From the sequence record MK514281.1: a stretch of DNA of 64,000 nucleotides; one strand, 5' to 3'. The translations under genes were made by a program, and so were the position numbers. Shown piece after piece: positions 1-64,000 of this stretch. The notes beneath the pieces are model-generated. The model was not told the origin of the DNA and did not search any database. It was given only the letters and a program-made list of their open reading frames with translations. Within the stretch, counting starts at the first letter, position 1. Each line of letters opens with the position of its first letter.

Positions 1-11
1 AGAACAAAGAT

Positions 12-1022
12 GTGTACAAAGTCTGCGCGGACATGGGTATCGAACGAGGCATAAACTCCTTGTACGATAACTTTGACGCTATCGTAACAAACCTACTTAA
101 CTCTCCGGTCGTGCGTGATCAGGTCACGTCACAAGAAGTGCTGCGTCAACGTTCTGATTTGTTTATTAAATACCGTGATCGTTTCTTCTGTGAACACTTA
201 CCGATGCCCTCCAAGCTGATGTTTGTGGTGGAATCCAATGCAACCGGTCGCTATGCTGCCCCTGAGATGAAACTGGCTCTGGATGCAGCGTTAACCGTCT
301 GTTCAGCAAAACGCCAACTGCATACGGTGCGGGATGTGCGCTTTAATGAAAGCATTGCGATTAAAGTGGTCCGTCAGATCTCGAAGTTCTATGCGACACA
401 TGACAGTGACAACTTTGCGGGTAAGTTAGGGTTACTGCGTAAGAACATTGCTGGGGCAAAACATCCGTGGACCGGTCGTTGTGTGATTACCTCGCACACG
501 GGCGACCATGACATGGATGAAGTGATCCTACCACGTTGTTTGGCGATCCCGATGTTGAAATACCACATCATCAACAAACTGCGTCGTCGGAACTACACCC
601 CAACACAATGCCTCAAACTGATCCAGGCGGGTATTAAGCAAACCATCCCAGTGATCGATGAGGTGTTAGATGAACTCCTCGCAGAAAGCCCTACAGCGTC
701 GATACGGGTATATGTGCAACGAAACCCAACCCTGCGTTGGTTATCGAACCGCCGGTTCCATTGCCGAACCATCAACCGTGATCCAAATGACATCAGTATC
801 CGTATCAGTACCTTATCTATCAAATCCTCGAATGCGGACTTTGATGGCGATGAACTGAACGTGATGTTACAACTGGATAACGTCTCAGCGAACTATGCGG
901 AAGCGTTCGGTTCACACAACTGTGTGCTGGACATGAACACCCCGCTGAAGATCTCTGGTGACGTGGGTCTGCCGGGTACGTTGATCTCGACCATGAACCG
1001 TTGGATGTACAGTAACGACTAA
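12..1022 (+). CDS. rpoC: Non-virion multisubunit RNA polymerase beta' subunit, catalytic N-half (phiKZ gp55-like); 5'-truncated by the window
   Basis: Catalytic NADFDGDELN motif, RNPTL and GRCVIT beta' motifs. The frame is open back to the window start. The non-virion assignment comes from synteny with the downstream gp68-gp75-like block. Confidence 0.9.
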   Translation: MYKVCADMGIERGINSLYDNFDAIVTNLLNSPVVRDQVTSQEVLRQRSDLFIKYRDRFFCEHLPMPSKLMFVVESNATGRYAAPEMKLALDAALTVCSAKRQLHTVRDVRFNESIAIKVVRQISKFYATHDSDNFAGKLGLLRKNIAGAKHPWTGRCVITSHTGDHDMDEVILPRCLAIPMLKYHIINKLRRRNYTPTQCLKLIQAGIKQTIPVIDEVLDELLAESPTASIRVYVQRNPTLRWLSNRRFHCRTINRDPNDISIRISTLSIKSSNADFDGDELNVMLQLDNVSANYAEAFGSHNCVLDMNTPLKISGDVGLPGTLISTMNRWMYSND

Positions 1023-1028
1023 ACTTAT

Positions 1029-1059
1029 GGCCAGGGGTAATTCCCTGGCCTTATTACCG
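1029..1059 (+). terminator. Intrinsic terminator hairpin
   Basis: GGCCAGGG-GTAATT-CCCTGGCC followed by TTATTACCG, just after the stop codon. Confidence 0.65.
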
Positions 1060-1073
1060 ACGGGATATTTTTT

Positions 1074-1721
1074 ATGGATAATTTGCTCGAAAGGGGACGG
1101 TTTCTTCTTGAGAATACAGCAGCAGCCATGACCCCATATCCTTACAACATCGTTTTCGTTACCACCCCAATGGATTGGGATGCGGTGGTCACTGCCATGC
1201 ATGCTAACGATCCTGCAGCAAACATCATTAAACATAAAGGACAGTTCACGACCCGGCGCGATTACCAATATGTCATTTATCGAGATGAACATTGGTATAT
1301 CGCTGGTGCGAATATGAGAAGCCTGCCTTACAACCATTACCATACCGGTGCGATGCTCGGCATTGCCATGGACCTGGGGCATGAAATCATTATCGATATC
1401 AGCAATCGCATCGGGAATGATGCGACTGCAGCTCCGGCGATAACGGCGATCATGCACGATTGGTTTATGGTCAACTGGCGCGAAGCTGTGTGCGTTACCC
1501 ATGAGAACTACCTGGCGTTTATTCCGGATGATGATTACTTGTACTTGAGTAACAACAAAAAAATACTCAGGCAAGTGATTCGCGCACAAGAACAACTGGG
1601 ATCGCCCTTGGCATTGACGTCGGCGTTACAGCGTGAGTGTCAGCGCCTGATGAACACCCAGGTGATGATCGAGCCCACTGGTTGGAACGCCACTACGTAC
1701 TACAGCGGAGGTGAGGTATGA
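1074..1721 (+). CDS. Paralog 1 of tandem zincin-like triplet; HExxH degenerate (MDLGH)
   Basis: Shares the IVFVT..DWDAV N-terminal motif and the RE..L.N......G...TTY C-terminus with the next two ORFs. Confidence 0.7.
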   Translation: MDNLLERGRFLLENTAAAMTPYPYNIVFVTTPMDWDAVVTAMHANDPAANIIKHKGQFTTRRDYQYVIYRDEHWYIAGANMRSLPYNHYHTGAMLGIAMDLGHEIIIDISNRIGNDATAAPAITAIMHDWFMVNWREAVCVTHENYLAFIPDDDYLYLSNNKKILRQVIRAQEQLGSPLALTSALQRECQRLMNTQVMIEPTGWNATTYYSGGEV

Positions 1722-2389
1722 CGTTTGCTGAAGCTGAACAGTATATTTACAGTCTCAGTCAAGACGGCGGGGTCTATAAACAAGAGTTCATCTTTGTGTT
1801 TGATCCCGAGTCGTGGGATAAGGTGAACCTGGCGTTGGATATCCTGGACAATAACCGTGGGATCTGGGTGAAGAACGTCGGAGAGTTCAAAACCGCTGGT
1901 ATGACGACCTACGGACCGGTGTCGGGAAGGCTTAAAGGGTATGTTGTTATTGCTGTCCATTTCATGGGCGAACGTAAACTGTTCAATCCAGGGTATCTGC
2001 AGCATGTGTTGAATACCGCGACCCATGAGTTGGTCCACGCTGCTCAGTTCGCTGTTCGGGCGCAGAGCTACCATGATCCATTGATTGCTGTAGAGCCATT
2101 GGCTTACCTGACCGGCTGGCTAATGGAGAAATGGATCTATGCGGTCTGGGAGAAGTTTAAAATCACGATTGCAACAACACCCACCGGCGAGATCTCATAC
2201 AACGTGTTGTTTGACATGCTGTATCGGTTTAATGACCGCCGGCTGGCAGATCGTCTGTGTGAGCTCACCATGACACAGATTCAGAGTGCTTTAGTTAGGG
2301 AGTCGATTAACAGTCTGAATAACGTGGCAGTGGTAAACGATATCGGCTGGTCCTCGACAACGTATCTGGATGGAGTTAACAAGAAATGA
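1718..2389 (+). CDS. Paralog 2 of triplet; putative zinc metallopeptidase-like protein
   Basis: THELVHA plus downstream EPLAYL; ATGA overlap with the upstream gene. Confidence 0.7.
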   Translation: MTFAEAEQYIYSLSQDGGVYKQEFIFVFDPESWDKVNLALDILDNNRGIWVKNVGEFKTAGMTTYGPVSGRLKGYVVIAVHFMGERKLFNPGYLQHVLNTATHELVHAAQFAVRAQSYHDPLIAVEPLAYLTGWLMEKWIYAVWEKFKITIATTPTGEISYNVLFDMLYRFNDRRLADRLCELTMTQIQSALVRESINSLNNVAVVNDIGWSSTTYLDGVNKK

Positions 2390-3012
2390 AGATGCCGGTC
2401 AGTCAGTATGTAGATAAGTTTCTATTAAGGCTGTTCCCTTATCCGCGGCAGTTTATCTTTGTCACCAGTGTTGCGGATTTTGATGCGGTGGTTACCGAAC
2501 TGGCACGTCGGCAGACTGCGGCTGGGATTAGCAATAAATGGCTGAGTCACAGAGGGCATTTCAAAGGGAATGGGATTTGTGCTTCGGGGAATCAGATCTG
2601 TGTATTAGGTGCGCTTTATGATACCGGCACACAGCTCAACCCAGCTAACATCGCCGGGACGATCGGTACCATGCAACATGAAATCCAACACATGTTACTA
2701 CATACCTGTGCGCAGATTGGTTATAACCCGATGCGCGAACACGAACCGTTTACGTATTTAACGAAGTGGGTGTTTGAGTTGTTCCTGGCGTTTATGCGTA
2801 ATTACCACGGCGTGATGATCACCGATGTGCAGCGGCAAGATACTGGTATGCTGAGTCGGTTGCAGAAGGGAGGGGCTTTTGAGTTACTGCACGCCCTGCC
2901 CGTTGAAAATGTTCGAGATTCATTAGCAAGAGAATCTCGTGCATTATTAAACAACGCGGTGGTCGTCAGTCCTATTGGCGCATCCCGTTCCACAACCTAT
3001 TTCGAATTATAA
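2386..3012 (+). CDS. Paralog 3 of triplet; putative zinc metallopeptidase-like protein
   Basis: QHEIQHM plus downstream EPFTYL; ATGA overlap with the upstream gene. Confidence 0.7.
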   Translation: MKMPVSQYVDKFLLRLFPYPRQFIFVTSVADFDAVVTELARRQTAAGISNKWLSHRGHFKGNGICASGNQICVLGALYDTGTQLNPANIAGTIGTMQHEIQHMLLHTCAQIGYNPMREHEPFTYLTKWVFELFLAFMRNYHGVMITDVQRQDTGMLSRLQKGGAFELLHALPVENVRDSLARESRALLNNAVVVSPIGASRSTTYFEL

Positions 3013-3019
3013 TTAACCC

Positions 3020-3045
3020 GGCCAGGGAAACCTGGCCTGTATGTC
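3020..3045 (+). terminator. Hairpin with TGTATGTC tail
   Basis: GGCCAGG-GAAA-CCTGGCC after the triplet. Confidence 0.55.
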
Positions 3046-3061
3046 AAAAAAGGAAAGTAAC

Positions 3062-3763
3062 ATGGGTATGTATACCGGCGTCTCATTTCGTTTGAAGGTC
3101 AGAAAAAATGCACCCTTGCCGGTGTTAGAGTTCATGGATAAGTTCTTCATGGAAGGTGAAACACTGCAAGCAGTGAAAGACCTACAGAAAGAAACGGGTA
3201 TCCAGTTCCAGTCCACAGCCATTGCATTACCGGGTGATCAGTTTCATTACAGTGAAATTGCCGATATGGTCATGATGGTTCGCGGGCACTCTTCCAGTTT
3301 TGAAAGCTGGTACTGGCGTGTTAAAGAAGATAAGGGCGATTACTGGTTGTATGAAACCCGCGCCAATACCAAACGCCCTCACCATGACCTGGCCGCCAAC
3401 CTTATCCAGGCATTATTACCATGTCTGGTTATCGAAGAAGGTGAGGTGGTGTTGCGCTCCATTTATGAAGACAGCGCCCAAGAACGCGTTCTGGCATTGG
3501 TAAATGGCAAGATTATTGAGGAACGTGGTTATGAGTACGAGGATGAATACAATAGCCCGTGGAATGAAAAGGCGCCAATAGATTATGTCAAGGGTGATTT
3601 TGGTGCAATTGCACATATTCGCATCACCGAGGAAGAAGAGTTCACGCCACCTTGGACTTTACAGGAACTGCGGGCCGGTGAAGAAAAAGCACGGTTAGAG
3701 AAAGAAGCCGAGCACGAACGGATACGGGCAGAGGGCGGTGGTTTCGGTTTCGGTGGTTGGTAG
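3062..3763 (+). CDS. Hypothetical phage protein
   Basis: Long ORF; AAGGA SD before ATG 3062 (MGMYTG...). Confidence 0.7.
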   Translation: MGMYTGVSFRLKVRKNAPLPVLEFMDKFFMEGETLQAVKDLQKETGIQFQSTAIALPGDQFHYSEIADMVMMVRGHSSSFESWYWRVKEDKGDYWLYETRANTKRPHHDLAANLIQALLPCLVIEEGEVVLRSIYEDSAQERVLALVNGKIIEERGYEYEDEYNSPWNEKAPIDYVKGDFGAIAHIRITEEEEFTPPWTLQELRAGEEKARLEKEAEHERIRAEGGGFGFGGW

Positions 3764-3828
3764 TTTTAATTAATTTAACCTGACGTACAGCACAGCAAAC
3801 AATAATCCAATTTAAATAAGGGTAGTTT

Positions 3829-4530
3829 ATGAACGGTATGAAGATGATGATTGGTTCCCTGCCACTGAGCAGCATGATGGGTGGTAGTCGTTCAGACGCG
3901 GGGACTTTCAATCCTGCACCGCACGCTGCCCCTTTCCGCGCAGTTGGTGAGTACATCGCGGATGCGGCATTTGAGGATCGTGGGGTGTTGGTTTCTGCAG
4001 ACGGGATCGTTGCTACTGTGCGCGCCAAAAAGATGACTTTCCAGGAAGCCGCAGATGCCCGCGGTGCAGCCACCGGACTGTATGCCATTATGTTCCCAGT
4101 CGCTAACGGGGCGAAAGACGATACTGTCGTGATCACCACTACCAGTCAGGCTGTGTTGTTTAACTTACTGGCAGTTGAAGATCTCCCTGATGAACTGTTT
4201 GTGCAGTTTGGTCTGGCAGCGACTGCCGCGACGGTGAAAGCCATGACCAATGACAACAACGACCATATCCGGGTACTGGCCAATGCCGGCGGTATCGCCC
4301 CAAGCAATACCTCACCGTCCCATTTGATTGTGGATAAGCAGCGCAATCTGATCATTGGTCATATTGTAAAAGAAGGTGATGATCAAGCAGACTTCAGTAT
4401 CTTCGCCGCCTCACGTAAATCCAAATCATCACAGGACTACATTATCAACGTGAGTACCGATGATAGTGATATCATCAAGCATATCGTCCAGGCTACAGTG
4501 GAAGAGATTGCACTGGGAGACGCGGTCTAG
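3829..4530 (+). CDS. Hypothetical protein
   Basis: 233-aa ORF, AAGGG SD, genome-typical codon usage. Confidence 0.7.
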   Translation: MNGMKMMIGSLPLSSMMGGSRSDAGTFNPAPHAAPFRAVGEYIADAAFEDRGVLVSADGIVATVRAKKMTFQEAADARGAATGLYAIMFPVANGAKDDTVVITTTSQAVLFNLLAVEDLPDELFVQFGLAATAATVKAMTNDNNDHIRVLANAGGIAPSNTSPSHLIVDKQRNLIIGHIVKEGDDQADFSIFAASRKSKSSQDYIINVSTDDSDIIKHIVQATVEEIALGDAV

Positions 4531-4598
4531 TCTGTAATTGCAGACAAAACCGGCGGATGATATAGCACCAGAAATTAACCGGAAGTAGGAGTAAAAGA

Positions 4599-5246
4599 AT
4601 GTCAGTCATGACAGGTGGTTTTGGCGCAATCAATGCGCTAATGTCCAACGGCCGCCCGACTCAGGGTGCCATGGAGTATTTTAACAATCAGTATCAGGGC
4701 ATGCTGCAAGCAGCGCAGCAGGTGGGTAGTGTAGCGATGCAGCAGATCTATCAGATCGCAACACACACCTATGAAAACCTGATGCAGACCCGTCCGTGGG
4801 AACTGGCAGAAGCAGCGTTGCGTCAAACAGTGCACATGTTTGACCCGAACACGGTTCGTCAGCTTCTCAACCTGGCTGATATGCAAACCGCCAAACCGAT
4901 CATGCAGCGGTGGGTGATGGCGCAACCGGATATCCGTCAGATGTATCATCAGCAGCGTATCGATGGTTACAGCGAAACGTATGAAGATGCCCAGCCAGGG
5001 ATGGTAGGTGTAGACCATTATGATTATCGTCGTGCAGCAAACGGCATGTTGCAGTTTGCACACACTGAAGAGGTGCCGATGGCGTCTTGGCAGGCGACGA
5101 CCTATTATGAGCGTCTGGTAGAAGGTGATAACGAACTGTCGTTCCATGAGAAGCGTGACATCCATGTAACCTGGGATGCGTGTCTGAATCTGATGAACAC
5201 ACAGGCGTATGATCCGACCTCCATCTTCAACATGAAGCTGGCGTAA
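4599..5246 (+). CDS. Probable conserved chimallivirus protein (phiKZ gp59-region position)
   Basis: AGGAG SD; lies between nvRNAP beta' and the SbcD-like gene. Identity not confirmed. Confidence 0.6.
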   Translation: MSVMTGGFGAINALMSNGRPTQGAMEYFNNQYQGMLQAAQQVGSVAMQQIYQIATHTYENLMQTRPWELAEAALRQTVHMFDPNTVRQLLNLADMQTAKPIMQRWVMAQPDIRQMYHQQRIDGYSETYEDAQPGMVGVDHYDYRRAANGMLQFAHTEEVPMASWQATTYYERLVEGDNELSFHEKRDIHVTWDACLNLMNTQAYDPTSIFNMKLA

Positions 5247-5254
5247 GTTAATCG

Positions 5255-5282
5255 GAGGAGGGGTAGCCCTCCTCTTATGCCG
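5255..5282 (+). terminator. Hairpin + TTATGCCG
   Basis: GAGGAGGG-GTAG-CCCTCCTC-TTATGCCG. Confidence 0.7.
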
Positions 5283-5294
5283 TTTGAGGGTAGC

Positions 5295-5519
5295 ATGGCA
5301 AAAAAGGAACTCACGATGAAGCGACTTCAGATAGACATCTCTGAACAGGGCTTTAGCAAACTCAATGCACTCAAGGTGAAAATGGAAACCACTGCCATGG
5401 GTAGCGTTGTCAGCCGCGCCTTATCGATTACCGATCGTTTGTTCACCGCCAAGGAGAAAGGCAGTAAGATCCTGATTGTGGATAAAGACGGCAACGTCAC
5501 CGAAATCGAATTACTGTAG
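5295..5519 (+). CDS. Ribbon-helix-helix (CopG-like) DNA-binding protein
   Basis: Alternating beta ribbon MKRLQIDIS, then helices KLNALK and VVSRAL; GAGGG SD. Confidence 0.6.
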   Translation: MAKKELTMKRLQIDISEQGFSKLNALKVKMETTAMGSVVSRALSITDRLFTAKEKGSKILIVDKDGNVTEIELL

Positions 5520-5527
5520 AGGTTAAC

Positions 5528-5755
5528 ATGGCTTGGTCCAAACGCCGTGCAAAGAAACGCATCATTCACTTACGTGGTTTTCATTATCGTGTTCAATCAC
5601 GTAGTATCGCAATCTGGGAACAGTATCGCGAATATCATCAAAATCGACCATTTGGATCTGGCGTTGGTTTATTGATGTTACTTGACCCTGAAACTGGTTG
5701 TCCAATAGGAGCTCATCGTGGCCTTAAGCAAAACAAAAATAAAGCGTCGTACTAA
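5528..5755 (+). CDS. Small basic hypothetical protein
   Basis: GAGG SD; 75 aa. Confidence 0.55.
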   Translation: MAWSKRRAKKRIIHLRGFHYRVQSRSIAIWEQYREYHQNRPFGSGVGLLMLLDPETGCPIGAHRGLKQNKNKASY

Positions 5756-6002
5756 TGCGCTGTATAACTACAAAACGCTGGTTGAACGCATTAGCTATAA
5801 ATGCATGATAGCCCACATCGATGCTCAGGGTATCAAGCTTGAATTGAACCGCACGGGTTCGTCAATTAAAAGTGAAGACATTCCTGCTGCAAAAGAAGCC
5901 CGTCTTGCATTGAAACGCGAAATCGTCCGTCTGCGGAATATCCAGGGGCGTCGTCGTATCGTGAATGCCGGTAAGATCAAAGCGGCAATCAGCCAGTATT
6001 AA
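5718..6002 (+). CDS. Small basic hypothetical protein
   Basis: AGGAG SD before GTG; followed by a terminator. Confidence 0.6.
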   Translation: MALSKTKIKRRTNALYNYKTLVERISYKCMIAHIDAQGIKLELNRTGSSIKSEDIPAAKEARLALKREIVRLRNIQGRRRIVNAGKIKAAISQY

Positions 6003-6005
6003 TAG

Positions 6006-6034
6006 AAGGGACTTCGGTCCCTTTATTTTTTTTT
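6006..6034 (+). terminator. Rho-independent terminator
   Basis: AAGGGAC-TTCG-GTCCCTT followed by TAT9. Confidence 0.85.
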
Positions 6035-6062
6035 GTCTTGAATAATGAAATTTTTACGCTGT

Positions 6063-6096
6063 AGAAAATCTTAGACCTATATAACGGCACTGATAG
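6063..6096 (+). promoter_or_regulatory. Putative early (virion-RNAP) promoter, 34-bp motif copy 1
   Basis: AGAAAATCTTAGACCTATATAACGGCACTGATAG; near-identical copies at 6669 and 29888, each intergenic and upstream of a gene. Confidence 0.7.
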
Positions 6097-6125
6097 AGTA
6101 ATCTAAATTAACTTACGAGGTTATC

Positions 6126-6656
6126 ATGAAAAACACTACTTTTCTAATTGAGACCCTGAAACGTATCTTGGAAGAGCTGGACCAGGCAACGTTATCAACT
6201 GAAGAAAAAATTGAATTAACCACCATGGTTGAGAAAGAACATTTTGCTAAGCTGTTCGGTGTCCGCGCAGAAGAAACCACTCAGTTAAGTGAGCGCGATT
6301 TCTCTAAACTGACCGGTTATCAGTACAACAGTGTTTACGCGGGGTTAGATTTGGTTGGTAATTTTGACTGGGTGATCACGGCGGATGGCGCAGTCGTAAC
6401 AAGAGAAATGCCTCATCACGGCAGTAACCATTGGCTGCCACCGCGCAGGCAATTTATATTCAGACTGATCGATGAAGGTCGTGAAATATTTAATGAAGGC
6501 ACTAGACTGCTTGTTATCAGAATTGAGAACACCATCACCAAAGAGGTCTTTTCAATTAACTTTGAAGTTGCTGATATTCAAATCGGCAGTGCGGTTGTTA
6601 AAATGGTTGAGCGTTATCTGTTCGATTATTACAGGGTCAGCGTCAAGAAACTGTAA
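6126..6656 (+). CDS. Hypothetical early protein
   Basis: GAGG SD; downstream of the promoter motif. Confidence 0.75.
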   Translation: MKNTTFLIETLKRILEELDQATLSTEEKIELTTMVEKEHFAKLFGVRAEETTQLSERDFSKLTGYQYNSVYAGLDLVGNFDWVITADGAVVTREMPHHGSNHWLPPRRQFIFRLIDEGREIFNEGTRLLVIRIENTITKEVFSINFEVADIQIGSAVVKMVERYLFDYYRVSVKKL

Positions 6657-6668
6657 AATATGAGTTGC

Positions 6669-6702
6669 AGAAAATCTCAGACCTATATGACTGGGGTGAT
6701 AA
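6669..6702 (+). promoter_or_regulatory. Putative early promoter, copy 2
   Basis: AGAAAATCTCAGACCTATATGACTGGGGTGATAA. Confidence 0.7.
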
Positions 6703-6759
6703 AGAGTAGTGAATACTCTTAACCCCTAACCCAATTAACCTTAAGTATGGAGTAGTATC

Positions 6760-7050
6760 ATGACTGTAACTTTCTCTCAGCAAATGCAGGTTGTCGAATC
6801 TATCGCTGTGATGCAGGAAAAAGCAATGGAACTGCAAGTTGCTACCAAAGCGTGTTACGACGAAGTCACCCGTCTGGCCAACCGACTGGCTGACATCAAC
6901 GACCCACTCGGCTTTCAGAAAGCCTATGAAGAATATCGTGCCAAGCTGGCTGAAGCGGATGTATTAGCCGATGCTACTCGCCTGGCTTACAATATGTCAG
7001 ACGCTGCACTGAAAACCATCCTGGGTGAAGCTAACCCAACCTTTCATTAA
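6760..7050 (+). CDS. Hypothetical early helical/coiled-coil protein
   Basis: GGAG SD; 96 aa. Confidence 0.75.
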   Translation: MTVTFSQQMQVVESIAVMQEKAMELQVATKACYDEVTRLANRLADINDPLGFQKAYEEYRAKLAEADVLADATRLAYNMSDAALKTILGEANPTFH

Positions 7051-7089
7051 TAGTTAATTACTCATCGTCATTACGCCTCGGAGAAACTC

Positions 7090-7299
7090 ATGAGCGATTT
7101 TATTAGCAACCTGTTCGAAATCGCTATTGCAGTTTCTTCTGTAGTGGCGATGGTTAAATTGATTAAATCTGATAATGCCTATATTGCAGAAACAGTTCGT
7201 ATCATCGATGCCTGCGCTTCTTTACAGGAAGGGCAAGTAATTCAGGGCGAAGTGGTTAACACCAACACCCACACAACCAACTTATACATCACCCATTAA
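7090..7299 (+). CDS. Small protein with N-terminal hydrophobic segment
   Basis: GGAG SD; LFEIAIAVSSVVAMV. Confidence 0.6.
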   Translation: MSDFISNLFEIAIAVSSVVAMVKLIKSDNAYIAETVRIIDACASLQEGQVIQGEVVNTNTHTTNLYITH

Positions 7300-7321
7300 T
7301 CTACTTGTAAGGAATACACCT

Positions 7322-7783
7322 ATGTCAAACTCTATGTTCATCTGCCTGTCACTGTTAGCGGTTATCTCTGTCTCTGGTGGTATCGCCTTTGCCAAGAGCC
7401 TGTCACCGACCCATGCCATGATGACCGCCTTTGCTTACTTACGTGAGCAACTCGGTGATGACGCAGCACAGTACGAATACGATAAACGCTCACACCTTCT
7501 TTGCATGACAAACCTGGTGGAAACTAACTATGCCCTGGTCTGCGGTAAGCACTTTGAACGCGCAGAACAAAAACGTGCATGGTTAGTTAAGGAAGCAGAA
7601 GAGATCCAGCTCACCCCGCGTCAACAACTGATGCTGCTGGACTCCTTACTGAACCTGAACACCCGTCCTGAACAAGCAAAGAAAATTGTTAAAGTACGTT
7701 CAACCAAAGAGATCGTTGACTTGGCTGCGCAGTATGCGAGCGACAACCGTCGTATCGAAGCTCCGCTGGCCTTGTTCCGCTAA
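7322..7783 (+). CDS. Hypothetical protein with signal peptide/TM anchor
   Basis: AAGGA SD; MFICLSLLAVISVSGGIAFA. Confidence 0.7.
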   Translation: MSNSMFICLSLLAVISVSGGIAFAKSLSPTHAMMTAFAYLREQLGDDAAQYEYDKRSHLLCMTNLVETNYALVCGKHFERAEQKRAWLVKEAEEIQLTPRQQLMLLDSLLNLNTRPEQAKKIVKVRSTKEIVDLAAQYASDNRRIEAPLALFR

Positions 7784-7817
7784 TGTAAGCTGTAGTGTAT
7801 TGGTCACCTCATGACCG

Positions 7818-7851
7818 GAGCTCACCCTAACCGGTGGGCTCTTTTTTTTTT
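7818..7851 (+). terminator. Rho-independent terminator
   Basis: GAGCTCACC-CTAACC-GGTGGGCTC followed by T10. Confidence 0.85.
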
Positions 7852-7908
7852 GTCTTCTTTTTTTTTGTTCGGGGATTATATGTAGTCCATATTAGCTAAG
7901 AGGACATT

Positions 7909-8313
7909 ATGGCAGAGCGTGTAGTTCCAACCATGTCCGTAACCGGGTACGTAACCGGCGTGACTGAAACCATTGACCGGATGTTTGCCTACTGGCTTAC
8001 CGCACAATACTCTCAAACGTATCTTGCGCGCGGTAACATCCACTCCCTTCAATATTTGATCCAGCAGTATGACGGTAACCCAGAGCGTCTGTGCGATGCG
8101 GTGGTGAAAGACCTCAAGAACTATTTTACGGGTCCGTTTGATGCCGCCACGGTTACCTGTAATCCACGCTATGCAACCAGTGAGCGTGATGAGAAGTTCT
8201 ATATGCTGGAGATCGATATCAAAGTCTCCAATGGTGATATCGGTTATGATGTTGGTCGCCGTCTGCTAGAGATTGAAGACGGTATCTTTAAACGCATTGT
8301 AGGTACTCTGTAA
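7909..8313 (+). CDS. Probable conserved chimallivirus protein
   Basis: GAGG SD; first gene of the core block before the SbcD-like gene. Confidence 0.7.
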   Translation: MAERVVPTMSVTGYVTGVTETIDRMFAYWLTAQYSQTYLARGNIHSLQYLIQQYDGNPERLCDAVVKDLKNYFTGPFDAATVTCNPRYATSERDEKFYMLEIDIKVSNGDIGYDVGRRLLEIEDGIFKRIVGTL

Positions 8314-8915
8314 TGGCACAAACCGAACACGATAAAATGATGCACCAGCGGGCAGGGTCGATTGAGCGTCGACTGGCACAGGCCGCCCAGCATGAACGTA
8401 ATCCCCAAATCCAGGAAGCGGAGTTCACCCGGGTATTCCTGCCGATGTTTGTTGGTGGGGGTGAATACATTAATCAGGATGCCTGGGTGGCAGTTGCCGG
8501 CTCTGTTAATAATGAAGTCGATGTCTTCCGCGGGCAAGAGTATCTTTATACCCTGCCAGCCTTAGCCATCCCGATTCGCTCTGAGATCTCCAGTCGTAGC
8601 CAGAATGGTCGCATGGGTGATAACTGGATGGGCACAGGCTTAAACGCCGCAGACGATCCAGGCTCAATTGAGAGCGTGATGTCGATTGATGCCAAGGGTA
8701 AGCAGGTTGCGTTAGCCAGTACTGCTGAGGAGCACATGGCACGCTGGGATGAGGTGTTCAAACGTTACGGGCTGGACTACCGCGTAATCCGTGCTGACCT
8801 CCATGAACGTAAAACAGGTCAGAAAGTTAATCCCAACATTATCGATCAATCAGATAAGGCATTAGCGACTAAACAGGTTGAGCTCGATGACAACGGTGAT
8901 TACGAAGACTACTAA
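8313..8915 (+). CDS. Probable conserved chimallivirus protein, acidic C-terminus
   Basis: TAATG-coupled to the upstream gene; 200 aa. Confidence 0.7.
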   Translation: MAQTEHDKMMHQRAGSIERRLAQAAQHERNPQIQEAEFTRVFLPMFVGGGEYINQDAWVAVAGSVNNEVDVFRGQEYLYTLPALAIPIRSEISSRSQNGRMGDNWMGTGLNAADDPGSIESVMSIDAKGKQVALASTAEEHMARWDEVFKRYGLDYRVIRADLHERKTGQKVNPNIIDQSDKALATKQVELDDNGDYEDY

Positions 8916-8925
8916 AAAACCTGGC

Positions 8926-10032
8926 ATGGTACGGATTATTCAGACAGGCGATATTCACCTCTGTCATAAGCGCACCCCAACGGCGAACATTATCCGTACA
9001 CTGAACTATATCTTTTATGAAAACGAATCCTTGGCTGAAACTGACCTTATCATCCTTGCCGGGGATGTCTGGGATACTTTGGTAACCATGCCTAATGACG
9101 ATGCATTATTAGCTCGTCAATGGATTCGTAAGTTTGTCGAAGATTGCGCATACCACAATGTGATCTTAGATGTGTTAGAAGGCACTCCTGATCATGATTG
9201 GGAGCAGTCTTCTGAATTCACCCTCTTTGAAACCAATTGTGAAGTGCGCTACATCAAAACCCTGCAGATTGTCCGTCATGAGCACTTGGATTTAAATATC
9301 CTTTATGTGCCCGATGAATGGCGCCCAACCATCGAAGCGATCTGGGAAGATGTGTGTGTGGCGATGACTGGAGCTGGACTGGATAAGGTGGATGTCGCAG
9401 TGGTGCACGGGGGATTTGATTTTAACTTCCCGCCGGAGTACAACATCAAAGGCCACAGCGCTGAGCGCTTTAGTAGCATTGTCAAACATGCGGTGTTTGC
9501 TAACCACATCCACAAAGCCCAAAGCTTTATGAAAGTGCACGGTCCAGGTTCACCGGATCGATTAGCACAGGGTGAGGAAGGGGACAAAGGTTACCATCGG
9601 GTGGTGATTGATCAGAAGACCGATCAGATGCGCATCCAGTGGATTAAGAACCCACATGCCTGGACCCATATCGCACTCAACGTTGCGGGTATGTCAGTTG
9701 AGGAGATCGTCGCCAAAGCCAAAGCGATCGCAGCACCACTAAGAGCCGGCAGTTATCTGCGTTTTGATAACGGTGATCCCTTAGTGGTGAAAGCGGTACT
9801 GTGGGCATTGAAAGCAGAAATCCCGCATGTGATATTGGAATACAAAAACAAGAAGCAAGCAGGGATCACGCAAACGCACCAAACTTATGCCAAGAAGTTT
9901 TCTGGCACCCACATTAACCGCAACAATGCCAAAGAGTCGATCGTCGGCTGGTTGCAGGGTAAAGGGTTAACGGACGACTCACAGGGTCAGTATTTAAGCG
10001 ATATCTTACAGCGCGCCATGGCGCTGAAGTAG
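8926..10032 (+). CDS. sbcD: SbcD/Mre11-like metallophosphoesterase nuclease
   Basis: Motifs GDIH, AGDVWD, GTPDHD, VHG, NHIH. The ATG at 8926 is preferred to the track start at 8878. Confidence 0.85.
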   Translation: MVRIIQTGDIHLCHKRTPTANIIRTLNYIFYENESLAETDLIILAGDVWDTLVTMPNDDALLARQWIRKFVEDCAYHNVILDVLEGTPDHDWEQSSEFTLFETNCEVRYIKTLQIVRHEHLDLNILYVPDEWRPTIEAIWEDVCVAMTGAGLDKVDVAVVHGGFDFNFPPEYNIKGHSAERFSSIVKHAVFANHIHKAQSFMKVHGPGSPDRLAQGEEGDKGYHRVVIDQKTDQMRIQWIKNPHAWTHIALNVAGMSVEEIVAKAKAIAAPLRAGSYLRFDNGDPLVVKAVLWALKAEIPHVILEYKNKKQAGITQTHQTYAKKFSGTHINRNNAKESIVGWLQGKGLTDDSQGQYLSDILQRAMALK

Positions 10033-10042
10033 TGAGGGTGTT

Positions 10043-10843
10043 ATGGCTGACAGGACCATGGGGATCTTGCCGATGTCAGTCGGCACCTCCCTTTCATTTG
10101 AAGCATTAATGGCAAAACCCATTGAACCGATTGAAACCTTGGTGTTGAACATCGGGACCATCTTTCGTAATGTCTATCAGGCGTATGATACCGATGACCG
10201 CGATCGCTTAGGGATTGATAAGTTGCATGACGATGTGATTGCAGACATGTCAGCGATTTATGACATCTTAAAAGATATCGGGAAAGCGGGGGTGCCAGAT
10301 TACAAACTGTATCACGGGCGTTATGAACGGTTAGCTTCCGCCTTTCCACTGGCGAAGATCTGGGAGCCTTCTTCGGATATTCAGAAGACGTACGCACGAC
10401 TTGAACGCAACGTCCTGGAGAAGGTGATCAAGACAATGCGGGGGTTAGTGCAAGAGGTGGATCACACCTTACCGATTTCCGTAAAGAATACCTATGTGAT
10501 GACCCATCACATCGTAGACCTGGTTGTGCCGGCTGGTTACGGTGAGATTACGTTGGTGGAATCCCATACAGGCGCCTTGAAGAAGAAACCGTTATGGCAC
10601 ACCAAACTCACCAACGGGCGTTCGCTTGAACGTATTCCGTTTAACCGACTGACCTTGCAGGTGTTCGGTGATAATTCTGTGAACTTCAAAGCCAACAGCT
10701 TTAAATACAAAGCGGCACTGATGAAGCTTGCAGAGGAGAACAAGTGGACACCCATGGCAACCCGTGATCGTATCAAGCTTGGCATTGAAACGTTAAAGGA
10801 CGCGCAGCTGAAAGCGGACTTGTCAAAAATGCTCAGTGTATAA
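10043..10843 (+). CDS. Probable conserved chimallivirus protein
   Basis: GAGG SD; lies between the SbcD-like and ChmC-like genes. Confidence 0.7.
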   Translation: MADRTMGILPMSVGTSLSFEALMAKPIEPIETLVLNIGTIFRNVYQAYDTDDRDRLGIDKLHDDVIADMSAIYDILKDIGKAGVPDYKLYHGRYERLASAFPLAKIWEPSSDIQKTYARLERNVLEKVIKTMRGLVQEVDHTLPISVKNTYVMTHHIVDLVVPAGYGEITLVESHTGALKKKPLWHTKLTNGRSLERIPFNRLTLQVFGDNSVNFKANSFKYKAALMKLAEENKWTPMATRDRIKLGIETLKDAQLKADLSKMLSV

Positions 10844-10906
10844 ATCAACATAACTGCTCTAACTTTATAGAGCAGTATAACTAATTAGTCCTAAAAGGAG
10901 CAACAC

Positions 10907-11677
10907 ATGGCTGGTCCACAGCGTCAATTTAAAGCTCGTGAAAAATCTTACTTGAGCGAGTACTCGATGAACCTTCAGGGCCCGGTGCAAGCTGGCGCTC
11001 AGTTCCCTGCTGAATTCCGCATGGCCTTTGCAGCCAACAAAGTGGCCATTCAGGTTGAAACCAAAAACCGCGATAACAAAAATAACGGTCGCTTTGAAAT
11101 CGTTGTTCCTTATCTGGGCGCTATCGGTGTGCTGAATACGATCGACAAGCTTATTCAGGACAAAGCACGCAGTAAGCTGCAATACAAAGTGAAAGACTTC
11201 GTTTACTTCGGTAAAGGTAACAAGTCTGACTCGCCAATGATCAAAGGCACCCTGACTGTAGGGCGTGATAACGAAGGCTGTCTCTATATCGGCATGTCCG
11301 GTAAAGACATCACCCCAATCAAATTCATCTTCACCCTGCCGGCGCATGATGAACTGTGCGATGACTCAGGTCAACGTCTGGGTGAAGCTGAGCACTCTGA
11401 GTTTGCTGCGAAGAACTTCGTGGTCGGTTACCTGGGCCTGCTGCCAGTGGTGATGGGTATTCACTATACCCCACCTGAACCGAAGAACCCAGATGGCGGT
11501 AATGGCGGTGGCGGTGGTCAAGGCGGTGGCGGCTGGGGCGGTAATGGCGGCGGGAACCGTGGCGGTGGTAATGGCGGGGGAAACCAGTACAGCCAAGGCG
11601 GCAATCAGGGCGGCGGGAACGCCTCTGGTTCTGGTAGCAGCGGCGGCGGTGACTTCGCAGATGACCTGCCTTTCTAA
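10907..11677 (+). CDS. chmC: ChmC-like nucleus-associated nucleic-acid-binding protein with Gly/Asn-rich disordered tail
   Basis: Folded N-terminal domain plus G/N-rich IDR, upstream of the gp68-like gene, matching the recalled ChmC architecture and synteny; ends DDLPF. Confidence 0.6.
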   Translation: MAGPQRQFKAREKSYLSEYSMNLQGPVQAGAQFPAEFRMAFAANKVAIQVETKNRDNKNNGRFEIVVPYLGAIGVLNTIDKLIQDKARSKLQYKVKDFVYFGKGNKSDSPMIKGTLTVGRDNEGCLYIGMSGKDITPIKFIFTLPAHDELCDDSGQRLGEAEHSEFAAKNFVVGYLGLLPVVMGIHYTPPEPKNPDGGNGGGGGQGGGGWGGNGGGNRGGGNGGGNQYSQGGNQGGGNASGSGSSGGGDFADDLPF

Positions 11678-11729
11678 ATAGACAGGACGATGAATTCAGC
11701 ATAAGTCATTGTCTGGGTTCATCCACAAC

Positions 11730-11760
11730 AGAGGAGGGTGAAAACCCTCCTCTTGTGCCG
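11730..11760 (+). terminator. Hairpin + TTGTGCCG
   Basis: AGAGGAGGG-TGAAAA-CCCTCCTCT-TGTGCCG. Confidence 0.6.
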
Positions 11761-11880
11761 TCCACGGACTGGGCTATAGCTCACGCTTACTCCCCAGGGT
11801 ATGGGCGATTCAAACGCCGACATTTCAGGAAGAATACGCGCAAGCGACCCCCACGGCCATGTAAGAATAAAAGTAAGTTG

Positions 11881-12078
11881 ATGAAGGTGGCTCAGAGTAA
11901 GTTGGGTTATGCGATCATGACAGGCAGGGTAATCAGGCAGGCAGTATGTGATGAGTGTGAGGCGGATGAACGTATCGAGCCTTTGCAAGTCAATTATGCT
12001 AAGCCGTATATCGTGCTGTGGCTTTGTCCACGTTGTCATGCTGACTGGTACCTGACAAATGAGCCGGCGTACAGCTGA
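11881..12078 (+). CDS. Degenerate HNH-like zinc-finger protein (start uncertain; track start 11755)
   Basis: CDEC...WLCPRCH Zn ligands retained; the usual AHH-x-DY segment reads PLQVNY. Confidence 0.5.
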   Translation: MKVAQSKLGYAIMTGRVIRQAVCDECEADERIEPLQVNYAKPYIVLWLCPRCHADWYLTNEPAYS

Positions 12079-12100
12079 GGGTTTCGGCCCTCCTTTATGA
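12077..12100 (+). terminator. Short hairpin + TTTATGA
   Basis: GAGGG-TTTCGG-CCCTC-CTTTATGA. Confidence 0.5.
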
Positions 12101-12109
12101 TACCAAGAG

Positions 12110-12508
12110 GTGACAATGTTTGAAGAACCGACACATGTTCGTTATGCATTGGTAACCCGCCCTCAACACGATGAGAAGGTAACACTGACACCCTGTGATA
12201 ATCTGATCGAAGCGGTACACAAACAAGACCGTTACGATTCGATTGTTTCCGTGGTGATCTGTGATGACTTCAAAGCGCAGGCGGTGGATGTCCGGTTACA
12301 CTTTATCACGGGTCCGGATGACTCGGCGTACCGTGCAAAGGAAATGTTACTGGCTTCTTTTATACGCCAGAACAATGGCTGGATTCCCCGTCATGTTACG
12401 GGTTGTATGATAGACGCTTTTGATGACGAGACCCTTACCTTCATCCAAAGCCTCCTATCTTTCTTTGATTCACACAGAACCAATTTTGCTCGTTCGCTTG
12501 CTTCGTAA
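12110..12508 (+). CDS. Hypothetical protein
   Basis: GAGG SD; 132 aa. Confidence 0.65.
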   Translation: MTMFEEPTHVRYALVTRPQHDEKVTLTPCDNLIEAVHKQDRYDSIVSVVICDDFKAQAVDVRLHFITGPDDSAYRAKEMLLASFIRQNNGWIPRHVTGCMIDAFDDETLTFIQSLLSFFDSHRTNFARSLAS

Positions 12509-12516
12509 TTTTTATT

Positions 12517-12552
12517 GCTGGATGCGGTAAACCCGCTCCAGCCCTTATGCCG
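12517..12552 (+). terminator. Hairpin + TTATGCCG
   Basis: GCTGGATGCGG-TAAAC-CCGCTCCAGC then CC-TTATGCCG. Confidence 0.6.
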
Positions 12553-12613
12553 CCTGTAATATCGTACATTATTCTACTATCTATTAGAGGAACAAATAAT
12601 CTTAAATATTTAC

Positions 12614-12627
12614 AAGCCTACATTATC
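12614..12627 (+). promoter_or_regulatory. Putative promoter AARCCTAYATTAT
   Basis: AAGCCTACATTATC; matches 17755 and 37556. Confidence 0.5.
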
Positions 12628-12685
12628 AACATGTCATAGCAGTATGTGATTTAACCTACCGTGTGATCACCGGGAGCAGCCACCA

Positions 12686-14230
12686 ATGATGTTTAAGTAC
12701 ACCACCAAATCGACCTCTGAGAAGGTATGGTTAAACACAATCATAGTTGTCAGTCGTCATGGCGAAGAGATTGTGTTTAACGAAAACAACTTCTTCAAGT
12801 CGGAAGAGAAGGACCACAAAGGAACCTTCGACGAACTGAATCTCTATCTCTTGCGTTGCCTGAGTAACGAGCAACGTGACCGGATGTTTGAGTTCTATAA
12901 GCAAATCAGCTATATCCTGAAAACGGAACTGTCGGTCACGAAGGTCCTTCTGCCAAAGTTGCAGCCTTTGGTTAAAGGGATCTACGACCTGGTTAGCTTA
13001 AGCGACCTGAACGTCTTCATGTATGAAAACAAACTGACGCACATCCCGAACAGCGTACTGGATACCATCCCGTCCTCGAAAGAGTACCCGACGATGACCA
13101 CGTATGTGAAAGCGGATTACGTTAAGCTGGTTAACCTGTCGGTATTGTTGCATCTGATGGCGCCGATCATTGCGGACTATGTCAGCAAGGTCAGTGAGTC
13201 AACCGGCAAGCAGTTTAAAGAACACGCCGCCTTACCGTTACTGGAATACACCAACATCATGTATTCTGATGAGATGGTCAAGCTGCGTAACTTCGTGACC
13301 GCCAACTGCAGTAAAAAGCCAGTGCCGTTATCAGCCACCTTAGAAGGGATGTCAGAAGAGTCGTTCCCGGATTGGATGCTGGCTTCGGTCATTGCACGTA
13401 AGCTGTGTATCAACCATGTACGGCGTGGGGATGAAAACGGACACCTGGTTGCTGCGGTGTTTGCGTACATCAACTACAACATCAAACTGGATGGTAAGTT
13501 TGGTGGTGGGGTCATGCCAAAGAAAGAGCGTCGGGGTCTGGGAGAAGATGAGCGCGAGAAAGCGGTCATTGATAACTGGAAGATGAAAGAGGATGTGGAC
13601 AAGATCGATATCTTAGCCTGTGCTGTTGGCTTTGATGATCCGGTTGCCGCGGCCAAGTTCATTGAGCCTGACATCGATCCAAACATGGTGATCCGTTGCC
13701 TGAATGCGATTCCACAAGCCTGGAACTTCAGCATGACTCGTCATCAGAGCATTCTGTTGCAGTGGGTAGTGGGTGAGCTTCTGCCGCATATCGGTGATAC
13801 GTATGTGCCGCCGTTGACCGTTGAGTATTACGATTACGATGTCTGCGTGAAGTTGGTCGGGATTGCACAAGCGGTACTGTGGCATCGGGGTTATCCGAAG
13901 CTTGCAGTGTTTGCTGCGACTTATCCGTCTGAAGTGGATGCCGGCGGGATGCCGAATGCCGTGATGCCATTAGAACTGAAAGTGATGGCAGAGCTGGAAG
14001 CGTATTACGGTAATGTGCGTCTGGGTAAACGTCAGGACAGCAGCGATGGCTTGGTGCATAAAACCATCAACACCATGGTTACCTCATTGTTAGAAGATGA
14101 TTATCAGGTCGTAGGCCCTGATGAATTGTTAGCGTTATCTGGGGTGGTAGATTTCGAACGTCGAATCGTCATTCCTGAAAGCCTATATTACGATATTGCT
14201 GGCTACATTCGTTTCTTAGCCACTCGTTAA
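12686..14230 (+). CDS. nvRNAP promoter-specificity (sigma-like) subunit, phiKZ gp68-like
   Basis: About 510 aa at the gp68 position, before the PicA-like, gp70-like and nvRNAP beta/beta' genes; assigned by synteny. Confidence 0.65.
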   Translation: MMFKYTTKSTSEKVWLNTIIVVSRHGEEIVFNENNFFKSEEKDHKGTFDELNLYLLRCLSNEQRDRMFEFYKQISYILKTELSVTKVLLPKLQPLVKGIYDLVSLSDLNVFMYENKLTHIPNSVLDTIPSSKEYPTMTTYVKADYVKLVNLSVLLHLMAPIIADYVSKVSESTGKQFKEHAALPLLEYTNIMYSDEMVKLRNFVTANCSKKPVPLSATLEGMSEESFPDWMLASVIARKLCINHVRRGDENGHLVAAVFAYINYNIKLDGKFGGGVMPKKERRGLGEDEREKAVIDNWKMKEDVDKIDILACAVGFDDPVAAAKFIEPDIDPNMVIRCLNAIPQAWNFSMTRHQSILLQWVVGELLPHIGDTYVPPLTVEYYDYDVCVKLVGIAQAVLWHRGYPKLAVFAATYPSEVDAGGMPNAVMPLELKVMAELEAYYGNVRLGKRQDSSDGLVHKTINTMVTSLLEDDYQVVGPDELLALSGVVDFERRIVIPESLYYDIAGYIRFLATR

Positions 14231-14265
14231 CTTAATTTAATCTACACCGTTAGGAGTCACCCAAG

Positions 14266-15783
14266 ATGTTACCTACCCAAAACATTCAGTTCGAAGGCTA
14301 TGTTGAGAAAGCTGCTATCTGCCGTACACCAGCTTATCAGGACATGTACCGTCGACCGTACAGCATGAATATCAGTCAGGACACCGCATCCGTTATTGGT
14401 AACATGAGTGCCGGTGTGGATTATTCTCGTGAGCGTTTAGCGCCGATTGCCGCATCGGTCATTGCGCCACAGACTTACGTTGAATCGGTTTGTAACGTAC
14501 CAGAGGGCTGGGGTTCTGAGCGTTGTCTCTTCATTCTGAAGATCGTTCACGGTCGTCCGGGTGACCAGGGTCTGAACAAACGTGTGCAGTATCTGACCGG
14601 CTACACCAGTCACATGGGCATGATGCCAAGTCAGATGCGTGCGAATGATGTTGTTGTTGATGACAACATGCGTCTGTTCTTTAACACCAGTATGCTGTTT
14701 AACGAAACCAGCCATATCGATGGTTATGGTCGTAAGCTCGTCACCGCCATGCCGTTGATGGCAAGTCAGTTGGTAATGGGTCAGCACGGTGGGGTGCATG
14801 GTCATAACGATCGTACGTTGCGTCCTGAAGATGTTTACTCAGCAATCAATGTTGGACAGCTGATTCAGCAGAACAACCAGTATGATCAAAGCCGTGGTAC
14901 CAATGGTCCGATTGGTCAGCTGTATGATGGTCGTACTGCTTTCCAACCTGGTCAACCGTATAAGCTTTCTCAGCTGAATAACCTGGTGCCTTCAAACTAC
15001 CTCAGTAAAGTGCTGACCGGTGCAGCCACCGAACAGCTGACCTTAGGTGGTCAACGTGCAAACCCAGCGGATACCAGCAATCAGATCGCAACTGGCCTGA
15101 ACGAAGGTTATCTGTCTAACGACCTGACCCTGCAGCACATCCTGGATCGCACCGGTCTGCGTGAAAACTGCTCAATCACATTTGGTGAATTGCGTCGTAT
15201 TCTGCCGAACATTGATGCACCGGGTATTTTGACCAAAGCGGGTATGGAAGGTGTCGGTACTGGTCAGGTTGCCGGTGCAGTAGGTGGTGCTGGTTCTGAA
15301 CATCATCAGGGTTCGAACTATGAAACCGTGATTGCCAACATGCTGAACAATGTGACCACTGCACTGATGATGGATCTGATGATCGGTGAGATTCATTGTA
15401 ATGGCGGTAACATGACCGTAGCCGATGTGGCGACTGGTACAATGAGCGGTCAGTTCCTGTTGAACACGCCGTACGCAACTTCCTTCGTGGATGGTCGTGA
15501 TGCGGTGGCGTTGTGTGAATCGTTTAAGCTGCGTCTGGTGCGTGAGTTCCTGTCAAGCTTTACCGGCCACAACCACGTGCCAATCGGTTTTGCAATCCAT
15601 GCAAGTCTGATGGCCGAAACGGTTATTGATGTCTCTTACAATAACCAACCGAAGATTCGCTTCGTGTTCCCGGTCTTTGCGAACGCGTCGTATACCCCGA
15701 TTATCACTGGCGATCAGAACACTCTGAACTCCATTGCCGTACACACACGTGAACTGGTCCAGCAGCTGACCAACGTCTTTTAA
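14266..15783 (+). CDS. picA: PicA/Imp1-like phage-nucleus protein import factor (phiKZ gp69-like)
   Basis: 505 aa directly after the gp68-like gene; assigned by synteny only. Confidence 0.55.
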   Translation: MLPTQNIQFEGYVEKAAICRTPAYQDMYRRPYSMNISQDTASVIGNMSAGVDYSRERLAPIAASVIAPQTYVESVCNVPEGWGSERCLFILKIVHGRPGDQGLNKRVQYLTGYTSHMGMMPSQMRANDVVVDDNMRLFFNTSMLFNETSHIDGYGRKLVTAMPLMASQLVMGQHGGVHGHNDRTLRPEDVYSAINVGQLIQQNNQYDQSRGTNGPIGQLYDGRTAFQPGQPYKLSQLNNLVPSNYLSKVLTGAATEQLTLGGQRANPADTSNQIATGLNEGYLSNDLTLQHILDRTGLRENCSITFGELRRILPNIDAPGILTKAGMEGVGTGQVAGAVGGAGSEHHQGSNYETVIANMLNNVTTALMMDLMIGEIHCNGGNMTVADVATGTMSGQFLLNTPYATSFVDGRDAVALCESFKLRLVREFLSSFTGHNHVPIGFAIHASLMAETVIDVSYNNQPKIRFVFPVFANASYTPIITGDQNTLNSIAVHTRELVQQLTNVF

Positions 15784-15797
15784 GGAAAAGATAAACC

Positions 15798-17342
15798 ATG
15801 ACAACTCCACTTATTAACTATTACACGGGCTTCCTGGAATCGACGGGCGCTGTGATTGATCAGTCCACCGGTGTGGTGAGCTATGAACGTTCCACCGGTT
15901 TAAAGCCGGTGTTAATCGATGGCAAAGAGCTGATCCTGCCCATCCGTGCGTTTCAGGATAAGCCGGACTGGACGCGTTATGTGCCATTCCATCCGCTGTC
16001 TGAATCGATTGCTCGTGGTGAATCGGAAGTGCTGCAGAAAGCCAAAGAGCTTATCAGTCTGAAGCTGTTCCTGAAATATGCGGAACTGTCTGAAGCGCTG
16101 CTGATGCTGGCAGTGAACTCTGAATCGCAGGCGAAGCTCACCCCTACCCAGATGAAGTTCCTGGAAGGGCTGGGTGATGCGGATGAGAAAACGGTTGAGA
16201 ACTTCTCAAAGATCCTGGCGAAATCCAAAGCGACCTTTGAAGGTGGTGAGAACCGTTGTCTGGTGTCGTTGTTCCTGAAACGTGGCGGTACACTCAACGG
16301 GCAGAAGTTTGCCCGTCTGTGTGTTGTAGCGTTCCCGTACTACGAAGCGCTGTGTAAGATCGAAAACGAACCTGCGGATAAGCGCGTGGTGTTTGGTGTG
16401 CCATTGCGTGCCAAAGACATCAAAGTGCTGAAGCGTCTGCATGAAGTGATCGTACCGAACAGCGATGACGGGATCTACTCGATCGGGACTAACGTACAGA
16501 CTGCGCCGTACTGGGGTGCATTGATGATGACTTACGTCAACATCCTGAACCAGTTCAACAGCGTAATCAAACCGTTCTCGAAAGTGATCAAATCGCTGAA
16601 GGCGGTTGATACCTCGTGGGATGTGGGCGATGAGTTGCAACAGTTCCGTGCTGAGATTCCACCGATGCCGTATAATGAAGGTGCAGATTCCAGCAAACCA
16701 GCTGAAACAACCCAGCCTCTGCAGACCCAACAGCAGCCTGTTGCGACGCAGCCACAAACCATCCCACAGCCAACCGGTAATCTGGTACAGCAGCCAGCAA
16801 CCATCCAGCAGGCGCCGAGCTTTAACGGTAATCAGAACCAGTCCAGCACAGTCACCCATCCGCCAGCTCACAACGTTAAACCATCTAACGGTGGCGGTGT
16901 GAACTTCGCTGATGCGATGAACAAGTCGGGCATGGGTATGATGCCACAAATGCAGATGCCGGGTATGATGCCGCAGATGTATCCTCAGCAGGGTTACCCA
17001 CAGCAGCAGATGCCAATGTATCCGCAACAGCAAATGTATCCTCAGATGCAGATGCAAATGCCGATGCAGCAGCTTCCAATGCCACCGGTCTCTCAGCCGC
17101 AGGGTCAGCAGCAATTCCCGCAGCAGATGTATTATCAAAATGGTCAGTTGCCAATGCCGCCGGTTAGCCAGCAGCAACAGCAAGGTTACCCACAGCAGGG
17201 CATGTATCCTCAGCAGCAGATGATGCAACCTCAAATGTACCCGCAGATGCAAATGCCTGGCATGATGCCACAAATGCAGATGCCGGGTATGATGCAACAG
17301 GGTTACCCGCAACAGCCACAGATGTTCCAGTTCGGGCGTTAA
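15798..17342 (+). CDS. phiKZ gp70-like protein with Q/M/P-rich low-complexity C-terminus
   Basis: AAGGA SD; folded N-terminal region of about 290 aa, then a disordered linker and a repeat tail. Confidence 0.7.
   Translation: MTTPLINYYTGFLESTGAVIDQSTGVVSYERSTGLKPVLIDGKELILPIRAFQDKPDWTRYVPFHPLSESIARGESEVLQKAKELISLKLFLKYAELSEALLMLAVNSESQAKLTPTQMKFLEGLGDADEKTVENFSKILAKSKATFEGGENRCLVSLFLKRGGTLNGQKFARLCVVAFPYYEALCKIENEPADKRVVFGVPLRAKDIKVLKRLHEVIVPNSDDGIYSIGTNVQTAPYWGALMMTYVNILNQFNSVIKPFSKVIKSLKAVDTSWDVGDELQQFRAEIPPMPYNEGADSSKPAETTQPLQTQQQPVATQPQTIPQPTGNLVQQPATIQQAPSFNGNQNQSSTVTHPPAHNVKPSNGGGVNFADAMNKSGMGMMPQMQMPGMMPQMYPQQGYPQQQMPMYPQQQMYPQMQMQMPMQQLPMPPVSQPQGQQQFPQQMYYQNGQLPMPPVSQQQQQGYPQQGMYPQQQMMQPQMYPQMQMPGMMPQMQMPGMMQQGYPQQPQMFQFGR
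16929..17339 (+). repeat. Coding low-complexity repeats (MPQMQMPGMM, YPQQ, LPMPPVSQ)
   Basis: Read directly in the translation. Confidence 0.85.
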
Positions 17343-17356
17343 TCTATAAATCTGAT

Positions 17357-17402
17357 CGGCATAAGGAGAGGCTACGGCCTCTCCTCTTTCAGAGTCATTT
17401 TT
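17357..17402. terminator. Bidirectional terminator between convergent genes
   Basis: CGGCATA-AGGAGAGGC-TACG-GCCTCTCCT then a T-rich tract. Confidence 0.75.
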
Positions 17403-17730
17403 TATTTGAGTTGTAGAGATCTCTAATAGATGACAGAAGTGAACTGTTTTCATCTATTAGAAGAATGTCCGTTGTAATGACATCCCATTTAAAGGGATTC
17501 ATGATGTTGTTGATTCGCATAGTTAACCAATGCATGTGATAAGGAACGCCGTATTCCAGTAGTAGCATGCGAAAGTCACCACGTTCTTCGTACTGTTCAA
17601 GAGGGGTAGGGGGAGTAAACTTAGTTGCATTCGCCCGAAGCAAATCGAGATGATGCACCAGGACCTGACGAAAGCCGTGATCTTGAAACAGCTTATCGGT
17701 CGGGTGTTTGATTTCGTTGCTGACTCGCAT
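17395..17730 (-). CDS. Small virion protein, possibly T4 gp53-like baseplate wedge
   Basis: HWLTMRINNIMNP resembles the W-x-I/L-x-x-x-N-x-I-x-x-P motif of gp53/LysM-like wedge proteins. Confidence 0.5.
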   Translation of the reverse strand: MRVSNEIKHPTDKLFQDHGFRQVLVHHLDLLRANATKFTPPTPLEQYEERGDFRMLLLEYGVPYHMHWLTMRINNIMNPFKWDVITTDILLIDENSSLLSSIRDLYNSNKK

Positions 17731-17754
17731 ATGCGTAAATACCTATACTTGTTT

Positions 17755-17768
17755 AAGCCTATATTATC
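17755..17768 (+). promoter_or_regulatory. Putative promoter AARCCTAYATTAT
   Basis: AAGCCTATATTATC upstream of the nvRNAP beta gene. Confidence 0.5.
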
Positions 17769-17800
17769 TCTTGGCAGTTAGGTTGATAAAAGGAATCATA

Positions 17801-19912
17801 ATGAGTCATATTACCGAGGCAAGTGAACTCTCTGCAGAGTTGTTAGGCAGTGTGTTATGTTTGAACCCAACCGTACATGGCGATAGCAGCCCACGTTCTG
17901 CTATGTTCGGAGGTCATGCAGGACAGGCCGTGACAATCGAGGGTAGCACGCCACGTATGTTAAAAACCGGGATCGAGTATGAGTACGGTCAACGGACCTT
18001 CAAGATTGAAGCGCCGTGTCAGATGCTCGTGATCGGTGTGATTAACCGTTTCGTCACCAACCACGTTGGTACTGGGGGTGTGAAAGAGAACCCTGAGAAA
18101 TATGTGATCTATCAGAACTTAAGTGTAAATACGCCTACACCGACGTTCGGCATTCTGTGTATTCCGACCTATCACACACGTAACCACGCATTAGGGTTTA
18201 AGTATGTGATGGACAAGAAAGCAATTAACCGTTTGTACAGTGTTGATGGTAAGGCGTATATCGAAAAGGGTGTGATCTTTGCCCGTTCCCCTAACTTGAC
18301 CGAAGGTGGCGATTATAAGTACGGTCGTGAAACCAACGTAGCATTTATGTCATTACCGGAAGTCGAACAGGACGGAATGGTGGTAACAGAAAGCTTCGCA
18401 CAAGCCATGGCCTGCACCAAGATCGAAAGCCGTATCGCACAGTGGGGCGATGATCAGGTGTTGTTGAACCTGTATGGCGACGATGAGAACTACAAAGCGT
18501 TTCCGGATATCGGCGATAAGATTCGTGAAGATGGGATGTTGTTTGCGGTACGTAAGATCATGCCAGGTACTGGCATTGTCAATCTGACCCCAAAAGCCCT
18601 TCGTACTTACGATCCGAACTTCGACTATCCGCAGTATGCTGAAGCCGGTGCCACGGTGGTGAACGTCCAGGTGAACTCGGACCGCATGCGTACAGGACGT
18701 ACCGATGTGCAGTTCTATGATAAACAAGCTGAACGGTATGAACGTGCAGCGCGTGAGTTCTCCAAGTCTCTGCGTAAGATCTACGACGACCTCTATCGTA
18801 CGTATGGTCATGGCATGATTCTGGAACCTGAACTCAACCGGATGGTGACGGATGCCATCTCGGATACCGGCGGTATGGATCGCAAGATGAATAATCAAGG
18901 ACAGATTATCAGCGTGGACAAAGGCACACAGGTCTATAACAAAGTCCCGATTGGTGACTGGCGTGTGAAGATCACCTTTGTTAAACGGATTGAAGCCGGC
19001 GTGCGCTTTAAGATCACCGATACCCATGGCGGTAAAGGTGTTATCGTAAACGTGATTCCTGACGCCGATGCGCCGACCGATGATTACGGTAACCGGGCGG
19101 ATGTGATCATGGATGATGTGTCGATTACCAAACGTATGAACCTGGGCAAGCCAACCGAGCAGTATATCAACGGTGCATCAGTATATGCAGCGAAGATTGC
19201 GCGCCAGATGGCAGCCAGCGGGGATCTGGATGGTGCCTGGAATCACCTCATGAGTTATTACCATGCAGCTGCGTATGAGCAATGGGAAATGATGCAATCA
19301 CCAACGTACCTGGATAACAAACCGAATCGCGATCATCATGTGCGTTGGGTGTGTGATCATGGTATTGAGTTGTTTGCACCAACTGACCGTCGCTACTTCG
19401 GGGCCGAGCAGGTACGGCGTATCATGAAGGAGCATGACTTCCCGGTTACACCCGTGACGTATCGTGCACCCGATGGGCGTATGGTCCGTACGCGTGATCC
19501 GGTGGTGATCGCGCCGATCTATATCATCCTGCTGGAAAAGATGGGCGAATACTGGGCGTCGTGTGCGATTCCAAAACTCACACACTTCGGTACACTCTCA
19601 TCCTTAACACAGGCGGATAAGTTTGCGTTGCCGTGGCGTAACACTCCAACCCGTTTCGGTGAGTCTGAGTTGCGTCTGTTCTTAGCAGCGTGTCGTGGCT
19701 ATTATGCGAACCGCTTGCAAAGCATGGCTAACACTCCGGCAATGCAGAAGGAAGCTGCATTGATGTTCTTGCGTCACGATACACCAATGAACATCCCGAA
19801 CGTGATTGATGAAACGAAGACACCACTGGGGCGTGCACGTCCACTGCAGATGTATAAGCACAACCAGGGCTGTCGTGGTATTGAATTTGAAACAACCGTG
19901 TTAAATAAATAA
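17801..19912 (+). CDS. rpoB: Non-virion RNAP beta subunit, C-terminal half (phiKZ gp71/73-like)
   Basis: KITDTHGGKGV (RHGNKG equivalent), KRMNLG, RFGESE; AAGGA SD before ATG 17801. Confidence 0.9.
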   Translation: MSHITEASELSAELLGSVLCLNPTVHGDSSPRSAMFGGHAGQAVTIEGSTPRMLKTGIEYEYGQRTFKIEAPCQMLVIGVINRFVTNHVGTGGVKENPEKYVIYQNLSVNTPTPTFGILCIPTYHTRNHALGFKYVMDKKAINRLYSVDGKAYIEKGVIFARSPNLTEGGDYKYGRETNVAFMSLPEVEQDGMVVTESFAQAMACTKIESRIAQWGDDQVLLNLYGDDENYKAFPDIGDKIREDGMLFAVRKIMPGTGIVNLTPKALRTYDPNFDYPQYAEAGATVVNVQVNSDRMRTGRTDVQFYDKQAERYERAAREFSKSLRKIYDDLYRTYGHGMILEPELNRMVTDAISDTGGMDRKMNNQGQIISVDKGTQVYNKVPIGDWRVKITFVKRIEAGVRFKITDTHGGKGVIVNVIPDADAPTDDYGNRADVIMDDVSITKRMNLGKPTEQYINGASVYAAKIARQMAASGDLDGAWNHLMSYYHAAAYEQWEMMQSPTYLDNKPNRDHHVRWVCDHGIELFAPTDRRYFGAEQVRRIMKEHDFPVTPVTYRAPDGRMVRTRDPVVIAPIYIILLEKMGEYWASCAIPKLTHFGTLSSLTQADKFALPWRNTPTRFGESELRLFLAACRGYYANRLQSMANTPAMQKEAALMFLRHDTPMNIPNVIDETKTPLGRARPLQMYKHNQGCRGIEFETTVLNK

Positions 19913-19919
19913 GGGGTGT

Positions 19920-21890
19920 GTGATGCAAAGCTATCATTGGCGTGATCTGTTGTCGATGTCTGAGGAGCAGATTTGGCAACTTGATCCTGCAATCAACAAC
20001 CCAATCATTGAAGTGGTGGCAGAGGATGCCACCTTCAAGATTCCTGCCCGGCAGGTTATCGGTAGCTGGTATTGCTGGCCGTTTCAAAAGCTCTATCGCA
20101 ACATGGTGTTGTGTAAGCGTCATTTCATCACAGCGTTTCGTCTGTCGAACAAAACCATCCTGGGGATCATGACCAACGGTTATCGTGATTATGATGCGAT
20201 GATGAACGGCACTATCTTAGATGTCGTGGCATTAAACAGCTTGATTGCGAAAACGGCGAACCGCATTAACAATGCGTTTGTTACCAAGATCCCGGAGTAT
20301 GTCACGACCTCGGGCATGAAGCAGTATATTGAAATCGTGGATGACCCTGAGTTTAAAGCGATTCGTGATGCAATGGAACCTAACCAGAACTCGATTCGTG
20401 ATGGTTATGATGCGTCACTCAAACTGCTGATGGACCCGAAGAAGTATGTCGGCAATCAGGTGGCGGAATATGTGAAGCAGGGCTCGGCATCAGCAGGTCA
20501 GGCATTACAATGTCTGGTGGTGCGTGGTTATCTGACTGACCATAACTCGCGTATCTTTGTTAAGCCGGTCATGGGTAACTATGTCGAAGGGCTGGGTAAG
20601 TTCTACGACTCGTTCGTGGAATCACGCTCAGCAACCAAAGCGGCGTTGTTTACCAAGAAACCCCTGGAAGACTCCGAATGGTTTAACCGTAAAATGCAGC
20701 TGGTTGCACAAGCGGTGCAGAAGATCCATCTGGGGGAGGATTGTGGGTCGACGATAACAGTGCCTATTGTTATGCGTCGTGGCTGGGCAAGTGCGATGGC
20801 CGGTACGTATTATCTGGATGATGATGGATCGTACAAAATGATCACGGAAGAGGACAAGCATCTGGAGAACCGGTTACTCAATATCCGCTCTCCGATGTAT
20901 TGTAATCATCCTGACCGTACCGGTATCTGTGAGCGGTGTTATGGGAAGTTAGCGGTATCCATTCCGTACTTCAATGTCGAAGGGAAAGTTGGGGATAACC
21001 AGGTGATCGTGGGGCACGTCAGTGCAACGGAAATCGGTGAGGATCTCTCACAGAAGATGCTGTCAACCAAACACCTGGATACGTCCTCGACGGTAGATCC
21101 GTTTGCTATTCGTCGTGCCGATGCGTTGTATGTGAAACCAGGCTTGCGTGAAAACGCCATTCGCCTGAATCCACGTCTGCGTAATGAAAAGGTCACGATG
21201 AAGGTATCTTTCGACAAAACTACCGCATTATCTGATATCGCAGTTGCCGAAAACTTAGATGAAGTAGCAACGCGTGTTTCCGGTTTCAATGAGATCGTGC
21301 TGGAGTTTGAGCGTGAAGATGGGGGTAAAGAGTCTATCCCAATCAACACCACCCAGGGTTCTCGTCAGGGTCAGTTTACTGTCGACTTCCTGCGTTACTT
21401 GCAGCGCGTAAGCTGGACGAGTGCGGACAAAGATTATATCTCTATCCGTCTGGATCAATTTGAATATGATTGCGATGTGGTTGAATTGCCGTTAGTGCAT
21501 GAAGACATGATGGCGTATCAGAAGCAGATTGAATCCTACATCCGTTTCAGTAAGGAATCAGCGAACTGGAAAAACAAGTTTGTCACGCCGGATGAAGTGG
21601 GTGTGGTGCTGGATGAGTTCTTCTCGTTACTGCGTCAGCGTTTGGGTGTGAACATTGTTCATGCACAGATCATGCTGTATTCAGTGATGACGATGGACCC
21701 AGCCAAAGGCGACTATCGTCTTCCGCGGGCGTATGAACCACGGCAGTTCTCTTCCTATCACGAATGTATCGAGTACCGTTCTCTCTCGGTCCAGCTCGTG
21801 TATCAGGAACAGGCTGCGGTGATGCTGAAGCCGTCCACTTTCCTTAATGACAAACGACAACCGCACCCGATGGATGAAATCTTCAAATAA
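19920..21890 (+). CDS. rpoC: Non-virion RNAP beta' subunit, C-terminal half (phiKZ gp74-like)
   Basis: Bridge-helix region ending EDCGS, Zn ligands C..GICERCYG, trigger-loop-like SQKMLSTKH. Confidence 0.88.
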   Translation: MMQSYHWRDLLSMSEEQIWQLDPAINNPIIEVVAEDATFKIPARQVIGSWYCWPFQKLYRNMVLCKRHFITAFRLSNKTILGIMTNGYRDYDAMMNGTILDVVALNSLIAKTANRINNAFVTKIPEYVTTSGMKQYIEIVDDPEFKAIRDAMEPNQNSIRDGYDASLKLLMDPKKYVGNQVAEYVKQGSASAGQALQCLVVRGYLTDHNSRIFVKPVMGNYVEGLGKFYDSFVESRSATKAALFTKKPLEDSEWFNRKMQLVAQAVQKIHLGEDCGSTITVPIVMRRGWASAMAGTYYLDDDGSYKMITEEDKHLENRLLNIRSPMYCNHPDRTGICERCYGKLAVSIPYFNVEGKVGDNQVIVGHVSATEIGEDLSQKMLSTKHLDTSSTVDPFAIRRADALYVKPGLRENAIRLNPRLRNEKVTMKVSFDKTTALSDIAVAENLDEVATRVSGFNEIVLEFEREDGGKESIPINTTQGSRQGQFTVDFLRYLQRVSWTSADKDYISIRLDQFEYDCDVVELPLVHEDMMAYQKQIESYIRFSKESANWKNKFVTPDEVGVVLDEFFSLLRQRLGVNIVHAQIMLYSVMTMDPAKGDYRLPRAYEPRQFSSYHECIEYRSLSVQLVYQEQAAVMLKPSTFLNDKRQPHPMDEIFK

Positions 21891-21904
21891 GTAAGAGGTT
21901 GGCG

Positions 21905-24487
21905 ATGCGCAATACTGCGACAATCACTATCAATAGTCACGGCTTTACGGTCTCTGACTATAATAGTGAGTTCTACGAGAAGTTGAAGTTGTATTGCGCT
22001 CGTTTTGTCAAAACAAAAATGGTCTCTAAGGTCGTCCATGGACGGAGGATCTTGGCTAAAGAAAATGACCGTGTTTTTGCGAGCGCTCTAAGCAACCGTC
22101 GAGAGATCCGCTTTCACATCAACTGCTATGAAGAGTTCAAACGTCATATGCAGCAGTGGGGATATAATGTCTCCCGCTTTAAGGAAGTGCGAACACCAAT
22201 TCCAGAAGGCAAAGATGCTAACTTCGAATTCAAGTTCGAAGGTGTGCAGCCCCGTGAGCATCAAGTGGAATGGTTGGAGTACCAGTTAAATAAAGACCAG
22301 GGTGAAGTCACCACGAAGATCAATACCTTGCAAACTGGTAAGGGAAAAGCAACCACACTGGACACAAAGGTAAAAATACCTGGCGGCTGGACAACAATGG
22401 GTGAGGTCAAAGTCGGTTCTGTTGTAACCGGCAATGATGGAAAACCAACATTAGTTACCGCCGTGTATCCCCAGGGTGAATTGCAGGTCTACAAAGTGAC
22501 ATTCGCTGATGGTCGCTGGGTGGAAGTTTGTGCTGAACATTTATGGAAAGTTTATTACGTTAACACACAACCGCATAAACGTTGGCGTGTTGTTAACACC
22601 ATGGAAGTTCTGCGCCTAATCTCCATGCCTAACCCGCGTGTTTATGTGGAGCTTATAACCCCAGAAGAAACTCCTGATGTGTCATTGCCTATTGCGCCGT
22701 ATGCTTTTGGTGCTATGTTAGGTGATGGTGGGTTCAGAGCTGACAGTATAACGGTAACAACTCCTGATACGTTCATTATTAATGAAATTCAGAAGACGTT
22801 ACCGCCTGATATGCGAGCCGTGCATGCTGATCGCTATTGTTGGCGATTGGTCAGACTAAAGGGACTGACAACCCCCAATCCATGGAAACAACACCTCCAT
22901 GCTTTCGGTCTGTATGGTAAGATGAGTGAAGAGAAGTTCATTCCGGAAGTTTACATGAATGGATCGATTACTCAACGTAAAGCATTATTACAGGGTCTTC
23001 TTGATACCGACGGAACGGTGCAGAAGACTGGCTCTGTATCTTTTAGTAGCTCGTCTAAAACCTTGGCAGAACAAGTGCAATATCTGGTGAGGTCTATTGG
23101 CGGCATTGCAGCTATTAGACCCCGTATTCCTAAATACACACATAACGGAGAAATAAAAGAAGGGTTAGTCAATTACGAAGTTGATATCCGGCACACTAAA
23201 CCAAGTGAACTGTTCCGATTACCGCGGAAGAAAGAAGCGACCAACGACGATAACCAGTATTCTTCTACATTGAAGTTGCGGGTGATGTCAGTGGAGCCGA
23301 CACGTATCGCTGAGGCACAGTGCATTACTGTTGATAATGAAGATCATCTCTTTGTTGTCAATGATTTCATTGTGACTCACAATACCTTCTGTGGTATTTA
23401 CAACATGGTCAAGCTGGGAAAAGTAACGGTCATTGTCATCATGCCAAAATACATCAATACGTGGATTGTGGCGCTGAATGACTTTGTCAAGTTAGGTGAG
23501 AAAGATATCATGGTGGTGCAGGGCTCGGGTGAACTCAACGGCTGCATGAAGTTGGCTGAAGAAGGTAAACTTGAATCCCGCATCATTATCATCAGTCTCC
23601 CCACCTTTCAATATTACATGTCGGAGTATGAAGATAACAACGGCGTGATGACGCATTACAACTACACACCTGATCAATTCTGGGCGATGATCCAACCCGG
23701 GTTCCTCATTGTCGATGAAGGCCATGAGTCAATCCACGCGCTGTTCAAGTTCGACCTTTACACCCATGTCAAAAATAAACTGGTACTCTCGGCCACCCTT
23801 GAGGCGGATGATCAGTTCATTAACGACATGTACTTTGTCATCTACCCGAATAAAATCAGGTTCCGTGGCGGCGAGTATGATAAGTACATCGAAGCAATTG
23901 CCTTGATGTATGGACTGGTGAGTAATAAGAAGGTCAAGACCAAAGGCTTCGGCGGGACGTATAACCACGTCAAGTTTGAGCAAAGCATCATGAAAGACAA
24001 GCAGCTGTTGAAGACGTACCTTACGCTCATCAACAAGGTGTTCTCCTTCTTCTTTATTAAAGTGAAGGAGCCCGAACAGCGCTGCCTCATTTATTGTGCC
24101 ACGGTCGAGATGTGTTTGTACGTGACGGATTATCTGAGCAGTATCCATGATACCCTGATCGTGCGTAAGTATACCCAGGAAGACCCGAAAGAATCGTTGT
24201 ATGAATCTGACGTGAGTGTTTCGACACTGAAGTCAGCCGGTACCGGTGTGGATATCCCAGGACTCCGCACTTGCATCATGACGATCGCGATTGGGTCACG
24301 GCAAGCCAGTGATCAGGCATTGGGACGACTGCGGCGGTTGAAAGACTACCCGGACACCATCCCGACGTTTGTTTACTTCGCCTGCACGGGTATCGAAGCA
24401 CACATGAAATACCACAGCAAGAAACTCGAACTCTTCCCAGTGAAGACGTTGAGTCTGCGTGAGGTGAACAGCGGCTTCTCGTTATAA
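21905..24487 (+). CDS. SF2 (DEAD/DEAH-like) helicase, phiKZ gp75-like, interrupted by an intein
   Basis: Walker A LQTGKGK|T split by the intein; DEGHE, SAT, GTGVDIP, QALGRLRR. Confidence 0.9.
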   Translation: MRNTATITINSHGFTVSDYNSEFYEKLKLYCARFVKTKMVSKVVHGRRILAKENDRVFASALSNRREIRFHINCYEEFKRHMQQWGYNVSRFKEVRTPIPEGKDANFEFKFEGVQPREHQVEWLEYQLNKDQGEVTTKINTLQTGKGKATTLDTKVKIPGGWTTMGEVKVGSVVTGNDGKPTLVTAVYPQGELQVYKVTFADGRWVEVCAEHLWKVYYVNTQPHKRWRVVNTMEVLRLISMPNPRVYVELITPEETPDVSLPIAPYAFGAMLGDGGFRADSITVTTPDTFIINEIQKTLPPDMRAVHADRYCWRLVRLKGLTTPNPWKQHLHAFGLYGKMSEEKFIPEVYMNGSITQRKALLQGLLDTDGTVQKTGSVSFSSSSKTLAEQVQYLVRSIGGIAAIRPRIPKYTHNGEIKEGLVNYEVDIRHTKPSELFRLPRKKEATNDDNQYSSTLKLRVMSVEPTRIAEAQCITVDNEDHLFVVNDFIVTHNTFCGIYNMVKLGKVTVIVIMPKYINTWIVALNDFVKLGEKDIMVVQGSGELNGCMKLAEEGKLESRIIIISLPTFQYYMSEYEDNNGVMTHYNYTPDQFWAMIQPGFLIVDEGHESIHALFKFDLYTHVKNKLVLSATLEADDQFINDMYFVIYPNKIRFRGGEYDKYIEAIALMYGLVSNKKVKTKGFGGTYNHVKFEQSIMKDKQLLKTYLTLINKVFSFFFIKVKEPEQRCLIYCATVEMCLYVTDYLSSIHDTLIVRKYTQEDPKESLYESDVSVSTLKSAGTGVDIPGLRTCIMTIAIGSRQASDQALGRLRRLKDYPDTIPTFVYFACTGIEAHMKYHSKKLELFPVKTLSLREVNSGFSL
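22349..23383 (+). mobile_element. 345-aa class 3 intein with LAGLIDADG homing endonuclease
   Basis: Ala1 start (ATTLDTKV..GWTTMGEV), block B CAEHLW, block F EAQCITV, block G VTHN|T; LAGLIDADG motifs GAMLGDG and LLQGLLDTDG. Confidence 0.92.
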
Positions 24488-24500
24488 ACTGACTGTGTAA

Positions 24501-24535
24501 AAGACCAGGGGGCTTACTCCTTGGTCTTTTATGCT
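24501..24535 (+). terminator. Hairpin + TTATGCT
   Basis: AAGACCAGGGGG-CTTA-CTCCTTGGTCTT-TTATGCT. Confidence 0.7.
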
Positions 24536-24571
24536 TTCTTTCCTTTTCTTTTTGTTAAGGATACACAGCTT

Positions 24572-24898
24572 ATGAATGGTAACCGGCCAGTAATGGTGAT
24601 TGGCGGCATGGGGTTGAGTCCTGCATTGATTGAGCGCTTACGACAGTTAGACGACCTGGAGATCAAATTGGTGGCCGATGTGGCAATCAGTGATATCCTG
24701 GAGTTTGAACCGGGTTATGCTCGCGGCTTGGTTCAGGCGATTCAGCATCAGCAACAACGTGAGTGGAATCCCTTCCGGGAAAGCTACTGGGATAACTTCA
24801 TTACCCTGCGACGTAAAGAAGTCAACGGACATACCCGCATTCCTCCCAAGAAAGCCACCTGCAGCTCCCGTCGTAAGGGACGGAGGTTCAAGGGATGA
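24572..24898 (+). CDS. Hypothetical protein, basic C-terminal tail
   Basis: AAGGA SD before ATG 24572. Confidence 0.65.
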   Translation: MNGNRPVMVIGGMGLSPALIERLRQLDDLEIKLVADVAISDILEFEPGYARGLVQAIQHQQQREWNPFRESYWDNFITLRRKEVNGHTRIPPKKATCSSRRKGRRFKG

Positions 24899-25218
24899 GC
24901 GAGATCGATTATCGTGCATTGAAGTATTGTGTCACCAAGGTTAGTCGACGTATCCGCGACGGGGATTCCCGTAACGCGTCACGTTGCCTCTTCCAGTATG
25001 TTGAGACGCATGCCGCATTACAAGACATGGCCGCCATTGATCGTCTTTTAGCACAGTGCCGAGAAAATAAGGTACCCCTAAAAGAGATCAACAAAGTCTC
25101 GTTACTGCGTGCATGCTCATGTTTACGCCCCCACCTTACAGAGTATCAGTCGTGTATGGACCTGTGGCGCCAGGACATTAAAGCGGCGGGTATGGAAAAC
25201 TTATTAATAGGATTGTGA
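24895..25218 (+). CDS. Hypothetical protein
   Basis: ATGA overlap with the upstream gene. Confidence 0.65.
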   Translation: MSEIDYRALKYCVTKVSRRIRDGDSRNASRCLFQYVETHAALQDMAAIDRLLAQCRENKVPLKEINKVSLLRACSCLRPHLTEYQSCMDLWRQDIKAAGMENLLIGL

Positions 25219-25219
25219 T

Positions 25220-25582
25220 ATGTCTGATTATTGTGCGGATATCTTTAAAGCGATCAGTTGCAAAACCCCCACCAAAGGCAGTGAACTTTACATCGATGAT
25301 TTCGGTGATCTGTGGATGTTGATTCCCAAGCTTAACCGCTTCGGTGAGCAGTCAGTGTTTCGTCAGTATGCTGGTAACCTTGCGTTGATGGCTGACCGCG
25401 GGCAGATGTATCAGGGTCAGTTATATGTGTGTGAGTTGATCCCGGGATATCACTTGGTGTTAACCAACCAAGCCGTGATGGTCAACCAATACAGCCTGGT
25501 GCAGTATGTGAAGACCCGTGCTGCGAAAGTGGAAGCGCGCTACCGTAAGAAACCCAAGCCGATGAGCCGAGCTTACGCGTAA
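25220..25582 (+). CDS. Hypothetical protein, basic C-terminal tail
   Basis: AGGA SD; abuts the upstream stop. Confidence 0.65.
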   Translation: MSDYCADIFKAISCKTPTKGSELYIDDFGDLWMLIPKLNRFGEQSVFRQYAGNLALMADRGQMYQGQLYVCELIPGYHLVLTNQAVMVNQYSLVQYVKTRAAKVEARYRKKPKPMSRAYA

Positions 25583-25612
25583 GCAACCTGACTGACAAGA
25601 AAGGATAGACCT

Positions 25613-26122
25613 ATGTTCGAATGGTTCTCTGTGTTATTGATGAAGTGGCAGACCCGAAAGGAAAAGAAACACAACAGGACAGTGCGGGTAGAACCGGTGG
25701 TGTTTGAACCGCAACTCAAACCCACCCCGCAGCCGTTGAGTAACGCGTTAAAAGAAGAAGCGCAGCAGATTCGGGACACCCTGCTGTTTGAGTCGCCGTT
25801 GAATAAATCCCGACCGATCCCGACCAAACCCACCTTACGGGTAGTAAGACCCAGTACAAGCTCCTCACGCCCACACGGTAAGGCGAACGATGACAGCATG
25901 CTAACACATGCCTTATTGATGCAGCAGGTGTTAGCAGACGATACAGCGCCGTCTGATCGTCATCATCGTACCCATGCCCCTCAGGATAACCACCGCCATG
26001 AAGACCGACCCTCGTACCATTCCACGCCCACTCATCATAGCAGCCCTGGTAGTAGTCGCGATGATGATAACGGGAGTAATGATTACAGTAGCGGACCTAG
26101 TGACAGCGGTTCGTCTGATTAA
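25613..26122 (+). CDS. Hypothetical protein with His/Ser/Asp-rich disordered tail
   Basis: AAGGA SD; ends SSGPSDSGSSD. Confidence 0.65.
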   Translation: MFEWFSVLLMKWQTRKEKKHNRTVRVEPVVFEPQLKPTPQPLSNALKEEAQQIRDTLLFESPLNKSRPIPTKPTLRVVRPSTSSSRPHGKANDDSMLTHALLMQQVLADDTAPSDRHHRTHAPQDNHRHEDRPSYHSTPTHHSSPGSSRDDDNGSNDYSSGPSDSGSSD

Positions 26123-26161
26123 CACCTTCGATTAACCTTACGTAATAAGGAACGCCTCACC

Positions 26162-26401
26162 ATGACAGATCCCCACCCCATTCTCGCCGCAGCCATCGGA
26201 GAGCCCCAGGATGACGATTACTGGGACTTTCCGGGCGAGACTGTTGTTGGTCACGGTGATCTGATGTACACCAATATCCATAAACCCCAAGCATTATGGA
26301 ACGGTGTTATTCGGTCACTGCAAAAACGTTTCCTTACCGAACCACCGAACACCCAAAAGGAACAGCATCATGTCGCACAAGAACCGCGCCCCTCAAATTA
26401 A
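26162..26401 (+). CDS. Small hypothetical protein
   Basis: AAGGA SD; 79 aa. Confidence 0.55.
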   Translation: MTDPHPILAAAIGEPQDDDYWDFPGETVVGHGDLMYTNIHKPQALWNGVIRSLQKRFLTEPPNTQKEQHHVAQEPRPSN

Positions 26402-27164
26402 GTTAACCGGCATCAGAGATGGCGAAAATGACGTCTATATCCCCGTGGCTGGATTAGGTATTGCTAATGCCGCTGGAATTACGTACGACCCCACCGCAAT
26501 TAGTAGTGTGCTGGATAAGCTTCGAACTGACAGGCGTTATTTCGATAATTTGCAAAGCCATCCGTATTATCAGCAGAACCTGTTTACGAAATACATTGGT
26601 CTGATACCTGATGACGCTGATTATCGCGGCACACCTGTTCAACGCCATCCGTTCATGCGTGAGATGGCATTGCGGTTTGGCATCGCGCTGGAATCAGTCA
26701 GACTCAACTCCCATCGTCAGACCGGTAAATCGAATTTCATGTACTACCGCATGGTGCAGTTCCACAACCATTATCTGCAGGAAATGACCGATATAAAGGC
26801 AAGCAAGCCGATCCCTATTGACCTTACCCGTTACCTGAAATTAATAACCGGTAAGGATTTCTGGGAGAAGCCTGGCGTGGGTGCATGGGGTAGTGAGTTT
26901 ACCGAACTCTATTTTCATAGACACCAGGCAGGTAGTGGTGGTAAGTCAATGTTCTACAACATGCTGCCGAGAATCAAACTGCATCTGGCTGGTATTCACG
27001 CAACTCTCGGTGGTCGACCGTGGATCTACCACAATGTTGTCAGTCGTGGTCCTGCAGGTTTCTGGCCAGCCACAATAGAGTACGGTATGGCAAGCAACGG
27101 CCCGGCTATGACTGCTCAGCTTAACCGTGAGCGTATGATCAAACCTAAGAAAGGGAGAGCATAA
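26370..27164 (+). CDS. Hypothetical protein with RQTGKS P-loop-like motif
   Basis: AAGGA SD before ATG 26370. Confidence 0.65.
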   Translation: MSHKNRAPQIKLTGIRDGENDVYIPVAGLGIANAAGITYDPTAISSVLDKLRTDRRYFDNLQSHPYYQQNLFTKYIGLIPDDADYRGTPVQRHPFMREMALRFGIALESVRLNSHRQTGKSNFMYYRMVQFHNHYLQEMTDIKASKPIPIDLTRYLKLITGKDFWEKPGVGAWGSEFTELYFHRHQAGSGGKSMFYNMLPRIKLHLAGIHATLGGRPWIYHNVVSRGPAGFWPATIEYGMASNGPAMTAQLNRERMIKPKKGRA

Positions 27165-28066
27165 TGGCTTTAGATCAAGAGTATTACGAAAAGGCATTAG
27201 CGGTGCTCGCTTCCAAAGGTTTCCCTGATAAGGAAGCAGACGAAATTGCCACAACCCTTTCTGTCTATCTGCCTATGCGATTCATCAAGGCTGGTGAATG
27301 GGCGCTGTTGTCACAGGACGTGACACCCGTTAACTCGTTGGCGCTCAAGCACCTGGAGTTACTCGAAAGAATTCCTGAGTTAAAGAAGCCCATGATTCTT
27401 AAGATGCCGACCGATTTCACCTACACAACCTACGGTCAGGAGTATTGTCCAGGTGCCGATGCACCCGTATACAAAACTGGCCCTGATGGTTACACACATC
27501 ACCCGGTAGGCTGGGAAAGTGGAATTACTGGTGTGACGGGTATTTCTGGCGAGGATGGTGTTGAAATTGGCGGTGTTAAACCTGTACGTCATGATTTCAA
27601 ATACGCGTTACCACCCGAGCTCGGTTTACCGAAGGGTGTAACACCGGAACAAGCTAATTATCTGAAGCTTCATGACCTCAGTGATATCGAGGGGATCAAG
27701 CGGGCTTATCCAGATATAGATGAAGAGACTGCTCAAAGTCTGTCGGCTATGCAGCGTAAGATCGACCAACGTTTAGGGCGTGCACATCGTGAAACACGCA
27801 ACTCTGAAATGCTTGGTCAGCGGGCTCAGCAGCAGTATCGTGGTAGCTTGTTTGAGAAGTTCTTGATTGACGAACCGATCGGTGAACCTAAAGGCATGAC
27901 CGTCAAGATCATGACGCACTCCATTCGCAACTTCGGCCACGGGTTACAAATCAGCACACCGTTGTTTGGCCAGAGTCATAAATCTCCAACGGGCCCACAA
28001 ACTATGCCGGGTCTTGAAAAGGGACGTAATGGCCACGGCAAGCGTAAAAAGAAAGGTAAACGATGA
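27164..28066 (+). CDS. Hypothetical protein, Lys/Arg-rich C-terminus
   Basis: TAATG coupling; ends GHGKRKKKGKR. Confidence 0.75.
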   Translation: MALDQEYYEKALAVLASKGFPDKEADEIATTLSVYLPMRFIKAGEWALLSQDVTPVNSLALKHLELLERIPELKKPMILKMPTDFTYTTYGQEYCPGADAPVYKTGPDGYTHHPVGWESGITGVTGISGEDGVEIGGVKPVRHDFKYALPPELGLPKGVTPEQANYLKLHDLSDIEGIKRAYPDIDEETAQSLSAMQRKIDQRLGRAHRETRNSEMLGQRAQQQYRGSLFEKFLIDEPIGEPKGMTVKIMTHSIRNFGHGLQISTPLFGQSHKSPTGPQTMPGLEKGRNGHGKRKKKGKR

Positions 28067-28845
28067 TTAACGGTAACACTGAGGGGTCATGGGAATCCCT
28101 CCTTAAATGGCATTGGTTTGAAGAGCGGTCAGCCCGACGGGAGCCAATGCATTTCGTGGTTGTCGATTACGATACGGGTAGTGAAGCCAAGGCGTTTCAG
28201 CAGCTGACTGAACTGGCAGAGAAATTGGACTATGTCTCTGTTGAACGTATTGCGGCGGCTGACTTCACCCCTGCTCGTACCAGAGCGCTGAACGAGCGTG
28301 AAGGCGGGTGGCATTATTGTCATCTGATGGGGGAGTGTCGGTATGGCCGAGGTGGGATCATCATTGGTGAGGGTGGTGGTTGGACAGGCGCGCACGGTGG
28401 TGCCGGTGATGTCGGGATGGCTGCAACCCCTAATGATGGATCGATACTATACCAAACCGATTGCAATGATCCTGTGGTTGGCAGGCGTAAGTTTAAGACG
28501 GTGCGGGATGTCATGGAAAAGGCCAGTCCTTACGATTGGCCGGTAGAAATCTGTGTAGTGGGTAACCGGCGTGACCCAGAAGTCGTGGCATTATCCCAAG
28601 CTGTGTTCAAATCGGTGGGTAGTCGCAATATCAAAGTCACTGCCAAAACCCATCAGGAAATGATGTTTAACCAGCGCACACACCAGGTGGTTAATATCAC
28701 GCCGGCGAAGTATCAAGCGGAGTTTGAAGCGGCTTACCAGGAAGCTTACATCAACGCTAACACGGTCTCGACCATGCCGGTACGCCTTGGCCCACGTGGA
28801 CCGTTGCATTCGGTCTTGGCAACCCAACGCAAGAAACACTTTTAA
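28063..28845 (+). CDS. Hypothetical protein with internal Gly-rich loop
   Basis: ATGA overlap; 260 aa. Confidence 0.7.
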   Translation: MINGNTEGSWESLLKWHWFEERSARREPMHFVVVDYDTGSEAKAFQQLTELAEKLDYVSVERIAAADFTPARTRALNEREGGWHYCHLMGECRYGRGGIIIGEGGGWTGAHGGAGDVGMAATPNDGSILYQTDCNDPVVGRRKFKTVRDVMEKASPYDWPVEICVVGNRRDPEVVALSQAVFKSVGSRNIKVTAKTHQEMMFNQRTHQVVNITPAKYQAEFEAAYQEAYINANTVSTMPVRLGPRGPLHSVLATQRKKHF

Positions 28846-28872
28846 TCAGTTCCCCTCAACAGGAGAGTAACC

Positions 28873-29178
28873 ATGTGTAACATGCGATCGGATTGGTTTG
28901 TAGAAGACGAACCATCCATGCAGGAAAGTGATCCGCATTTCGATAACCACGCGATGGATGGTTTGATGGCAAAGATCCGTGACTTTGTTAAAGAGAGCGA
29001 TGCAGCGACGTATGTGCCTCAGGCACTGTTTGGCGAAGCGGGTAAAGTCAACTTATCCAAAGTGGCAGCAGTAACCCGTCCGGTCGATCACCTCATTACC
29101 CTGAACCCAGTGGCCAATGACGGTGATGTGTATCTGGACTTCGCGCGAGGGAAGCGGCGTGGATACAAACCCCACTGA
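28873..29178 (+). CDS. Hypothetical protein
   Basis: AGGAG SD. Confidence 0.65.
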   Translation: MCNMRSDWFVEDEPSMQESDPHFDNHAMDGLMAKIRDFVKESDAATYVPQALFGEAGKVNLSKVAAVTRPVDHLITLNPVANDGDVYLDFARGKRRGYKPH

Positions 29179-29389
29179 AGTTAACATCGAGCAGGCCAAT
29201 CGTTATGAGGGGTCTACCGATGATTTGGTCCAGCAAGCTAATGATCGTGGTTTTCTCCAGGGGATTCGTATCACTTCTGGCGAGGACATCGATCCAAGCA
29301 TTTGGACGCCTGAGAAGATCGAAAAGTTGAAAGCCGCACTTCGACATATTCGTGACTCAGAACAACGCATCAAAGGTAGCCAGGGGTAA
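29117..29389 (+). CDS. Small hypothetical protein (start may be GTG 29159)
   Basis: ORF ending inside a terminator hairpin. Confidence 0.5.
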   Translation: MTVMCIWTSREGSGVDTNPTEVNIEQANRYEGSTDDLVQQANDRGFLQGIRITSGEDIDPSIWTPEKIEKLKAALRHIRDSEQRIKGSQG

Positions 29390-29407
29390 TACCCTGGCTT
29401 TATGCCG
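29378..29407 (+). terminator. Hairpin + TTATGCCG
   Basis: AGCCAGGG-GTAATA-CCCTGGCT-TTATGCCG. Confidence 0.7.
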
Positions 29408-29427
29408 GTTTAACGAGGACGTGTAAC

Positions 29428-29883
29428 ATGGAATCGAGCGGTTTGATTACGCTGGCAATGGTCTTTTTAACCTTCGTCATTGGGTTATGTTGTTGGCTGA
29501 CGCGTTTCATACGCTATCACACCAACCGCTACACCGTTGACACCAAGAAGGCGTTAAAGCAATTTGCCTGTAAGCTTGAAAGAGTACTGGATGTCCCGCA
29601 GCCGTATTCGCTGGCACAAAGCGAAATGACAAGGCTGGATAATGAACTGAACGCTTCTCTCTTCCTCTTTGAAGAGATCACAGGGAAGATCCACGATGAA
29701 ACCAGTCGACTGTACCTGGAGTCAAGTTTCATGGTGGTGCGCGGCACTCAACACGATACCCCGATTCGTATCTGTGTGGCGAACACAATCTTCAGCCTGT
29801 CAACGACTAACCACAATCACCACAGCGTCATGAAGGTCATCAACGACTTTAATAACCGCTTGGCTAAAATTGTAGAAAGTTAA
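29428..29883 (+). CDS. Membrane-anchored hypothetical protein
   Basis: GAGG SD; N-terminal TM segment LITLAMVFLTFVIGLCCWL. Confidence 0.7.
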   Translation: MESSGLITLAMVFLTFVIGLCCWLTRFIRYHTNRYTVDTKKALKQFACKLERVLDVPQPYSLAQSEMTRLDNELNASLFLFEEITGKIHDETSRLYLESSFMVVRGTQHDTPIRICVANTIFSLSTTNHNHHSVMKVINDFNNRLAKIVES

Positions 29884-29887
29884 GCAC

Positions 29888-29921
29888 AGAAAAACTCAGA
29901 CCTATATCACGCCCGTGATAG
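29888..29921 (+). promoter_or_regulatory. Putative early promoter, copy 3
   Basis: AGAAAAACTCAGACCTATATCACGCCCGTGATAG. Confidence 0.7.
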
Positions 29922-29958
29922 ACCCCTCAACCCCCATTAATCTTAAGTGAGTTCAATC

Positions 29959-30399
29959 ATGAAATACGTTTACACTATTATCGCTGTTCTTGGTTTCTCT
30001 TTTGTGTCTGTTGCAGTTGCTGCAGATCAAACCAAAGTGGTGAAAGGCTGGTACGCCGAATACAACACGGCTTCGGTCCTGTATTCTGCTGGGCCAAAGA
30101 AAGGACAAGAATTGACTATGGAATGTGTATTAGGTGGTTGGACGTTTGCGTATGCAGACAAGATGGGCGAGGAGATAAACTCGGTCGATGATGACATGAC
30201 AATCCTGGTCGACGGTGCAGCCTTTGCTGTGCCGAAGACGCAGGGTCAACGTGAGAAGTTATACGCCGCCATTCAGCACGCTAAGAGTGGTATTCAATAC
30301 AAGACCCACGCCTATGGTGCGTCGGTAGTATTCCCAGTGGATGGCTTGGCCGAGATGTTTCGTGACCTGCCGTTTGAAGTCAGCCCGTGCATGAGCTAA
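29959..30399 (+). CDS. Secreted/periplasmic protein with Sec signal peptide
   Basis: MKYVYTIIAVLGFSFVSVAVA|ADQ. Confidence 0.75.
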   Translation: MKYVYTIIAVLGFSFVSVAVAADQTKVVKGWYAEYNTASVLYSAGPKKGQELTMECVLGGWTFAYADKMGEEINSVDDDMTILVDGAAFAVPKTQGQREKLYAAIQHAKSGIQYKTHAYGASVVFPVDGLAEMFRDLPFEVSPCMS

Positions 30400-30412
30400 A
30401 AGGAAAACAATT

Positions 30413-31114
30413 GTGATGACTCCTACCAAACAAATTAAACGCAGCTACCGTCTGATCAAAGTGACTGCCGATGTAACACGGGATAACTGGGTCGGGAAAG
30501 ACATCGACTTCATTGTTCAGCCCAATAAAGACATGATCGACGACACCACACGTGGTGGACCTAATCGCCTGCTGGCGACATACATCGTGCTGGGTAACCG
30601 TATTCCTGTAACCGTTAACAGCCATGCGACCATTACCCGGGAAGAAGGCTTGCAGGATCTGCAGGTCAGTATTGTCGATGGTCAGTCAAACTACATTGAC
30701 ATCAGTAATGTGCGTTACGTCGTGTCGTGTGAGTTAGAAGAGCACTTCACCTACACTCCACCAAAAGAACCTTCGCTACTTGATCAGCTGGTTGGCGGAC
30801 CAATGGGTGACCCAGCCCATATGTTCATTATCGATGAAAACTATAACGTCTTTGTCGGCACAGCGAACGATTCACAGGAAGATTATACCTTAGCAGGTCG
30901 TCTGATCAGTAACCTCGGTTCTCATGATGCTGAAGCTAATGATTTGGAGATTATCGGCAGTTATCCCGATGACCAAGGTGACCACTACTACGTCTCCATT
31001 GACTGGAACAAGTCATTCATTTCCGGGATTTCCAACAACGAGAAATGCGCATGGTTTAACCAACTCGATGCACTGGTAGCAATGTTGTTGGAAAAGATTA
31101 AAGTTACAGTGTAA
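30413..31114 (+). CDS. Hypothetical protein
   Basis: AAGGA SD; 233 aa. Confidence 0.7.
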   Translation: MMTPTKQIKRSYRLIKVTADVTRDNWVGKDIDFIVQPNKDMIDDTTRGGPNRLLATYIVLGNRIPVTVNSHATITREEGLQDLQVSIVDGQSNYIDISNVRYVVSCELEEHFTYTPPKEPSLLDQLVGGPMGDPAHMFIIDENYNVFVGTANDSQEDYTLAGRLISNLGSHDAEANDLEIIGSYPDDQGDHYYVSIDWNKSFISGISNNEKCAWFNQLDALVAMLLEKIKVTV

Positions 31115-31122
31115 GTAATATC

Positions 31123-31155
31123 AGGCAGGGGGACTACTCTCTGCCTTTATTTTTT
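31123..31155 (+). terminator. Rho-independent terminator
   Basis: AGGCAGGGGG-ACTA-CTCTCTGCCT-TTATTTTTT. Confidence 0.75.
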
Positions 31156-31226
31156 GTGGTATTCTGCCACAGAAAACTACTGGCCATACTGCCAGTGGTA
31201 TTCACTCAATAGGCTGCGAGGAATAA

Positions 31227-31787
31227 ATGATGTTTGATAAAATTGAAGGATTGGCTGATGTGATCGAGCTGAAGTACGGCTTGCTTGATATCACCTATCA
31301 CCGCGATAACGACAAAGACCTCTATGTCGATGTCTTTTATAAAGACACACGCTTGTCAAGCCGGCGTGATCTAACCGATGCCCTGGACTACGCTTATATC
31401 GGTGTGCGGTTGTGTAACCCTCAGTTCGGTGCCTGGTGTTATGGTGCTGAGCGTGAGTTGGTCATGTCGCATTTAATGGACGCATTGAGAATGGTGGGTA
31501 AGCCTGCACCCAGGGCGGTTGAAGACTCACGGTTAAAGACAGGGATTCATCGTACCATTCAGCTGCTTGCCGAGAACGGTAACCTGCATCCGAAAGAAGA
31601 TGATATCCGCATCACGATCCATCGTGCGGCGCGAGTGGACTACGGTTCAACAGATACCATCGAAACAACCATCAGCATGACCAACCACGATATTACTATT
31701 AGTAAGCGACGGATTGAGTGTGTTAGTGGTGAGATGCGGGATTTACAAGCATGGGCGCGTAAGTTATATGCGAGACACTTTGAATAA
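31227..31787 (+). CDS. Hypothetical protein
   Basis: GAGGA SD. Confidence 0.7.
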   Translation: MMFDKIEGLADVIELKYGLLDITYHRDNDKDLYVDVFYKDTRLSSRRDLTDALDYAYIGVRLCNPQFGAWCYGAERELVMSHLMDALRMVGKPAPRAVEDSRLKTGIHRTIQLLAENGNLHPKEDDIRITIHRAARVDYGSTDTIETTISMTNHDITISKRRIECVSGEMRDLQAWARKLYARHFE

Positions 31788-31797
31788 CGAGGTAGCT

Positions 31798-32199
31798 ATG
31801 GGTAGTGCGTACTGTAAGGTTGTGGCAATCCACAGCATCTATGTACACAGTGCAGCGATGGAAGCGGTATCCGCTAAATACAGGAGCTGTTTTCGTTTGG
31901 CGTATAACTTCGTGAATGCTACGCAGTTAGCCCAACAGCTACGGCTTGCCGTGAAGAACAGCGAAATCCTGATTGTCGATACCAGTGACTTTACTCGCCG
32001 GGCACTTAACAATCTTAATGAGCAGTTCTACTGCATCTATCCGGGTGAGGAACAACATTCCGATATGTCAGTCAAGCATCAGCGTAACTGTCGCATGACG
32101 CCTGACTGTATTCATATCGAAATTCAAAACCTCAGCGACTTTGAGCGCTTAAACTGGGAAGTTCGACCCGATGCAGGGTTAAGGATATCACGCCGTTAG
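31798..32199 (+). CDS. Hypothetical protein
   Basis: GAGG SD before ATG 31798. Confidence 0.6.
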   Translation: MGSAYCKVVAIHSIYVHSAAMEAVSAKYRSCFRLAYNFVNATQLAQQLRLAVKNSEILIVDTSDFTRRALNNLNEQFYCIYPGEEQHSDMSVKHQRNCRMTPDCIHIEIQNLSDFERLNWEVRPDAGLRISRR

Positions 32200-32201
32200 A
32201 A

Positions 32202-32250
32202 CGGCATATAGGCCCTCCATTACGGAGGGCCTTTTATGACATCTTTTTTT
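32202..32250. terminator. Bidirectional terminator
   Basis: CGGCATAT-AGGCCCTCC-ATTAC-GGAGGGCCT-TTTATGAC then a T tract; genes converge here. Confidence 0.8.
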
Positions 32251-32264
32251 TTTGGTTTACAGCG

Positions 32265-32711
32265 TTATACCAGGCGCTGAGTTAGCTGCGAACTATATTG
32301 AATAGCGTGATAGGTCGCAGGTTTCTCAAGCTGCTCGGTGCAGCGGTAGACCGGGGTCTTCATAAAAGGACAACCGGCATTCATTAATGCCTCACGGTTG
32401 CTGGGCGACTCATCAACGCGAATCACCACATCCGTGGACTGGAAGCCAAAGACTTCCCGCTTCGTTGCAGTATATTCTGCATCCAGCACCACGATCTTAC
32501 GGTTGATCACCAGCTTCACGGCCACCGGGTATTTGATTACCAGGTCTGACCCTAAGCCCGCCAAGACAAACTTAATGACAAACTTCTTAAGTCCATTTAG
32601 CAACTGACTCTCACTGGCCCAACTTTTAACAATCTGCAGCATGTGTGTATTTCCACTCATATAAGGGGAAGTTAAGAAAAGCAACCTGAGGGCCCGTCCG
32701 TGATCCCTCAT
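32265..32711 (-). CDS. Hypothetical protein (start uncertain)
   Basis: Minus-strand ORF filling the gap down to the bidirectional terminator. Confidence 0.5.
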   Translation of the reverse strand: MRDHGRALRLLFLTSPYMSGNTHMLQIVKSWASESQLLNGLKKFVIKFVLAGLGSDLVIKYPVAVKLVINRKIVVLDAEYTATKREVFGFQSTDVVIRVDESPSNREALMNAGCPFMKTPVYRCTEQLEKPATYHAIQYSSQLTQRLV

Positions 32712-32717
32712 AATGTA

Positions 32718-33182
32718 TTACTTCATACCGTCCAACTGCTTTTGAAGTTCCTTTAACTGACGGCTTGCATCCGGCGTCTCGGCGTCATGATCTCTGATCG
32801 CTTCAATAAACGACTTCCGTTTGCAATAAGGATACTTCATCCATTTATCAAATGACAAACCAAATTTGCCCAAGATATCCGCACGCAGATATTCGAGCTC
32901 ATACTTTCGATACCCAACTAACGCCAGCGAGTCTTCCTGCTCGACCTGTAAGATTAACGAGAGCGGCGAGGTTTCCACGTTATGGTCAATAATCCCAAAC
33001 GTGTCATCGTAAAGCTCTGTTAATCGAATTAGTGGATACTCCCAGTTCTCGGTAAGAAACGTGGGGTTTTCTAACGCGACATCCCAGGCATCGGACCGAT
33101 CACTTTCGGACAGACCGAAATCCCAATGGATTAGATGTCGGCTTGATCGAACGTCTGATTCAGTGTATTCGTCATTAGGGTA
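32718..33182 (-). CDS. Second (GT-like) segment of tail/baseplate assembly chaperone, probably reached by -1 frameshift
   Basis: Frame open from 33230 to 32718 with no ATG/GTG/TTG above 32978; FGLSFDKWMKYPYCKRKSF resembles GT/gp51-type C-terminal segments. Confidence 0.65.
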   Translation of the reverse strand, partial: YPNDEYTESDVRSSRHLIHWDFGLSESDRSDAWDVALENPTFLTENWEYPLIRLTELYDDTFGIIDHNVETSPLSLILQVEQEDSLALVGYRKYELEYLRADILGKFGLSFDKWMKYPYCKRKSFIEAIRDHDAETPDASRQLKELQKQLDGMK

Positions 33183-34750
33183 AAAAAAACCCGTGCTACG
33201 TTCAGCGGGGTGTACGCAGGGAAGGTGTTGCTAACTAGCGGTTGACGCGCCTGGCAGTTCGGGCATTTCCAACGCGGTACTGCGACTACACCGACCGTTA
33301 CCCGGTTGATGAACTTGTTCAGCTCTTCAAAGAACGGTTTACGCATATCCGGGGTTGCACTGAATTGCTTCAGCAGCAATGCCACGTCATCGGCCGACTC
33401 AACATAGTTGCCATCGTTGAACTCGATCTTAGTCACCCAGTGGGCGTAACCACGCATGGAGGACAGCGCTGCCTGTTTGTTGATGTGCTGCTCACGCTGC
33501 TCACGCGTCATGCTGTCGTTGAAGCTGTCGGTGATCGCTTGTTGAATACCGTTGATCCAGGCATAACCCGCTGCATTCTTATCTTCGAGTGATGGCACCC
33601 GCAGATAGAACTTCACATCTTTCACAGTGATGACATTGTCTTTCATCACTTCAAAGCCGGTCTGATAGGCAATGACCTGCTCGACGGTACGGCCGCTGAA
33701 GTGAGACATGTGCGCACGCTGGGTTGGTGACAGACGATTGTTGTCAATGATCGACAGACGAGAGACGTTAACTTTCGCTGCTTCAACATGCACACACTTC
33801 TTCGGATCGGCGGCACAGGCAGTGACCATGTGGTAGCCAGACTTAAAGCGTGCGCCCAGGTAGGCGTTAGCGATCAGATCGAGATCCTGCTCTTTGATTA
33901 ACGGCAGCAGGGTTTTCTTATCGGAGACACCGATGCTGCTGTCAGTGACCATACCCAGCAGGAAGTCAGTCATGTGCTTACGCACCACGACATCCAGGTT
34001 GTTAAACACCAGACCGTTGGTACGACGACCGAGGATCGCTTTCTCAGCCATGATGGCGGTTTGCATATCCACAAACTCATCATCACCGGCAATCAGCAAC
34101 GTAACCCAGATACCAGAATGTGGCAGCGGCAGATGGACATAGTCGCCCATGTTCATCACACCACGAGCACGCATCACTGCCTGTGGACCGGTCAGCAGTT
34201 TAGTGCCTTCGGTACTGCGCTTCACTGGCGGGCGAGAAACACCCTGCACTTTGTTGCTGTCAAGCAGAATACCTTGCAGCCACTGCGCGCCATCCTGACG
34301 AATGGTCAGATTCAGACCAGAACGGTACGACAGGTTGGTGATGGCATTACTGGCCAGGGATAGCCAGATCATCGCTTTATCAGCACCGTACAGACTGACG
34401 ATCTCTTTTAAGATCTTCTTGTCTTCGGTGTTGGTGTCGATCTCGTTGATCAGCGCCGTCGCTGCATCGTAATCCTGATGCATGATAGACAGCACACCTT
34501 CCGTGCCGACATCCTCCATGGAGTTCAGCTTTTCAATGATCGGGTTCTGATAGAGCGGATCGAACGCCTGCTCAACGGCTTCAACTTCAGGTGCTTCAGC
34601 TTCGCCCTGTTGGCCGGTTTCTGCTGGCTCGGGATCGGTGCCAATAGTACCAGTAGTCGCCGGACGGCCTGGATCAACTTCAGGAATACCAGAGTGGTTT
34701 TCTTCAACAGGCTCTTGCTGTGACAGAATGGATGGGTTATCACCGGACAT
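33131..34750 (-). CDS. Putative tail-tube/baseplate-hub assembly chaperone (T4 gp26-like; phiKZ gp77 position)
   Basis: Acidic N-terminus, C..DPKKC and WKCPNC Zn ligands, FFTL near the C-terminus. Confidence 0.6.
   Translation of the reverse strand: MSGDNPSILSQQEPVEENHSGIPEVDPGRPATTGTIGTDPEPAETGQQGEAEAPEVEAVEQAFDPLYQNPIIEKLNSMEDVGTEGVLSIMHQDYDAATALINEIDTNTEDKKILKEIVSLYGADKAMIWLSLASNAITNLSYRSGLNLTIRQDGAQWLQGILLDSNKVQGVSRPPVKRSTEGTKLLTGPQAVMRARGVMNMGDYVHLPLPHSGIWVTLLIAGDDEFVDMQTAIMAEKAILGRRTNGLVFNNLDVVVRKHMTDFLLGMVTDSSIGVSDKKTLLPLIKEQDLDLIANAYLGARFKSGYHMVTACAADPKKCVHVEAAKVNVSRLSIIDNNRLSPTQRAHMSHFSGRTVEQVIAYQTGFEVMKDNVITVKDVKFYLRVPSLEDKNAAGYAWINGIQQAITDSFNDSMTREQREQHINKQAALSSMRGYAHWVTKIEFNDGNYVESADDVALLLKQFSATPDMRKPFFEELNKFINRVTVGVVAVPRWKCPNCQARQPLVSNTFPAYTPLNVARVFFTLMTNTLNQTFDQADI
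33182..33190 (-). other. Candidate -1 slippery site G-UU-UUU-UUU
   Basis: GTT TTT TTT (V-F-F), 16 codons before the stop of the 539-aa ORF. Confidence 0.65.
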
Positions 34751-34767
34751 TATGCTTATCCTTACCT

Positions 34768-35235
34768 TTACTTTTTAGTGGGGTCGACCTGAACCGGGTC
34801 ATTGAGTTTGCTTGCTGCGCCAGCGGCAACCGCGTTAGCATGGGCGCTGTCTGACATGGTCAGAATGGCAGCACCGTGACGCTGCATCGCATCCAGCAAT
34901 TTACTTTGCAGGACGATGTATTGTTCGTGCACACTGAGGAAGTCAGCGATGGTGCTGTCATGCAAGGCATAACCGGTTTTGCCTTGGTGCTGCTGCTTGA
35001 TCATCGGCAGTGTTTCATCGATCTCTTTGACTACAGCCAGCGCCGCTTCGATGTGCGAGCTTAACGCAGAGGGGTTTGGCTGAAAGCGAATGATGTTGGT
35101 GTTGACGGCCATGAGGCAAGTATTGCTCAGCTCATTGCGCAAATTAATCGTATAAGTTGCCGCAGAATCCAGGTACTCCCAGAACTGATCGGGCTGATGG
35201 ACCTCTGGTGCGAGAGGCGGTTCATTGGTTGACAT
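34768..35235 (-). CDS. Probable conserved chimallivirus protein
   Basis: Co-oriented upstream of the chaperone gene; GGA SD. Confidence 0.7.
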   Translation of the reverse strand: MSTNEPPLAPEVHQPDQFWEYLDSAATYTINLRNELSNTCLMAVNTNIIRFQPNPSALSSHIEAALAVVKEIDETLPMIKQQHQGKTGYALHDSTIADFLSVHEQYIVLQSKLLDAMQRHGAAILTMSDSAHANAVAAGAASKLNDPVQVDPTKK

Positions 35236-35327
35236 AACGGGTCCTTGAGGTGATTTATCTTGTGGCTTACATATATTGACACTACTAATGTCAACAATTA
35301 CAACGTTTATACGGAAAAGGCACGGTC

Positions 35328-36239
35328 ATGAGTGATTTTACTGACTTAACGAAATTGAAGACCGAATTACCACAAAACATCCAAAAGATTGATGAGCAGG
35401 ATGATGTGGGTGACTTCAGCGATCTTAACGACTACCTCATGACCATCATTCCGGATGAACGGCGTGAGCGCTTGATCGCGATCTGTCAAAACTTAAGTAC
35501 CCTGCAGTATCATCAAGTCCAGCCCGATGTGGATCGGTTACTGATGATGGCTAACGACGGTGAAGCGCCTTCGGTGCTCGATGACTTGACCCGGTTGTTA
35601 TTTGAACACGCTTATGACTTAACGAAAAACATGGGCTTTAACTGGGCTGATGAGATTGAGTTTGATAAGCTGTTCCTGCTCGGTGATGTAATCGAAGGCG
35701 CCATGTTGATTGATGGCATGGAAGACTACGGCGACCTCTCAGCGATCCTGGATGGTGATGACTCAGTTGAAGAGAAGGTGGTGGATATCTGGGGCCTGGT
35801 GCTCGACAAAGACATGCACCATCTCTTTGAACAGATCCAGTCCATTGAACCGGCAGTGATCAGCGGGATCAAACAAGTCACGACCCGCCCGTATGCCGAA
35901 GACGATTATGCGGATGTCCAGCGTCCACTTGAGTTCGTGGTTGAGCGGTTGGTGAAAGTTCGTGAGATGATGAAGACCGATGGCATTGCTTACCAGCATG
36001 TGGCCAAGGGTGGAGCATTAGGCGTTGAGCTCGATTCACTGATTACGCTCTACACCCCTGAGCTGAATGCCGTGACCGATCCGATCGAACTGACCGACCT
36101 GCTGGTTGCCTTTACCCTGATCAGCAACACCCCAGATGGTTTGGTGAAATCCACCGCATCCCGGCTGGCAGAAAAATGGATTGATGATATCGAAGTCATC
36201 AATGTGGTAGGTAAACATATCGACAGGTATCCCGTGTGA
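35328..36239 (+). CDS. Acidic protein coupled to virion RNAP beta' (phiKZ gp79 position)
   Basis: AAGG SD; GTGA overlap with the RNAP gene. Confidence 0.7.
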   Translation: MSDFTDLTKLKTELPQNIQKIDEQDDVGDFSDLNDYLMTIIPDERRERLIAICQNLSTLQYHQVQPDVDRLLMMANDGEAPSVLDDLTRLLFEHAYDLTKNMGFNWADEIEFDKLFLLGDVIEGAMLIDGMEDYGDLSAILDGDDSVEEKVVDIWGLVLDKDMHHLFEQIQSIEPAVISGIKQVTTRPYAEDDYADVQRPLEFVVERLVKVREMMKTDGIAYQHVAKGGALGVELDSLITLYTPELNAVTDPIELTDLLVAFTLISNTPDGLVKSTASRLAEKWIDDIEVINVVGKHIDRYPV

Positions 36240-37546
36240 ATATTCGCGACTATTTAATCATGGCCTTTCGGGCAGGGGCTTACAAGCAACGCCAGTGGGT
36301 GTTGAGTGTCATGAGTATCACCCAGACCCCGGATGGTAAATCCGTAGCAGACAGTATGATCCCGTATCAGGCACACCGCATCAACATCGGCGCGACCCTC
36401 GATTGGGCTTACTGGGACGACTTCAACAAAACCTTTGTGCCGATTGAGGGAGTGGATGTTAACTTCCCGTTGTTTCGACCCGAGGATCAATACACACTAC
36501 AACCTGGGGATTTTGCCAATGTCACTGAAGAAGTTACTACTACTTTCGGCCGTATTCTGGCTAACCATTATTATTTTATCGATGTGGTCGGTGAACGTGT
36601 CCCATTTCAGAACGTAGAATTCAACCGTGGGATGTTGGAGAAGATCTACAAGGCCCGGGTATTAGAAGATGCCCAGGACTTGCGGCGCTCTGATCCGTTC
36701 TACCTGACCGTCGATGAATTCAAACGCTCCGTGGATAATGGCTTTGCCTTGGGTGGGTTGTCGAAACTCTGTGTACCGACTGCTTGTCCGGAAACCATGT
36801 ATCCGCCGAAGTTCATCATCGAGATGCGTGACCGTCTGTTTGAAGAGCACAAGGATGAGCTCAACAACCCGGTGGTCATGGGGCGTATTCAGGATGAGCT
36901 GTTAAAGCATTATCGTGAGTTCCTGATGTCCACCCCGTCAGCCAAGTTCTTTGTGATCAAGAAGACCATCGACCAGGCCTTCAACAACATGTTCCTGACC
37001 GGCGGTATTGCCGGGGCTTTTGGCGGTAACACGGTTATTACCAACTCGCTGTACGAAGGCTGGAACCTGAAGAACTTCCCGGCGTTAGTGAATGGCTCTA
37101 TCGAAGCTTCCTTTGACCGCGGTGCGGCTACAGCCGACGGTGGTGAGAAAGTGAAGATGTTGATCCGTGCCACGCAGAACATCCGTATCACCGATGATGA
37201 TTGCGGGACCCAGCTCGGGGTCCCGTGGGTGATTGAAGATGCCGGCAAGGCACGCTTCATTAACTCTTACATACTGGATAAAGGTGTGACGATTCTGTTA
37301 ACCCCGGAGAACATTGATAAGTTCGTCGGTAAGCCGGTCATGACCCGATCACCCAGCTTCTGTAAGAAATCCCATGGCGACTCCTGTAAGTTCTGCGTCG
37401 GGGCACATAACGCCACCAACCCACGCGGGATGTCTTCTGGCACCTCGAAGATCGGTTCTACCCTGATGTTGCTCAGTATGAAGGCAATGCACAAGGGGTC
37501 AAAAATAGACTTAATTGAATATAATCTCGATGAAGTCTTCAATTGA
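36236..37546 (+). CDS. rpoC: Virion RNAP beta' subunit, C-terminal half (phiKZ gp80-like)
   Basis: Bridge helix DRGAATADGG...DDDCGT, RSPSFC..SCKFCVG Zn site, trigger-loop-like SMKAMH. Confidence 0.85.
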   Translation: MNIRDYLIMAFRAGAYKQRQWVLSVMSITQTPDGKSVADSMIPYQAHRINIGATLDWAYWDDFNKTFVPIEGVDVNFPLFRPEDQYTLQPGDFANVTEEVTTTFGRILANHYYFIDVVGERVPFQNVEFNRGMLEKIYKARVLEDAQDLRRSDPFYLTVDEFKRSVDNGFALGGLSKLCVPTACPETMYPPKFIIEMRDRLFEEHKDELNNPVVMGRIQDELLKHYREFLMSTPSAKFFVIKKTIDQAFNNMFLTGGIAGAFGGNTVITNSLYEGWNLKNFPALVNGSIEASFDRGAATADGGEKVKMLIRATQNIRITDDDCGTQLGVPWVIEDAGKARFINSYILDKGVTILLTPENIDKFVGKPVMTRSPSFCKKSHGDSCKFCVGAHNATNPRGMSSGTSKIGSTLMLLSMKAMHKGSKIDLIEYNLDEVFN

Positions 37547-37555
37547 GGATATCTG

Positions 37556-37569
37556 AAACCTACATTATA
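37556..37569 (+). promoter_or_regulatory. Putative promoter AARCCTAYATTAT
   Basis: AAACCTACATTATA at the start of the accessory island. Confidence 0.5.
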
Positions 37570-37600
37570 AGAGGGAGATATCTTTTATAAGGAACGTATC

Positions 37601-38317
37601 ATGTATGGTTTATTAATCCTCGCCTTGCCTCTGTCACCGTACGTCCACATGAGTGCGATGACTGAGGAACAATTCCAGAAACGCCTCCCGCAATTCATCA
37701 AAGACCTGGAAGCCGACATCTTCCCCAACGTCTGTTTCCAGGGTGCCTTTAACGTCAGCAACACCCGCACGGTCACTCAGCTGTTCATTCCGTGTAACGG
37801 CTTGGTGTCAGCACGGGAACTGGCGTATGAACAGATCCGTAATATTCTTGCTAACCCAGAGAAAGAAGTCCAGCACGTCACCAACATCGGTGATTGGTTA
37901 GGTCGTCCGGGTAAGGTGATGTTTGATAATGCGGATGGGTCTGTGGATGAGGTCGTTGTGACCGACATGTACAAATATCTGGTACACGAGAGAAGAGAGC
38001 GTTCTGTCTTTCGGTTCAGTCCGGTTGATCTCAGTATCACCGATACCGAACCATTACCAACTCACCTCTACCCGCGTGATCATTTCTACGACCAGGTCTA
38101 CATCGACAAAGACGGTGAGCGTGCTTTCCTGTCTTACGGGTCGTGCGGTGAGGAAGGCTGTGCCATAGAGCCGGGCGAAGAGAAGCCCGTGCAAGTGTAC
38201 GGCGTTACCTACTCGTCACTGGATGAAGCGGCCCGATGCTATAACCTGCCTGAGCAGTACGTGAAAGAACGCGTTGAATCTGACAGCCTTGAATGGCTGG
38301 AGTGGTCATATTTGTAA
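37601..38317 (+). CDS. Hypothetical protein with C-terminal NUMOD1-like HTH; paralog of 41863..42645
   Basis: TNIGDWL, VTDMYKYL; PVQVYGVTYSSLDEAARCY...W. Confidence 0.65.
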   Translation: MYGLLILALPLSPYVHMSAMTEEQFQKRLPQFIKDLEADIFPNVCFQGAFNVSNTRTVTQLFIPCNGLVSARELAYEQIRNILANPEKEVQHVTNIGDWLGRPGKVMFDNADGSVDEVVVTDMYKYLVHERRERSVFRFSPVDLSITDTEPLPTHLYPRDHFYDQVYIDKDGERAFLSYGSCGEEGCAIEPGEEKPVQVYGVTYSSLDEAARCYNLPEQYVKERVESDSLEWLEWSYL

Positions 38318-38445
38318 AAGTATTTGGGAATGAGACGCAGAGCTGATTCCCATCTACGGTAAGTTGTTCAAGGAAGCAGCAAACCGGTTATAAAAAATGA
38401 AAGGGTTTTCGTAAGATAGTCAGTGCTCCGTACCCGAGACAATAC

Positions 38446-38643
38446 ATGACCACAAACCCGCAGTTTATTTTCGTGGCTCAGAATTCTGATGCTACACACA
38501 GCGTAGAGAAACTGGAAGTAGGACGCGATACCGATACCCAGAAGAACCTCACGGAACTTCGTAAAGGTTTGCCGTTCGACTTCTCGTTTATCATGTCTGA
38601 AGAGGCGATCTATCAACTTCGACAGGCAGGGCACATCAACTAA
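38446..38643 (+). CDS. Small hypothetical protein
   Basis: 65-aa ORF in the same orientation as its neighbours. Confidence 0.5.
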   Translation: MTTNPQFIFVAQNSDATHSVEKLEVGRDTDTQKNLTELRKGLPFDFSFIMSEEAIYQLRQAGHIN

Positions 38644-38658
38644 ACTGCTGAGGTAGTC

Positions 38659-39111
38659 ATGACGAACAAATCGGAGATCTCACACGGTGGTGGTGATCAG
38701 CCTATGGAAAAAGAGCAAAGCAACTTATCCGTACTGGTGAACTACTCCACAGGTGTGATGGAAGGTGACCGTTTTAATTACTCGGTTGCATTGGCGCTGT
38801 TGAAAGACGGCATCAAAGTGAAACGCGAAGACTGGAAGAACGCTTTCCTGGTATTCGTCCCGGGTAGTCAGAATGTTGAACTGCCAAAAGGGTCGCCGTA
38901 TGAAGTCGCACTCCACGGTAAGAAGTCCGTTGCCAATATTCGTCCGCACATCGATCTGTACACGGAGTACGGTGAATTCGAAGTCGGTTGGACCGCCAAC
39001 CAGGAAGACACCAACGCCGATGACTGGATGATTGTCTTAGACAAGAACACCAATCAAGACGACAGTGCCGACGAAGAGAAAGAGTCTTCACAAGACGACT
39101 CGAAGTCATAA
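38659..39111 (+). CDS. tad2: DUF2829/Tad2-like nucleotide-signal sponge (anti-defence)
   Basis: ALALLKDGIKVKREDW.NAFL..V.GS...PHIDLYT..G....GWTANQEDTNADDW matches the DUF2829 pattern. Confidence 0.75.
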   Translation: MTNKSEISHGGGDQPMEKEQSNLSVLVNYSTGVMEGDRFNYSVALALLKDGIKVKREDWKNAFLVFVPGSQNVELPKGSPYEVALHGKKSVANIRPHIDLYTEYGEFEVGWTANQEDTNADDWMIVLDKNTNQDDSADEEKESSQDDSKS

Positions 39112-39116
39112 ACTCC

Positions 39117-39145
39117 AGGAGAGCTTCGGCTCTCCTTTTATGCCC
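39117..39145 (+). terminator. Hairpin + TTTATGCCC
   Basis: AGGAGAGC-TTCG-GCTCTCCT-TTTATGCCC. Confidence 0.7.
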
Positions 39146-39160
39146 ATTAAGGAACATGTC

Positions 39161-39520
39161 ATGAGTGAAAAGAAAGCGTTCGAAGTGGTATTGGATAGCC
39201 GTCATGAACCGTACGAGGCTTACCAGTTATTAGTGGCGCGTATCAATACGTTATTACGCACCGGTCAAGGCTACCATGAAGTGAAACTCACGAAGTGGCA
39301 GCTTTACGATAACGGTCTTCTTATCAAAGGAGATGATGATGTGCATATCTCCTTGTTGCGTCATTTCTATTACGACGAACAACGCAATACGTTTGGTGGT
39401 GGCTTCATGGCCTTTGAGATCCTGGAAGATTTGGGTCGGTACTACAAAGTGCCCGATATCACAGAAGGGATGGGCGAGAACGTTGGCCTCGTCTTCACGG
39501 TCACGGTAACCACACCATAA
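39161..39520 (+). CDS. Tandem paralog A (x-T-[AK]-W...GD family)
   Basis: VKLTKW...KGDDDVHIS; AAGGA SD. Confidence 0.7.
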   Translation: MSEKKAFEVVLDSRHEPYEAYQLLVARINTLLRTGQGYHEVKLTKWQLYDNGLLIKGDDDVHISLLRHFYYDEQRNTFGGGFMAFEILEDLGRYYKVPDITEGMGENVGLVFTVTVTTP

Positions 39521-39526
39521 GAGGTT

Positions 39527-39895
39527 GTGATGAAACCACTCTTCGCCATGAAGTTTGATACCCGGGATGCGGGATTAGGGGATCAACTCGATCTCTTGCA
39601 ATCACGGGTGAAGGCTTACTCTAAACACGGCACCATGATCAAAGATGTGGCGGTGACTGCCTGGGTGGTCTGTTCGGATAACATGCCAGTTGCCGGTGAT
39701 GACCCTGCTCATGTCAGCATTATCCACCGTTACCGTTACGACATCGAACAGCAGTGTGTGGTCGGTGGGGTCAGTGCCATGGATGCTCTGCGTGAGATCT
39801 GGTCGGCGTATGGTCCTGACTCTACCCTCCCACCGTTCAGCCGGATACCCGGTGCTGTCGATATGCAATTTACCTTAACTGTGTTCACTATTTAA
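39527..39895 (+). CDS. Tandem paralog B
   Basis: VAVTAW...AGDDPAHVS; collinear with paralog A. Confidence 0.7.
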   Translation: MMKPLFAMKFDTRDAGLGDQLDLLQSRVKAYSKHGTMIKDVAVTAWVVCSDNMPVAGDDPAHVSIIHRYRYDIEQQCVVGGVSAMDALREIWSAYGPDSTLPPFSRIPGAVDMQFTLTVFTI

Positions 39896-39908
39896 AGGAG
39901 ATACCCTC

Positions 39909-40298
39909 ATGGGAGTTTCTGCTGCTGCTCGTCGTTCTAAAGAAGGGGTGTTTACCCGTAGCATTGAAGTGCGTCCAGACCACTGGAAACGGGATATCAC
40001 TGATTTAGGACTGGATGTCCATAACCTGGTGTTGTGTAAACAGGAGATCGTGTCAGTGACCGTCACGGCTTGGAGGGCGTATGACGAGTGCGGTGTACTG
40101 CGTGGTAGTGCCAAAGAGTTGAAGTTAGACATTACGGAATGGTTCCTCGGTGACAAAGGCCCGGTCATTAATGATGCGATCAAACCTCTCACGTTTGCCT
40201 TCATCATTAATCAACAACGCAGCCAACGCACGCCCTGGGTAAAAGATGTCCGCTTAGGGCTTAACCTGTCCATTGTCTACAAGAGGATTCAGCAATAA
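39909..40298 (+). CDS. Tandem paralog C
   Basis: VTVTAWRAYDECGVLRG; AAGGAG SD. Confidence 0.65.
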   Translation: MGVSAAARRSKEGVFTRSIEVRPDHWKRDITDLGLDVHNLVLCKQEIVSVTVTAWRAYDECGVLRGSAKELKLDITEWFLGDKGPVINDAIKPLTFAFIINQQRSQRTPWVKDVRLGLNLSIVYKRIQQ

Positions 40299-40642
40299 TG
40301 GAAATTGTCCACCAACTCGATCTTAGCCACGGCTGGGAACCCTTCAACCGCCTGAAAGCCGCCTTTGCCAAGAAACCCCCGGAGGCGATCCACATCACTG
40401 CCTGGGTTGCTCATGGTTATAAAGGAAACCTCATCGGTGATGAGCAAGTGGTGAAAGGGTCGTGCCAGGAGTGTCGGATTGATGTGACCCACATCTTCTT
40501 CCCCAGTCGGCCTGAGATCTTGATTGGTTTGTCGAGCTTCATTAACACCATTAATCGTGACGGGCCGGTGAAGATCCCGGCCTGGACCGGATCGATTACT
40601 CTTTGTCTTGAATTAGCGATAAGTTATACGGATAGAATTTAA
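40298..40642 (+). CDS. Tandem paralog D
   Basis: IHITAWVAHGYKGNLIGD; TAATG coupling. Confidence 0.65.
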   Translation: MEIVHQLDLSHGWEPFNRLKAAFAKKPPEAIHITAWVAHGYKGNLIGDEQVVKGSCQECRIDVTHIFFPSRPEILIGLSSFINTINRDGPVKIPAWTGSITLCLELAISYTDRI

Positions 40643-40749
40643 TCGGCATATATTCTGTCTCGTTAGCGTAAGCTCGCTAAAAACCCTTTTAAAGTTTTGT
40701 ATAACAAACTATCAACTTTGTAGAAAGAAACAAATAGGAAATTAATCTC

Positions 40750-41460
40750 ATGTTGCATGAAAACTTTGAAGCCTTAGTGGCGAACATCGCCAACCAAATC
40801 AATCAGCTGGAACCCGAGGATCTGCCGTCACTGATCCTGACCAAGAGCGGGGTCTACATCAACGACAAGCGCCACGATCGCACTCGTCTACTGCTGAACC
40901 TGTTTACCCCCCAGCCCGGGCACACGCACGACGTGACCTTCGATCAAGAGCTGCAGGATGCCTTCGCTCACAACAACCTGGAGTTTATCAAAGTCGGTGA
41001 AGGGATCGCCTACGGACTACTGCGTACCAGTATCGTTAACAACGAACCCGCGGTGTTCTGGATTCACGCCGATGTCTCCGATGATGCATCATTACTGAAG
41101 CAAGCCTGGGATATCATCACCGACCTGAAGAAGAATGCGGGTTACCCCCAGGCGTTTAACATTGACGTGCTCGACGTAAGCTGGCATGCGTTAAGCTGGG
41201 CACAACTGCTGGGGACTTTGCTTGACCGCACTGACCCGACACGCCGGTTTCGTTTGGCAACTAACGCTGACTACGATTTTGTGTTATCCCAGAAAGCCAT
41301 CACGTACTACCAGGAGACGTTGAGTAAACGTCCGATGGCACCGGTTGCTTACCTCGATGACACTAACTTGTTTAACGGTGGCGACTTTAACGACAGTGAT
41401 CGCAACTGGGCAATCGCCCCGAACGACAGCACCCGCCCTATCGTGAAGGTGTATGTTTAA
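40750..41460 (+). CDS. Hypothetical protein
   Basis: AGGA SD; AT-rich upstream region. Confidence 0.7.
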   Translation: MLHENFEALVANIANQINQLEPEDLPSLILTKSGVYINDKRHDRTRLLLNLFTPQPGHTHDVTFDQELQDAFAHNNLEFIKVGEGIAYGLLRTSIVNNEPAVFWIHADVSDDASLLKQAWDIITDLKKNAGYPQAFNIDVLDVSWHALSWAQLLGTLLDRTDPTRRFRLATNADYDFVLSQKAITYYQETLSKRPMAPVAYLDDTNLFNGGDFNDSDRNWAIAPNDSTRPIVKVYV

Positions 41461-41518
41461 ATAAACACAAGCTCCAGATGGTATACTTGGAAACATTTAT
41501 TGATCTGGAGCCCCAGCC

Positions 41519-41818
41519 ATGCAAAACAATGACGATGTGGTGCCGATGCACTATAACCACAACGTGGACATGAATAACCCGCTCGACGTGGATGAAGAGG
41601 CGTTAAAGGTTCGCTTCGCTGCGCGCCTGTGCAGCTTCCTTGATCTTGCCGAGCAACTGAATAAGGATGACTTAACCCAAAACGATATCAGTCAGTTCAC
41701 CGTCGGTATCGTAAACTTAGTGTGTGACTCAATGGGCAGTAGTCCCAAACGAGACCTTTACAGGAGACAGATGGTTGACAAACTTGAACCTGTTCTGTCG
41801 AGGCATCTGATTAAATAG
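41519..41818 (+). CDS. Small hypothetical protein
   Basis: GGAG SD. Confidence 0.6.
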   Translation: MQNNDDVVPMHYNHNVDMNNPLDVDEEALKVRFAARLCSFLDLAEQLNKDDLTQNDISQFTVGIVNLVCDSMGSSPKRDLYRRQMVDKLEPVLSRHLIK

Positions 41819-41862
41819 TCGGAGGCGTGACGGAACGCGACTACATTGCAGTATAAAAGGAT

Positions 41863-42645
41863 ATGGCTATGACGTTCGAAAAAGAAGGGGACACGTTGCA
41901 CATTGTGCGACTGAGAACCAAAGGCTGGTACCACATGACGGTAACCAGCGATCCTGATGCGAGTATGGATATCGTTAACACGAACTTACGTCAGGGCACT
42001 TTTACTGATCCACTTTTACAACACCAGTACGACATCTGTAAAAAAGAGATGGGACAAGATCCCAATCCAAATGACATCGTTTTCCACCAGTTCGTGACCA
42101 CGCCAGACCAGACCGGGTATCAGTCTGGCCACTGGATGATTCGTGATCACATTCGCCACGGCTATTCACTGAAGTGCCTGACTAACATCGGTGACTGGCT
42201 TTCGACCGCAGCCTATCTTTATATCCCAGACCCTGATGATAAAGAGGGCGGTGAGAGAAAATACAAAGTAACTGACTTAGGTAAGTATCTCGACAAGGAA
42301 GAGTTGTTGGGTCACTCCGACCACCTGCCGATGTATTTCTTGCCTGATGAGGAACCGGGTGACAGCTATGATGAGTTGATTGAAACCCATCGTCTCCCGC
42401 AACCTGACAAAGGTTACTCTTGTGTGGCCATCAAGAACGGTATGTCGTTTAGTTTGCTGACGTACAACAACTCCAAGCGGGTGCTTTCAGAAGAGGAAGA
42501 ACTGCAAACCACAACCGTCCCAGTCAGGGCAGATGGTTTGCTGTACAGCTCCGTCTTAGAGTTGGCTATGGCTAAGAACGCCCCAGTCTGGTTTGTCTTG
42601 GAGATGCTAACCTCCGAAACCGACCCAAACTGGCATTTCGTCTAA
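41863..42645 (+). CDS. Hypothetical protein with C-terminal NUMOD1-like HTH; paralog of 37601..38317
   Basis: TNIGDWL, VTDLGKYL; PVRADGLLYSSVLELA...WHFV. Confidence 0.65.
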   Translation: MAMTFEKEGDTLHIVRLRTKGWYHMTVTSDPDASMDIVNTNLRQGTFTDPLLQHQYDICKKEMGQDPNPNDIVFHQFVTTPDQTGYQSGHWMIRDHIRHGYSLKCLTNIGDWLSTAAYLYIPDPDDKEGGERKYKVTDLGKYLDKEELLGHSDHLPMYFLPDEEPGDSYDELIETHRLPQPDKGYSCVAIKNGMSFSLLTYNNSKRVLSEEEELQTTTVPVRADGLLYSSVLELAMAKNAPVWFVLEMLTSETDPNWHFV

Positions 42646-42663
42646 CCGAGATTGGCTGTGGGG

Positions 42664-42672
42664 AATCCTATG
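42664..42672 (+). promoter_or_regulatory. Putative late promoter (TATG-type)
   Basis: AATCCTATG, identical to 48362; phiKZ late promoters have a TATG core. Confidence 0.45.
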
Positions 42673-42733
42673 CAATTGCAAAGTGTAGAGAGAACCACGG
42701 CCAATCGTAAGCTGTATCATAAGGAGAGAGATT

Positions 42734-44314
42734 GTGAGTGAAGCTAACCAGAACATCGTAGAAAGCTACGACGACCTGCCGAAGAACGCGCAGAAAGGTG
42801 ATCGCTATACAGTGCGTGAAGACGCGATCGTTTATGAACTCCAGGAAGATGGTTCTTGGAAAGACGTAGACATCAACGAACAGGTTGATCAGGAAAACGA
42901 AGAGCAGGCGCAGACCGAAGATGGTCAGCAGTCTGACACTGGCGCAACTGATCAGCCAGCCTCTGATGAAGAGAGCGATGCTGATTCGTCTGAAACGGCA
43001 GCTACCGATGAAGAAGACCAGGTAGATGACAACGGCGATGACAAGCAGACTCCGGCTGAAGAGAAGCAGGAGGAAGCAGCGCAGGCGGTTGATGAAACCC
43101 AACCACGTGATGACCCTTACGTACGAGGAGCGAACAGCGATGCCAATCCGGCACAACCTGAAGATGCGAATCAAACGCAAGATCAGACTGACGAAGCAGG
43201 ACAAACTCCTGATTCTTCTGACGATACCAACACGCAGCAGGAAAGCACTGATGGCGTTGCGACGCAGGATGCGAAAGAGCAGGCTAACATCCCGGAAGGG
43301 GTAGATCCTGAAGAAGCGCAACCTGACAACCAACCGCTGGCAGTAGCGCCAGTTGAGCAACCCCCTGTCCAGCACGAAGCGGTCGCGGTTGATCCTAACG
43401 CCGACCAGCCATCACCTGAAGCGCGTCCAGACAGCAAGATCGAAGAAGCGGCTGAACTGAACGCACAGAAAGAAGATGCGGTTCGTGATGAGATCGCTGA
43501 AGCCGGTGCTGATGCACAAGCTGCGACCTCTGCTGAGCAGACTGACGCTGGCAAAGCCAAAGAAGACGCACAGGCTGAAGGCCAGTTGCCGAACGATGGT
43601 GCTGCTGATGATGTCGCCGCTGGTAAACCACGTAATGACCAGACCTACACCGAAGATCAGAAAGCAGCGAACACGCCAGCTCCTGAAATCGTGCAGGCTC
43701 AGGAAAACCATACGTCAGAGCCCGATCCGGTAGTCAGCCAGGAAGAGACCCATGTGCAGAACGCCACGGACCCTGACCAGCCGACTATTATCCCGCAGGA
43801 AGCGAAGTCTGAATCACTGGCGCATCAAGCGGCTGATCCAACGCAGGAAACTGTGTTTGTTAAGCAGGATGAAAACCTGGACCCGGAAGTGCGCGTGCTG
43901 CAACAGCGCATTGAAGAGTACATCGGCAACATGGGTGTGAACGGTAAGCACGATCGCCGTGACGGTCCGAAGTATCAGGCTCGCCTGTACAAAGACTTGC
44001 ACTCCATCATGGCGCTGGAGCCAGTGAAGTTCAAGCAAGTGATGGACTACCTGCTGAACCGTGTGTATGAAGAACGTGCCGGTGCTTTCTCTGACACCTA
44101 TACGCGCCGTTACTTCGATCAGCTGTCACCGATGCACATGCAGACCGATCGCGTGCGTGAGTTTGACAACATCCTCTCGCTGGTAACTACTGTGGGTCAT
44201 TCCAAAAACCGCAGTCGTGCCCTGCAGCAGGTTGATCTGCAACGCGCCCTGAAGAATATTCAGGATGCCGGTAAGCAGCAGCGTATGGCAGCGTACTTTG
44301 ATGCTCTGCGTTAA
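42734..44314 (+). CDS. Probable virion protein: small N-terminal domain, long acidic disordered linker, helical C-terminal domain
   Basis: AAGGAG SD before GTG; D/E/Q/A/P-rich middle region. Confidence 0.7.
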   Translation: MSEANQNIVESYDDLPKNAQKGDRYTVREDAIVYELQEDGSWKDVDINEQVDQENEEQAQTEDGQQSDTGATDQPASDEESDADSSETAATDEEDQVDDNGDDKQTPAEEKQEEAAQAVDETQPRDDPYVRGANSDANPAQPEDANQTQDQTDEAGQTPDSSDDTNTQQESTDGVATQDAKEQANIPEGVDPEEAQPDNQPLAVAPVEQPPVQHEAVAVDPNADQPSPEARPDSKIEEAAELNAQKEDAVRDEIAEAGADAQAATSAEQTDAGKAKEDAQAEGQLPNDGAADDVAAGKPRNDQTYTEDQKAANTPAPEIVQAQENHTSEPDPVVSQEETHVQNATDPDQPTIIPQEAKSESLAHQAADPTQETVFVKQDENLDPEVRVLQQRIEEYIGNMGVNGKHDRRDGPKYQARLYKDLHSIMALEPVKFKQVMDYLLNRVYEERAGAFSDTYTRRYFDQLSPMHMQTDRVREFDNILSLVTTVGHSKNRSRALQQVDLQRALKNIQDAGKQQRMAAYFDALR

Positions 44315-44327
44315 TTGATCATTTGAT

Positions 44328-44379
44328 CAGCATAAGGAGAGGCCTCGCGCCTCTCCTGTTTATGCCGTCTTTTTTTTTT
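44328..44379. terminator. Bidirectional terminator
   Basis: CAGCATAA-GGAGAGGC-CTCGC-GCCTCTCC-TGT-TTATGCCG then T10. Confidence 0.85.
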
Positions 44380-44878
44380 ACACTAAAATGCCGTTAAAAG
44401 CCACCGGGTCATTAGCCAGGAATGGGTTGTACCGAACCACGGACTCTAACGTGTAATCGTAATAGATGAAATCCAAGCATTGCTCGCCCTGGTAGGTAGT
44501 CCATGACCTTGACAAGAAGCCATTACGATCTAACGAAATATACGCCGGACGGCTTGCTAACGGCGTGAGTTTCATTAATACCTGAGGGTGGTTGTTGAGG
44601 TTATCGGTAAAGACTGCAAGATTCGGGTGCGCGTGTCGCGCGACAGTACTTAATCTGGAGTCATAGGTGAACCACTCTTTATACGGCGTGCCGTACATGA
44701 TCGTGGTACGTGTTACTGCGAAGCTGACATACTTGTCTGGATATAACCGCACCTGGTCGTCACCCAGTGCATTGGTGTACTTTGTAGGGTTCGCTGTAAG
44801 CCATGCCTGGAATTGCGCATAGGTCATCTTGGTACCTATCTGCGGCTGCGGCTTACCACCCATTAACATCTCTAACAT
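44378..44878 (-). CDS. Putative tail-fibre-associated protein, paralog 1
   Basis: MLEMLMGG leader; collinear with the adjacent ORF. Confidence 0.65.
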   Translation of the reverse strand: MLEMLMGGKPQPQIGTKMTYAQFQAWLTANPTKYTNALGDDQVRLYPDKYVSFAVTRTTIMYGTPYKEWFTYDSRLSTVARHAHPNLAVFTDNLNNHPQVLMKLTPLASRPAYISLDRNGFLSRSWTTYQGEQCLDFIYYDYTLESVVRYNPFLANDPVAFNGILV

Positions 44879-44890
44879 GGTAACTCCTGA

Positions 44891-45400
44891 TTAGATCAAC
44901 ACCCCGTTAAACGGTACCGGTGTGCCACCATTTAACGGAGTCCACCGCATCACAACACCCTGGGTATTGTCGTAGTAAATAAAGTCAAGCAAAGTACGAC
45001 CGTTAAATGATCCGTAGGAATTACTGGTGAAGCCGTTGCGGTTGACACCCGGATAGGAACCTCTACTGACATAAGGCCCAAGTTTCATTAAACAAAATTG
45101 TTTATTCGCCAACATGTAATCAAACATCGTTTGTGCCGGGCATGCATGTCGTGCGATCCTGGCCCAGGTTGAATCGTGAGTATAATAATTTAAATAGGGC
45201 GATCCCCACATGTTACCGCCATCGGCCGTCATGGAGATTCTGGCATAGCCGTTCGTAAACGTGGTGGACGACGGTGTACCTGAACTGGACACCGCAGTGA
45301 CCGCACTGTACTTAGCGGTATTGGTATTTAACCAGTTAACAAAATCAGCATAGCTCATCTTCACAGTTTTCTTGCCAGCGTACATTAATAACTCGAGCAT
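44891..45400 (-). CDS. Putative tail-fibre-associated protein, paralog 2
   Basis: GAGGT SD before MLELLMYAG; shares ARHA, LMKL, RNGF, LDFIYYD and FNG.L. Confidence 0.65.
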   Translation of the reverse strand: MLELLMYAGKKTVKMSYADFVNWLNTNTAKYSAVTAVSSSGTPSSTTFTNGYARISMTADGGNMWGSPYLNYYTHDSTWARIARHACPAQTMFDYMLANKQFCLMKLGPYVSRGSYPGVNRNGFTSNSYGSFNGRTLLDFIYYDNTQGVVMRWTPLNGGTPVPFNGVLI

Positions 45401-45472
45401 AACTACCACCTCAAAATAAAATCCCGTTAGCAAGGGTTCTGGTTATCTAATACATGACTTATAGGATTTAGC

Positions 45473-45503
45473 CGGCATAACGGAGCAGGCAACGCCCACT
45501 CCT
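45473..45503 (-). terminator. Minus-strand hairpin + TTATGCCG
   Basis: CGGCATAA to the left of an imperfect GGAG..CTCC hairpin; the minus-strand gene ends at 45543. Confidence 0.5.
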
Positions 45504-45542
45504 GAATCCTGGTGTGAATAACGGTTGGTCGATTGGAGTATT

Positions 45543-46520
45543 TTAACCCGCTGTAGTTTGATCTGGGTAACCTCGACCTGTCCCCCAGACAATACGAACA
45601 ATACCATCAGCACCACTGCCTAACAAACTGGTGCCGTCACTCTTGTACTGACTTGCCCCGCCGCCTCCTGCACCCCCGCCTGGAATCGCGGTCGGTATCC
45701 CCGCTCCTGATCCCGGCAGATCCTTGATACGTCCTGTCGATTTAATTCCCCCGCCACCCCGGCCGGTATAGATCTTGGTGGTGCCTTGCGTTGTCAGGGT
45801 AACATTCCCGCCATAACCCGCTCCTGTATCCGTAGGGTTAGTGGGGGTTGCGCCATACGCACAGCCTGTACCACCATCACCCATGTAGCCACCCGCACCA
45901 CCTCCGCCAACCGCACGTGTCGTTAATGACCCTGTACCACCCTTTCCGCCCGCACCGCCACCAACAATAGGTTTGGTAGCAGGGTGCTGGATAGGGTTAT
46001 TGGCAATCCCCGCTAACACACCCCCGACGACATTTAACAACCCGCCGACCAAACCACCGACTAATCCCCCTACTATATCCACCAATACCAGATCCAGGAG
46101 ATTACCGGAAAGTCCATTCGATTGCGGCATGACGGTAACTGCCGTGTTACCGGATGCGTCCTCCCCGCCACCCACTGCTTTTAACAGATAAGTGCCATTA
46201 CGTGCTATCCCGGAGAAAGACCCTTTATTCGCTGTGAAGGCGGTTTTAACGGGCGTTGGTGTACCAACCCCACCTTGCCCTACCACAACCGTCATCTTCT
46301 CACCAGGGGTCACAGGGATCGCATTACGGTAACGTAACGTTCCGCCATTCCCGCCGGTGTGTACAAGGGTAGTGCTACTGGCTGATTGCCCGCCCCCTAC
46401 TGCGACGGCACTCATACTTGTTGCCCCTTCTGGCACAATCAGTTCATACACCCCCGCCTTTGTGAAGAGCGTTTCTAGGGGTAACTTAATGTGTGTCTTG
46501 TTTAACAATAACCCAATCAT
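45543..46520 (-). CDS. Glycine-rich tail-fibre/adhesin-like virion protein
   Basis: AVAVGGG, GGGAGGKGG, GADGIVRIVWG glycine-rich-domain pattern. Confidence 0.7.
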   Translation of the reverse strand: MIGLLLNKTHIKLPLETLFTKAGVYELIVPEGATSMSAVAVGGGQSASSTTLVHTGGNGGTLRYRNAIPVTPGEKMTVVVGQGGVGTPTPVKTAFTANKGSFSGIARNGTYLLKAVGGGEDASGNTAVTVMPQSNGLSGNLLDLVLVDIVGGLVGGLVGGLLNVVGGVLAGIANNPIQHPATKPIVGGGAGGKGGTGSLTTRAVGGGGAGGYMGDGGTGCAYGATPTNPTDTGAGYGGNVTLTTQGTTKIYTGRGGGGIKSTGRIKDLPGSGAGIPTAIPGGGAGGGGASQYKSDGTSLLGSGADGIVRIVWGTGRGYPDQTTAG

Positions 46521-46577
46521 GCATCATCCTTCTAGAATGAGTACCTTGACGACCTACTCGCGTCATAGCATTCCAGC

Positions 46578-46621
46578 CGGCATAAGGGAGTGGATACCCT
46601 GACCGTAGCCAAGGTATCCAC
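46578..46621 (-). terminator. Minus-strand hairpin + TTATGCCG
   Basis: CGGCATAA then GTGGATACC...GGTATCCAC; the polymerase gene ends at 46630. Confidence 0.6.
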
Positions 46622-46629
46622 GTGGTGCG

Positions 46630-48351
46630 TCAAGCCGCAGCCATGAAATCGATCTCGATATGTTTTTCTACCATGAAGTCTTTCAGTAACGTAATGGTCT
46701 CAGGTGCTTTGTACAACTTACGCGCAAGTTCACCGGCATTGTTCATACCACCGGCTGCCAGGTTAACTGCTACCTGACGATACTCCGTATCATCCAATCC
46801 TTCGATCTGGGTCATCTCAATCCAGGTGGTTTGTTTCCCCACATTCATGATGACCGTACCGGTCGGATATGCCCCTTCTACGTCGATGTCGTTCGTACCT
46901 GTACGGACATAGGACTTGACGTTCGGCAGTTCTTTAAACATCGCTTTGCCGTTTAAGGCAACCAGCTCTGTTGGGAGCATAACGATCCAGCCACCGAGAC
47001 CCTGAATGTGATCATCCAGTTCGGTACGCATCTGATCCGATGTGGTACCCCAGATATACCCTTCTTTCATCACATCGTAATGCATCGCCTCAGCGATACG
47101 TGTCGGCTGCGATATAAAGTTACGGTAGTCTGACACCCCGCAGAACGTTGGAACCGCTACAGAGAGATCTGAGGTCTTCTCGTCCATCATTTCAACCACG
47201 ATGCAGTCGAAGATGTTATACATCACATATTCGTACTTGTAGTTGCTCTGCATGAACTCATGCCAGTCCGCCCCGTGGTACCCTTCGGCTTCACTGAACT
47301 TCATCTTGGTCACACCGAGTATTTTCTCAGCGATGTTATCCAGTTTGTAGTTCAGCTCTTTACCGTTCATGGTGCGCAGGTAGTAATAGGCTGACATCGA
47401 TTCAGCCCAACGGAACGACGCAGGGGCATTGACGTAAGGCCACTTCTCATAGTTAGCTAATGATGTCTTGGTGACTTCTTTGCCATCATTTTTTACTTTG
47501 TGGGTTTTGCCCTCGTAGTAATAAACGTTACGGTACTCTTGTGGTACCGAGGGATCGCAAATAACGTCAGCAGGGTTGATGCCGGCATTAGTTAATGTTT
47601 GGGTAAGGACCTTGTAGTCGAACTCGAGTACGTTCCAACCAGTGATAAAATCAGGCATCCACTCATGGGCGCGTTCAAACAGTTTGACAAAGCCATCCGC
47701 CGCACTGTCAACCAACACGAACTCTGGGTTGGTGATGCTGCGTTTGGTTGCCCAGTCACCCAGGTATTTATCCCAGGCCAGTTTCAGCTTCTGATGAATA
47801 CGCTCATCCGCTTCCCCGCCAAAGTAGCGACGGATCACAAAGGTAAAGGTGCGTTCTTTAAAGGTTAAGGATGCCATGATCGGCTCACCCTTATACCGCT
47901 CGTCTACCATTTCGGTTTCGATATCGAACACACTGATTTTGTACGGTGTAAAGGTATCAGGAAACTTCGCTTCATACATCGCTTTGACGATCGAGGAGGG
48001 TTCAATGTCAGCGCCATACACGTACGGACTGCGACACACCCGACGCAACTGCTGATCAGTAGCGCCTTTTCCCAGCATCTTTGAGATGTGGTTAGGAAGA
48101 TCCCACTGCGGGCAACTGAACTTCTGCAGCTTGGACAGCTCTTCGTAATCTTTCTTATCCTGGTGATTGCGGTACGCTGGTTTGGTGAGGTAGTAATCAC
48201 GCTTCATGTCTTTGATGATGCGGGTGTGGGGTTTGCTGTTCCCGTTCTCGTCAATCACATTCTCTTTCACGAAGATGATGTCTGATTTGCCGCGCAGAGA
48301 AAGGGTATAGATCGCGTGCTTGCATTCGAAACGAAGGTTATTGCTGCTCAT
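46630..48351 (-). CDS. Split family-B DNA polymerase, 3'-5' exonuclease/N-terminal part (phiKZ gp82-like)
   Basis: ExoI FDIET, ExoII GWNVLEFDY, ExoIII YNIFDC, Pol motif A DVEGAYP; motifs B and C are absent. Confidence 0.85.
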   Translation of the reverse strand: MSSNNLRFECKHAIYTLSLRGKSDIIFVKENVIDENGNSKPHTRIIKDMKRDYYLTKPAYRNHQDKKDYEELSKLQKFSCPQWDLPNHISKMLGKGATDQQLRRVCRSPYVYGADIEPSSIVKAMYEAKFPDTFTPYKISVFDIETEMVDERYKGEPIMASLTFKERTFTFVIRRYFGGEADERIHQKLKLAWDKYLGDWATKRSITNPEFVLVDSAADGFVKLFERAHEWMPDFITGWNVLEFDYKVLTQTLTNAGINPADVICDPSVPQEYRNVYYYEGKTHKVKNDGKEVTKTSLANYEKWPYVNAPASFRWAESMSAYYYLRTMNGKELNYKLDNIAEKILGVTKMKFSEAEGYHGADWHEFMQSNYKYEYVMYNIFDCIVVEMMDEKTSDLSVAVPTFCGVSDYRNFISQPTRIAEAMHYDVMKEGYIWGTTSDQMRTELDDHIQGLGGWIVMLPTELVALNGKAMFKELPNVKSYVRTGTNDIDVEGAYPTGTVIMNVGKQTTWIEMTQIEGLDDTEYRQVAVNLAAGGMNNAGELARKLYKAPETITLLKDFMVEKHIEIDFMAAA

Positions 48352-48361
48352 GATGAATGAT

Positions 48362-48370
48362 AATCCTATG
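48362..48370 (+). promoter_or_regulatory. Putative late promoter (TATG-type)
   Basis: AATCCTATG upstream of the head-protein operon. Confidence 0.45.
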
Positions 48371-48451
48371 TCAAAACACTACAAAGTGCACCAGTGTTTA
48401 ATACGCGTTATAACATCAGGCGTGCAACTACATTTATACAAAGGAGATCAC

Positions 48452-49714
48452 ATGATCCTATCTAGCGGTCTGGAAGCGATTAGCTTTCAAAAGAATCCGC
48501 TCTTTTACAAACAGCTGGTTGTCGAATTCGGCCGTCTGATGGAACTTGCTAAAGCCAACGGTAAGAAGCGCCTGACCGAAGAGATGATGGCGCAGTCTAA
48601 TCTGGCGAAGATCACCATGGCGAACACCGGTATCAAAGTCTCGCCTGGAGTGGATACCCGCATGCAGTGTAATGCGTACGTTATGATCCCAAGTATCAAC
48701 TCCTATCACGTCTTCAATGACCGCATGCGTCAGATCTTCTCAGGTTATGCCGAATCGTTTGAGCAGTTTCGTAAAGCCAACGATGTGCTGATTGGGTTGG
48801 TTGATCTACAGAACTCCAAAGTGGGCGGGGTCTTCTCGACTATCGATCACCGCATCTGTCTATCGTACGATATCATGACCGACTACGACATGACCCCGGG
48901 TGAAGTCGCTGCCATCTACATGCATGAAGTCGGCCATGCCTTTACCTTCCTGGAGATGCTGCATTATACCGCTACCACCAACCTGGTGCTGACCGCCGGC
49001 ATTGAAGCGATCATCAAATCAGAAACTTCCCGTAAGCATGTCATCTTAAGTGATATCGAAAACTCCTTAGGGATTAAGATCGATAATAAAGATGAACTGG
49101 TCGCTTACGACAAGTATGAAGATTATGCTGTCACGATCCTGTCGAAGTACAACCGCACCTTAGCAGCAGCCCTGGGTTCACCGGCACACGATGAATCGAT
49201 GTCTGAGCAGATGGCGGATATGTTTGCCACCCGACATGGCGCGGGATTGGATCTGGCGCGCGGATTGTCCCGTATTCACAAATATTACAATTCACCGAAG
49301 TTTAAGTTTGCCCGCTATCTGGAGATCTTTGTTGGCATCCTGCAGACCATGGGCTTGTCCCTGGTGTTCGATGTGCTGGGAGTAATCGTTGTCCTGACTG
49401 TCGGTAACTTCTTTGGTGGGACGTATGACCGGGCGAAAGACCGTTTCATCCGCATGCGTAATGAGATCGTGGTCGGCCTGAAAGATGAAGAGATCAGTGC
49501 AGCTGACCGCAAACTCTTGATCAGTCATATCGCCGAGCTGGACAAGATCATTGCCCAGGCCAAAAACGAAAGCTCCTTTGTCGAGCGGCTGTCCCTGGTG
49601 GTGCGCGCCAGCCAGCGTGAGCGGTATGCCAGCAAGTACCTGCAAAAGGATCTTGAAGCCCTTCTTAATAATCCGCTCTATGTCAGTGCGGCCAAACTGA
49701 AAACATTGCAATAA
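48452..49714 (+). CDS. Virion head protein with gluzincin-type motif
   Basis: AAGGAG SD; N-terminal SGLE|A processing site; MHEVGH plus EQMADMFA. Confidence 0.7.
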   Translation: MILSSGLEAISFQKNPLFYKQLVVEFGRLMELAKANGKKRLTEEMMAQSNLAKITMANTGIKVSPGVDTRMQCNAYVMIPSINSYHVFNDRMRQIFSGYAESFEQFRKANDVLIGLVDLQNSKVGGVFSTIDHRICLSYDIMTDYDMTPGEVAAIYMHEVGHAFTFLEMLHYTATTNLVLTAGIEAIIKSETSRKHVILSDIENSLGIKIDNKDELVAYDKYEDYAVTILSKYNRTLAAALGSPAHDESMSEQMADMFATRHGAGLDLARGLSRIHKYYNSPKFKFARYLEIFVGILQTMGLSLVFDVLGVIVVLTVGNFFGGTYDRAKDRFIRMRNEIVVGLKDEEISAADRKLLISHIAELDKIIAQAKNESSFVERLSLVVRASQRERYASKYLQKDLEALLNNPLYVSAAKLKTLQ

Positions 49715-49727
49715 GGATTCATCAGAA

Positions 49728-50234
49728 ATGATTATTGACGTAGCAGAATTAAAGAAACAGATCGTGTCGGTGCGTTCTATTGCAGAGATCCCAACTACCC
49801 TGCGTACTAAACTGATTGAAACCGGTCTGGCCCGTGCGGTAGCGTATGGTGTTGATCTGCCAAAAGAGCTGGTCGGCAACCCGGTCTCCTATTTCGCCAG
49901 TAACGCCACTGACGCTAAGCAGGCACTGGCGGTGATCAACGAAACCAACGTGATCAACATCTCCCGTATCCTGTCACTCGCCACCATCATCTGGCAGGCA
50001 CGCTACAACATGGTTTATCTGCCCGCCACTCGCGAGTCCATGGAGTTGACCCATCAGGTATTGTCCGATCAACGCGAATGGTTGTTCGATGCAGAGCAGC
50101 AGGATTTCCTGTCGGCGACCATTGGCGACGGTACGGTGCAAGACAGCCTGAAGCTGGCTCTGTTAACCTTCACCTGCCCGGCTGTGATCAACCCTAACCA
50201 GGTAGCACCAGTCACCACCGCTGACGAGGAGTAA
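49728..50234 (+). CDS. Putative virion structural protein
   Basis: In the late operon; AAGGA SD. Confidence 0.65.
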   Translation: MIIDVAELKKQIVSVRSIAEIPTTLRTKLIETGLARAVAYGVDLPKELVGNPVSYFASNATDAKQALAVINETNVINISRILSLATIIWQARYNMVYLPATRESMELTHQVLSDQREWLFDAEQQDFLSATIGDGTVQDSLKLALLTFTCPAVINPNQVAPVTTADEE

Positions 50235-50236
50235 TC

Positions 50237-51703
50237 ATGTCTATTGATCTGATCGCTTCCTTTATCGACGATTCGGGCAATGTCCCGATGACGGCGCTGA
50301 CCGTGGTAAAGAAAGAGAACGACGAAGCCAACGCACAACTGCCGAAACAGGTAGCGATGCTGAAAGCCTCTAACGAACGTATCGTTGAACTTCAGTCTGT
50401 GATCGAGCGCGTACGTCGTGAAGGCATGAGCCGTGAAGTTGCCGCGATTGTTGCCTCGATTGCACCCGAAGCGCTGCCGGTTGGCTACGGTGCTGAAGGT
50501 TTCACTGAGCAACCCTCAAAGCTCGGGATGGCCGCTGGTCTGGAATCGATCACCGCCTATGTGATTGATGGCATCAAACGTCTGATCGCATTCCTGATTG
50601 ATAAGGCCAAGAAAGCCGCTGCCTTTATTGTGGATCAGTATCGTCGTCTGACGGGCATTGCTCCCACTGCGTACAAGATCGATCGTCGTGCTGCTTATCT
50701 TACGGCGATGTCTGTCCGGTTTGCTCAGCACTTCGGTACGGATCTGGCGACCCTGTTAGAGCAGGATATCAATGCCGGCTTTACCAGTATCGAAAGTACC
50801 CGTATGGTATTAAGCGGAATGTTTGCTGATGCGGAAGTGCTGCAGGCGGATCTGTCTAAATATGGCAAGCACATCAATGTCATGTCCAAACAGATCGAAG
50901 CGTTACTGGCAGATGCGCCAGCACGTGTGGTGCGGGTCAATGCGATTGTTAATGATGTCACGGTATCGCGCAATGGCAGCAACGATCGCAGTGCAGAGAT
51001 CCTGCGTCTGATCGACACCCGTAACCTCGATGCCCTGGTTAGTACGTTGCGCAGCGTAAGTAAGTTACTGGTCAGCAGCCCGATGTACAAATCCACTGGC
51101 GCCGGTAAAGACGGCAAAATCAAACAGACTATCCTTGAGCAGTTAAACAGCGATGGTTTCCGTGAGATGATGTCCGGTCTTTCCATGGCTGCTAATGCTG
51201 GCATGACCCACACCATGGACATGACGGATGCCTCGGCGATCATTCGCTCACGTAATCTGGCTGAGGCTGTTAAAGAGCTCACCAATTACGAAGAAGTGAA
51301 GAAGCGTTCACTGGATGACCTCAAGTCTGCTACTGGTTCGATCAACAGCAACAAATATGTGCAGGCCGCTGAACAGTCACCGGGTGATGACCCGACCATG
51401 GCAGCTGTGGTGCAGTTTAACCAATACTGGGATGATGTCACGACCGCCGTAAAAGTGGCACAGGACATCACCACCGCCTACGCGGAGACAGTATTCAAAC
51501 TGCAGCTGTTCTCGGTGCGTTGTCAGGATCTGGCGCTGGTACAGTGGTCCGCTAACCCAGCCAATGCCGGCCTGGCAGAAGCCAATGCCGCGACTGAACG
51601 TCTGCAGGCGGTGGTCAAGCAGTATCTGGATAAGGTCGTGAAGAACACCACGGGCTTGAAAGGTGCGCTGGATGACCTCGGCAAACTGGTCAATCAACTG
51701 TAA
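50237..51703 (+). CDS. Head/inner-body protein, proteolytically processed family
   Basis: GFTEQPS...AGLE|S followed by an amphipathic helix; N-region similar to the next gene. Confidence 0.7.
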   Translation: MSIDLIASFIDDSGNVPMTALTVVKKENDEANAQLPKQVAMLKASNERIVELQSVIERVRREGMSREVAAIVASIAPEALPVGYGAEGFTEQPSKLGMAAGLESITAYVIDGIKRLIAFLIDKAKKAAAFIVDQYRRLTGIAPTAYKIDRRAAYLTAMSVRFAQHFGTDLATLLEQDINAGFTSIESTRMVLSGMFADAEVLQADLSKYGKHINVMSKQIEALLADAPARVVRVNAIVNDVTVSRNGSNDRSAEILRLIDTRNLDALVSTLRSVSKLLVSSPMYKSTGAGKDGKIKQTILEQLNSDGFREMMSGLSMAANAGMTHTMDMTDASAIIRSRNLAEAVKELTNYEEVKKRSLDDLKSATGSINSNKYVQAAEQSPGDDPTMAAVVQFNQYWDDVTTAVKVAQDITTAYAETVFKLQLFSVRCQDLALVQWSANPANAGLAEANAATERLQAVVKQYLDKVVKNTTGLKGALDDLGKLVNQL

Positions 51704-51712
51704 GGAAATCGC

Positions 51713-52969
51713 ATGGAATCCACATTACTTCAAACGATCAATGAAACCACGGAGTTGTGTGACTCTTTGATTTCGTTGTCACAACGTCTTGAGATGTTGG
51801 GTCCCATTGCTGCTGAATCCGTTAACTTCGCAAAGATCCATGAATCGATTAACCTGAAGGTGGCGAAGATTGCCGCTTCGATGGAGTCGATTGAAGCTAA
51901 CGGCATCAACCAGGAGGCGGTGTTAGAAATCAATACTGCCATGCCTGGTATCATTCCCAACACCATCCCTCTTAATGGATACACCAAAGCCCGCAGTCAG
52001 ATGAATGTGGGGTTTGCCTTAGAGTCGTTGGAGTCAGGTAAAGCAGCAATGATCTCCGGTTCAGTAACAGGGATCGTGGCCGTGATCGTCAAACTGTTTC
52101 GTTGGGTTGTCATGACCATCAAGCAGTATGTCAAATCACGCCGTGATGCGAACCGTCTCGGTGTCTCTGTGACACAAGCACTGCAACGTGCGGGAACGAT
52201 CAACGAATACCTGTTAGAACAGTTGGCAAAAACCCCAGAAGCCAAAGCCGCCCGTCCGGGCTTTGAATGGTTGGTATCGATCTGGCGTCCGCAGGCTGGG
52301 ATCTTTAAGTTCAATGAAGATGCACTGGTGCAGTGGTGGCCAGAACTCGTCAATGAACTGGAGTACGAATACAACCAGATCAGCAAGGCGTTTGACATGC
52401 TGCGTAGCGGTGGGTCGTTTGTCCCGAACATTGCGAAAGCGCATCAGTCCCCCTCCATGAAGCGTTTCTTTGAAGCCTTACCGCAAGGGACGGATCGTCA
52501 AGGGAACATCGTTGAGGTAGAGCTGGCGAAGAAGCAGTTTCAGGAGAACCCACAGCGTGCGTTGTTCCAGCTGGCTGAGCGTCTGCGCTACATGATCATG
52601 CGTGAGCCTAAATCAAAAGGTACTGACTTTGGGCAAGAGCTGATCTCAGTAGGTCGCAGTATTGAAGCCTACACCAATGTGGATCGTCTGGTGTTTGATC
52701 AGCTGAATACCTACGACACCAACAATCGATTAGGGAAACTGGAAGAGGCGTTTGGTGCGTTGTATAAGCAAGTCCAAGCCACACGCTACACTGCAGACAA
52801 AGCCCTGGTTGATGAGTTCGTGGGTTACCTGAACCGTTATTCAGAAAAGCTTAACTGTTTCGTGCAACTGATCACCATTGTGAGTTACCTGGATAGCTGT
52901 AGTTTCCAGATCCTTGACAATGTCTCCAAAGCTACCATGAAGTACGTTGATATTGCTGCCAGTAATTAA
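51713..52969 (+). CDS. Head/inner-body protein, proteolytically processed family
   Basis: GYTKARS...ALE|SLE|S; AAGGA SD. Confidence 0.7.
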   Translation: MESTLLQTINETTELCDSLISLSQRLEMLGPIAAESVNFAKIHESINLKVAKIAASMESIEANGINQEAVLEINTAMPGIIPNTIPLNGYTKARSQMNVGFALESLESGKAAMISGSVTGIVAVIVKLFRWVVMTIKQYVKSRRDANRLGVSVTQALQRAGTINEYLLEQLAKTPEAKAARPGFEWLVSIWRPQAGIFKFNEDALVQWWPELVNELEYEYNQISKAFDMLRSGGSFVPNIAKAHQSPSMKRFFEALPQGTDRQGNIVEVELAKKQFQENPQRALFQLAERLRYMIMREPKSKGTDFGQELISVGRSIEAYTNVDRLVFDQLNTYDTNNRLGKLEEAFGALYKQVQATRYTADKALVDEFVGYLNRYSEKLNCFVQLITIVSYLDSCSFQILDNVSKATMKYVDIAASN

Positions 52970-52971
52970 AT

Positions 52972-53023
52972 CGGCATAAAGGCCTGGCCTTCCTTGCGGA
53001 GGGCCAGAGCCTTGCTTATGCCG
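52972..53023. terminator. Bidirectional terminator
   Basis: CGGCATAA...hairpin...TTATGCCG between convergent genes. Confidence 0.75.
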
Positions 53024-55973
53024 TTAAGCTTGACTTCGCTGAGGTATGCTTCAGGAAGGTGATGGAGATGTCTTCTTTCACCGTTAAGGTTTCATCCGAC
53101 GCCACATCTACCCGTTTCTTGATGGCACACCGCATGGTGTCATCTAATGCGGTCATGACTTTGATGTCACCGTTCACCCCGAGTGCTTTAAACTCGATGT
53201 CAACCACATCAGACGTTCGATACGGTTTCAGCGCATCAACCAGATCTGTTAGACCAAAGGTCGCCCGGGCAATCACAGCAGCAACCGCTGGACTCACTTT
53301 CGCTGACAGGTTGTCACGCAACGAGGTGTTCTTGTAACCGTTGTCGGTCATGTAGAAGGTTACGTCAAAACCAATCGCGGCGGAGATCTGACGAGACTCT
53401 CGTGCATTGGCAATCACATCGATCAAGCCCAGGGTTTGTTTCGGTCGTAACGACACCGTGGTCTTCTCAAGCAACTGCCGCTTCACCGTAACCATATCTT
53501 GCGTCACCCAGTCAACCAGATCAGAGATCACATCAGTGATGTATGTCTTATCCAGCGGGTTACCGGTAAAGTAGTAGACACCATCCAGACCCACCACATC
53601 GATCTCACGCACCACCACACGTTCATTAAGCGGGATAGGGTTACCTTGCTCATCCGACTTAATGTCACCCACCCGATAACGATAGATGATGTTGTTATCA
53701 GCGTCATACATGATGTCGCCTTTGGCGTGCAGGATGATCGGTTGGTTGTTGCTGTCAAACACCAATTGGTTAGTGACCGCATCACGCTGATACACTGTCT
53801 CTGCATAGCGCCATGGTACATCGACATCGTACTTCTGATACTCGATGTCAGACACCACTGAACGCGACCGCTGGTACAGGTAGGTCAGGGCTTTGCCCAT
53901 CACCACATCGTAGGACTGCTCCGTCACCACCACGAACTGCTGATCCAGGTAGAAACTCCCCAGCTTCTTATCACTGTCGCTGTACACCACATCGTTCGGT
54001 GATTTGGCCACCGCAATACAGTTCAGCAGGATGAAGTTCTTTTCCAGTACCGAGCGCAACTTAGACGGTGCATTACCAAACTGACCAAAGGAGGTCAGGA
54101 TGATCTCGTCCTCGTTGGTGATGTCGAGATTACTGTCAATGTCAAACTGCCAGACACGTTCGCGGGTTGCTGTCCGACCGATCATCACGCCATTGAGGTA
54201 GCCGTAGTTGCTTTCCCCTTCTGGCATGAACAGTAACTGACACGCCACATCGCTGTCTGCCAGGTCTTTGTAGTAATCACCTGAACTCGTCACCACGGTT
54301 GCTCTAAAGCCATTGGTGGTTTTGGTAAAGGTAAAACTGTCCGCCACAAGTTCAACACCGATGGAGTTGTTCTCATAGCTGAATACCCGACCTGCTACAG
54401 AAGGACGATCCAGATCATAGACCCGAGTGGTAAACGCATCGTTATTCGCATCCAACACCATGTAGAAAGGTGAGAACATGAACACGTTGTTGTTGACCGT
54501 CAAGGCACGACTGTCTAATCCCGCACCGTTGATCGTAGCCAGCTCCGCATCGGATACCATGTTGTAGATGCCGTTGACCAGCCGGTATAAGGCGGTCGGG
54601 GTGATGGTGATGCGATTGCCGTTGTCACGCACTGCGGTATTACTGACCAACTGCAACATCGATGACTGCAGGGTAATGATCCCGGTACCGGCCGGCGTGT
54701 TGATACCAGACTTGTTGGTCTGCGGATTCAGTGACCGTGTCGCATGGTAAATACGTTGCGTCACTGTGTCTTCTGATTTCAATGCCCCGTAGCCTAAATC
54801 GACCAGGGTTTGTGAGACCTGCGCTTCAGTAATCGGTAAGACCGTTTTATTGGCCGAATAGATCACCGCTTCCCGCAACGCTTCAACACTGAGACCGTTC
54901 ACCCCACCGCTGACACCGCTGCTGATCGACATGGTCTTTTCATTAAAGACGGTCAATGGGGTAGAGTACTTATCCAACACCCGATCTTCGTAATTGAAGT
55001 CACGGTAGACCGCACTGATCGAAGAAGACTGCAGCGCCAGCGTTTCGATAACCAGGTTACCTTTACTGGTGTAGACATCCGCCCGCACCTGACGACCCAC
55101 TGCCAGATTGTTGGAGATGTAGATTTCCGGTAGCACAACCTTCACTGAGTCTTCTAACACCTGGGCGACGAAGGTCAGCTTGGTGTTGTCATAGACCAGG
55201 TCATCATGGGTGACGTACGCCTCTTCCCACTCATCGGTCACATTCGCCCGCGTAAAGACGCGCAGGTAATAGAACTGATCACCTTTTAATGGATAGGTAT
55301 TGCGATACCCACTCATGCTGGTAATCTGACCGTAATAAGGCTGGGCTTTGAACTGACGTAAAGGTACCGTGATGTAGAGCAGTTCAACCCCGTTGAAGAT
55401 CGCAGTGCGCCAGGTTAACTGGTTGGTTTCAACCGTCAGTAACGGGCTGGGTTGCGACACATCGTACACCACCACAAAGCCGCCATGTTTCATCACCCGG
55501 ATTTCAATCGGATACTCCAGACTGAAGGTGACATCCATCACCGTGATTTCCGTGTTGCGCGGAATCACCATCTTCGAGTAGATGCTGTCGATGTCATCGC
55601 TACCACTGCTGTCGAGTTGCACCGCTCGTGCCCGAATCTCATCGGCATTGAAAATGAAGTTGGTGGTGATACGTGACGGAGTACAGAAACGGTTCTTGTA
55701 ATCCTCATCACTCATGTTGCGATACAGATCTTCATACGTCCGCGCCATCTTCGGGTAGTACGCCGTATAAAGGTCTTCATGGTTTTGCATCACCGCTGAA
55801 CCGGTCAGGGCAACCAGCTCAAAAGCAAACATCGCAGGGTTGGTGGCATTCATGATATCAATCGTGCCGTCCATGTTTTGGTCTAACAGATCGAGTGTGT
55901 AGTCCATCATCAACGATGGATCATTACGCAGGTCGATCATTTTCTGTTTACGTACGTCGATGCTGTCGCTCAT
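53016..55973 (-). CDS. Large baseplate wedge-like virion protein (gp6/J-like; phiKZ gp87 position)
   Basis: 985 aa; SGGVNGLSVEALREAV resembles the baseplate J GG-x-D-x-E-x-x-x-x-LR motif. Confidence 0.6.
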   Translation of the reverse strand: MSDSIDVRKQKMIDLRNDPSLMMDYTLDLLDQNMDGTIDIMNATNPAMFAFELVALTGSAVMQNHEDLYTAYYPKMARTYEDLYRNMSDEDYKNRFCTPSRITTNFIFNADEIRARAVQLDSSGSDDIDSIYSKMVIPRNTEITVMDVTFSLEYPIEIRVMKHGGFVVVYDVSQPSPLLTVETNQLTWRTAIFNGVELLYITVPLRQFKAQPYYGQITSMSGYRNTYPLKGDQFYYLRVFTRANVTDEWEEAYVTHDDLVYDNTKLTFVAQVLEDSVKVVLPEIYISNNLAVGRQVRADVYTSKGNLVIETLALQSSSISAVYRDFNYEDRVLDKYSTPLTVFNEKTMSISSGVSGGVNGLSVEALREAVIYSANKTVLPITEAQVSQTLVDLGYGALKSEDTVTQRIYHATRSLNPQTNKSGINTPAGTGIITLQSSMLQLVSNTAVRDNGNRITITPTALYRLVNGIYNMVSDAELATINGAGLDSRALTVNNNVFMFSPFYMVLDANNDAFTTRVYDLDRPSVAGRVFSYENNSIGVELVADSFTFTKTTNGFRATVVTSSGDYYKDLADSDVACQLLFMPEGESNYGYLNGVMIGRTATRERVWQFDIDSNLDITNEDEIILTSFGQFGNAPSKLRSVLEKNFILLNCIAVAKSPNDVVYSDSDKKLGSFYLDQQFVVVTEQSYDVVMGKALTYLYQRSRSVVSDIEYQKYDVDVPWRYAETVYQRDAVTNQLVFDSNNQPIILHAKGDIMYDADNNIIYRYRVGDIKSDEQGNPIPLNERVVVREIDVVGLDGVYYFTGNPLDKTYITDVISDLVDWVTQDMVTVKRQLLEKTTVSLRPKQTLGLIDVIANARESRQISAAIGFDVTFYMTDNGYKNTSLRDNLSAKVSPAVAAVIARATFGLTDLVDALKPYRTSDVVDIEFKALGVNGDIKVMTALDDTMRCAIKKRVDVASDETLTVKEDISITFLKHTSAKSSLTA

Positions 55974-55982
55974 CGTAGCCTC

Positions 55983-57008
55983 TTATTTTTGATCCTTCGG
56001 AACCCACCACTGGAATTCGTTCGTCATCACGTCGATATAAGGATAACCAATAAAGTTGTAGCGCTGCATTTCACCCGGGGAGATTTTGCGGAAGAACGTG
56101 TTACGGTTTGCGGCTTTCATCTGCGGGTTAAATAACTCGACACAACTGTTGAAATCCAGGATCAGGGATTGCGTGTTATAGCGCCAGCCCACACACTGCC
56201 AGTTACAACTGATTTGGTTATTGTTCTTGATCAGTGGGGTGTCTTTGGTGGTGCCAAAGTCAAACGCATTACCAATCGGGTTGGTGGTACAGATTGCTGC
56301 GTAGGGTGCACCGATCTTCGTCACATAGCGTGAAGTCTGATCCAGGATGATGCGATAGAAGCGCATGGTGTAATCAATATAGTTGTTAACAATGGCGTCC
56401 CAGTAGGGAACCATGTCGCCAAGGTATACCGATGAGCTGTACGTTTGCAGCAGATCCAGGATCATGGTGATCGGGTCACCTGAGATGTTGGTGTGCGTTG
56501 ATGTCACCTGATAGGCTTCATTAAACTCCGACTGACCATCAACCATCGACCAGGTTTCTTTACGTGAGCCTGGTGGTGCAGTAAAGGTATCGATCACGAT
56601 ATCGGGAAAACCGGTCATCGATTCCAGGGTGTTTGATAAAATGGACACGAAGGCCTGTTGGTTATCAAACAGTCTGGAGTAGCTTTTTCGATCAATTGTG
56701 CCGGTCGCATCAAACATCGAACGGATCGCACCTGGGATCGTATCGGCGTTGTTTGAAGCAAGCGAAAGCAGCTTTTCTTGTCGATTCAGATTATCGTATG
56801 ACAGGTTAAGGATTGGGCGTGTGAAAAAGGTATACCCCATGACGTCTTTGTTGATGGGTAGAAAGGCGCTACGGTTACTGAATTTGTTCAAACCCCAATA
56901 GTTATGCGCAAGCGATGAGGTTACACTACCATACCCGGACTCCCTTGCAGCCGAGTCAATACTCTCGGTCCACAACCCAGGATTGTAGTCGTCATTGTCA
57001 TTGGCCAT
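55983..57008 (-). CDS. Tail/baseplate virion protein (phiKZ gp88 position)
   Basis: GAGG SD; beta-rich; co-transcribed with the wedge-like gene. Confidence 0.6.
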   Translation of the reverse strand: MANDNDDYNPGLWTESIDSAARESGYGSVTSSLAHNYWGLNKFSNRSAFLPINKDVMGYTFFTRPILNLSYDNLNRQEKLLSLASNNADTIPGAIRSMFDATGTIDRKSYSRLFDNQQAFVSILSNTLESMTGFPDIVIDTFTAPPGSRKETWSMVDGQSEFNEAYQVTSTHTNISGDPITMILDLLQTYSSSVYLGDMVPYWDAIVNNYIDYTMRFYRIILDQTSRYVTKIGAPYAAICTTNPIGNAFDFGTTKDTPLIKNNNQISCNWQCVGWRYNTQSLILDFNSCVELFNPQMKAANRNTFFRKISPGEMQRYNFIGYPYIDVMTNEFQWWVPKDQK

Positions 57009-57046
57009 TACTCATCACCTCTTTGAAATAGAATATCCGTTGAATC

Positions 57047-57054
57047 CATAGGAG
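57047..57054 (-). promoter_or_regulatory. Putative late promoter
   Basis: CTCCTATG on the minus strand upstream of the baseplate genes. Confidence 0.4.
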
Positions 57055-57061
57055 TACTTTT

Positions 57062-58228
57062 ATGTTACCATTAGTTACGGGGGCGATTACACTGGCCAGT
57101 TCGCTTGCGCTTGTCGCCGAACGTATTCTGGCAGCCAAGAAAGCTGCTGGTGAAGTCGCTGGTACTGTTGACAATACGTTGGCCACGTTAGGCCAGATGG
57201 GCACACGTGATTTGGTAACCTTTACCAAGGTGACCCGCATGGAACCTCTGGTGTTGTTAGATGATCGTTTGAAGTTTGATCCTTCGACCCCGGAGATCCT
57301 GCAAGTACTGACCAGTTTGATTGCCGGCTACTATACCCAGGCGTTTGCCCTGCTGGGCCAGGTCGACGGTATTGACGTCATCGGCACCCTGGATAAGCTG
57401 AACCCGTCACGTACTGGTATTGGCCTGAACAACTTTGAAGGTGATCTTGAGAAAGACGGCCTCCATAAATTTAGTAACCAGTCAAATACCCCTCTCTATA
57501 GTATCGGGCTGGAAGCACTGACTGAAGTGCAGAGCGCCGAGAACAAGCCGGTTAAAATCCAGACCGATAAAAATGTCGTGGCTGATATTTCGGCACCGAC
57601 TAACCTGGCGCTGGGTAAGATGATCAAGGTGACCTTGTCAGCTAATGGCAACACCATTGAGATCCCAATCACCATCCGTGTGAAACCTGTCACTACCGGT
57701 AGCGATGCCGTTACGGCGATTCTGGCTATTGGTACCACGAAGAACACCGTGGCTGAGCGCTGGAACCGTTTCAAAGCCGGTGAGCTGACCTTCACTAACC
57801 TGGCTACTGGTGATGACGTGATTCGTCAACACAAGAAGATCCTGGTGCAGGATACCTCGGGCTTCTATGCCGAGATCACCCGTCGTGCCCGTGGTAATGC
57901 GAAGAAAGGTGCCCTGTCCGGTAACCTGTCGCTGGCTACGGATTCTAACGTGGTAATGATCTCTTCAGCCACGGCGCTGGATGTGGGTCGCGAGCTCGGT
58001 GGTGAACTGTCCAACTTCCGTATCCGTGAAGCGATGTTCGCCAAGGTGTACTCTAACATGCTGATCATCGTGGATGACCTGCGTGGCATGGTCTCCTTCT
58101 ACTACCGCGGTGAGTCATTACCAAACGTACTGTCGCTGCAGGATATCAAACTGTATAACAAAGGCAGCGGTCCAGACATCATGTCGATCTTCAGTGCGTT
58201 TGCTGAAAACAAAATCCCTTCCCTTTAA
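57062..58228 (+). CDS. Virion head protein (phiKZ gp89-like)
   Basis: 388 aa; internal GLE|A site; synteny. Confidence 0.65.
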   Translation: MLPLVTGAITLASSLALVAERILAAKKAAGEVAGTVDNTLATLGQMGTRDLVTFTKVTRMEPLVLLDDRLKFDPSTPEILQVLTSLIAGYYTQAFALLGQVDGIDVIGTLDKLNPSRTGIGLNNFEGDLEKDGLHKFSNQSNTPLYSIGLEALTEVQSAENKPVKIQTDKNVVADISAPTNLALGKMIKVTLSANGNTIEIPITIRVKPVTTGSDAVTAILAIGTTKNTVAERWNRFKAGELTFTNLATGDDVIRQHKKILVQDTSGFYAEITRRARGNAKKGALSGNLSLATDSNVVMISSATALDVGRELGGELSNFRIREAMFAKVYSNMLIIVDDLRGMVSFYYRGESLPNVLSLQDIKLYNKGSGPDIMSIFSAFAENKIPSL

Positions 58229-58240
58229 GGATCTCGTTCG

Positions 58241-59134
58241 ATGAACATTTTTAACTACGTCAAAGGCCTGATTGGTACGGTTGACAAACGCGATGTCCTA
58301 AGCGAGATCGATGCCCTGCGTGATGAGCTCACCCGGTTCACCATTAACAACTATGCGAAAGCCATGGATGTTAATGTCAACACCGACGGCAGTAATTACT
58401 ACGTAAAACAGATCAGCCGTGAATTCGCGAAAGTGAAACAGGTTGAAGGTTTACGTGGTCAGAACCTGATCGCTCAAACGTACATCTCCTTAAAGCAGCT
58501 GACCCTGACCCTGGAGTGGATGCGCAAACAGGTTGAGCGTGAGTACGGCGGTCGTATTGCCCGTGAAGCCGTTGACTTTAAACAAGCCAACTTCCTGCGC
58601 TATATCGACTCGATCGACTTCTACCTGCGTTACGCTCGCTCCATGCTGCTCGTGGTGACGTCCCTGAATGCTAACCCATCAGCGGATATCACTAAAGGCT
58701 TCACGGTGCATGAGATCCGTTTCCTGACCGATACTGCTGTGCACTTCATCTACCTGACCTCGCTGTTCTCACAGCCGGTGAGTGTGACTGAGAAAGTGTT
58801 CGATGCGGTGCCATCGGTTGTGGTCTCCGATGCGGATCAGCAAGCGATCGAAGCAGTACTGGGTAACAAGACTGATGTGGCGAGGTCTAACTTCATCCCA
58901 TTGGGTTACAACCCGTTCTTCCTGATTGGTCGTCTGCGTGCTGAACGTCGTGTGAAACGCCTGCGGGCAGCTGAAGCGGCAGCCATTGCCACTGAGCTGA
59001 CCTTGAGCAAGCTCATGGACAAACAAGCAGGCGGGTCAGAAGACCCCACCATTCAGAAACAAATTGATCATTATCAGAATCAGTTGAACCGACTGAACTT
59101 TGAGATCGATCAGATCAAATCCGAAGTAGAGTAA
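58241..59134 (+). CDS. Virion head protein (phiKZ gp90-like)
   Basis: 297 aa; C-terminal coiled coil; synteny. Confidence 0.65.
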   Translation: MNIFNYVKGLIGTVDKRDVLSEIDALRDELTRFTINNYAKAMDVNVNTDGSNYYVKQISREFAKVKQVEGLRGQNLIAQTYISLKQLTLTLEWMRKQVEREYGGRIAREAVDFKQANFLRYIDSIDFYLRYARSMLLVVTSLNANPSADITKGFTVHEIRFLTDTAVHFIYLTSLFSQPVSVTEKVFDAVPSVVVSDADQQAIEAVLGNKTDVARSNFIPLGYNPFFLIGRLRAERRVKRLRAAEAAAIATELTLSKLMDKQAGGSEDPTIQKQIDHYQNQLNRLNFEIDQIKSEVE

Positions 59135-59144
59135 GGAGTCCGTC

Positions 59145-59684
59145 ATGGCAGATCGTGTTAGTACTGGTGCAGAGATTATCTACGGCACCGGCTTTACCTC
59201 CCATGGCGGCCCAGGACAGCAAGGCGTAAAGATCAACGTCGACAACAACGTCATTGATCTTTACCAGCGTTTGGCAGGCAACATCACGCTCGCCGGTAAC
59301 TTTAACTTCCGAAAAGAAGTGTGTGTTACTGCTGCACGACTGTTACTGCCATTGCCAAACTGGCTCCTGGCCACCCGTAGTAATTACCTGCACTCCAAAC
59401 ACGCGCTGTTGTTCGCCCGTGACCTGGGGTTGATTGCAATGGGTAAGAGTCCGGACATGAGTGTGATGACGCGCATGCGTCTGTTTTCACCCAGTTCTGT
59501 GAAGTCCAACCCGGGTGAGCTGAATGCGTCGAATTACGATGCACTCTCGTTGATCCCTAATAAGTTCATTGATGAGCTGCGTACCTATTCCAATGGTGCA
59601 CAGCTGGCTAACCTGACCCGCGACGCACAGCATGTGAAAGACCTGGTCACGTCATTATATGTCATGTTTGGTTCTGTTGAATAA
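59145..59684 (+). CDS. Putative virion protein
   Basis: AAGGAG SD; in the late operon. Confidence 0.65.
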   Translation: MADRVSTGAEIIYGTGFTSHGGPGQQGVKINVDNNVIDLYQRLAGNITLAGNFNFRKEVCVTAARLLLPLPNWLLATRSNYLHSKHALLFARDLGLIAMGKSPDMSVMTRMRLFSPSSVKSNPGELNASNYDALSLIPNKFIDELRTYSNGAQLANLTRDAQHVKDLVTSLYVMFGSVE

Positions 59685-59721
59685 CAGGCCTCAAAATCGG
59701 AATGTAGAGGATACGTAAAAA

Positions 59722-61311
59722 ATGAGTAAAGCATACCTCCATACCCTGCTGACTGCAGGTAATGAAGCGTTTGATGCAGCCGGCGAACCAGTGGGTGTGA
59801 CTGTGGTTGATGCCCCGATCGAAGTGCCTGTTGTTGCAGACCCAGCAGTTGAGCCAGAAGCCCCAGCGGTAACTGATGCGCCAGTGGTTACGCAGGACCC
59901 GGTTGAGCCTGATCCAGAACCAGCAGCGGTCGTCGTTGCCATCAACGAAGATGAAAAAGAGCTGGTCATTGCGTCTACTGAAGCGGCTGCGGCCGAAGTG
60001 GTTGTGATCGAATCTGATTGCGCGCTGGAAGAAGTCGAAGACCTGCTGGACGACCAGATCCAGGTTGTGGCGGAAACTGAAAACATCGTCGCCTCTATGG
60101 AATCGTTCGTCGGTTCTGCGATGACCATGCAGGATGCGCAAGCCCTGCAGCAGTGGGTGCATAACGCCACCCGTGGTCAGTATGATCAAGCTAAAGTTGT
60201 CGGCTCTCTGGAAGCGTTCGGTAACGACGTCTCTACCGATGATGCGCTGAACGCTGGCCTGGAAGGGATCGGCGAGTTCCTGAAAGCGGCCCGTAATAAA
60301 GCAGCTGATCTGCGTAAAGTCATGGTTGCGCGCTGGAACGCATTCTTCAAAGATGTGTTCGTGGGCTTTGATAAAGTCGCACGTCGTGCTGATGCGCTGG
60401 GTAAACTGGCGAAAGGTACTTCAGGCGAATCCAATTCCTCTACTATTCAGCTGCCGCTGGATACAGCCTGGCGTCTGGTGAAAGATGGTAAGGTTTCTCA
60501 GAACCTGCCGAAAGATCTGGGTGACCTGGGTAAATTTGCCAAGGCGGTCTTTAAAGACAACCCGGAAGCGCTGCTGGTTCATCGTAAGAAACTGGTTGAC
60601 ATCGCTGTTCGTCTGTCTACTGCTGACTATGACGACGCGCTGAAGATCGGCAAAGAGCTGGTGAACTTCGAACTGCCAAGCGTTGGCGTGTGCAAAACCA
60701 AAGTGGTCAACAACTCCAACACGGTTGATGTGTATCGCTCTGATGAGTTCCTGGGTGCGCTGTCTATTTTCTATTGCAAACCTGTTGACAAAATCAATGC
60801 GCAGTTACCACTGCCGCGTCAGCTGTCTGACAAGTTCAACTCCATCATTGCGATCGATGTGAGCGTGTCTGAAACCGGTAAGAAAACACCGAAGCTGGAT
60901 GTCTCTATTGATACCCTGCAGCCGGCTGAAATCGCCAAAGTGGCTGATGATGTCAACGCTATCCTGGGCGACATCCGTCAGTACCGCACCAACTACGGTG
61001 AGTGGTATGCGGCGAACAGCGATCTGGATCGTGTGATCGGTATCCTGGCGAACGTACCGTGGTCTGGCGATGCTGGCACCACTACTGTCGACAGCACCAC
61101 TGATGCCGAGGGTAATACCTCAACCATCGTGAACATCATCGGTCTGAACCGCGACCTGGCGGATGTGATTGAAGGCATGCATGACATGTATAGCTACCTG
61201 TCTGTAAGCCCGATCCGTGTCCTGTCTGCCGAACTACTGCCAATCCTGAACCGTGCACTGGAAGTGGGTGAGCGTTCTCTGGCAACCTACAGCGACAACA
61301 ACCTGGCGTAA
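59722..61311 (+). CDS. Inner-body/ejection head protein with acidic propeptide (phiKZ gp93-97 / SPN3US gp53-54-type family)
   Basis: Acidic Pro-rich N-terminus; SME|S, SLE|A and GLE|G sites before an amphipathic helix. Confidence 0.75.
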   Translation: MSKAYLHTLLTAGNEAFDAAGEPVGVTVVDAPIEVPVVADPAVEPEAPAVTDAPVVTQDPVEPDPEPAAVVVAINEDEKELVIASTEAAAAEVVVIESDCALEEVEDLLDDQIQVVAETENIVASMESFVGSAMTMQDAQALQQWVHNATRGQYDQAKVVGSLEAFGNDVSTDDALNAGLEGIGEFLKAARNKAADLRKVMVARWNAFFKDVFVGFDKVARRADALGKLAKGTSGESNSSTIQLPLDTAWRLVKDGKVSQNLPKDLGDLGKFAKAVFKDNPEALLVHRKKLVDIAVRLSTADYDDALKIGKELVNFELPSVGVCKTKVVNNSNTVDVYRSDEFLGALSIFYCKPVDKINAQLPLPRQLSDKFNSIIAIDVSVSETGKKTPKLDVSIDTLQPAEIAKVADDVNAILGDIRQYRTNYGEWYAANSDLDRVIGILANVPWSGDAGTTTVDSTTDAEGNTSTIVNIIGLNRDLADVIEGMHDMYSYLSVSPIRVLSAELLPILNRALEVGERSLATYSDNNLA

Positions 61312-61329
61312 CCGTCATAAGGCAAAGAG

Positions 61330-62715
61330 ATGTCTTTACACCAAAAGCTCCTCTCTGCCGGGCTGGAGGCGTTTGATGCGCCTCCGGCTGCTCCGGTAGT
61401 AGCGGCAGTAGTACCTGCTCCATTTGATAACAACGCCCCGGTTAGCGAAGACCCGGAACTGATTCGTGAAGAGACTGCCGCTCGTTTAGCGCTCGTGTCG
61501 ATCATCGAAGCGGAACGTGACGAAGAAGACTCGCGGTCAGCGGTTTACGAACTGCGTCGTCTGTCTGATGGTTTGGAAGGGTTGATGGTTGAGATTCAAA
61601 ACGTCAACAACCCAGAAGAACCGACTGAAGACGAAATGGCGATGTTGAAAGCCACCGCCCAGCAAGTACGTAAAGAGCTGCTGGAAGATGGTGAGCAAGA
61701 ACTCGTCATCAATGTCGAAAACGGCATTCTGGTTGGTTCACAGGAAGGTCTGGCTGATGCCCTCAGTAATGTGGCGAAGAAGATCGGTTTTGCATTAGGT
61801 AATGCAGCGAAAGGTTTACTGAGCAAAGGCGAGCAGGCGAAAGCGCCGTTGTCTTATAACCGTAAACTGGCAGCTGAACTGAAAGCGAAAATCGATAAGC
61901 TCGGCACGACAGAATTTGACTTTACCATGCCAGCTGATCTGGTCCGTCAGATTCGTGTGAGCGATACCGGTCCGGTTGATGCACTCAAAGCAGTAGCAGA
62001 CTTCCCGGCAGCACTTGATGCCTGGTATCTGACCCCTGCTGATGCAGCAATGAACCTGTTTGAAAAACACGCCAACATCGTGCAGGCGATTGCCGGTAGC
62101 AAGACTCTCGAAGAGTTCAACACGAACTATGCGAAACTGAGCTCACTGGCACCACCGCTGCCTGCAGGCGCTAAACGCCTTGATCCGATTAACACGCGGG
62201 ATTATATCTTCGATGTTAATGAACATCACCCAAGTATGGGTCGTGTGGCTCGCTACTATTATGTTGCGCGTCCGGATGTGGGTAAAACGCCTGAAGATAA
62301 AGCGCTGGATAATGTCATTGCTTTGGCGCAGTATTCGACCGGGATCTATCCGTTCGATAAGATCTCTAAACGCAAAGCAACTGATGAGCAGGTGAAGTTC
62401 AGCGCGGCTGAAGTCAAAGGCTTGCTGGATGACATGCTGAAAGCGTGTGACGTGGTTGATAAGTACCTTTCACGTCTTGCAGTCGCCAGCACAATGGATA
62501 AGCGCTACAACGCTCTGGTTGATTTACTCAACAGCGACTTGCGTAAACAAGAGTGGTGTTCCACAGAAGTCAACCGCATGGCACGCGTTGCGTTGATCTC
62601 AATGGATGCGTATTATTCATACGGGTTTGCTTATACCAGTCGTGCTTACGAGCTGATGGAGGTGATCGTCAAGTTGGTGAAGAAAGCCGTGTATAAATCT
62701 GACCTCAGTAAGTAA
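61330..62715 (+). CDS. Inner-body/ejection head protein, paralog
   Basis: AGLE|AFD leader, SQE|G site, similar architecture. Confidence 0.75.
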   Translation: MSLHQKLLSAGLEAFDAPPAAPVVAAVVPAPFDNNAPVSEDPELIREETAARLALVSIIEAERDEEDSRSAVYELRRLSDGLEGLMVEIQNVNNPEEPTEDEMAMLKATAQQVRKELLEDGEQELVINVENGILVGSQEGLADALSNVAKKIGFALGNAAKGLLSKGEQAKAPLSYNRKLAAELKAKIDKLGTTEFDFTMPADLVRQIRVSDTGPVDALKAVADFPAALDAWYLTPADAAMNLFEKHANIVQAIAGSKTLEEFNTNYAKLSSLAPPLPAGAKRLDPINTRDYIFDVNEHHPSMGRVARYYYVARPDVGKTPEDKALDNVIALAQYSTGIYPFDKISKRKATDEQVKFSAAEVKGLLDDMLKACDVVDKYLSRLAVASTMDKRYNALVDLLNSDLRKQEWCSTEVNRMARVALISMDAYYSYGFAYTSRAYELMEVIVKLVKKAVYKSDLSK

Positions 62716-62726
62716 ACGGAGAAAAC

Positions 62727-64000
62727 ATGTCCGCGATTAATGACTTTCTATTTACTGCGGGCATGGAGGGGTTTAACGACCCCTCCTCTATACCGCCCGT
62801 TGGTATAGTTGTGCCCTTTTTTGGTGTTGAAGAGTTCGCCGAAGCGGATGCTGAACAATCTGTACGTATGACAGAGATGAACCAGCAAGCCGAAGCAATT
62901 CAACGCCTGCAACAAACGCTGGTCTACATCAACGCTCACCGTCCGACCTTTGACCGTGAGAATGCTGCCGTCGTGCAGCAAGCACTGGGTGAAGTGCAGG
63001 TACTGATGCCCGACATGGAAGACCCGGTCACCATCATGGGGTCGCTGGAGCATTATACGCCGGCTTACACCAACCACCTGCTTGCGCACGGTATTGAAGG
63101 CATTGGTGATAAGATCCTGAGCGTGGTCAAGAAGATCATCGAACTCTTGAAGAAAGGTTATGCCTTCTTGAGTAAAGCCATCCAGGCAAAGGGTGTGGTC
63201 TTCGGTAAACAGAAGCGCGAACTCGATGACCTCAATGCGTGGTTTAAAGAGCAACGCAAAAGCAACGATAAGCCCGCTACCACCACCGGCAATGAACCTA
63301 AGGTTGTTACGGTCACTGCCCCGACCTATCTGTACACCGTCGACAGTAACAAACCGTTAGCGGCAGATCGCTTAGCAAGCGAAGTGGCAAAGTACAACAA
63401 ATTCCTGCAGGCCTTCTCGGTTGATTTCATCCGGGCGCATATTACCCTGGGCGATCTCTATATTCGTGCACTGGGTAGTCTGGATATTGCCAGTACCAGT
63501 AACGAAGAGTTGTTCACCAAGATGTTTAAGGGTCAGTTTAAATACCAGGCCTCGGGTGCATCGCTGTACACCAAACGCAACGGCGAAATGTGTGATATCG
63601 AAACAGTTGGGTTGATTGGCGGGATTGGCTTTAAAGCCTCCATCGCGAATATCCTGGTCGCACCGCTTGAGATGACTGCAGACGGTTCTAACCAGCGTAA
63701 GTTCTTCAAGCAGATGAACGGGTTATACAACTACAGTTTTGTCTCCAAAATAAAAATGGATGGCAGTACGGTAGGGAATACCCCAATCTATGCTTGCAGT
63801 CTCGCTGACGCTGAGCGGCTGGTGAATCAACTTGATATGTTGACCAACTGGATGATTAACAGTCAACACGACGAAGAGATCCGTGACTTTAATAAGCGGG
63901 TGACTGAGTGTGTGGATAAGCTGGCTGATCGTGCCGGTCGTCTGGGTAATGACCGCAGTGATTTTATCACTACTGTGATCAACGCTTTGTCTGGTATCTC
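62727..64000 (+). CDS. Inner-body/ejection head protein, paralog; 3'-truncated and absent from the ORF track
   Basis: GGAG SD; MSAINDFLFTAGMEGFND...GSLEH...HGIEGIGDKILSVVKKIIE; translated by eye for the first ~180 codons, and no stop was noticed to the window end. Confidence 0.75.
   Translation, partial: MSAINDFLFTAGMEGFNDPSSIPPVGIVVPFFGVEEFAEADAEQSVRMTEMNQQAEAIQRLQQTLVYINAHRPTFDRENAAVVQQALGEVQVLMPDMEDPVTIMGSLEHYTPAYTNHLLAHGIEGIGDKILSVVKKIIELLKKGYAFLSKAIQAKGVVFGKQKRELDDLNAWFKEQRKSNDKPATTTGNEPKVVTVTAPTYLYTVDSNKPLAADRLASEVAKYNKFLQAFSVDFIRAHITLGDLYIRALGSLDIASTSNEELFTKMFKGQFKYQASGASLYTKRNGEMCDIETVGLIGGIGFKASIANILVAPLEMTADGSNQRKFFKQMNGLYNYSFVSKIKMDGSTVGNTPIYACSLADAERLVNQLDMLTNWMINSQHDEEIRDFNKRVTECVDKLADRAGRLGNDRSDFITTVINALSGI

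Follow-up and report, generated by a model that had tools for sequence, protein, structure and literature searches.

The window analyzed in the current study is a 64,000-nucleotide stretch of the genome of Erwinia phage Rebecca (MK514281.1), a RAY-like Agricanvirus. On its minus strand lies a 539-aa ORF (gp269), the homologue of phiKZ gp077, 201phi2-1 gp136, PhiPA3 gp074, Goslar gp081 and RAY gp267, which is chimallivirus core gene cg18. It is followed by a small gene annotated as gp268. The neighbouring genes are homologues of phiKZ gp078 and gp079 and of the virion RNA polymerase gp080, and no gene longer than 436 aa lies within 6 kb. The features of the locus are as follows.

33131..34750, minus strand: 0-frame ORF, gp269 (539 aa plus stop).
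33182..33188, minus strand: putative slippery heptamer U_UUU_UUU in the 0-frame register (P-site and A-site codons F522 and F523), part of the T8 run 33182..33189.
33131..33181, minus strand: dual-coding overlap, with the last 16 codons and stop of the 0-frame protein and the first 17 codons of the -1 frame extension.
32718..33182, minus strand: -1 frame continuation, 154 codons plus stop, predicted C-terminal extension of the trans-frame product.
32718..32978, minus strand: annotated gp268 (86 aa from GTG 32978), read here as the C-terminal part of the extension rather than a complete gene.
33144..33174, minus strand: weak bulged hairpin starting 7 nt after the heptamer, a possible stimulator that is not significant in this phage.

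The first-pass annotation had described this arrangement from the sequence alone, and its observation was confirmed base for base. The 0 frame reads GTT TTT TTT ACC (V521 F522 F523 T524), followed by 16 codons and TAA. The -1 frame is open from 33230 to 32721, with its stop at 32720..32718 (window coordinate = 40801 minus the coordinate in the extracted Rebecca locus), and contains no ATG, GTG or TTG before the GTG at 32978. In the window there are six runs of T8 or longer, where 2.6 distinct matches are expected by chance, but only this run lies inside a long ORF, the other five being in open segments of 63 codons or fewer. Run length and frame arrangement were identical in 16 independently sequenced RAY-like records, indicating that an assembly artefact is very unlikely.

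Conservation of the T run and of the start-less overlapping frame, which had been named beforehand as a test, was examined in related loci and found to be far beyond chance. In 70 of 70 loci, including phiKZ, PhiPA3, 201phi2-1, PCH45, a Bacillus phage and 56 metagenomic contigs, the homologue of the downstream small protein lies in the -1 frame of the upstream gene, and that frame is open across a T5-T9 run at the same Phe-Phe motif. The overlap is 43-358 nt, and the open -1 frame begins a median of about 38 nt before the run. None of the 150 best representatives of 1317 homologue clusters carries the extension in frame. A homopolymer miscall, or a gene recently broken by a frameshift mutation, can be all but excluded by this distribution, since the loci come from many laboratories, metagenomes and hosts and both frames are under purifying selection. 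Although homopolymers are error-prone on some sequencing platforms, nothing specific to this locus supports such an artefact.

The heptamer itself is conserved at synonymous positions beyond the requirements of the protein. The P-site codon is TTT in 55 of 55 distinct sites, whereas TTT makes up only 34% (299 of 878) of Phe codons elsewhere in the same ORFs, and seven loci use no other TTT in the ORF. The base before the P-site codon is T in 44 of 55 sites by first count (44-47 of 55), against 18.6 of 55 expected, although the preceding amino acid varies (V, L, I, T, A, S, G). After a register check, 51 of 60 distinct sites were canonical U_UUU_UUN. The Z position is free (T 37, C 16, G 1, A 1), as expected for X_XXY_YYZ. 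The register is, however, partly confounded with the conserved Phe-Phe motif of the 0-frame protein. The remaining nine of 60 sites have G_UUU_UUN, a weaker heptamer of the PhiPA3, FLC9 and Noxifer type, and in several of these an ATG lies just before the FG motif of the extension, so independent initiation may contribute there.

Substitution patterns supported coding in the -1 frame from the site onward. In nine clade pairs the substitution rate at 0-frame third positions fell from 0.45 upstream to 0.14 in the overlap (Fisher p = 2.5e-11), and directly after the 0-frame stop substitutions peaked at the third position of the -1 frame (0.43). Between Rebecca and RAY, all five differences in the 150 nt before the run are silent in the 0 frame, while all five change the -1 frame, one of them to a stop. 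The -1 frame is therefore constrained only from the run onward.

It is possible that the two proteins are products of two ordinary genes, the downstream one being made from GTG 32978, from a non-canonical start or by re-initiation near the 0-frame stop, with the T run merely encoding a conserved Phe-Phe motif. Every record is annotated in this way, as two hypothetical genes, and in 21 of 55 loci a canonical start lies upstream of the FG motif; 201phi2-1 has a TTG overlapping the stop, and PhiPA3 has an ATG three codons before FG. An ATC overlapping the 0-frame stop is shared by the Rebecca, AH06, SA002 and SNUABM_37 clade, but is absent in Proteus phage 10. However, the extension residues aligned to F22, G23, Y58, H67, P73 and E83 are near-invariant (44-53 of 55), and in 34 of 55 loci the open -1 frame contains no ATG, GTG or TTG upstream of the FG motif. 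In Rebecca, the near-invariant residues F22, G23, Y58, G63 and H67 all lie upstream of any canonical start codon, and the PHROG and tblastn matches extend 68 conserved codons upstream of the GTG. RAY and MadMel carry an upstream in-frame ATG giving an annotated 182-aa ORF, but this ATG is cut off by a stop in Rebecca, and the stretch before the run evolves as non-coding in the -1 frame, so this ORF was rejected as the real gene. The two-gene reading is considered improbable, as it does not explain the -1 relation in 70 of 70 loci, the fixed TTT and preceding T at synonymous positions, or the suppressed synonymous change in the overlap.

A downstream stimulatory structure shared by all loci was sought and rejected, the mean z-score of the 60 nt after the site (-0.34) being equal to that of controls (-0.37). 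In Rebecca the weak hairpin gave z = -1.25 over 122 nt and z of about 0 over 60 nt, and no conserved upstream Shine-Dalgarno-like element was seen. In one subclade with U_UUU_UUC, a different, strong hairpin of 8-10 bp lies 7-9 nt downstream, with two pairs changed on both sides, which is the classical position for a -1 frameshift stimulator.

The same protein products would arise by transcriptional slippage, if the phage or host RNA polymerase stuttered on the T run so that a fraction of the mRNAs differed from the genome in run length and were read conventionally into the -1 frame. Most runs are T7-T9 (46 of 60), lengths at which polymerase stuttering occurs in bacteria, no general downstream stimulatory structure was found, and these phages use their own highly divergent multisubunit polymerases. 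On the other hand, 14 of 60 sites are only T5-T6 and yet keep the arrangement and register, which argues for a ribosomal rather than a polymerase slip, and selection acts on the register (X and Y positions fixed, Z free) and not on run length. The spacing of the subclade hairpin is also typical of ribosomal frameshifting. Transcriptional slippage appears unlikely, although the two mechanisms are not exclusive.

Taken together, the T run is most likely a programmed -1 ribosomal frameshift site (probability roughly 0.74). In this view most ribosomes translating gp269 would read through GTT TTT TTT ACC and release the 539-aa protein after a further 16 codons. A fraction would slip back one base while two tRNA-Phe occupy the P and A sites on U_UUU_UUU, and continue for 154 codons to give a product of 523 + 154 = 677 residues. 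This product would share the whole folded body with the short form and carry a mostly helical C-terminal extension, of which gp268 would be the last 86 residues. The analysis establishes the site, its register and conservation, the coding constraint in the -1 frame starting at the site, and the lack of a start codon. That slippage takes place on the ribosome, that the trans-frame protein is produced, the ratio of the two isoforms and their function are inferred; the frameshift as such is strongly supported, but from comparative sequence alone, with the two frames analyzed as separate pieces.

The first-pass annotation had interpreted the locus as a probable G/GT-style chaperone pair, with a downstream segment resembling GT/gp51 segments, recoded in the chimalliviruses but usually annotated as two separate hypothetical genes. 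This interpretation was supported in part. A programmed -1 shift was strongly indicated by comparison, and its generality in chimalliviruses and the annotation as two hypothetical genes were borne out, whereas the chaperone identity was not supported. The protein is 539 aa long, not about 100-150 aa, and had no Pfam or NCBIfam hit, and sequence searches of both pieces against the PDB returned nothing. A confident AlphaFold model (pLDDT 87.7, pTM 0.87) found no PDB fold better than E = 0.12, and structure matches in BFVD to proteins labelled tail assembly chaperone had E above 0.4. The 154-aa piece hit only function-unknown PHROGs and nothing in Pfam, NCBIfam or PDB, so the claimed likeness to GT/gp51 segments found no support. 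The AlphaFold model of this piece, built from an 11-sequence alignment, reached a pLDDT of only 50.5.

Full-text searches found no published description of this frameshift. Searches for a frameshift in phiKZ-like or nucleus-forming phages, and for gp77, returned nothing relevant, the gp77 of other papers being different genes. The PCH45 transposon paper and the phiKZ Grad-seq paper do not mention the locus in their main text.

If the frameshift is real, the locus would need re-annotating in more than 200 sequenced jumbo phages (221 records hold the gene), including the model phages phiKZ, PhiPA3, 201phi2-1, Goslar-type phages, PCH45 and RAY. A conserved domain of 150-170 residues would be added to the chimallivirus core genome, currently missing or truncated because it has no start codon; in phiKZ only an 80-aa remnant, PHIKZ076.4, is annotated. 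Conserved at about 20-25% protein identity, it would be one of the more deeply conserved phage frameshifts outside the tail chaperone genes, and it occurs in phages that separate transcription from translation. It would also provide a handle on a core gene of unknown function, with two isoforms and a probable morphogenetic role, and is open to checking with kinds of proteomic and sequencing data that already exist for these phages.

From a weak fold likeness, and from the protein not being named among virion components, it most likely acts in virion (baseplate hub or tail) morphogenesis as an assembly factor made in two isoforms, although this functional assignment is weak. A two-isoform morphogenetic chaperone is a plausible functional analogy, but not a family membership. 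A more far-reaching and doubtful possibility is that all phiKZ-like jumbo phages, including non-Pseudomonas lineages, a Bacillus phage and a 167-kb marine phage, make a fixed-ratio pair of cg18 isoforms by an ancient -1 frameshift. The pair would then be the functional counterpart of G/GT in these contractile-tailed giants, arisen in an unrelated protein fold, and the extension would be an unrecognised additional core domain of the family.

The fold likeness is to T4-type baseplate hub assembly proteins (Pfam PF12322, T4_baseplate); T4 gp26 and gp51 are listed as hub assembly chaperones (PMC3004832). Foldseek against BFVD linked the model, at ranks 19-22, to proteins labelled T4-like baseplate hub assembly protein or hub subunit (E 8.8e-6 to 1.1e-4), with a TM-score of only 0.30-0.31 on the query and 0.49-0.56 on the target and an rmsd of about 8 A. 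Four of 89 metagenomic homologues weakly matched PF12322 (best E 0.0011) and one touched PHROG 150, baseplate hub, but the window protein had no Pfam hit even at E = 1, short of the PF12322 gathering score, and ten named homologues had none. Like gp51, the protein is not reported in the mature particle: the Goslar virion structure text names no gp081, and the 201phi2-1 gp136 record carries no mass spectrometry note, unlike its neighbours gp138 and gp139, but this is absence of mention only. In contrast to the T4 proteins, for which no frameshift is known to be described, it is two to three times longer and has four invariant cysteines (C312, C319, C496, C499).

In the T7 capsid gene 10A/10B, a -1 frameshift a few codons before the end of a phage late gene likewise gives a minor C-terminally extended isoform, but the protein family is different, the extension is shorter, and 10B is a virion component, whereas cg18 is not reported among virion proteins. 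The E. coli dnaX tau/gamma site shares a bacterial-type X_XXY_YYZ homopolymeric heptamer read by two identical tRNAs and, in one subclade, a downstream hairpin at a similar spacing. However, dnaX slippage truncates the protein whereas here it would extend it, the slippery codons are UUU and not AAA/AAG, and no conserved upstream Shine-Dalgarno-like element or strong hairpin is seen in Rebecca. With the tail assembly chaperones made by -1 frameshift (lambda gpG/gpGT, and the P2 E/E' type of contractile-tailed phages), the locus shares a slippery heptamer at the 3' end of a gene tentatively associated with phage morphogenesis, a predicted short and a longer trans-frame product with a common N-terminal body, and a downstream frame that has no start of its own and is routinely mis-annotated as a separate gene. 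It differs from them in showing no sequence or fold relation, in a body of 523 aa rather than about 100-140 aa, in not lying between the tail tube and tape measure genes, and in a predicted shift 16 codons before the stop of a large folded protein.

The region is 100% identical to Erwinia phage Rebecca (MK514281, Agricanvirus ray), is 97-99.4% identical to 15 other RAY-like records and is 80% identical to Erwinia phage AH06. In the GenBank record the 539-aa ORF is annotated as gp269 and the 86-aa ORF as gp268, both hypothetical. The elements described in the first-pass annotation were re-examined in the sequence, and all of them were found as it had described them:

33131..34750, minus strand: the upstream ORF, encoding 539 aa, whose 0 frame reads GTT TTT TTT ACC at V521-F522-F523-T524, with 16 more codons before TAA
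33182..33189, minus strand: the T8 run
33230 to 32721, minus strand: the open -1 frame, with its stop at 32720..32718
32978, minus strand: GTG, the first ATG/GTG/TTG of the -1 frame

The arithmetic of the predicted fusion length given in that annotation, 523 + 154 = 677 residues, is also right. Of the six runs of T8 or longer in the 64-kb window, this is the only one that lies inside a long ORF. Five runs of T9-T10 on the plus strand (6026-6034, 7842-7866, 32244-32253 and 44370-44379) are all intergenic. Runs of this kind are more numerous in the window than in shuffled sequence, and two are followed by the same GTCTT. They are probably terminator tails or promoter-region elements of the phage.

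A further feature was detected directly after the stop of the -1 ORF:

32688-32709, minus strand, with a tail to about 32674: a hairpin followed by a T-rich stretch that is shared with AH06 (locus L002:5745-5790)

The hairpin reads GAGGG...CCCTC in Rebecca and GAGGAGT...ACTCCTC in AH06, so both arms differ. It is terminator-like, but it was not called by a consensus scan. The annotated ATG of gp267 (32711) lies at its foot. PHROG 11625 aligns only from residue 24 of gp267, and the AH06 homologue is annotated from the later ATG, indicating that the gp267 start may be 23 codons too early.

A tblastn search with the 154-aa piece of the -1 frame gave matches from its first residue in AH06 (80% identity), in Salmonella phage SA002 (44%) and Erwinia phages pEa_SNUABM_37 and pEa_SNUABM_48 (49%), and in Proteus phage 10 (40%). 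In each case the match overlaps the end of the upstream gene, and all of these phages carry T_TTT_TTT ACC in the same register, as T8 or T7.

The upstream gene is a core gene of the family. With the 539-aa protein as query, tblastn found it in 221 phage records from Pseudomonas, Erwinia, Salmonella, Serratia, Ralstonia, Vibrio, Klebsiella, Burkholderia, Xanthomonas, Bacillus and other hosts. GenBank notes equate it with phiKZ gp077, 201phi2-1 gp136, PhiPA3 gp074 and EL gp47. In the supplement of Prichard et al. 2023 (PMC10299810) it is listed as core gene cg18 (Goslar gp081, phiKZ gp077, RAY gp267), a hypothetical protein that is not unique to chimallin-encoding phages. A library-wide HMMER search found 1317 clusters at 50% identity. 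The best 150 of these all end about ten residues after the position aligned to residues 525-539, so no in-frame fused form was seen among them.

For a survey of the junction, 10 GenBank loci, 56 IMG/VR loci and 6 further GenBank loci, including phiKZ, were collected. The upstream and downstream homologues were located with HMMs built from two alignments (A1 and A2), always as separate single-frame pieces. In all 70 loci with enough sequence (two truncated contigs could not be scored), the downstream homologue lies in the -1 frame of the upstream gene, and that frame is open across a T run at the homologous Phe-Phe motif. Among 60 distinct junctions the run is T5 (3), T6 (11), T7 (19), T8 (24) or T9 (3). 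The heptamer in the 0-frame register is U_UUU_UUU (33), U_UUU_UUC (16), U_UUU_UUG (1), U_UUU_UUA (1), G_UUU_UUU (6) or G_UUU_UUC (3). phiKZ itself reads ACT TTT TTT ACT, and its -1 frame is open for 165 codons after the T7 run of PHIKZ077. The first start in this frame is the ATG of the 80-aa PHIKZ076.4, 255 nt after the run. PHIKZ076.4 was added in a later re-annotation of phiKZ (2456-2698 of the phiKZ locus, L067) and corresponds to only the last half of the open frame. The same arrangement was found in a Bacillus jumbo phage, AgentSmith (L009; U_UUU_UUA, first start 262 nt after the run), and in a 167-kb marine phage, Halocynthia phage JM-2012 (L068; T8), suggesting that the feature may be older than, or wider than, the nucleus-forming family.

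Codon usage was used to assess whether the run is more than a conserved Phe-Phe motif. In the 55 distinct sites of the first 64 loci the first Phe codon is TTT every time, while elsewhere in the same ORFs TTT makes up 34% of Phe codons (299 of 878), and seven loci use no other TTT in the ORF. The naive product of the per-locus probabilities is 10^-33, which overstates independence but not the direction. The base before this codon is T in 44 sites (47 after shifting the register by one codon in three loci), against 18.6 expected, although the amino acid at this position varies among V, L, I, T, A, S and G. The last base of the heptamer is free (TTT 37, TTC 16, TTG 1, TTA 1), and in the two Leu cases the T run is kept although the amino acid changed. 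This is the pattern expected of X_XXY_YYZ.

Alignment of the -1 pieces revealed near-invariant residues aligned to Rebecca F22 (52 of 55), G23 (48), Y58 (51), H67 (46), P73 (50) and E83 (53). In Rebecca the near-invariant residues F22, G23, Y58, G63 and H67 lie upstream of the GTG at codon 69, and in 34 of 55 loci there is no ATG/GTG/TTG anywhere in the open -1 frame before the FG motif. Substitution rates were determined in nine independent pairs of related phages, and an analysis of 17 pairs gave the same picture.

Substitution rates at 0-frame codon positions 1, 2 and 3 in nine independent pairs of related phages
120 nt before the run: position 1, 0.12; position 2, 0.07; position 3, 0.45
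Overlap (run to 0-frame stop): position 1, 0.04; position 2, 0.06; position 3, 0.14
90 nt after the 0-frame stop: position 1, 0.13; position 2, 0.43; position 3, 0.18

After the stop the fast position is the third position of the -1 frame, and the drop at synonymous sites in the overlap is significant (Fisher p = 2.5e-11). In RAY (locus L011:2985-3530) and MadMel (protein P0015) a 182-aa ORF (PHROG 13274) is annotated from an ATG 28 codons upstream of the T run, inside the upstream gene. In Rebecca the same stretch holds a stop in that frame. The five differences between Rebecca and RAY in the 150 nt before the run are all silent in the 0 frame, and all five alter the -1 frame, once to a stop, indicating that the annotated start of the 182-aa ORF is probably spurious.

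A ribosomal -1 slip of two tRNA-Phe on U_UUU_UUN fits the register data, the short T5-T6 sites and the hairpin of one subclade, which is 8-10 bp long, has a spacer of 7-9 nt and has two pairs changed on both sides. Metagenomic subclades with U_UUU_UUC or T8 (loci L032, L033, L034, L036, L039 and L044, about 8-50 nt after the heptamer, and L040, L042 and L047) carry a strong 8-11 bp hairpin 7-10 nt after the heptamer, with a conserved core and flanking pairs changed on both sides. Rebecca has only a weak hairpin, and no family-wide structure signal was found. Efficiency may therefore be modest, or polymerase stuttering on T7-T9 runs may contribute; the two routes give the same proteins and cannot be separated with sequence alone. 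The first-pass annotation is supported in part: comparison strongly indicates a programmed -1 frameshift at the run, but the G/GT chaperone identity is not supported. The site, its register and the coding constraint on the -1 frame were shown by sequence comparison, whereas slippage itself and the role of the products are inferred.

One set of lineages (L006, which is PhiPA3, L052, L053, L055, L061, L072, which is FLC9, and L054, L057 and L066 of the Noxifer type) has G instead of T before the TTT codons, with runs of only T5-T6. In several of them, but not all, an ATG lies two to four codons before the conserved FG motif, which may represent a transition toward independent initiation of the downstream protein. 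However, PhiPA3 and 201phi2-1 still share conserved -1 frame residues upstream of that ATG, and both routes may operate there.

The 539-aa protein gave a confident AlphaFold model (pLDDT 87.7, pTM 0.87) and has invariant cysteines at 312, 319, 496 and 499. No fold in the PDB matched the model. In BFVD, after its own family, it matched proteins labelled T4-like baseplate hub assembly protein or baseplate hub subunit, at E 9e-6 to 1e-4. PF12322 (T4_baseplate) was the only Pfam family touched by more than one homologue (4 of 89), and one homologue touched PHROG 150, baseplate hub, but the Rebecca protein and ten named homologues touched neither. T4 gp26 and gp51 are listed as hub assembly chaperones in a review (PMC3004832). 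A morphogenetic assembly role is therefore a reasonable but weakly supported inference. The Goslar virion structure paper does not name gp081, and the 201phi2-1 gp136 record has no mass spectrometry note, unlike its neighbours, although these are absences of mention only. The extension is predicted to be helical with low confidence, and no annotated relatives were found in searches of PHROGs, Pfam, NCBIfam and the PDB.

No description of this site was found in 8.4 million full texts, and the core-genome paper does not mention a frameshift. The proposed mechanism is the ordinary heptanucleotide -1 frameshift. The predicted architecture, with a long isoform sharing the body of a short one and a downstream frame without a start, is that of lambda G/GT and of T7 10A/10B. 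Membership in the tail assembly chaperone families fails on fold, size and gene position.

Follow-up and report, generated by a model that had tools for sequence, protein, structure and literature searches.

Four diverged tandem paralogues beside a Tad2 homologue in Erwinia phage Rebecca and their possible role in host interaction

The gp276–279 locus and its Tad2 neighbour

The window analysed here is a 64,000-nucleotide stretch of record MK514281.1, from Erwinia phage Rebecca, an Agricanvirus and nucleus-forming jumbo phage. Four small, tightly packed open reading frames on the same strand, gp276–279 (hereafter A–D), occupy positions 39161–40642, preceded by a Tad2-like gene and a hairpin:

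38659–39111, + strand: gp275, Tad2-like, 150 aa with an acidic C-terminal tail; PF11195 (Thoeris anti-defence 2 / DUF2829)
39117–39142, + strand: terminator-like hairpin with a 7–8 bp GC-rich stem and a TTCG loop, then TTTTATG
39161–39520, + strand: A (gp276), 119 aa, 13.7 kDa, pI 5.1; phrog_6658
39530–39895, + strand: B (gp277), 121 aa, pI 5.4; phrog_6658
39909–40298, + strand: C (gp278), 129 aa, basic, pI 9.5; phrog_11644
40298–40642, + strand: D (gp279), 114 aa, pI 6.5; phrog_11536

A Shine-Dalgarno-like purine run lies 5–11 nt 5' of each of the four starts, and the stop codon of C overlaps the start codon of D, so that C and D are translationally coupled. B has two possible starts, the ATG at 39530 (121 aa) and the GTG at 39527 (122 aa). 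The start that GenBank gives for Rebecca gp276 (39065, for 151 aa) is probably wrong and the real start is probably 39161; every gp276 orthologue is annotated from the ATG equivalent to 39161. All four reading frames are unbroken in 17 phage records. No DNA-level repeats were found among the four copies, and the duplications are therefore old. A search of the window against Rfam gave no match, and a sigma-70 promoter scan returned 3 sites against 5.9 in shuffled sequence, a scan that is uninformative for a phage using its own polymerases.

The gene upstream of A had been called a member of a known sponge family, and the database comparisons bear this out: gp275 is a true Tad2 homologue, matching PF11195 at E 4.5e-14 (53.2 bits, cut-off 25) and, among PDB sequences, the solved chains SptTad2 8WJD, ModTad2 9EIB and Tad2 8V3E at E 1e-5 to 3e-5. 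In phage RAY, a mass-spectrometric survey of crude lysate detected its orthologue, gp273 (PMC6690015). The hairpin between gp275 and A is kept in phage AH06 with one G-U change, where the flanking proteins are merely 58–87% identical. Elements of the same class, a hairpin followed by (T)TTATG, also occur in the window between convergent genes. Late promoters of phiKZ carry a TATG motif, and the element was also considered as a phage promoter; as copies of it sit between genes that converge, and so have nothing after them, we read it as a terminator class.

Relationship and predicted fold of the four proteins

An earlier note on this DNA had described A–D as four tandem, highly diverged paralogues following tad2. 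Our comparisons confirmed this and resolved the four into two old pairs, A/B and C/D. The motifs that it had quoted were present in an alignment of 26 family sequences: the Trp is found in all 26, a Thr two residues upstream in 25 and the hairpin Gly in 21, and the hydrophobic strand that it had placed at the end of each protein corresponds to the last element of both the A and the D models, a predicted beta-strand. A and B align end to end, as had also been claimed, at a blastp E of 1e-11 over the full length. C and D matched each other by blastp with default settings (E 4e-6) and by HHalign (95%); a blastp run without composition correction, at word size 2, missed this pair, and the C–D relationship is therefore taken from the default run and the profiles.

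Between the pairs, pairwise identity is just 12–15%, and blastp of the window's A/B members against its C/D members gave no significant match. However, comparison of the A/B profile with the C/D profile gave an HHalign probability of 89.5% (E 2e-6) over 90 columns, a significant match over most of the length. The score of 39.1 lay about ten standard deviations above that of 200 column-shuffled controls (11.8 +/- 2.6, maximum 24.4), and unrelated small neighbour proteins gave less than 1%. Consistently, when the family HMMs were run over the six-frame ORFs of the whole 64 kb window, down to a length of 60 aa, C came out as the top non-self match of the A/B HMM, and A and B as those of the C/D HMM. 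Outside Rebecca, the A-type protein of phage pEa_SNUABM_37 matched the C-type protein of contig L004 directly, at E 4e-5.

The AlphaFold2 model of A has a pLDDT of 91 and a pTM of 0.83, and that of D a pLDDT of 76 and a pTM of 0.70. D is built in the order strand-helix-strand-strand-helix-strand, and A has the same order of elements, with a hairpin inserted after strand 3 and before helix 2. Differing predicted folds had been named beforehand as an outcome that would count against the proposed anti-defence or host-binding family; the independent models of the A to D types agree. The A model superimposed on the BFVD models of the RAY B orthologue (TM 0.86), the RAY C orthologue (TM 0.67, E 2.8e-4) and the Simmy50 D orthologue (TM 0.58), each with a Foldseek probability of 1.00, and by this comparison the four types share a fold.

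A search of the A and D models against the PDB with Foldseek gave 0 matches at E <=0.001, the best being E 0.31 and 0.037, with TM <=0.37. Matches with E <0.001 and TM >0.5 to the anti-defence sponge or inhibitor folds in the PDB (Tad1, Tad2, Acb2, anti-CRISPRs and others) were likewise not found. The insignificant matches that recurred were chains of Y-family DNA polymerases and Cas7, and the Cas7 chains in these lists come from anti-CRISPR complexes in which Cas7 is the partner of the inhibitor. As modelled, then, the family has a confidently predicted fold to which no solved structure corresponds. The ferredoxin-like or RRM-like fold, defined as strand-helix-strand-strand-helix-strand with a four-stranded antiparallel sheet in the order 4-1-3-2, resembles the A and D models in element order and in size; the likeness is one of element order, and the family may have a fold of this kind. 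The match values (E 0.037–0.31, TM <=0.37) and the extra hairpin of A are points of difference.

No 19-residue window of these proteins exceeds 1.15 on the Kyte-Doolittle scale, and A–D are small (13–15 kDa), soluble, single-domain alpha+beta proteins. The Thr-x-Trp pair on one strand and the hairpin Gly are all that the clades have in common; the family alignment contains no catalytic-type residue set shared by all of them. Each clade keeps conserved polar residues of its own, and the isoelectric point differs by copy, from 5.1 in A and 5.4 in B to 6.5 in D and 9.5 in C.

We regard it as almost certain that A–D are real genes and paralogues of one family. The opposite view, that the resemblance of A/B to C/D is a chance motif or that some copies are decaying, functionless duplicates, could draw on the low between-pair identity and on the non-significant pairwise blastp. 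It is already contradicted by the profile score and its shuffled controls, by HMM matches that are reciprocal and specific within the window, by the pEa_SNUABM_37–L004 match, by the agreement of independent structure models and by four frames that are intact in the 17 records with dN/dS <=0.22, and we consider it extremely improbable.

In the databases, A–D matched nothing in Pfam at E <=1, nothing in NCBIfam and nothing among the PADLOC defence families, and the family profile found nothing better than E 1.5 among PDB sequences. PHROGs recognised A (2.2e-59) and B (5.5e-66) as phrog_6658, C (1.4e-88) as phrog_11644 and D (2.9e-80) as phrog_11536, with weak cross-matches between C and D (0.05–0.06); all three families are labelled 'unknown function'. 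To speak of an 'undescribed' system, as the earlier note did, is thus an overstatement, since PHROGs already catalogues the proteins. What is new is that three PHROG families, held apart in that collection, are joined as one superfamily, together with three further small proteins of pEa_SNUABM_37/SA002-type phages.

Distribution, selection and slot exchange

The family is confined to two related groups of Enterobacterales nucleus-forming jumbo phages, the Agricanvirus-like and the pEa_SNUABM_37/SA002-like phages. An exhaustive HMM search of 1.84 billion representatives found only 6 true ones, none of them in other chimalliviruses, and the family is therefore not part of the chimallivirus core. 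A 5.8-billion-protein set yielded 22 + 4 + 27 clusters, all unnamed or 'hypothetical protein', and an A/B alignment search of IMG/VR found two loci. Carrier genomes hold two to four copies, never a single one: Agricanviruses have A–D, L014 and L022 have A–C, and L004 has B and C. Phages of the pEa_SNUABM_37 type carry one A-type copy and three distant copies, and SA002 carries three distant copies; a fourth, A-like BFVD model probably also belongs to SA002. A is the member most widely conserved, with orthologues 40–45% identical in pEa_SNUABM_37, L006 and L008. Kept in position and sequence across both groups, the A-type copy looks more like a lineage-core gene than an arms-race gene.

The locus lies constantly downstream of the gene for virion RNA polymerase beta' subunit 2. 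Its neighbours are Tad2 in Agricanviruses, a RelA/SpoT-type HD hydrolase in the relatives, and homing-endonuclease-like genes. Because pEa_SNUABM_37-like phages and contig L004 lack Tad2 yet have the family in this position, Tad2 is not its constant neighbour, and at this locus the family appears to be older than Tad2. The existence of these carriers, together with the hairpin between Tad2 and A, makes the adjacency weaker evidence for anti-defence than it appears. In SA002, a gene near the locus bears the annotation 'putative virion structural protein'.

Purifying selection acts on each of the four copies, with dN/dS between 0.04 and 0.22 in every computable comparison (A 0.10, B 0.15 and, for C against AH06, C 0.22). 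Individual slots are exchanged or replaced. Rebecca B is 74% identical to that of Ea35-70/MadMel, with dS about 1.2 (saturated) and flanks at >=96%, and phages that differ in their B allele have a median protein identity of 99.3%; judged by these identities, the B slot is replaced by another allele among close relatives. In L014, B and C are 40–47% identical where the flanking A and gp280 are 87–91%, and the D slot of L014, L022 and L004 holds an unrelated 143–144 aa gene instead. We examined the 143–144 aa and 165 aa proteins of the fourth slot as hidden family members and rejected them (HHalign 0.1–0.2%, HMM E 0.21). The locus is a variable, mosaic accessory island. An argument from hypervariability of all four copies holds in part: against AH06, A, B and D are 58–72% identical, which is ordinary among the window's hypothetical genes (range 0–93%), whereas C, at 39%, is the sole copy in their lowest sixth, and it is C and the B allele swap that stand out.

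Possible functions of the array

Our best guess is that A–D are soluble, non-enzymatic binding proteins with different host targets. The domain would be a binding scaffold rather than an enzyme, which is most likely because only the Thr-x-Trp pair and the hairpin Gly are general and the clades share no catalytic-type set. The copies would act separately, each on a different partner in the infected cell, as the clade-specific polar residues, the differing charge and the exchange of slots between close phages make most likely. Host factors that limit infection would be the likeliest partners, and the array would then provide accessory counter-defence or host-takeover inhibitors acting by stoichiometric binding, alongside Tad2 in the Agricanviruses or the RelA/SpoT-type hydrolase in the relatives. 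For an accessory host-interaction role by binding, our judgement is evenly balanced. The explanation as a whole, with separate binding proteins directed against host factors as counter-defence or host-takeover inhibitors, is tentative, and counter-defence specifically is doubtful. A bolder version would see an immune-evasion family with a new fold, diversified by tandem duplication into a multi-specificity cassette, in which each copy beside Tad2 sequesters a different immune signal or blocks a different effector and the exchangeable B, C and fourth slots are engaged in a current arms race with the defences that Erwinia and Pantoea direct at nucleus-forming phages; this we consider quite unlikely.

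The earlier note had proposed a diversified family tuned to different targets, with an anti-defence or host-binding function argued from duplication and divergence beside Tad2. The first part agrees with the clade-specific polar residues, the differing pI and the exchangeable slots, which fit different partners. The anti-defence part gained no sequence or fold match to known anti-defence, defence or ligand-binding families, and the argument from position is weakened by the family's occurrence elsewhere without Tad2, by the intervening hairpin and by the fact that tandem paralogues are common. The anti-defence reading is therefore circumstantial, the link of A–D to defence is one of guilt by association only, and the four genes are a fair candidate list rather than a discovered system.

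That every carrier genome has at least two members and that C and D are coupled would also fit subunits working together. Duplication may have produced the subunits of one hetero-oligomer with a lineage-specific housekeeping task, for example with the virion RNA polymerase or the phage nucleus. The tight gene spacing, with the C stop overlapping the D start, the constant place after the beta' subunit 2 gene and the age and purifying selection of each paralogue lineage are in keeping with this. However, slots are exchanged singly (B 40–74% identical where A is 87–97%), and this would put co-evolved interfaces under strain; D can be dispensed with, and L004 lacks A; the family lies outside the chimallivirus core; and synteny with the polymerase gene may be mere collinearity of related genomes. 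We therefore judge a hetero-oligomer unlikely. The same constant position, 3' of a gene on the same strand whose product is capsid-associated in RAY, could instead suggest minor virion or ejected proteins that share the particle with the virion RNA polymerase and enter the cell from it. Paralogous head-protein families are known from jumbo phages, and the annotated SA002 gene would agree with this reading, but A–D are far smaller than known inner-body paralogues, and slot replacement and loss are unusual for structural parts. Moreover, a shallow survey of crude RAY and Deimos-Minion lysates detected 44 proteins, and its main text, including the table of detected proteins, does not name RAY gp274–277 or the Deimos-Minion orthologues (PMC6690015). 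For 24 other RAY proteins, tagged versions have been localised during infection (PMC10299810). As far as that survey reaches, A–D are probably not abundant virion components, and we hold a virion role to be very improbable.

The predicted fold raises a further alternative, small ferredoxin/RRM-like proteins that bind nucleic acids and act as regulators of RNA or DNA, whether of the phage or of its host, the conserved aromatic residue of the sheet contacting bases. The element order of D, shared by A with its inserted hairpin, the invariant Trp and near-invariant Thr on one strand, the ferredoxin-like modules among the recurrent insignificant Foldseek matches (Y-family polymerase, Cas7) and the basic C protein would suit such a role. 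However, the PDB matches are all non-significant (E >=0.037, TM <=0.37) and the proteins other than C range from acidic to neutral; nucleic-acid binding appears distinctly improbable to us.

Set beside Tad2, the A–D proteins are also small, soluble and phage-encoded, run in the same direction and lie in the same variable island, and they would resemble it in principle if they act by stoichiometric binding. They differ in having no sequence relation to it (no Pfam match at E up to 1 and no PDB sequence match), in the absence of any Tad2 chain among the best 50 Foldseek PDB matches of the A or the D model, and in their presence in related phages that lack Tad2. Clustered counter-defence loci, such as anti-CRISPR loci and anti-defence islands, offer a likeness of concept: small, lineage-restricted proteins of unknown fold next to an established anti-defence gene, varying in presence and in allele from one close relative to another. 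However, such loci usually bring together proteins with no relation to one another, whereas A–D are paralogous, and no marker such as an Aca-type regulator was found at the A–D locus.

The DNA of nucleus-forming jumbo phages is shielded from defences that target DNA, and the weak points left to these phages are signalling and abortive-infection systems. The Tad2 gene of Rebecca indicates that this lineage invests in countering such systems. In phages considered for fire-blight biocontrol, A–D make a sensible short list for host-interaction or counter-defence proteins; should they prove to be ordinary lineage-specific factors, three PHROG families and three further proteins have still been merged and one gene start corrected.

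Tandem diverged paralogues recur elsewhere in the same window of Rebecca, at gp226–228 and at gp284–285.

Kinship of four tandem genes 3' of tad2

Four small genes, gp276 to gp279 (A, B, C and D), lie 3' of a Tad2 homologue in Erwinia phage Rebecca (MK514281.1; genus Agricanvirus, 273.7 kb), to which the window is 100% identical. The stretch that holds them (38600-40800, record positions 224600-226800) is matched by 16 further Agricanvirus records, 15 of them across the full 2.2 kb at 93-99.6%; the AH06 record matches 44% of it, at 82%. RAY, of the same species as Rebecca, is a nucleus-forming, chimallin-encoding phage whose gp270, annotated "vRNAP beta' subunit 2", localises with capsids (PMC10299810). 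The Rebecca orthologue of RAY gp270 is the 436-aa gene that heads the list below.

Genes gp272 through gp280, + strand throughout
36236-37546, +, gp272, virion RNA polymerase piece, 436 aa
37601-38317, +, gp273
38446-38643, +, gp274, 65 aa
38659-39111, +, gp275, Tad2 homologue (Pfam and PDB sequence matches)
39161-39520, +, A (gp276)
39530-39895, +, B (gp277)
39909-40298, +, C (gp278)
40298-40642, +, D (gp279)
40750-41460, +, gp280

The gaps A-B, B-C and C-D measure 9, 13 and -1 nt, and a purine-rich ribosome-binding site precedes each of the four. GenBank starts Rebecca gp276 at a GTG at 39065 (151 aa), which shares 47 nt with the Tad2 gene and crosses a hairpin. The orthologues in RAY, Ea35-70, MadMel, Deimos-Minion and AH06 are all annotated from the ATG equivalent to 39161, where a ribosome-binding site is present; 39161, the start used in the earlier note, is therefore the right one.

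The earlier note had read A-D as highly diverged tandem paralogues, and blastp, profiles, window HMMs and predicted structures all bear this out. A aligns with B over the full length, as proposed there (27% identity, blastp E 1e-11), and C and D are joined by blastp (E 4e-6) and HHalign (95%). Because A/B members share just 12-15% identity with C/D members, the link between the two old pairs was tested four ways. A profile of 25 A/B-type sequences aligned with one of 7 C/D-type sequences over 90 columns (probability 89.5%, E 2e-6), scoring 39.1 against 11.8 +/- 2.6 (maximum 24.4) for 200 column-shuffled C/D alignments. When every six-frame window ORF of 60 aa or more was searched, the C/D HMM matched A and then B best outside its own members, and the A/B HMM matched C best. 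The A-type protein of the related phage pEa_SNUABM_37 directly matched the C-type protein of a jumbo-phage contig, L004 (pairwise E 4e-5). The AlphaFold2 model of A, which is confident (pLDDT 91, pTM 0.83), was queried against BFVD, whose viral structures were predicted independently; the model agreed in fold with the orthologues of B (TM 0.86) and C (TM 0.67, E 2.8e-4) in RAY and of D in Simmy50 (TM 0.58), each at probability 1.00. The D model has lower confidence (pLDDT 76) and the same element order. The Thr-x-Trp...Gly motif singled out earlier is present across the 26-sequence family alignment, with the Trp in 26/26, the Thr two residues before it in 25/26 and the hairpin Gly in 21/26. 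Membership of A-D in one superfamily is confirmed and extended. We found no DNA-level repeats between the copies, so the duplications are ancient.

Distribution, selection and mosaicism

HMMER was run exhaustively against 1.84 billion cluster representatives; six of those it retrieved were genuine and three were spurious, being long and repetitive. Word-indexed searches of 5.8 billion proteins gave 22 A/B-type and 4 C/D-type clusters, none with a name beyond 'hypothetical protein'. Every context found was a jumbo-phage contig in which the 436-aa virion polymerase gene precedes the family by a few genes.

Gene order at the locus (L numbers are contigs of related jumbo phages)
Agricanviruses including AH06: Tad2, A, B, C, D
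L014, L022: Tad2, A, B, C, then an unrelated 143-aa gene
L004: RelA/SpoT-type HD hydrolase, 65-aa gene, B, C, unrelated 165- and 144-aa genes; without Tad2, A and D
pEa_SNUABM_37/48, L006, L008, L015, L018: one A-type copy; further on, three small proteins (103-105, 116-124 and 107-110 aa)
Salmonella phage SA002: the same three small proteins

The three small proteins, preceded in the pEa_SNUABM_37 type by a 263-268-aa gene and usually also by an HD hydrolase, are mutually related and match the C/D profile (95% probability, 98 columns), against under 1% for six unrelated control neighbours. Their 27 clusters are all unnamed or 'hypothetical protein'. The A model is also matched (TM 0.50-0.73) by BFVD proteins of 103, 108, 115 and 156 aa whose probable source is SA002. 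With the trio and these matches included, each carrying genome has 2-4 members, and the superfamily comprises seven paralogue lineages in two phage groups.

Two other proteins recur at the locus. A hydrolase-only RelA/SpoT-type HD protein, between or before family members, has matches to Pfam PF13328 and, in the PDB, to Lmo0812 and MESH1, and is a candidate alarmone hydrolase. An unrelated 143-144-aa protein with faint zinc-ribbon hints holds the slot that D has in Rebecca and AH06.

Positions of the two proteins in related contigs
HD protein: L003 6276-6902
HD protein: L004 4080-4700
HD protein: L006 6249-6884
HD protein: L008 6702-7325
143-144-aa protein: L014 5949-6380
143-144-aa protein: L022 6174-6605
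143-144-aa protein: L004 6263-6697

Between Rebecca and Ea35-70 the median protein identity is 99.3% (62 genes). B is 73.6% identical (dS ~1.2), the fourth most divergent of the 62, reflecting a swap for a different allele rather than local acceleration; the remaining mosaic patches are gp257-259 (26370-28845, 44-61% protein identity) and gp284-285 (44378-45433, 74-86%). Against L014, Rebecca A is 87%, gp280 91%, B 40% and C 47% identical, with D absent from the contig. Identity to AH06 is 58% for A, 68% for B, 39% for C and 72% for D; the window's 62 genes range from 0 to 93%, and among A-D only C falls in the lowest sixth. The locus is therefore mosaic, with B, C and the fourth slot exchangeable, and the array as a whole does not stand out among this genome's hypothetical genes. 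Tandem paralogues are common in Rebecca: the window holds two further sets, gp226-228 (1074-3012; three diverged copies, 208-223 aa long, with blastp E from 4e-14 to 5e-7) and gp284-285 (38% identity).

The array is also flanked by two mutual paralogues, gp273 and gp282 (41869-42645), both of phrog_6749 (blastp E 6e-6). The gp273 C-terminus weakly matches the I-TevI DNA-binding domain and a homing-endonuclease model, and a 450-aa relative in L008 has a weak GIY-YIG match.

The Tad2 neighbour and the intervening hairpin

By its matches to Pfam PF11195 (E 4.5e-14, 53 bits, cut-off 25) and to the solved chains SptTad2 8WJD, ModTad2 9EIB and Tad2 8V3E (E about 1e-5), gp275 qualifies as a true Tad2 homologue. 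The 49-nt spacer from its stop to the start of A holds a hairpin (39117-39142; GC-rich 7-8 bp stem, TTCG loop, then TTTTATG) that AH06 retains apart from a single G-U change. Strong GC-rich hairpins with (T)TTATG(C/A)C immediately after them recur in the window's intergenic DNA on both strands, with about 13 strong examples.

Hairpins followed by (T)TTATG(C/A)C
3020-3045
12079-12100
12518-12550
29390-29405
32213-32240
39117-39142
17355-17394, (-) strand
46540-46590, (-) strand
44329-44365, both strands
52950-53020, both strands

Since they also lie between convergent genes (around 32213-32240, 44329-44365 and 52950-53020), these elements look like the phage's terminator signal. Transcripts of A-D may arise from a phage promoter that went unrecognised, or by read-through. 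The placement of the family right after tad2, stressed in the earlier note, is correct, but it is weaker evidence than it sounds because the hairpin separates the two and related phages carry the family without Tad2.

Candidate functions

A-D have no match in Pfam, NCBIfam or PADLOC, and the family profile has none among PDB sequences (best E 1.5). PHROGs files them separately as phrog_6658 (A and B), phrog_11644 (C) and phrog_11536 (D), all 'unknown function'. They are small soluble domains (12.8-14.7 kDa, no membrane-like segment; pI 5.1, 5.4, 9.5 and 6.5 for A to D), old paralogues under purifying selection. Their accessory, mosaic island also holds Tad2 or an alarmone-hydrolase-like gene together with homing-endonuclease-like genes. 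The family is new and uncharacterised, and of a familiar kind: accessory paralogues of restricted lineage, set in the variable island of a jumbo phage.

Only the Thr-x-Trp pair and the Gly are general to all clades, and conserved polar residues and charge are clade-specific, suggesting that the domain is a binding scaffold and that its copies differ in their partners. We rank first, tentatively, the reading that A-D would act independently, each binding its own host factor, possibly as counter-defence; the anti-defence role proposed earlier is a reasonable lead, a candidate only. Next, and rather unlikely, they would together build a single hetero-oligomer whose housekeeping role is specific to the lineage. 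Nucleic-acid binding of a ferredoxin/RRM-like type is improbable. When the A and D models were compared with 350,542 PDB chains by Foldseek, the predicted fold had no significant match (none at E <=0.001; best E 0.31 for A and 0.037 for D, TM at most 0.37), and the recurrent low-scoring targets, Y-family DNA polymerase chains and Cas7, fit a generic two-layer alpha+beta sandwich (strand-helix-strand-strand-helix-strand) and nothing beyond.

That the proteins are packaged in the virion is more improbable still. In a crude-lysate survey of RAY by mass spectrometry the Tad2 orthologue gp273 was seen, whereas gp274-277 are absent from the main text, including its table of detected proteins (PMC6690015), which mildly disfavours abundant structural proteins. 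Last comes chance resemblance or decaying copies, which is scarcely credible; pairwise dN/dS is 0.04-0.22 in every computable comparison, so all four are kept by selection. These readings do not take up the whole probability; the rest is assigned to none of them.

Two further features of the window were recorded. The protein gp283 (42734-44314, 526 aa), whose first ~300 residues are extremely acidic and low-complexity with an abundance of D, E, Q, A and P, explains why AT skew peaks at 42001-44000 (0.234). A repeated ~35-nt intergenic motif, AGAAAAnCTyAGACCTATATnAC ... GTGATAGA, is found 5' of three + strand genes (about 6050-6100, 6665-6705 and 29888-29925) and may be a phage promoter or operator.
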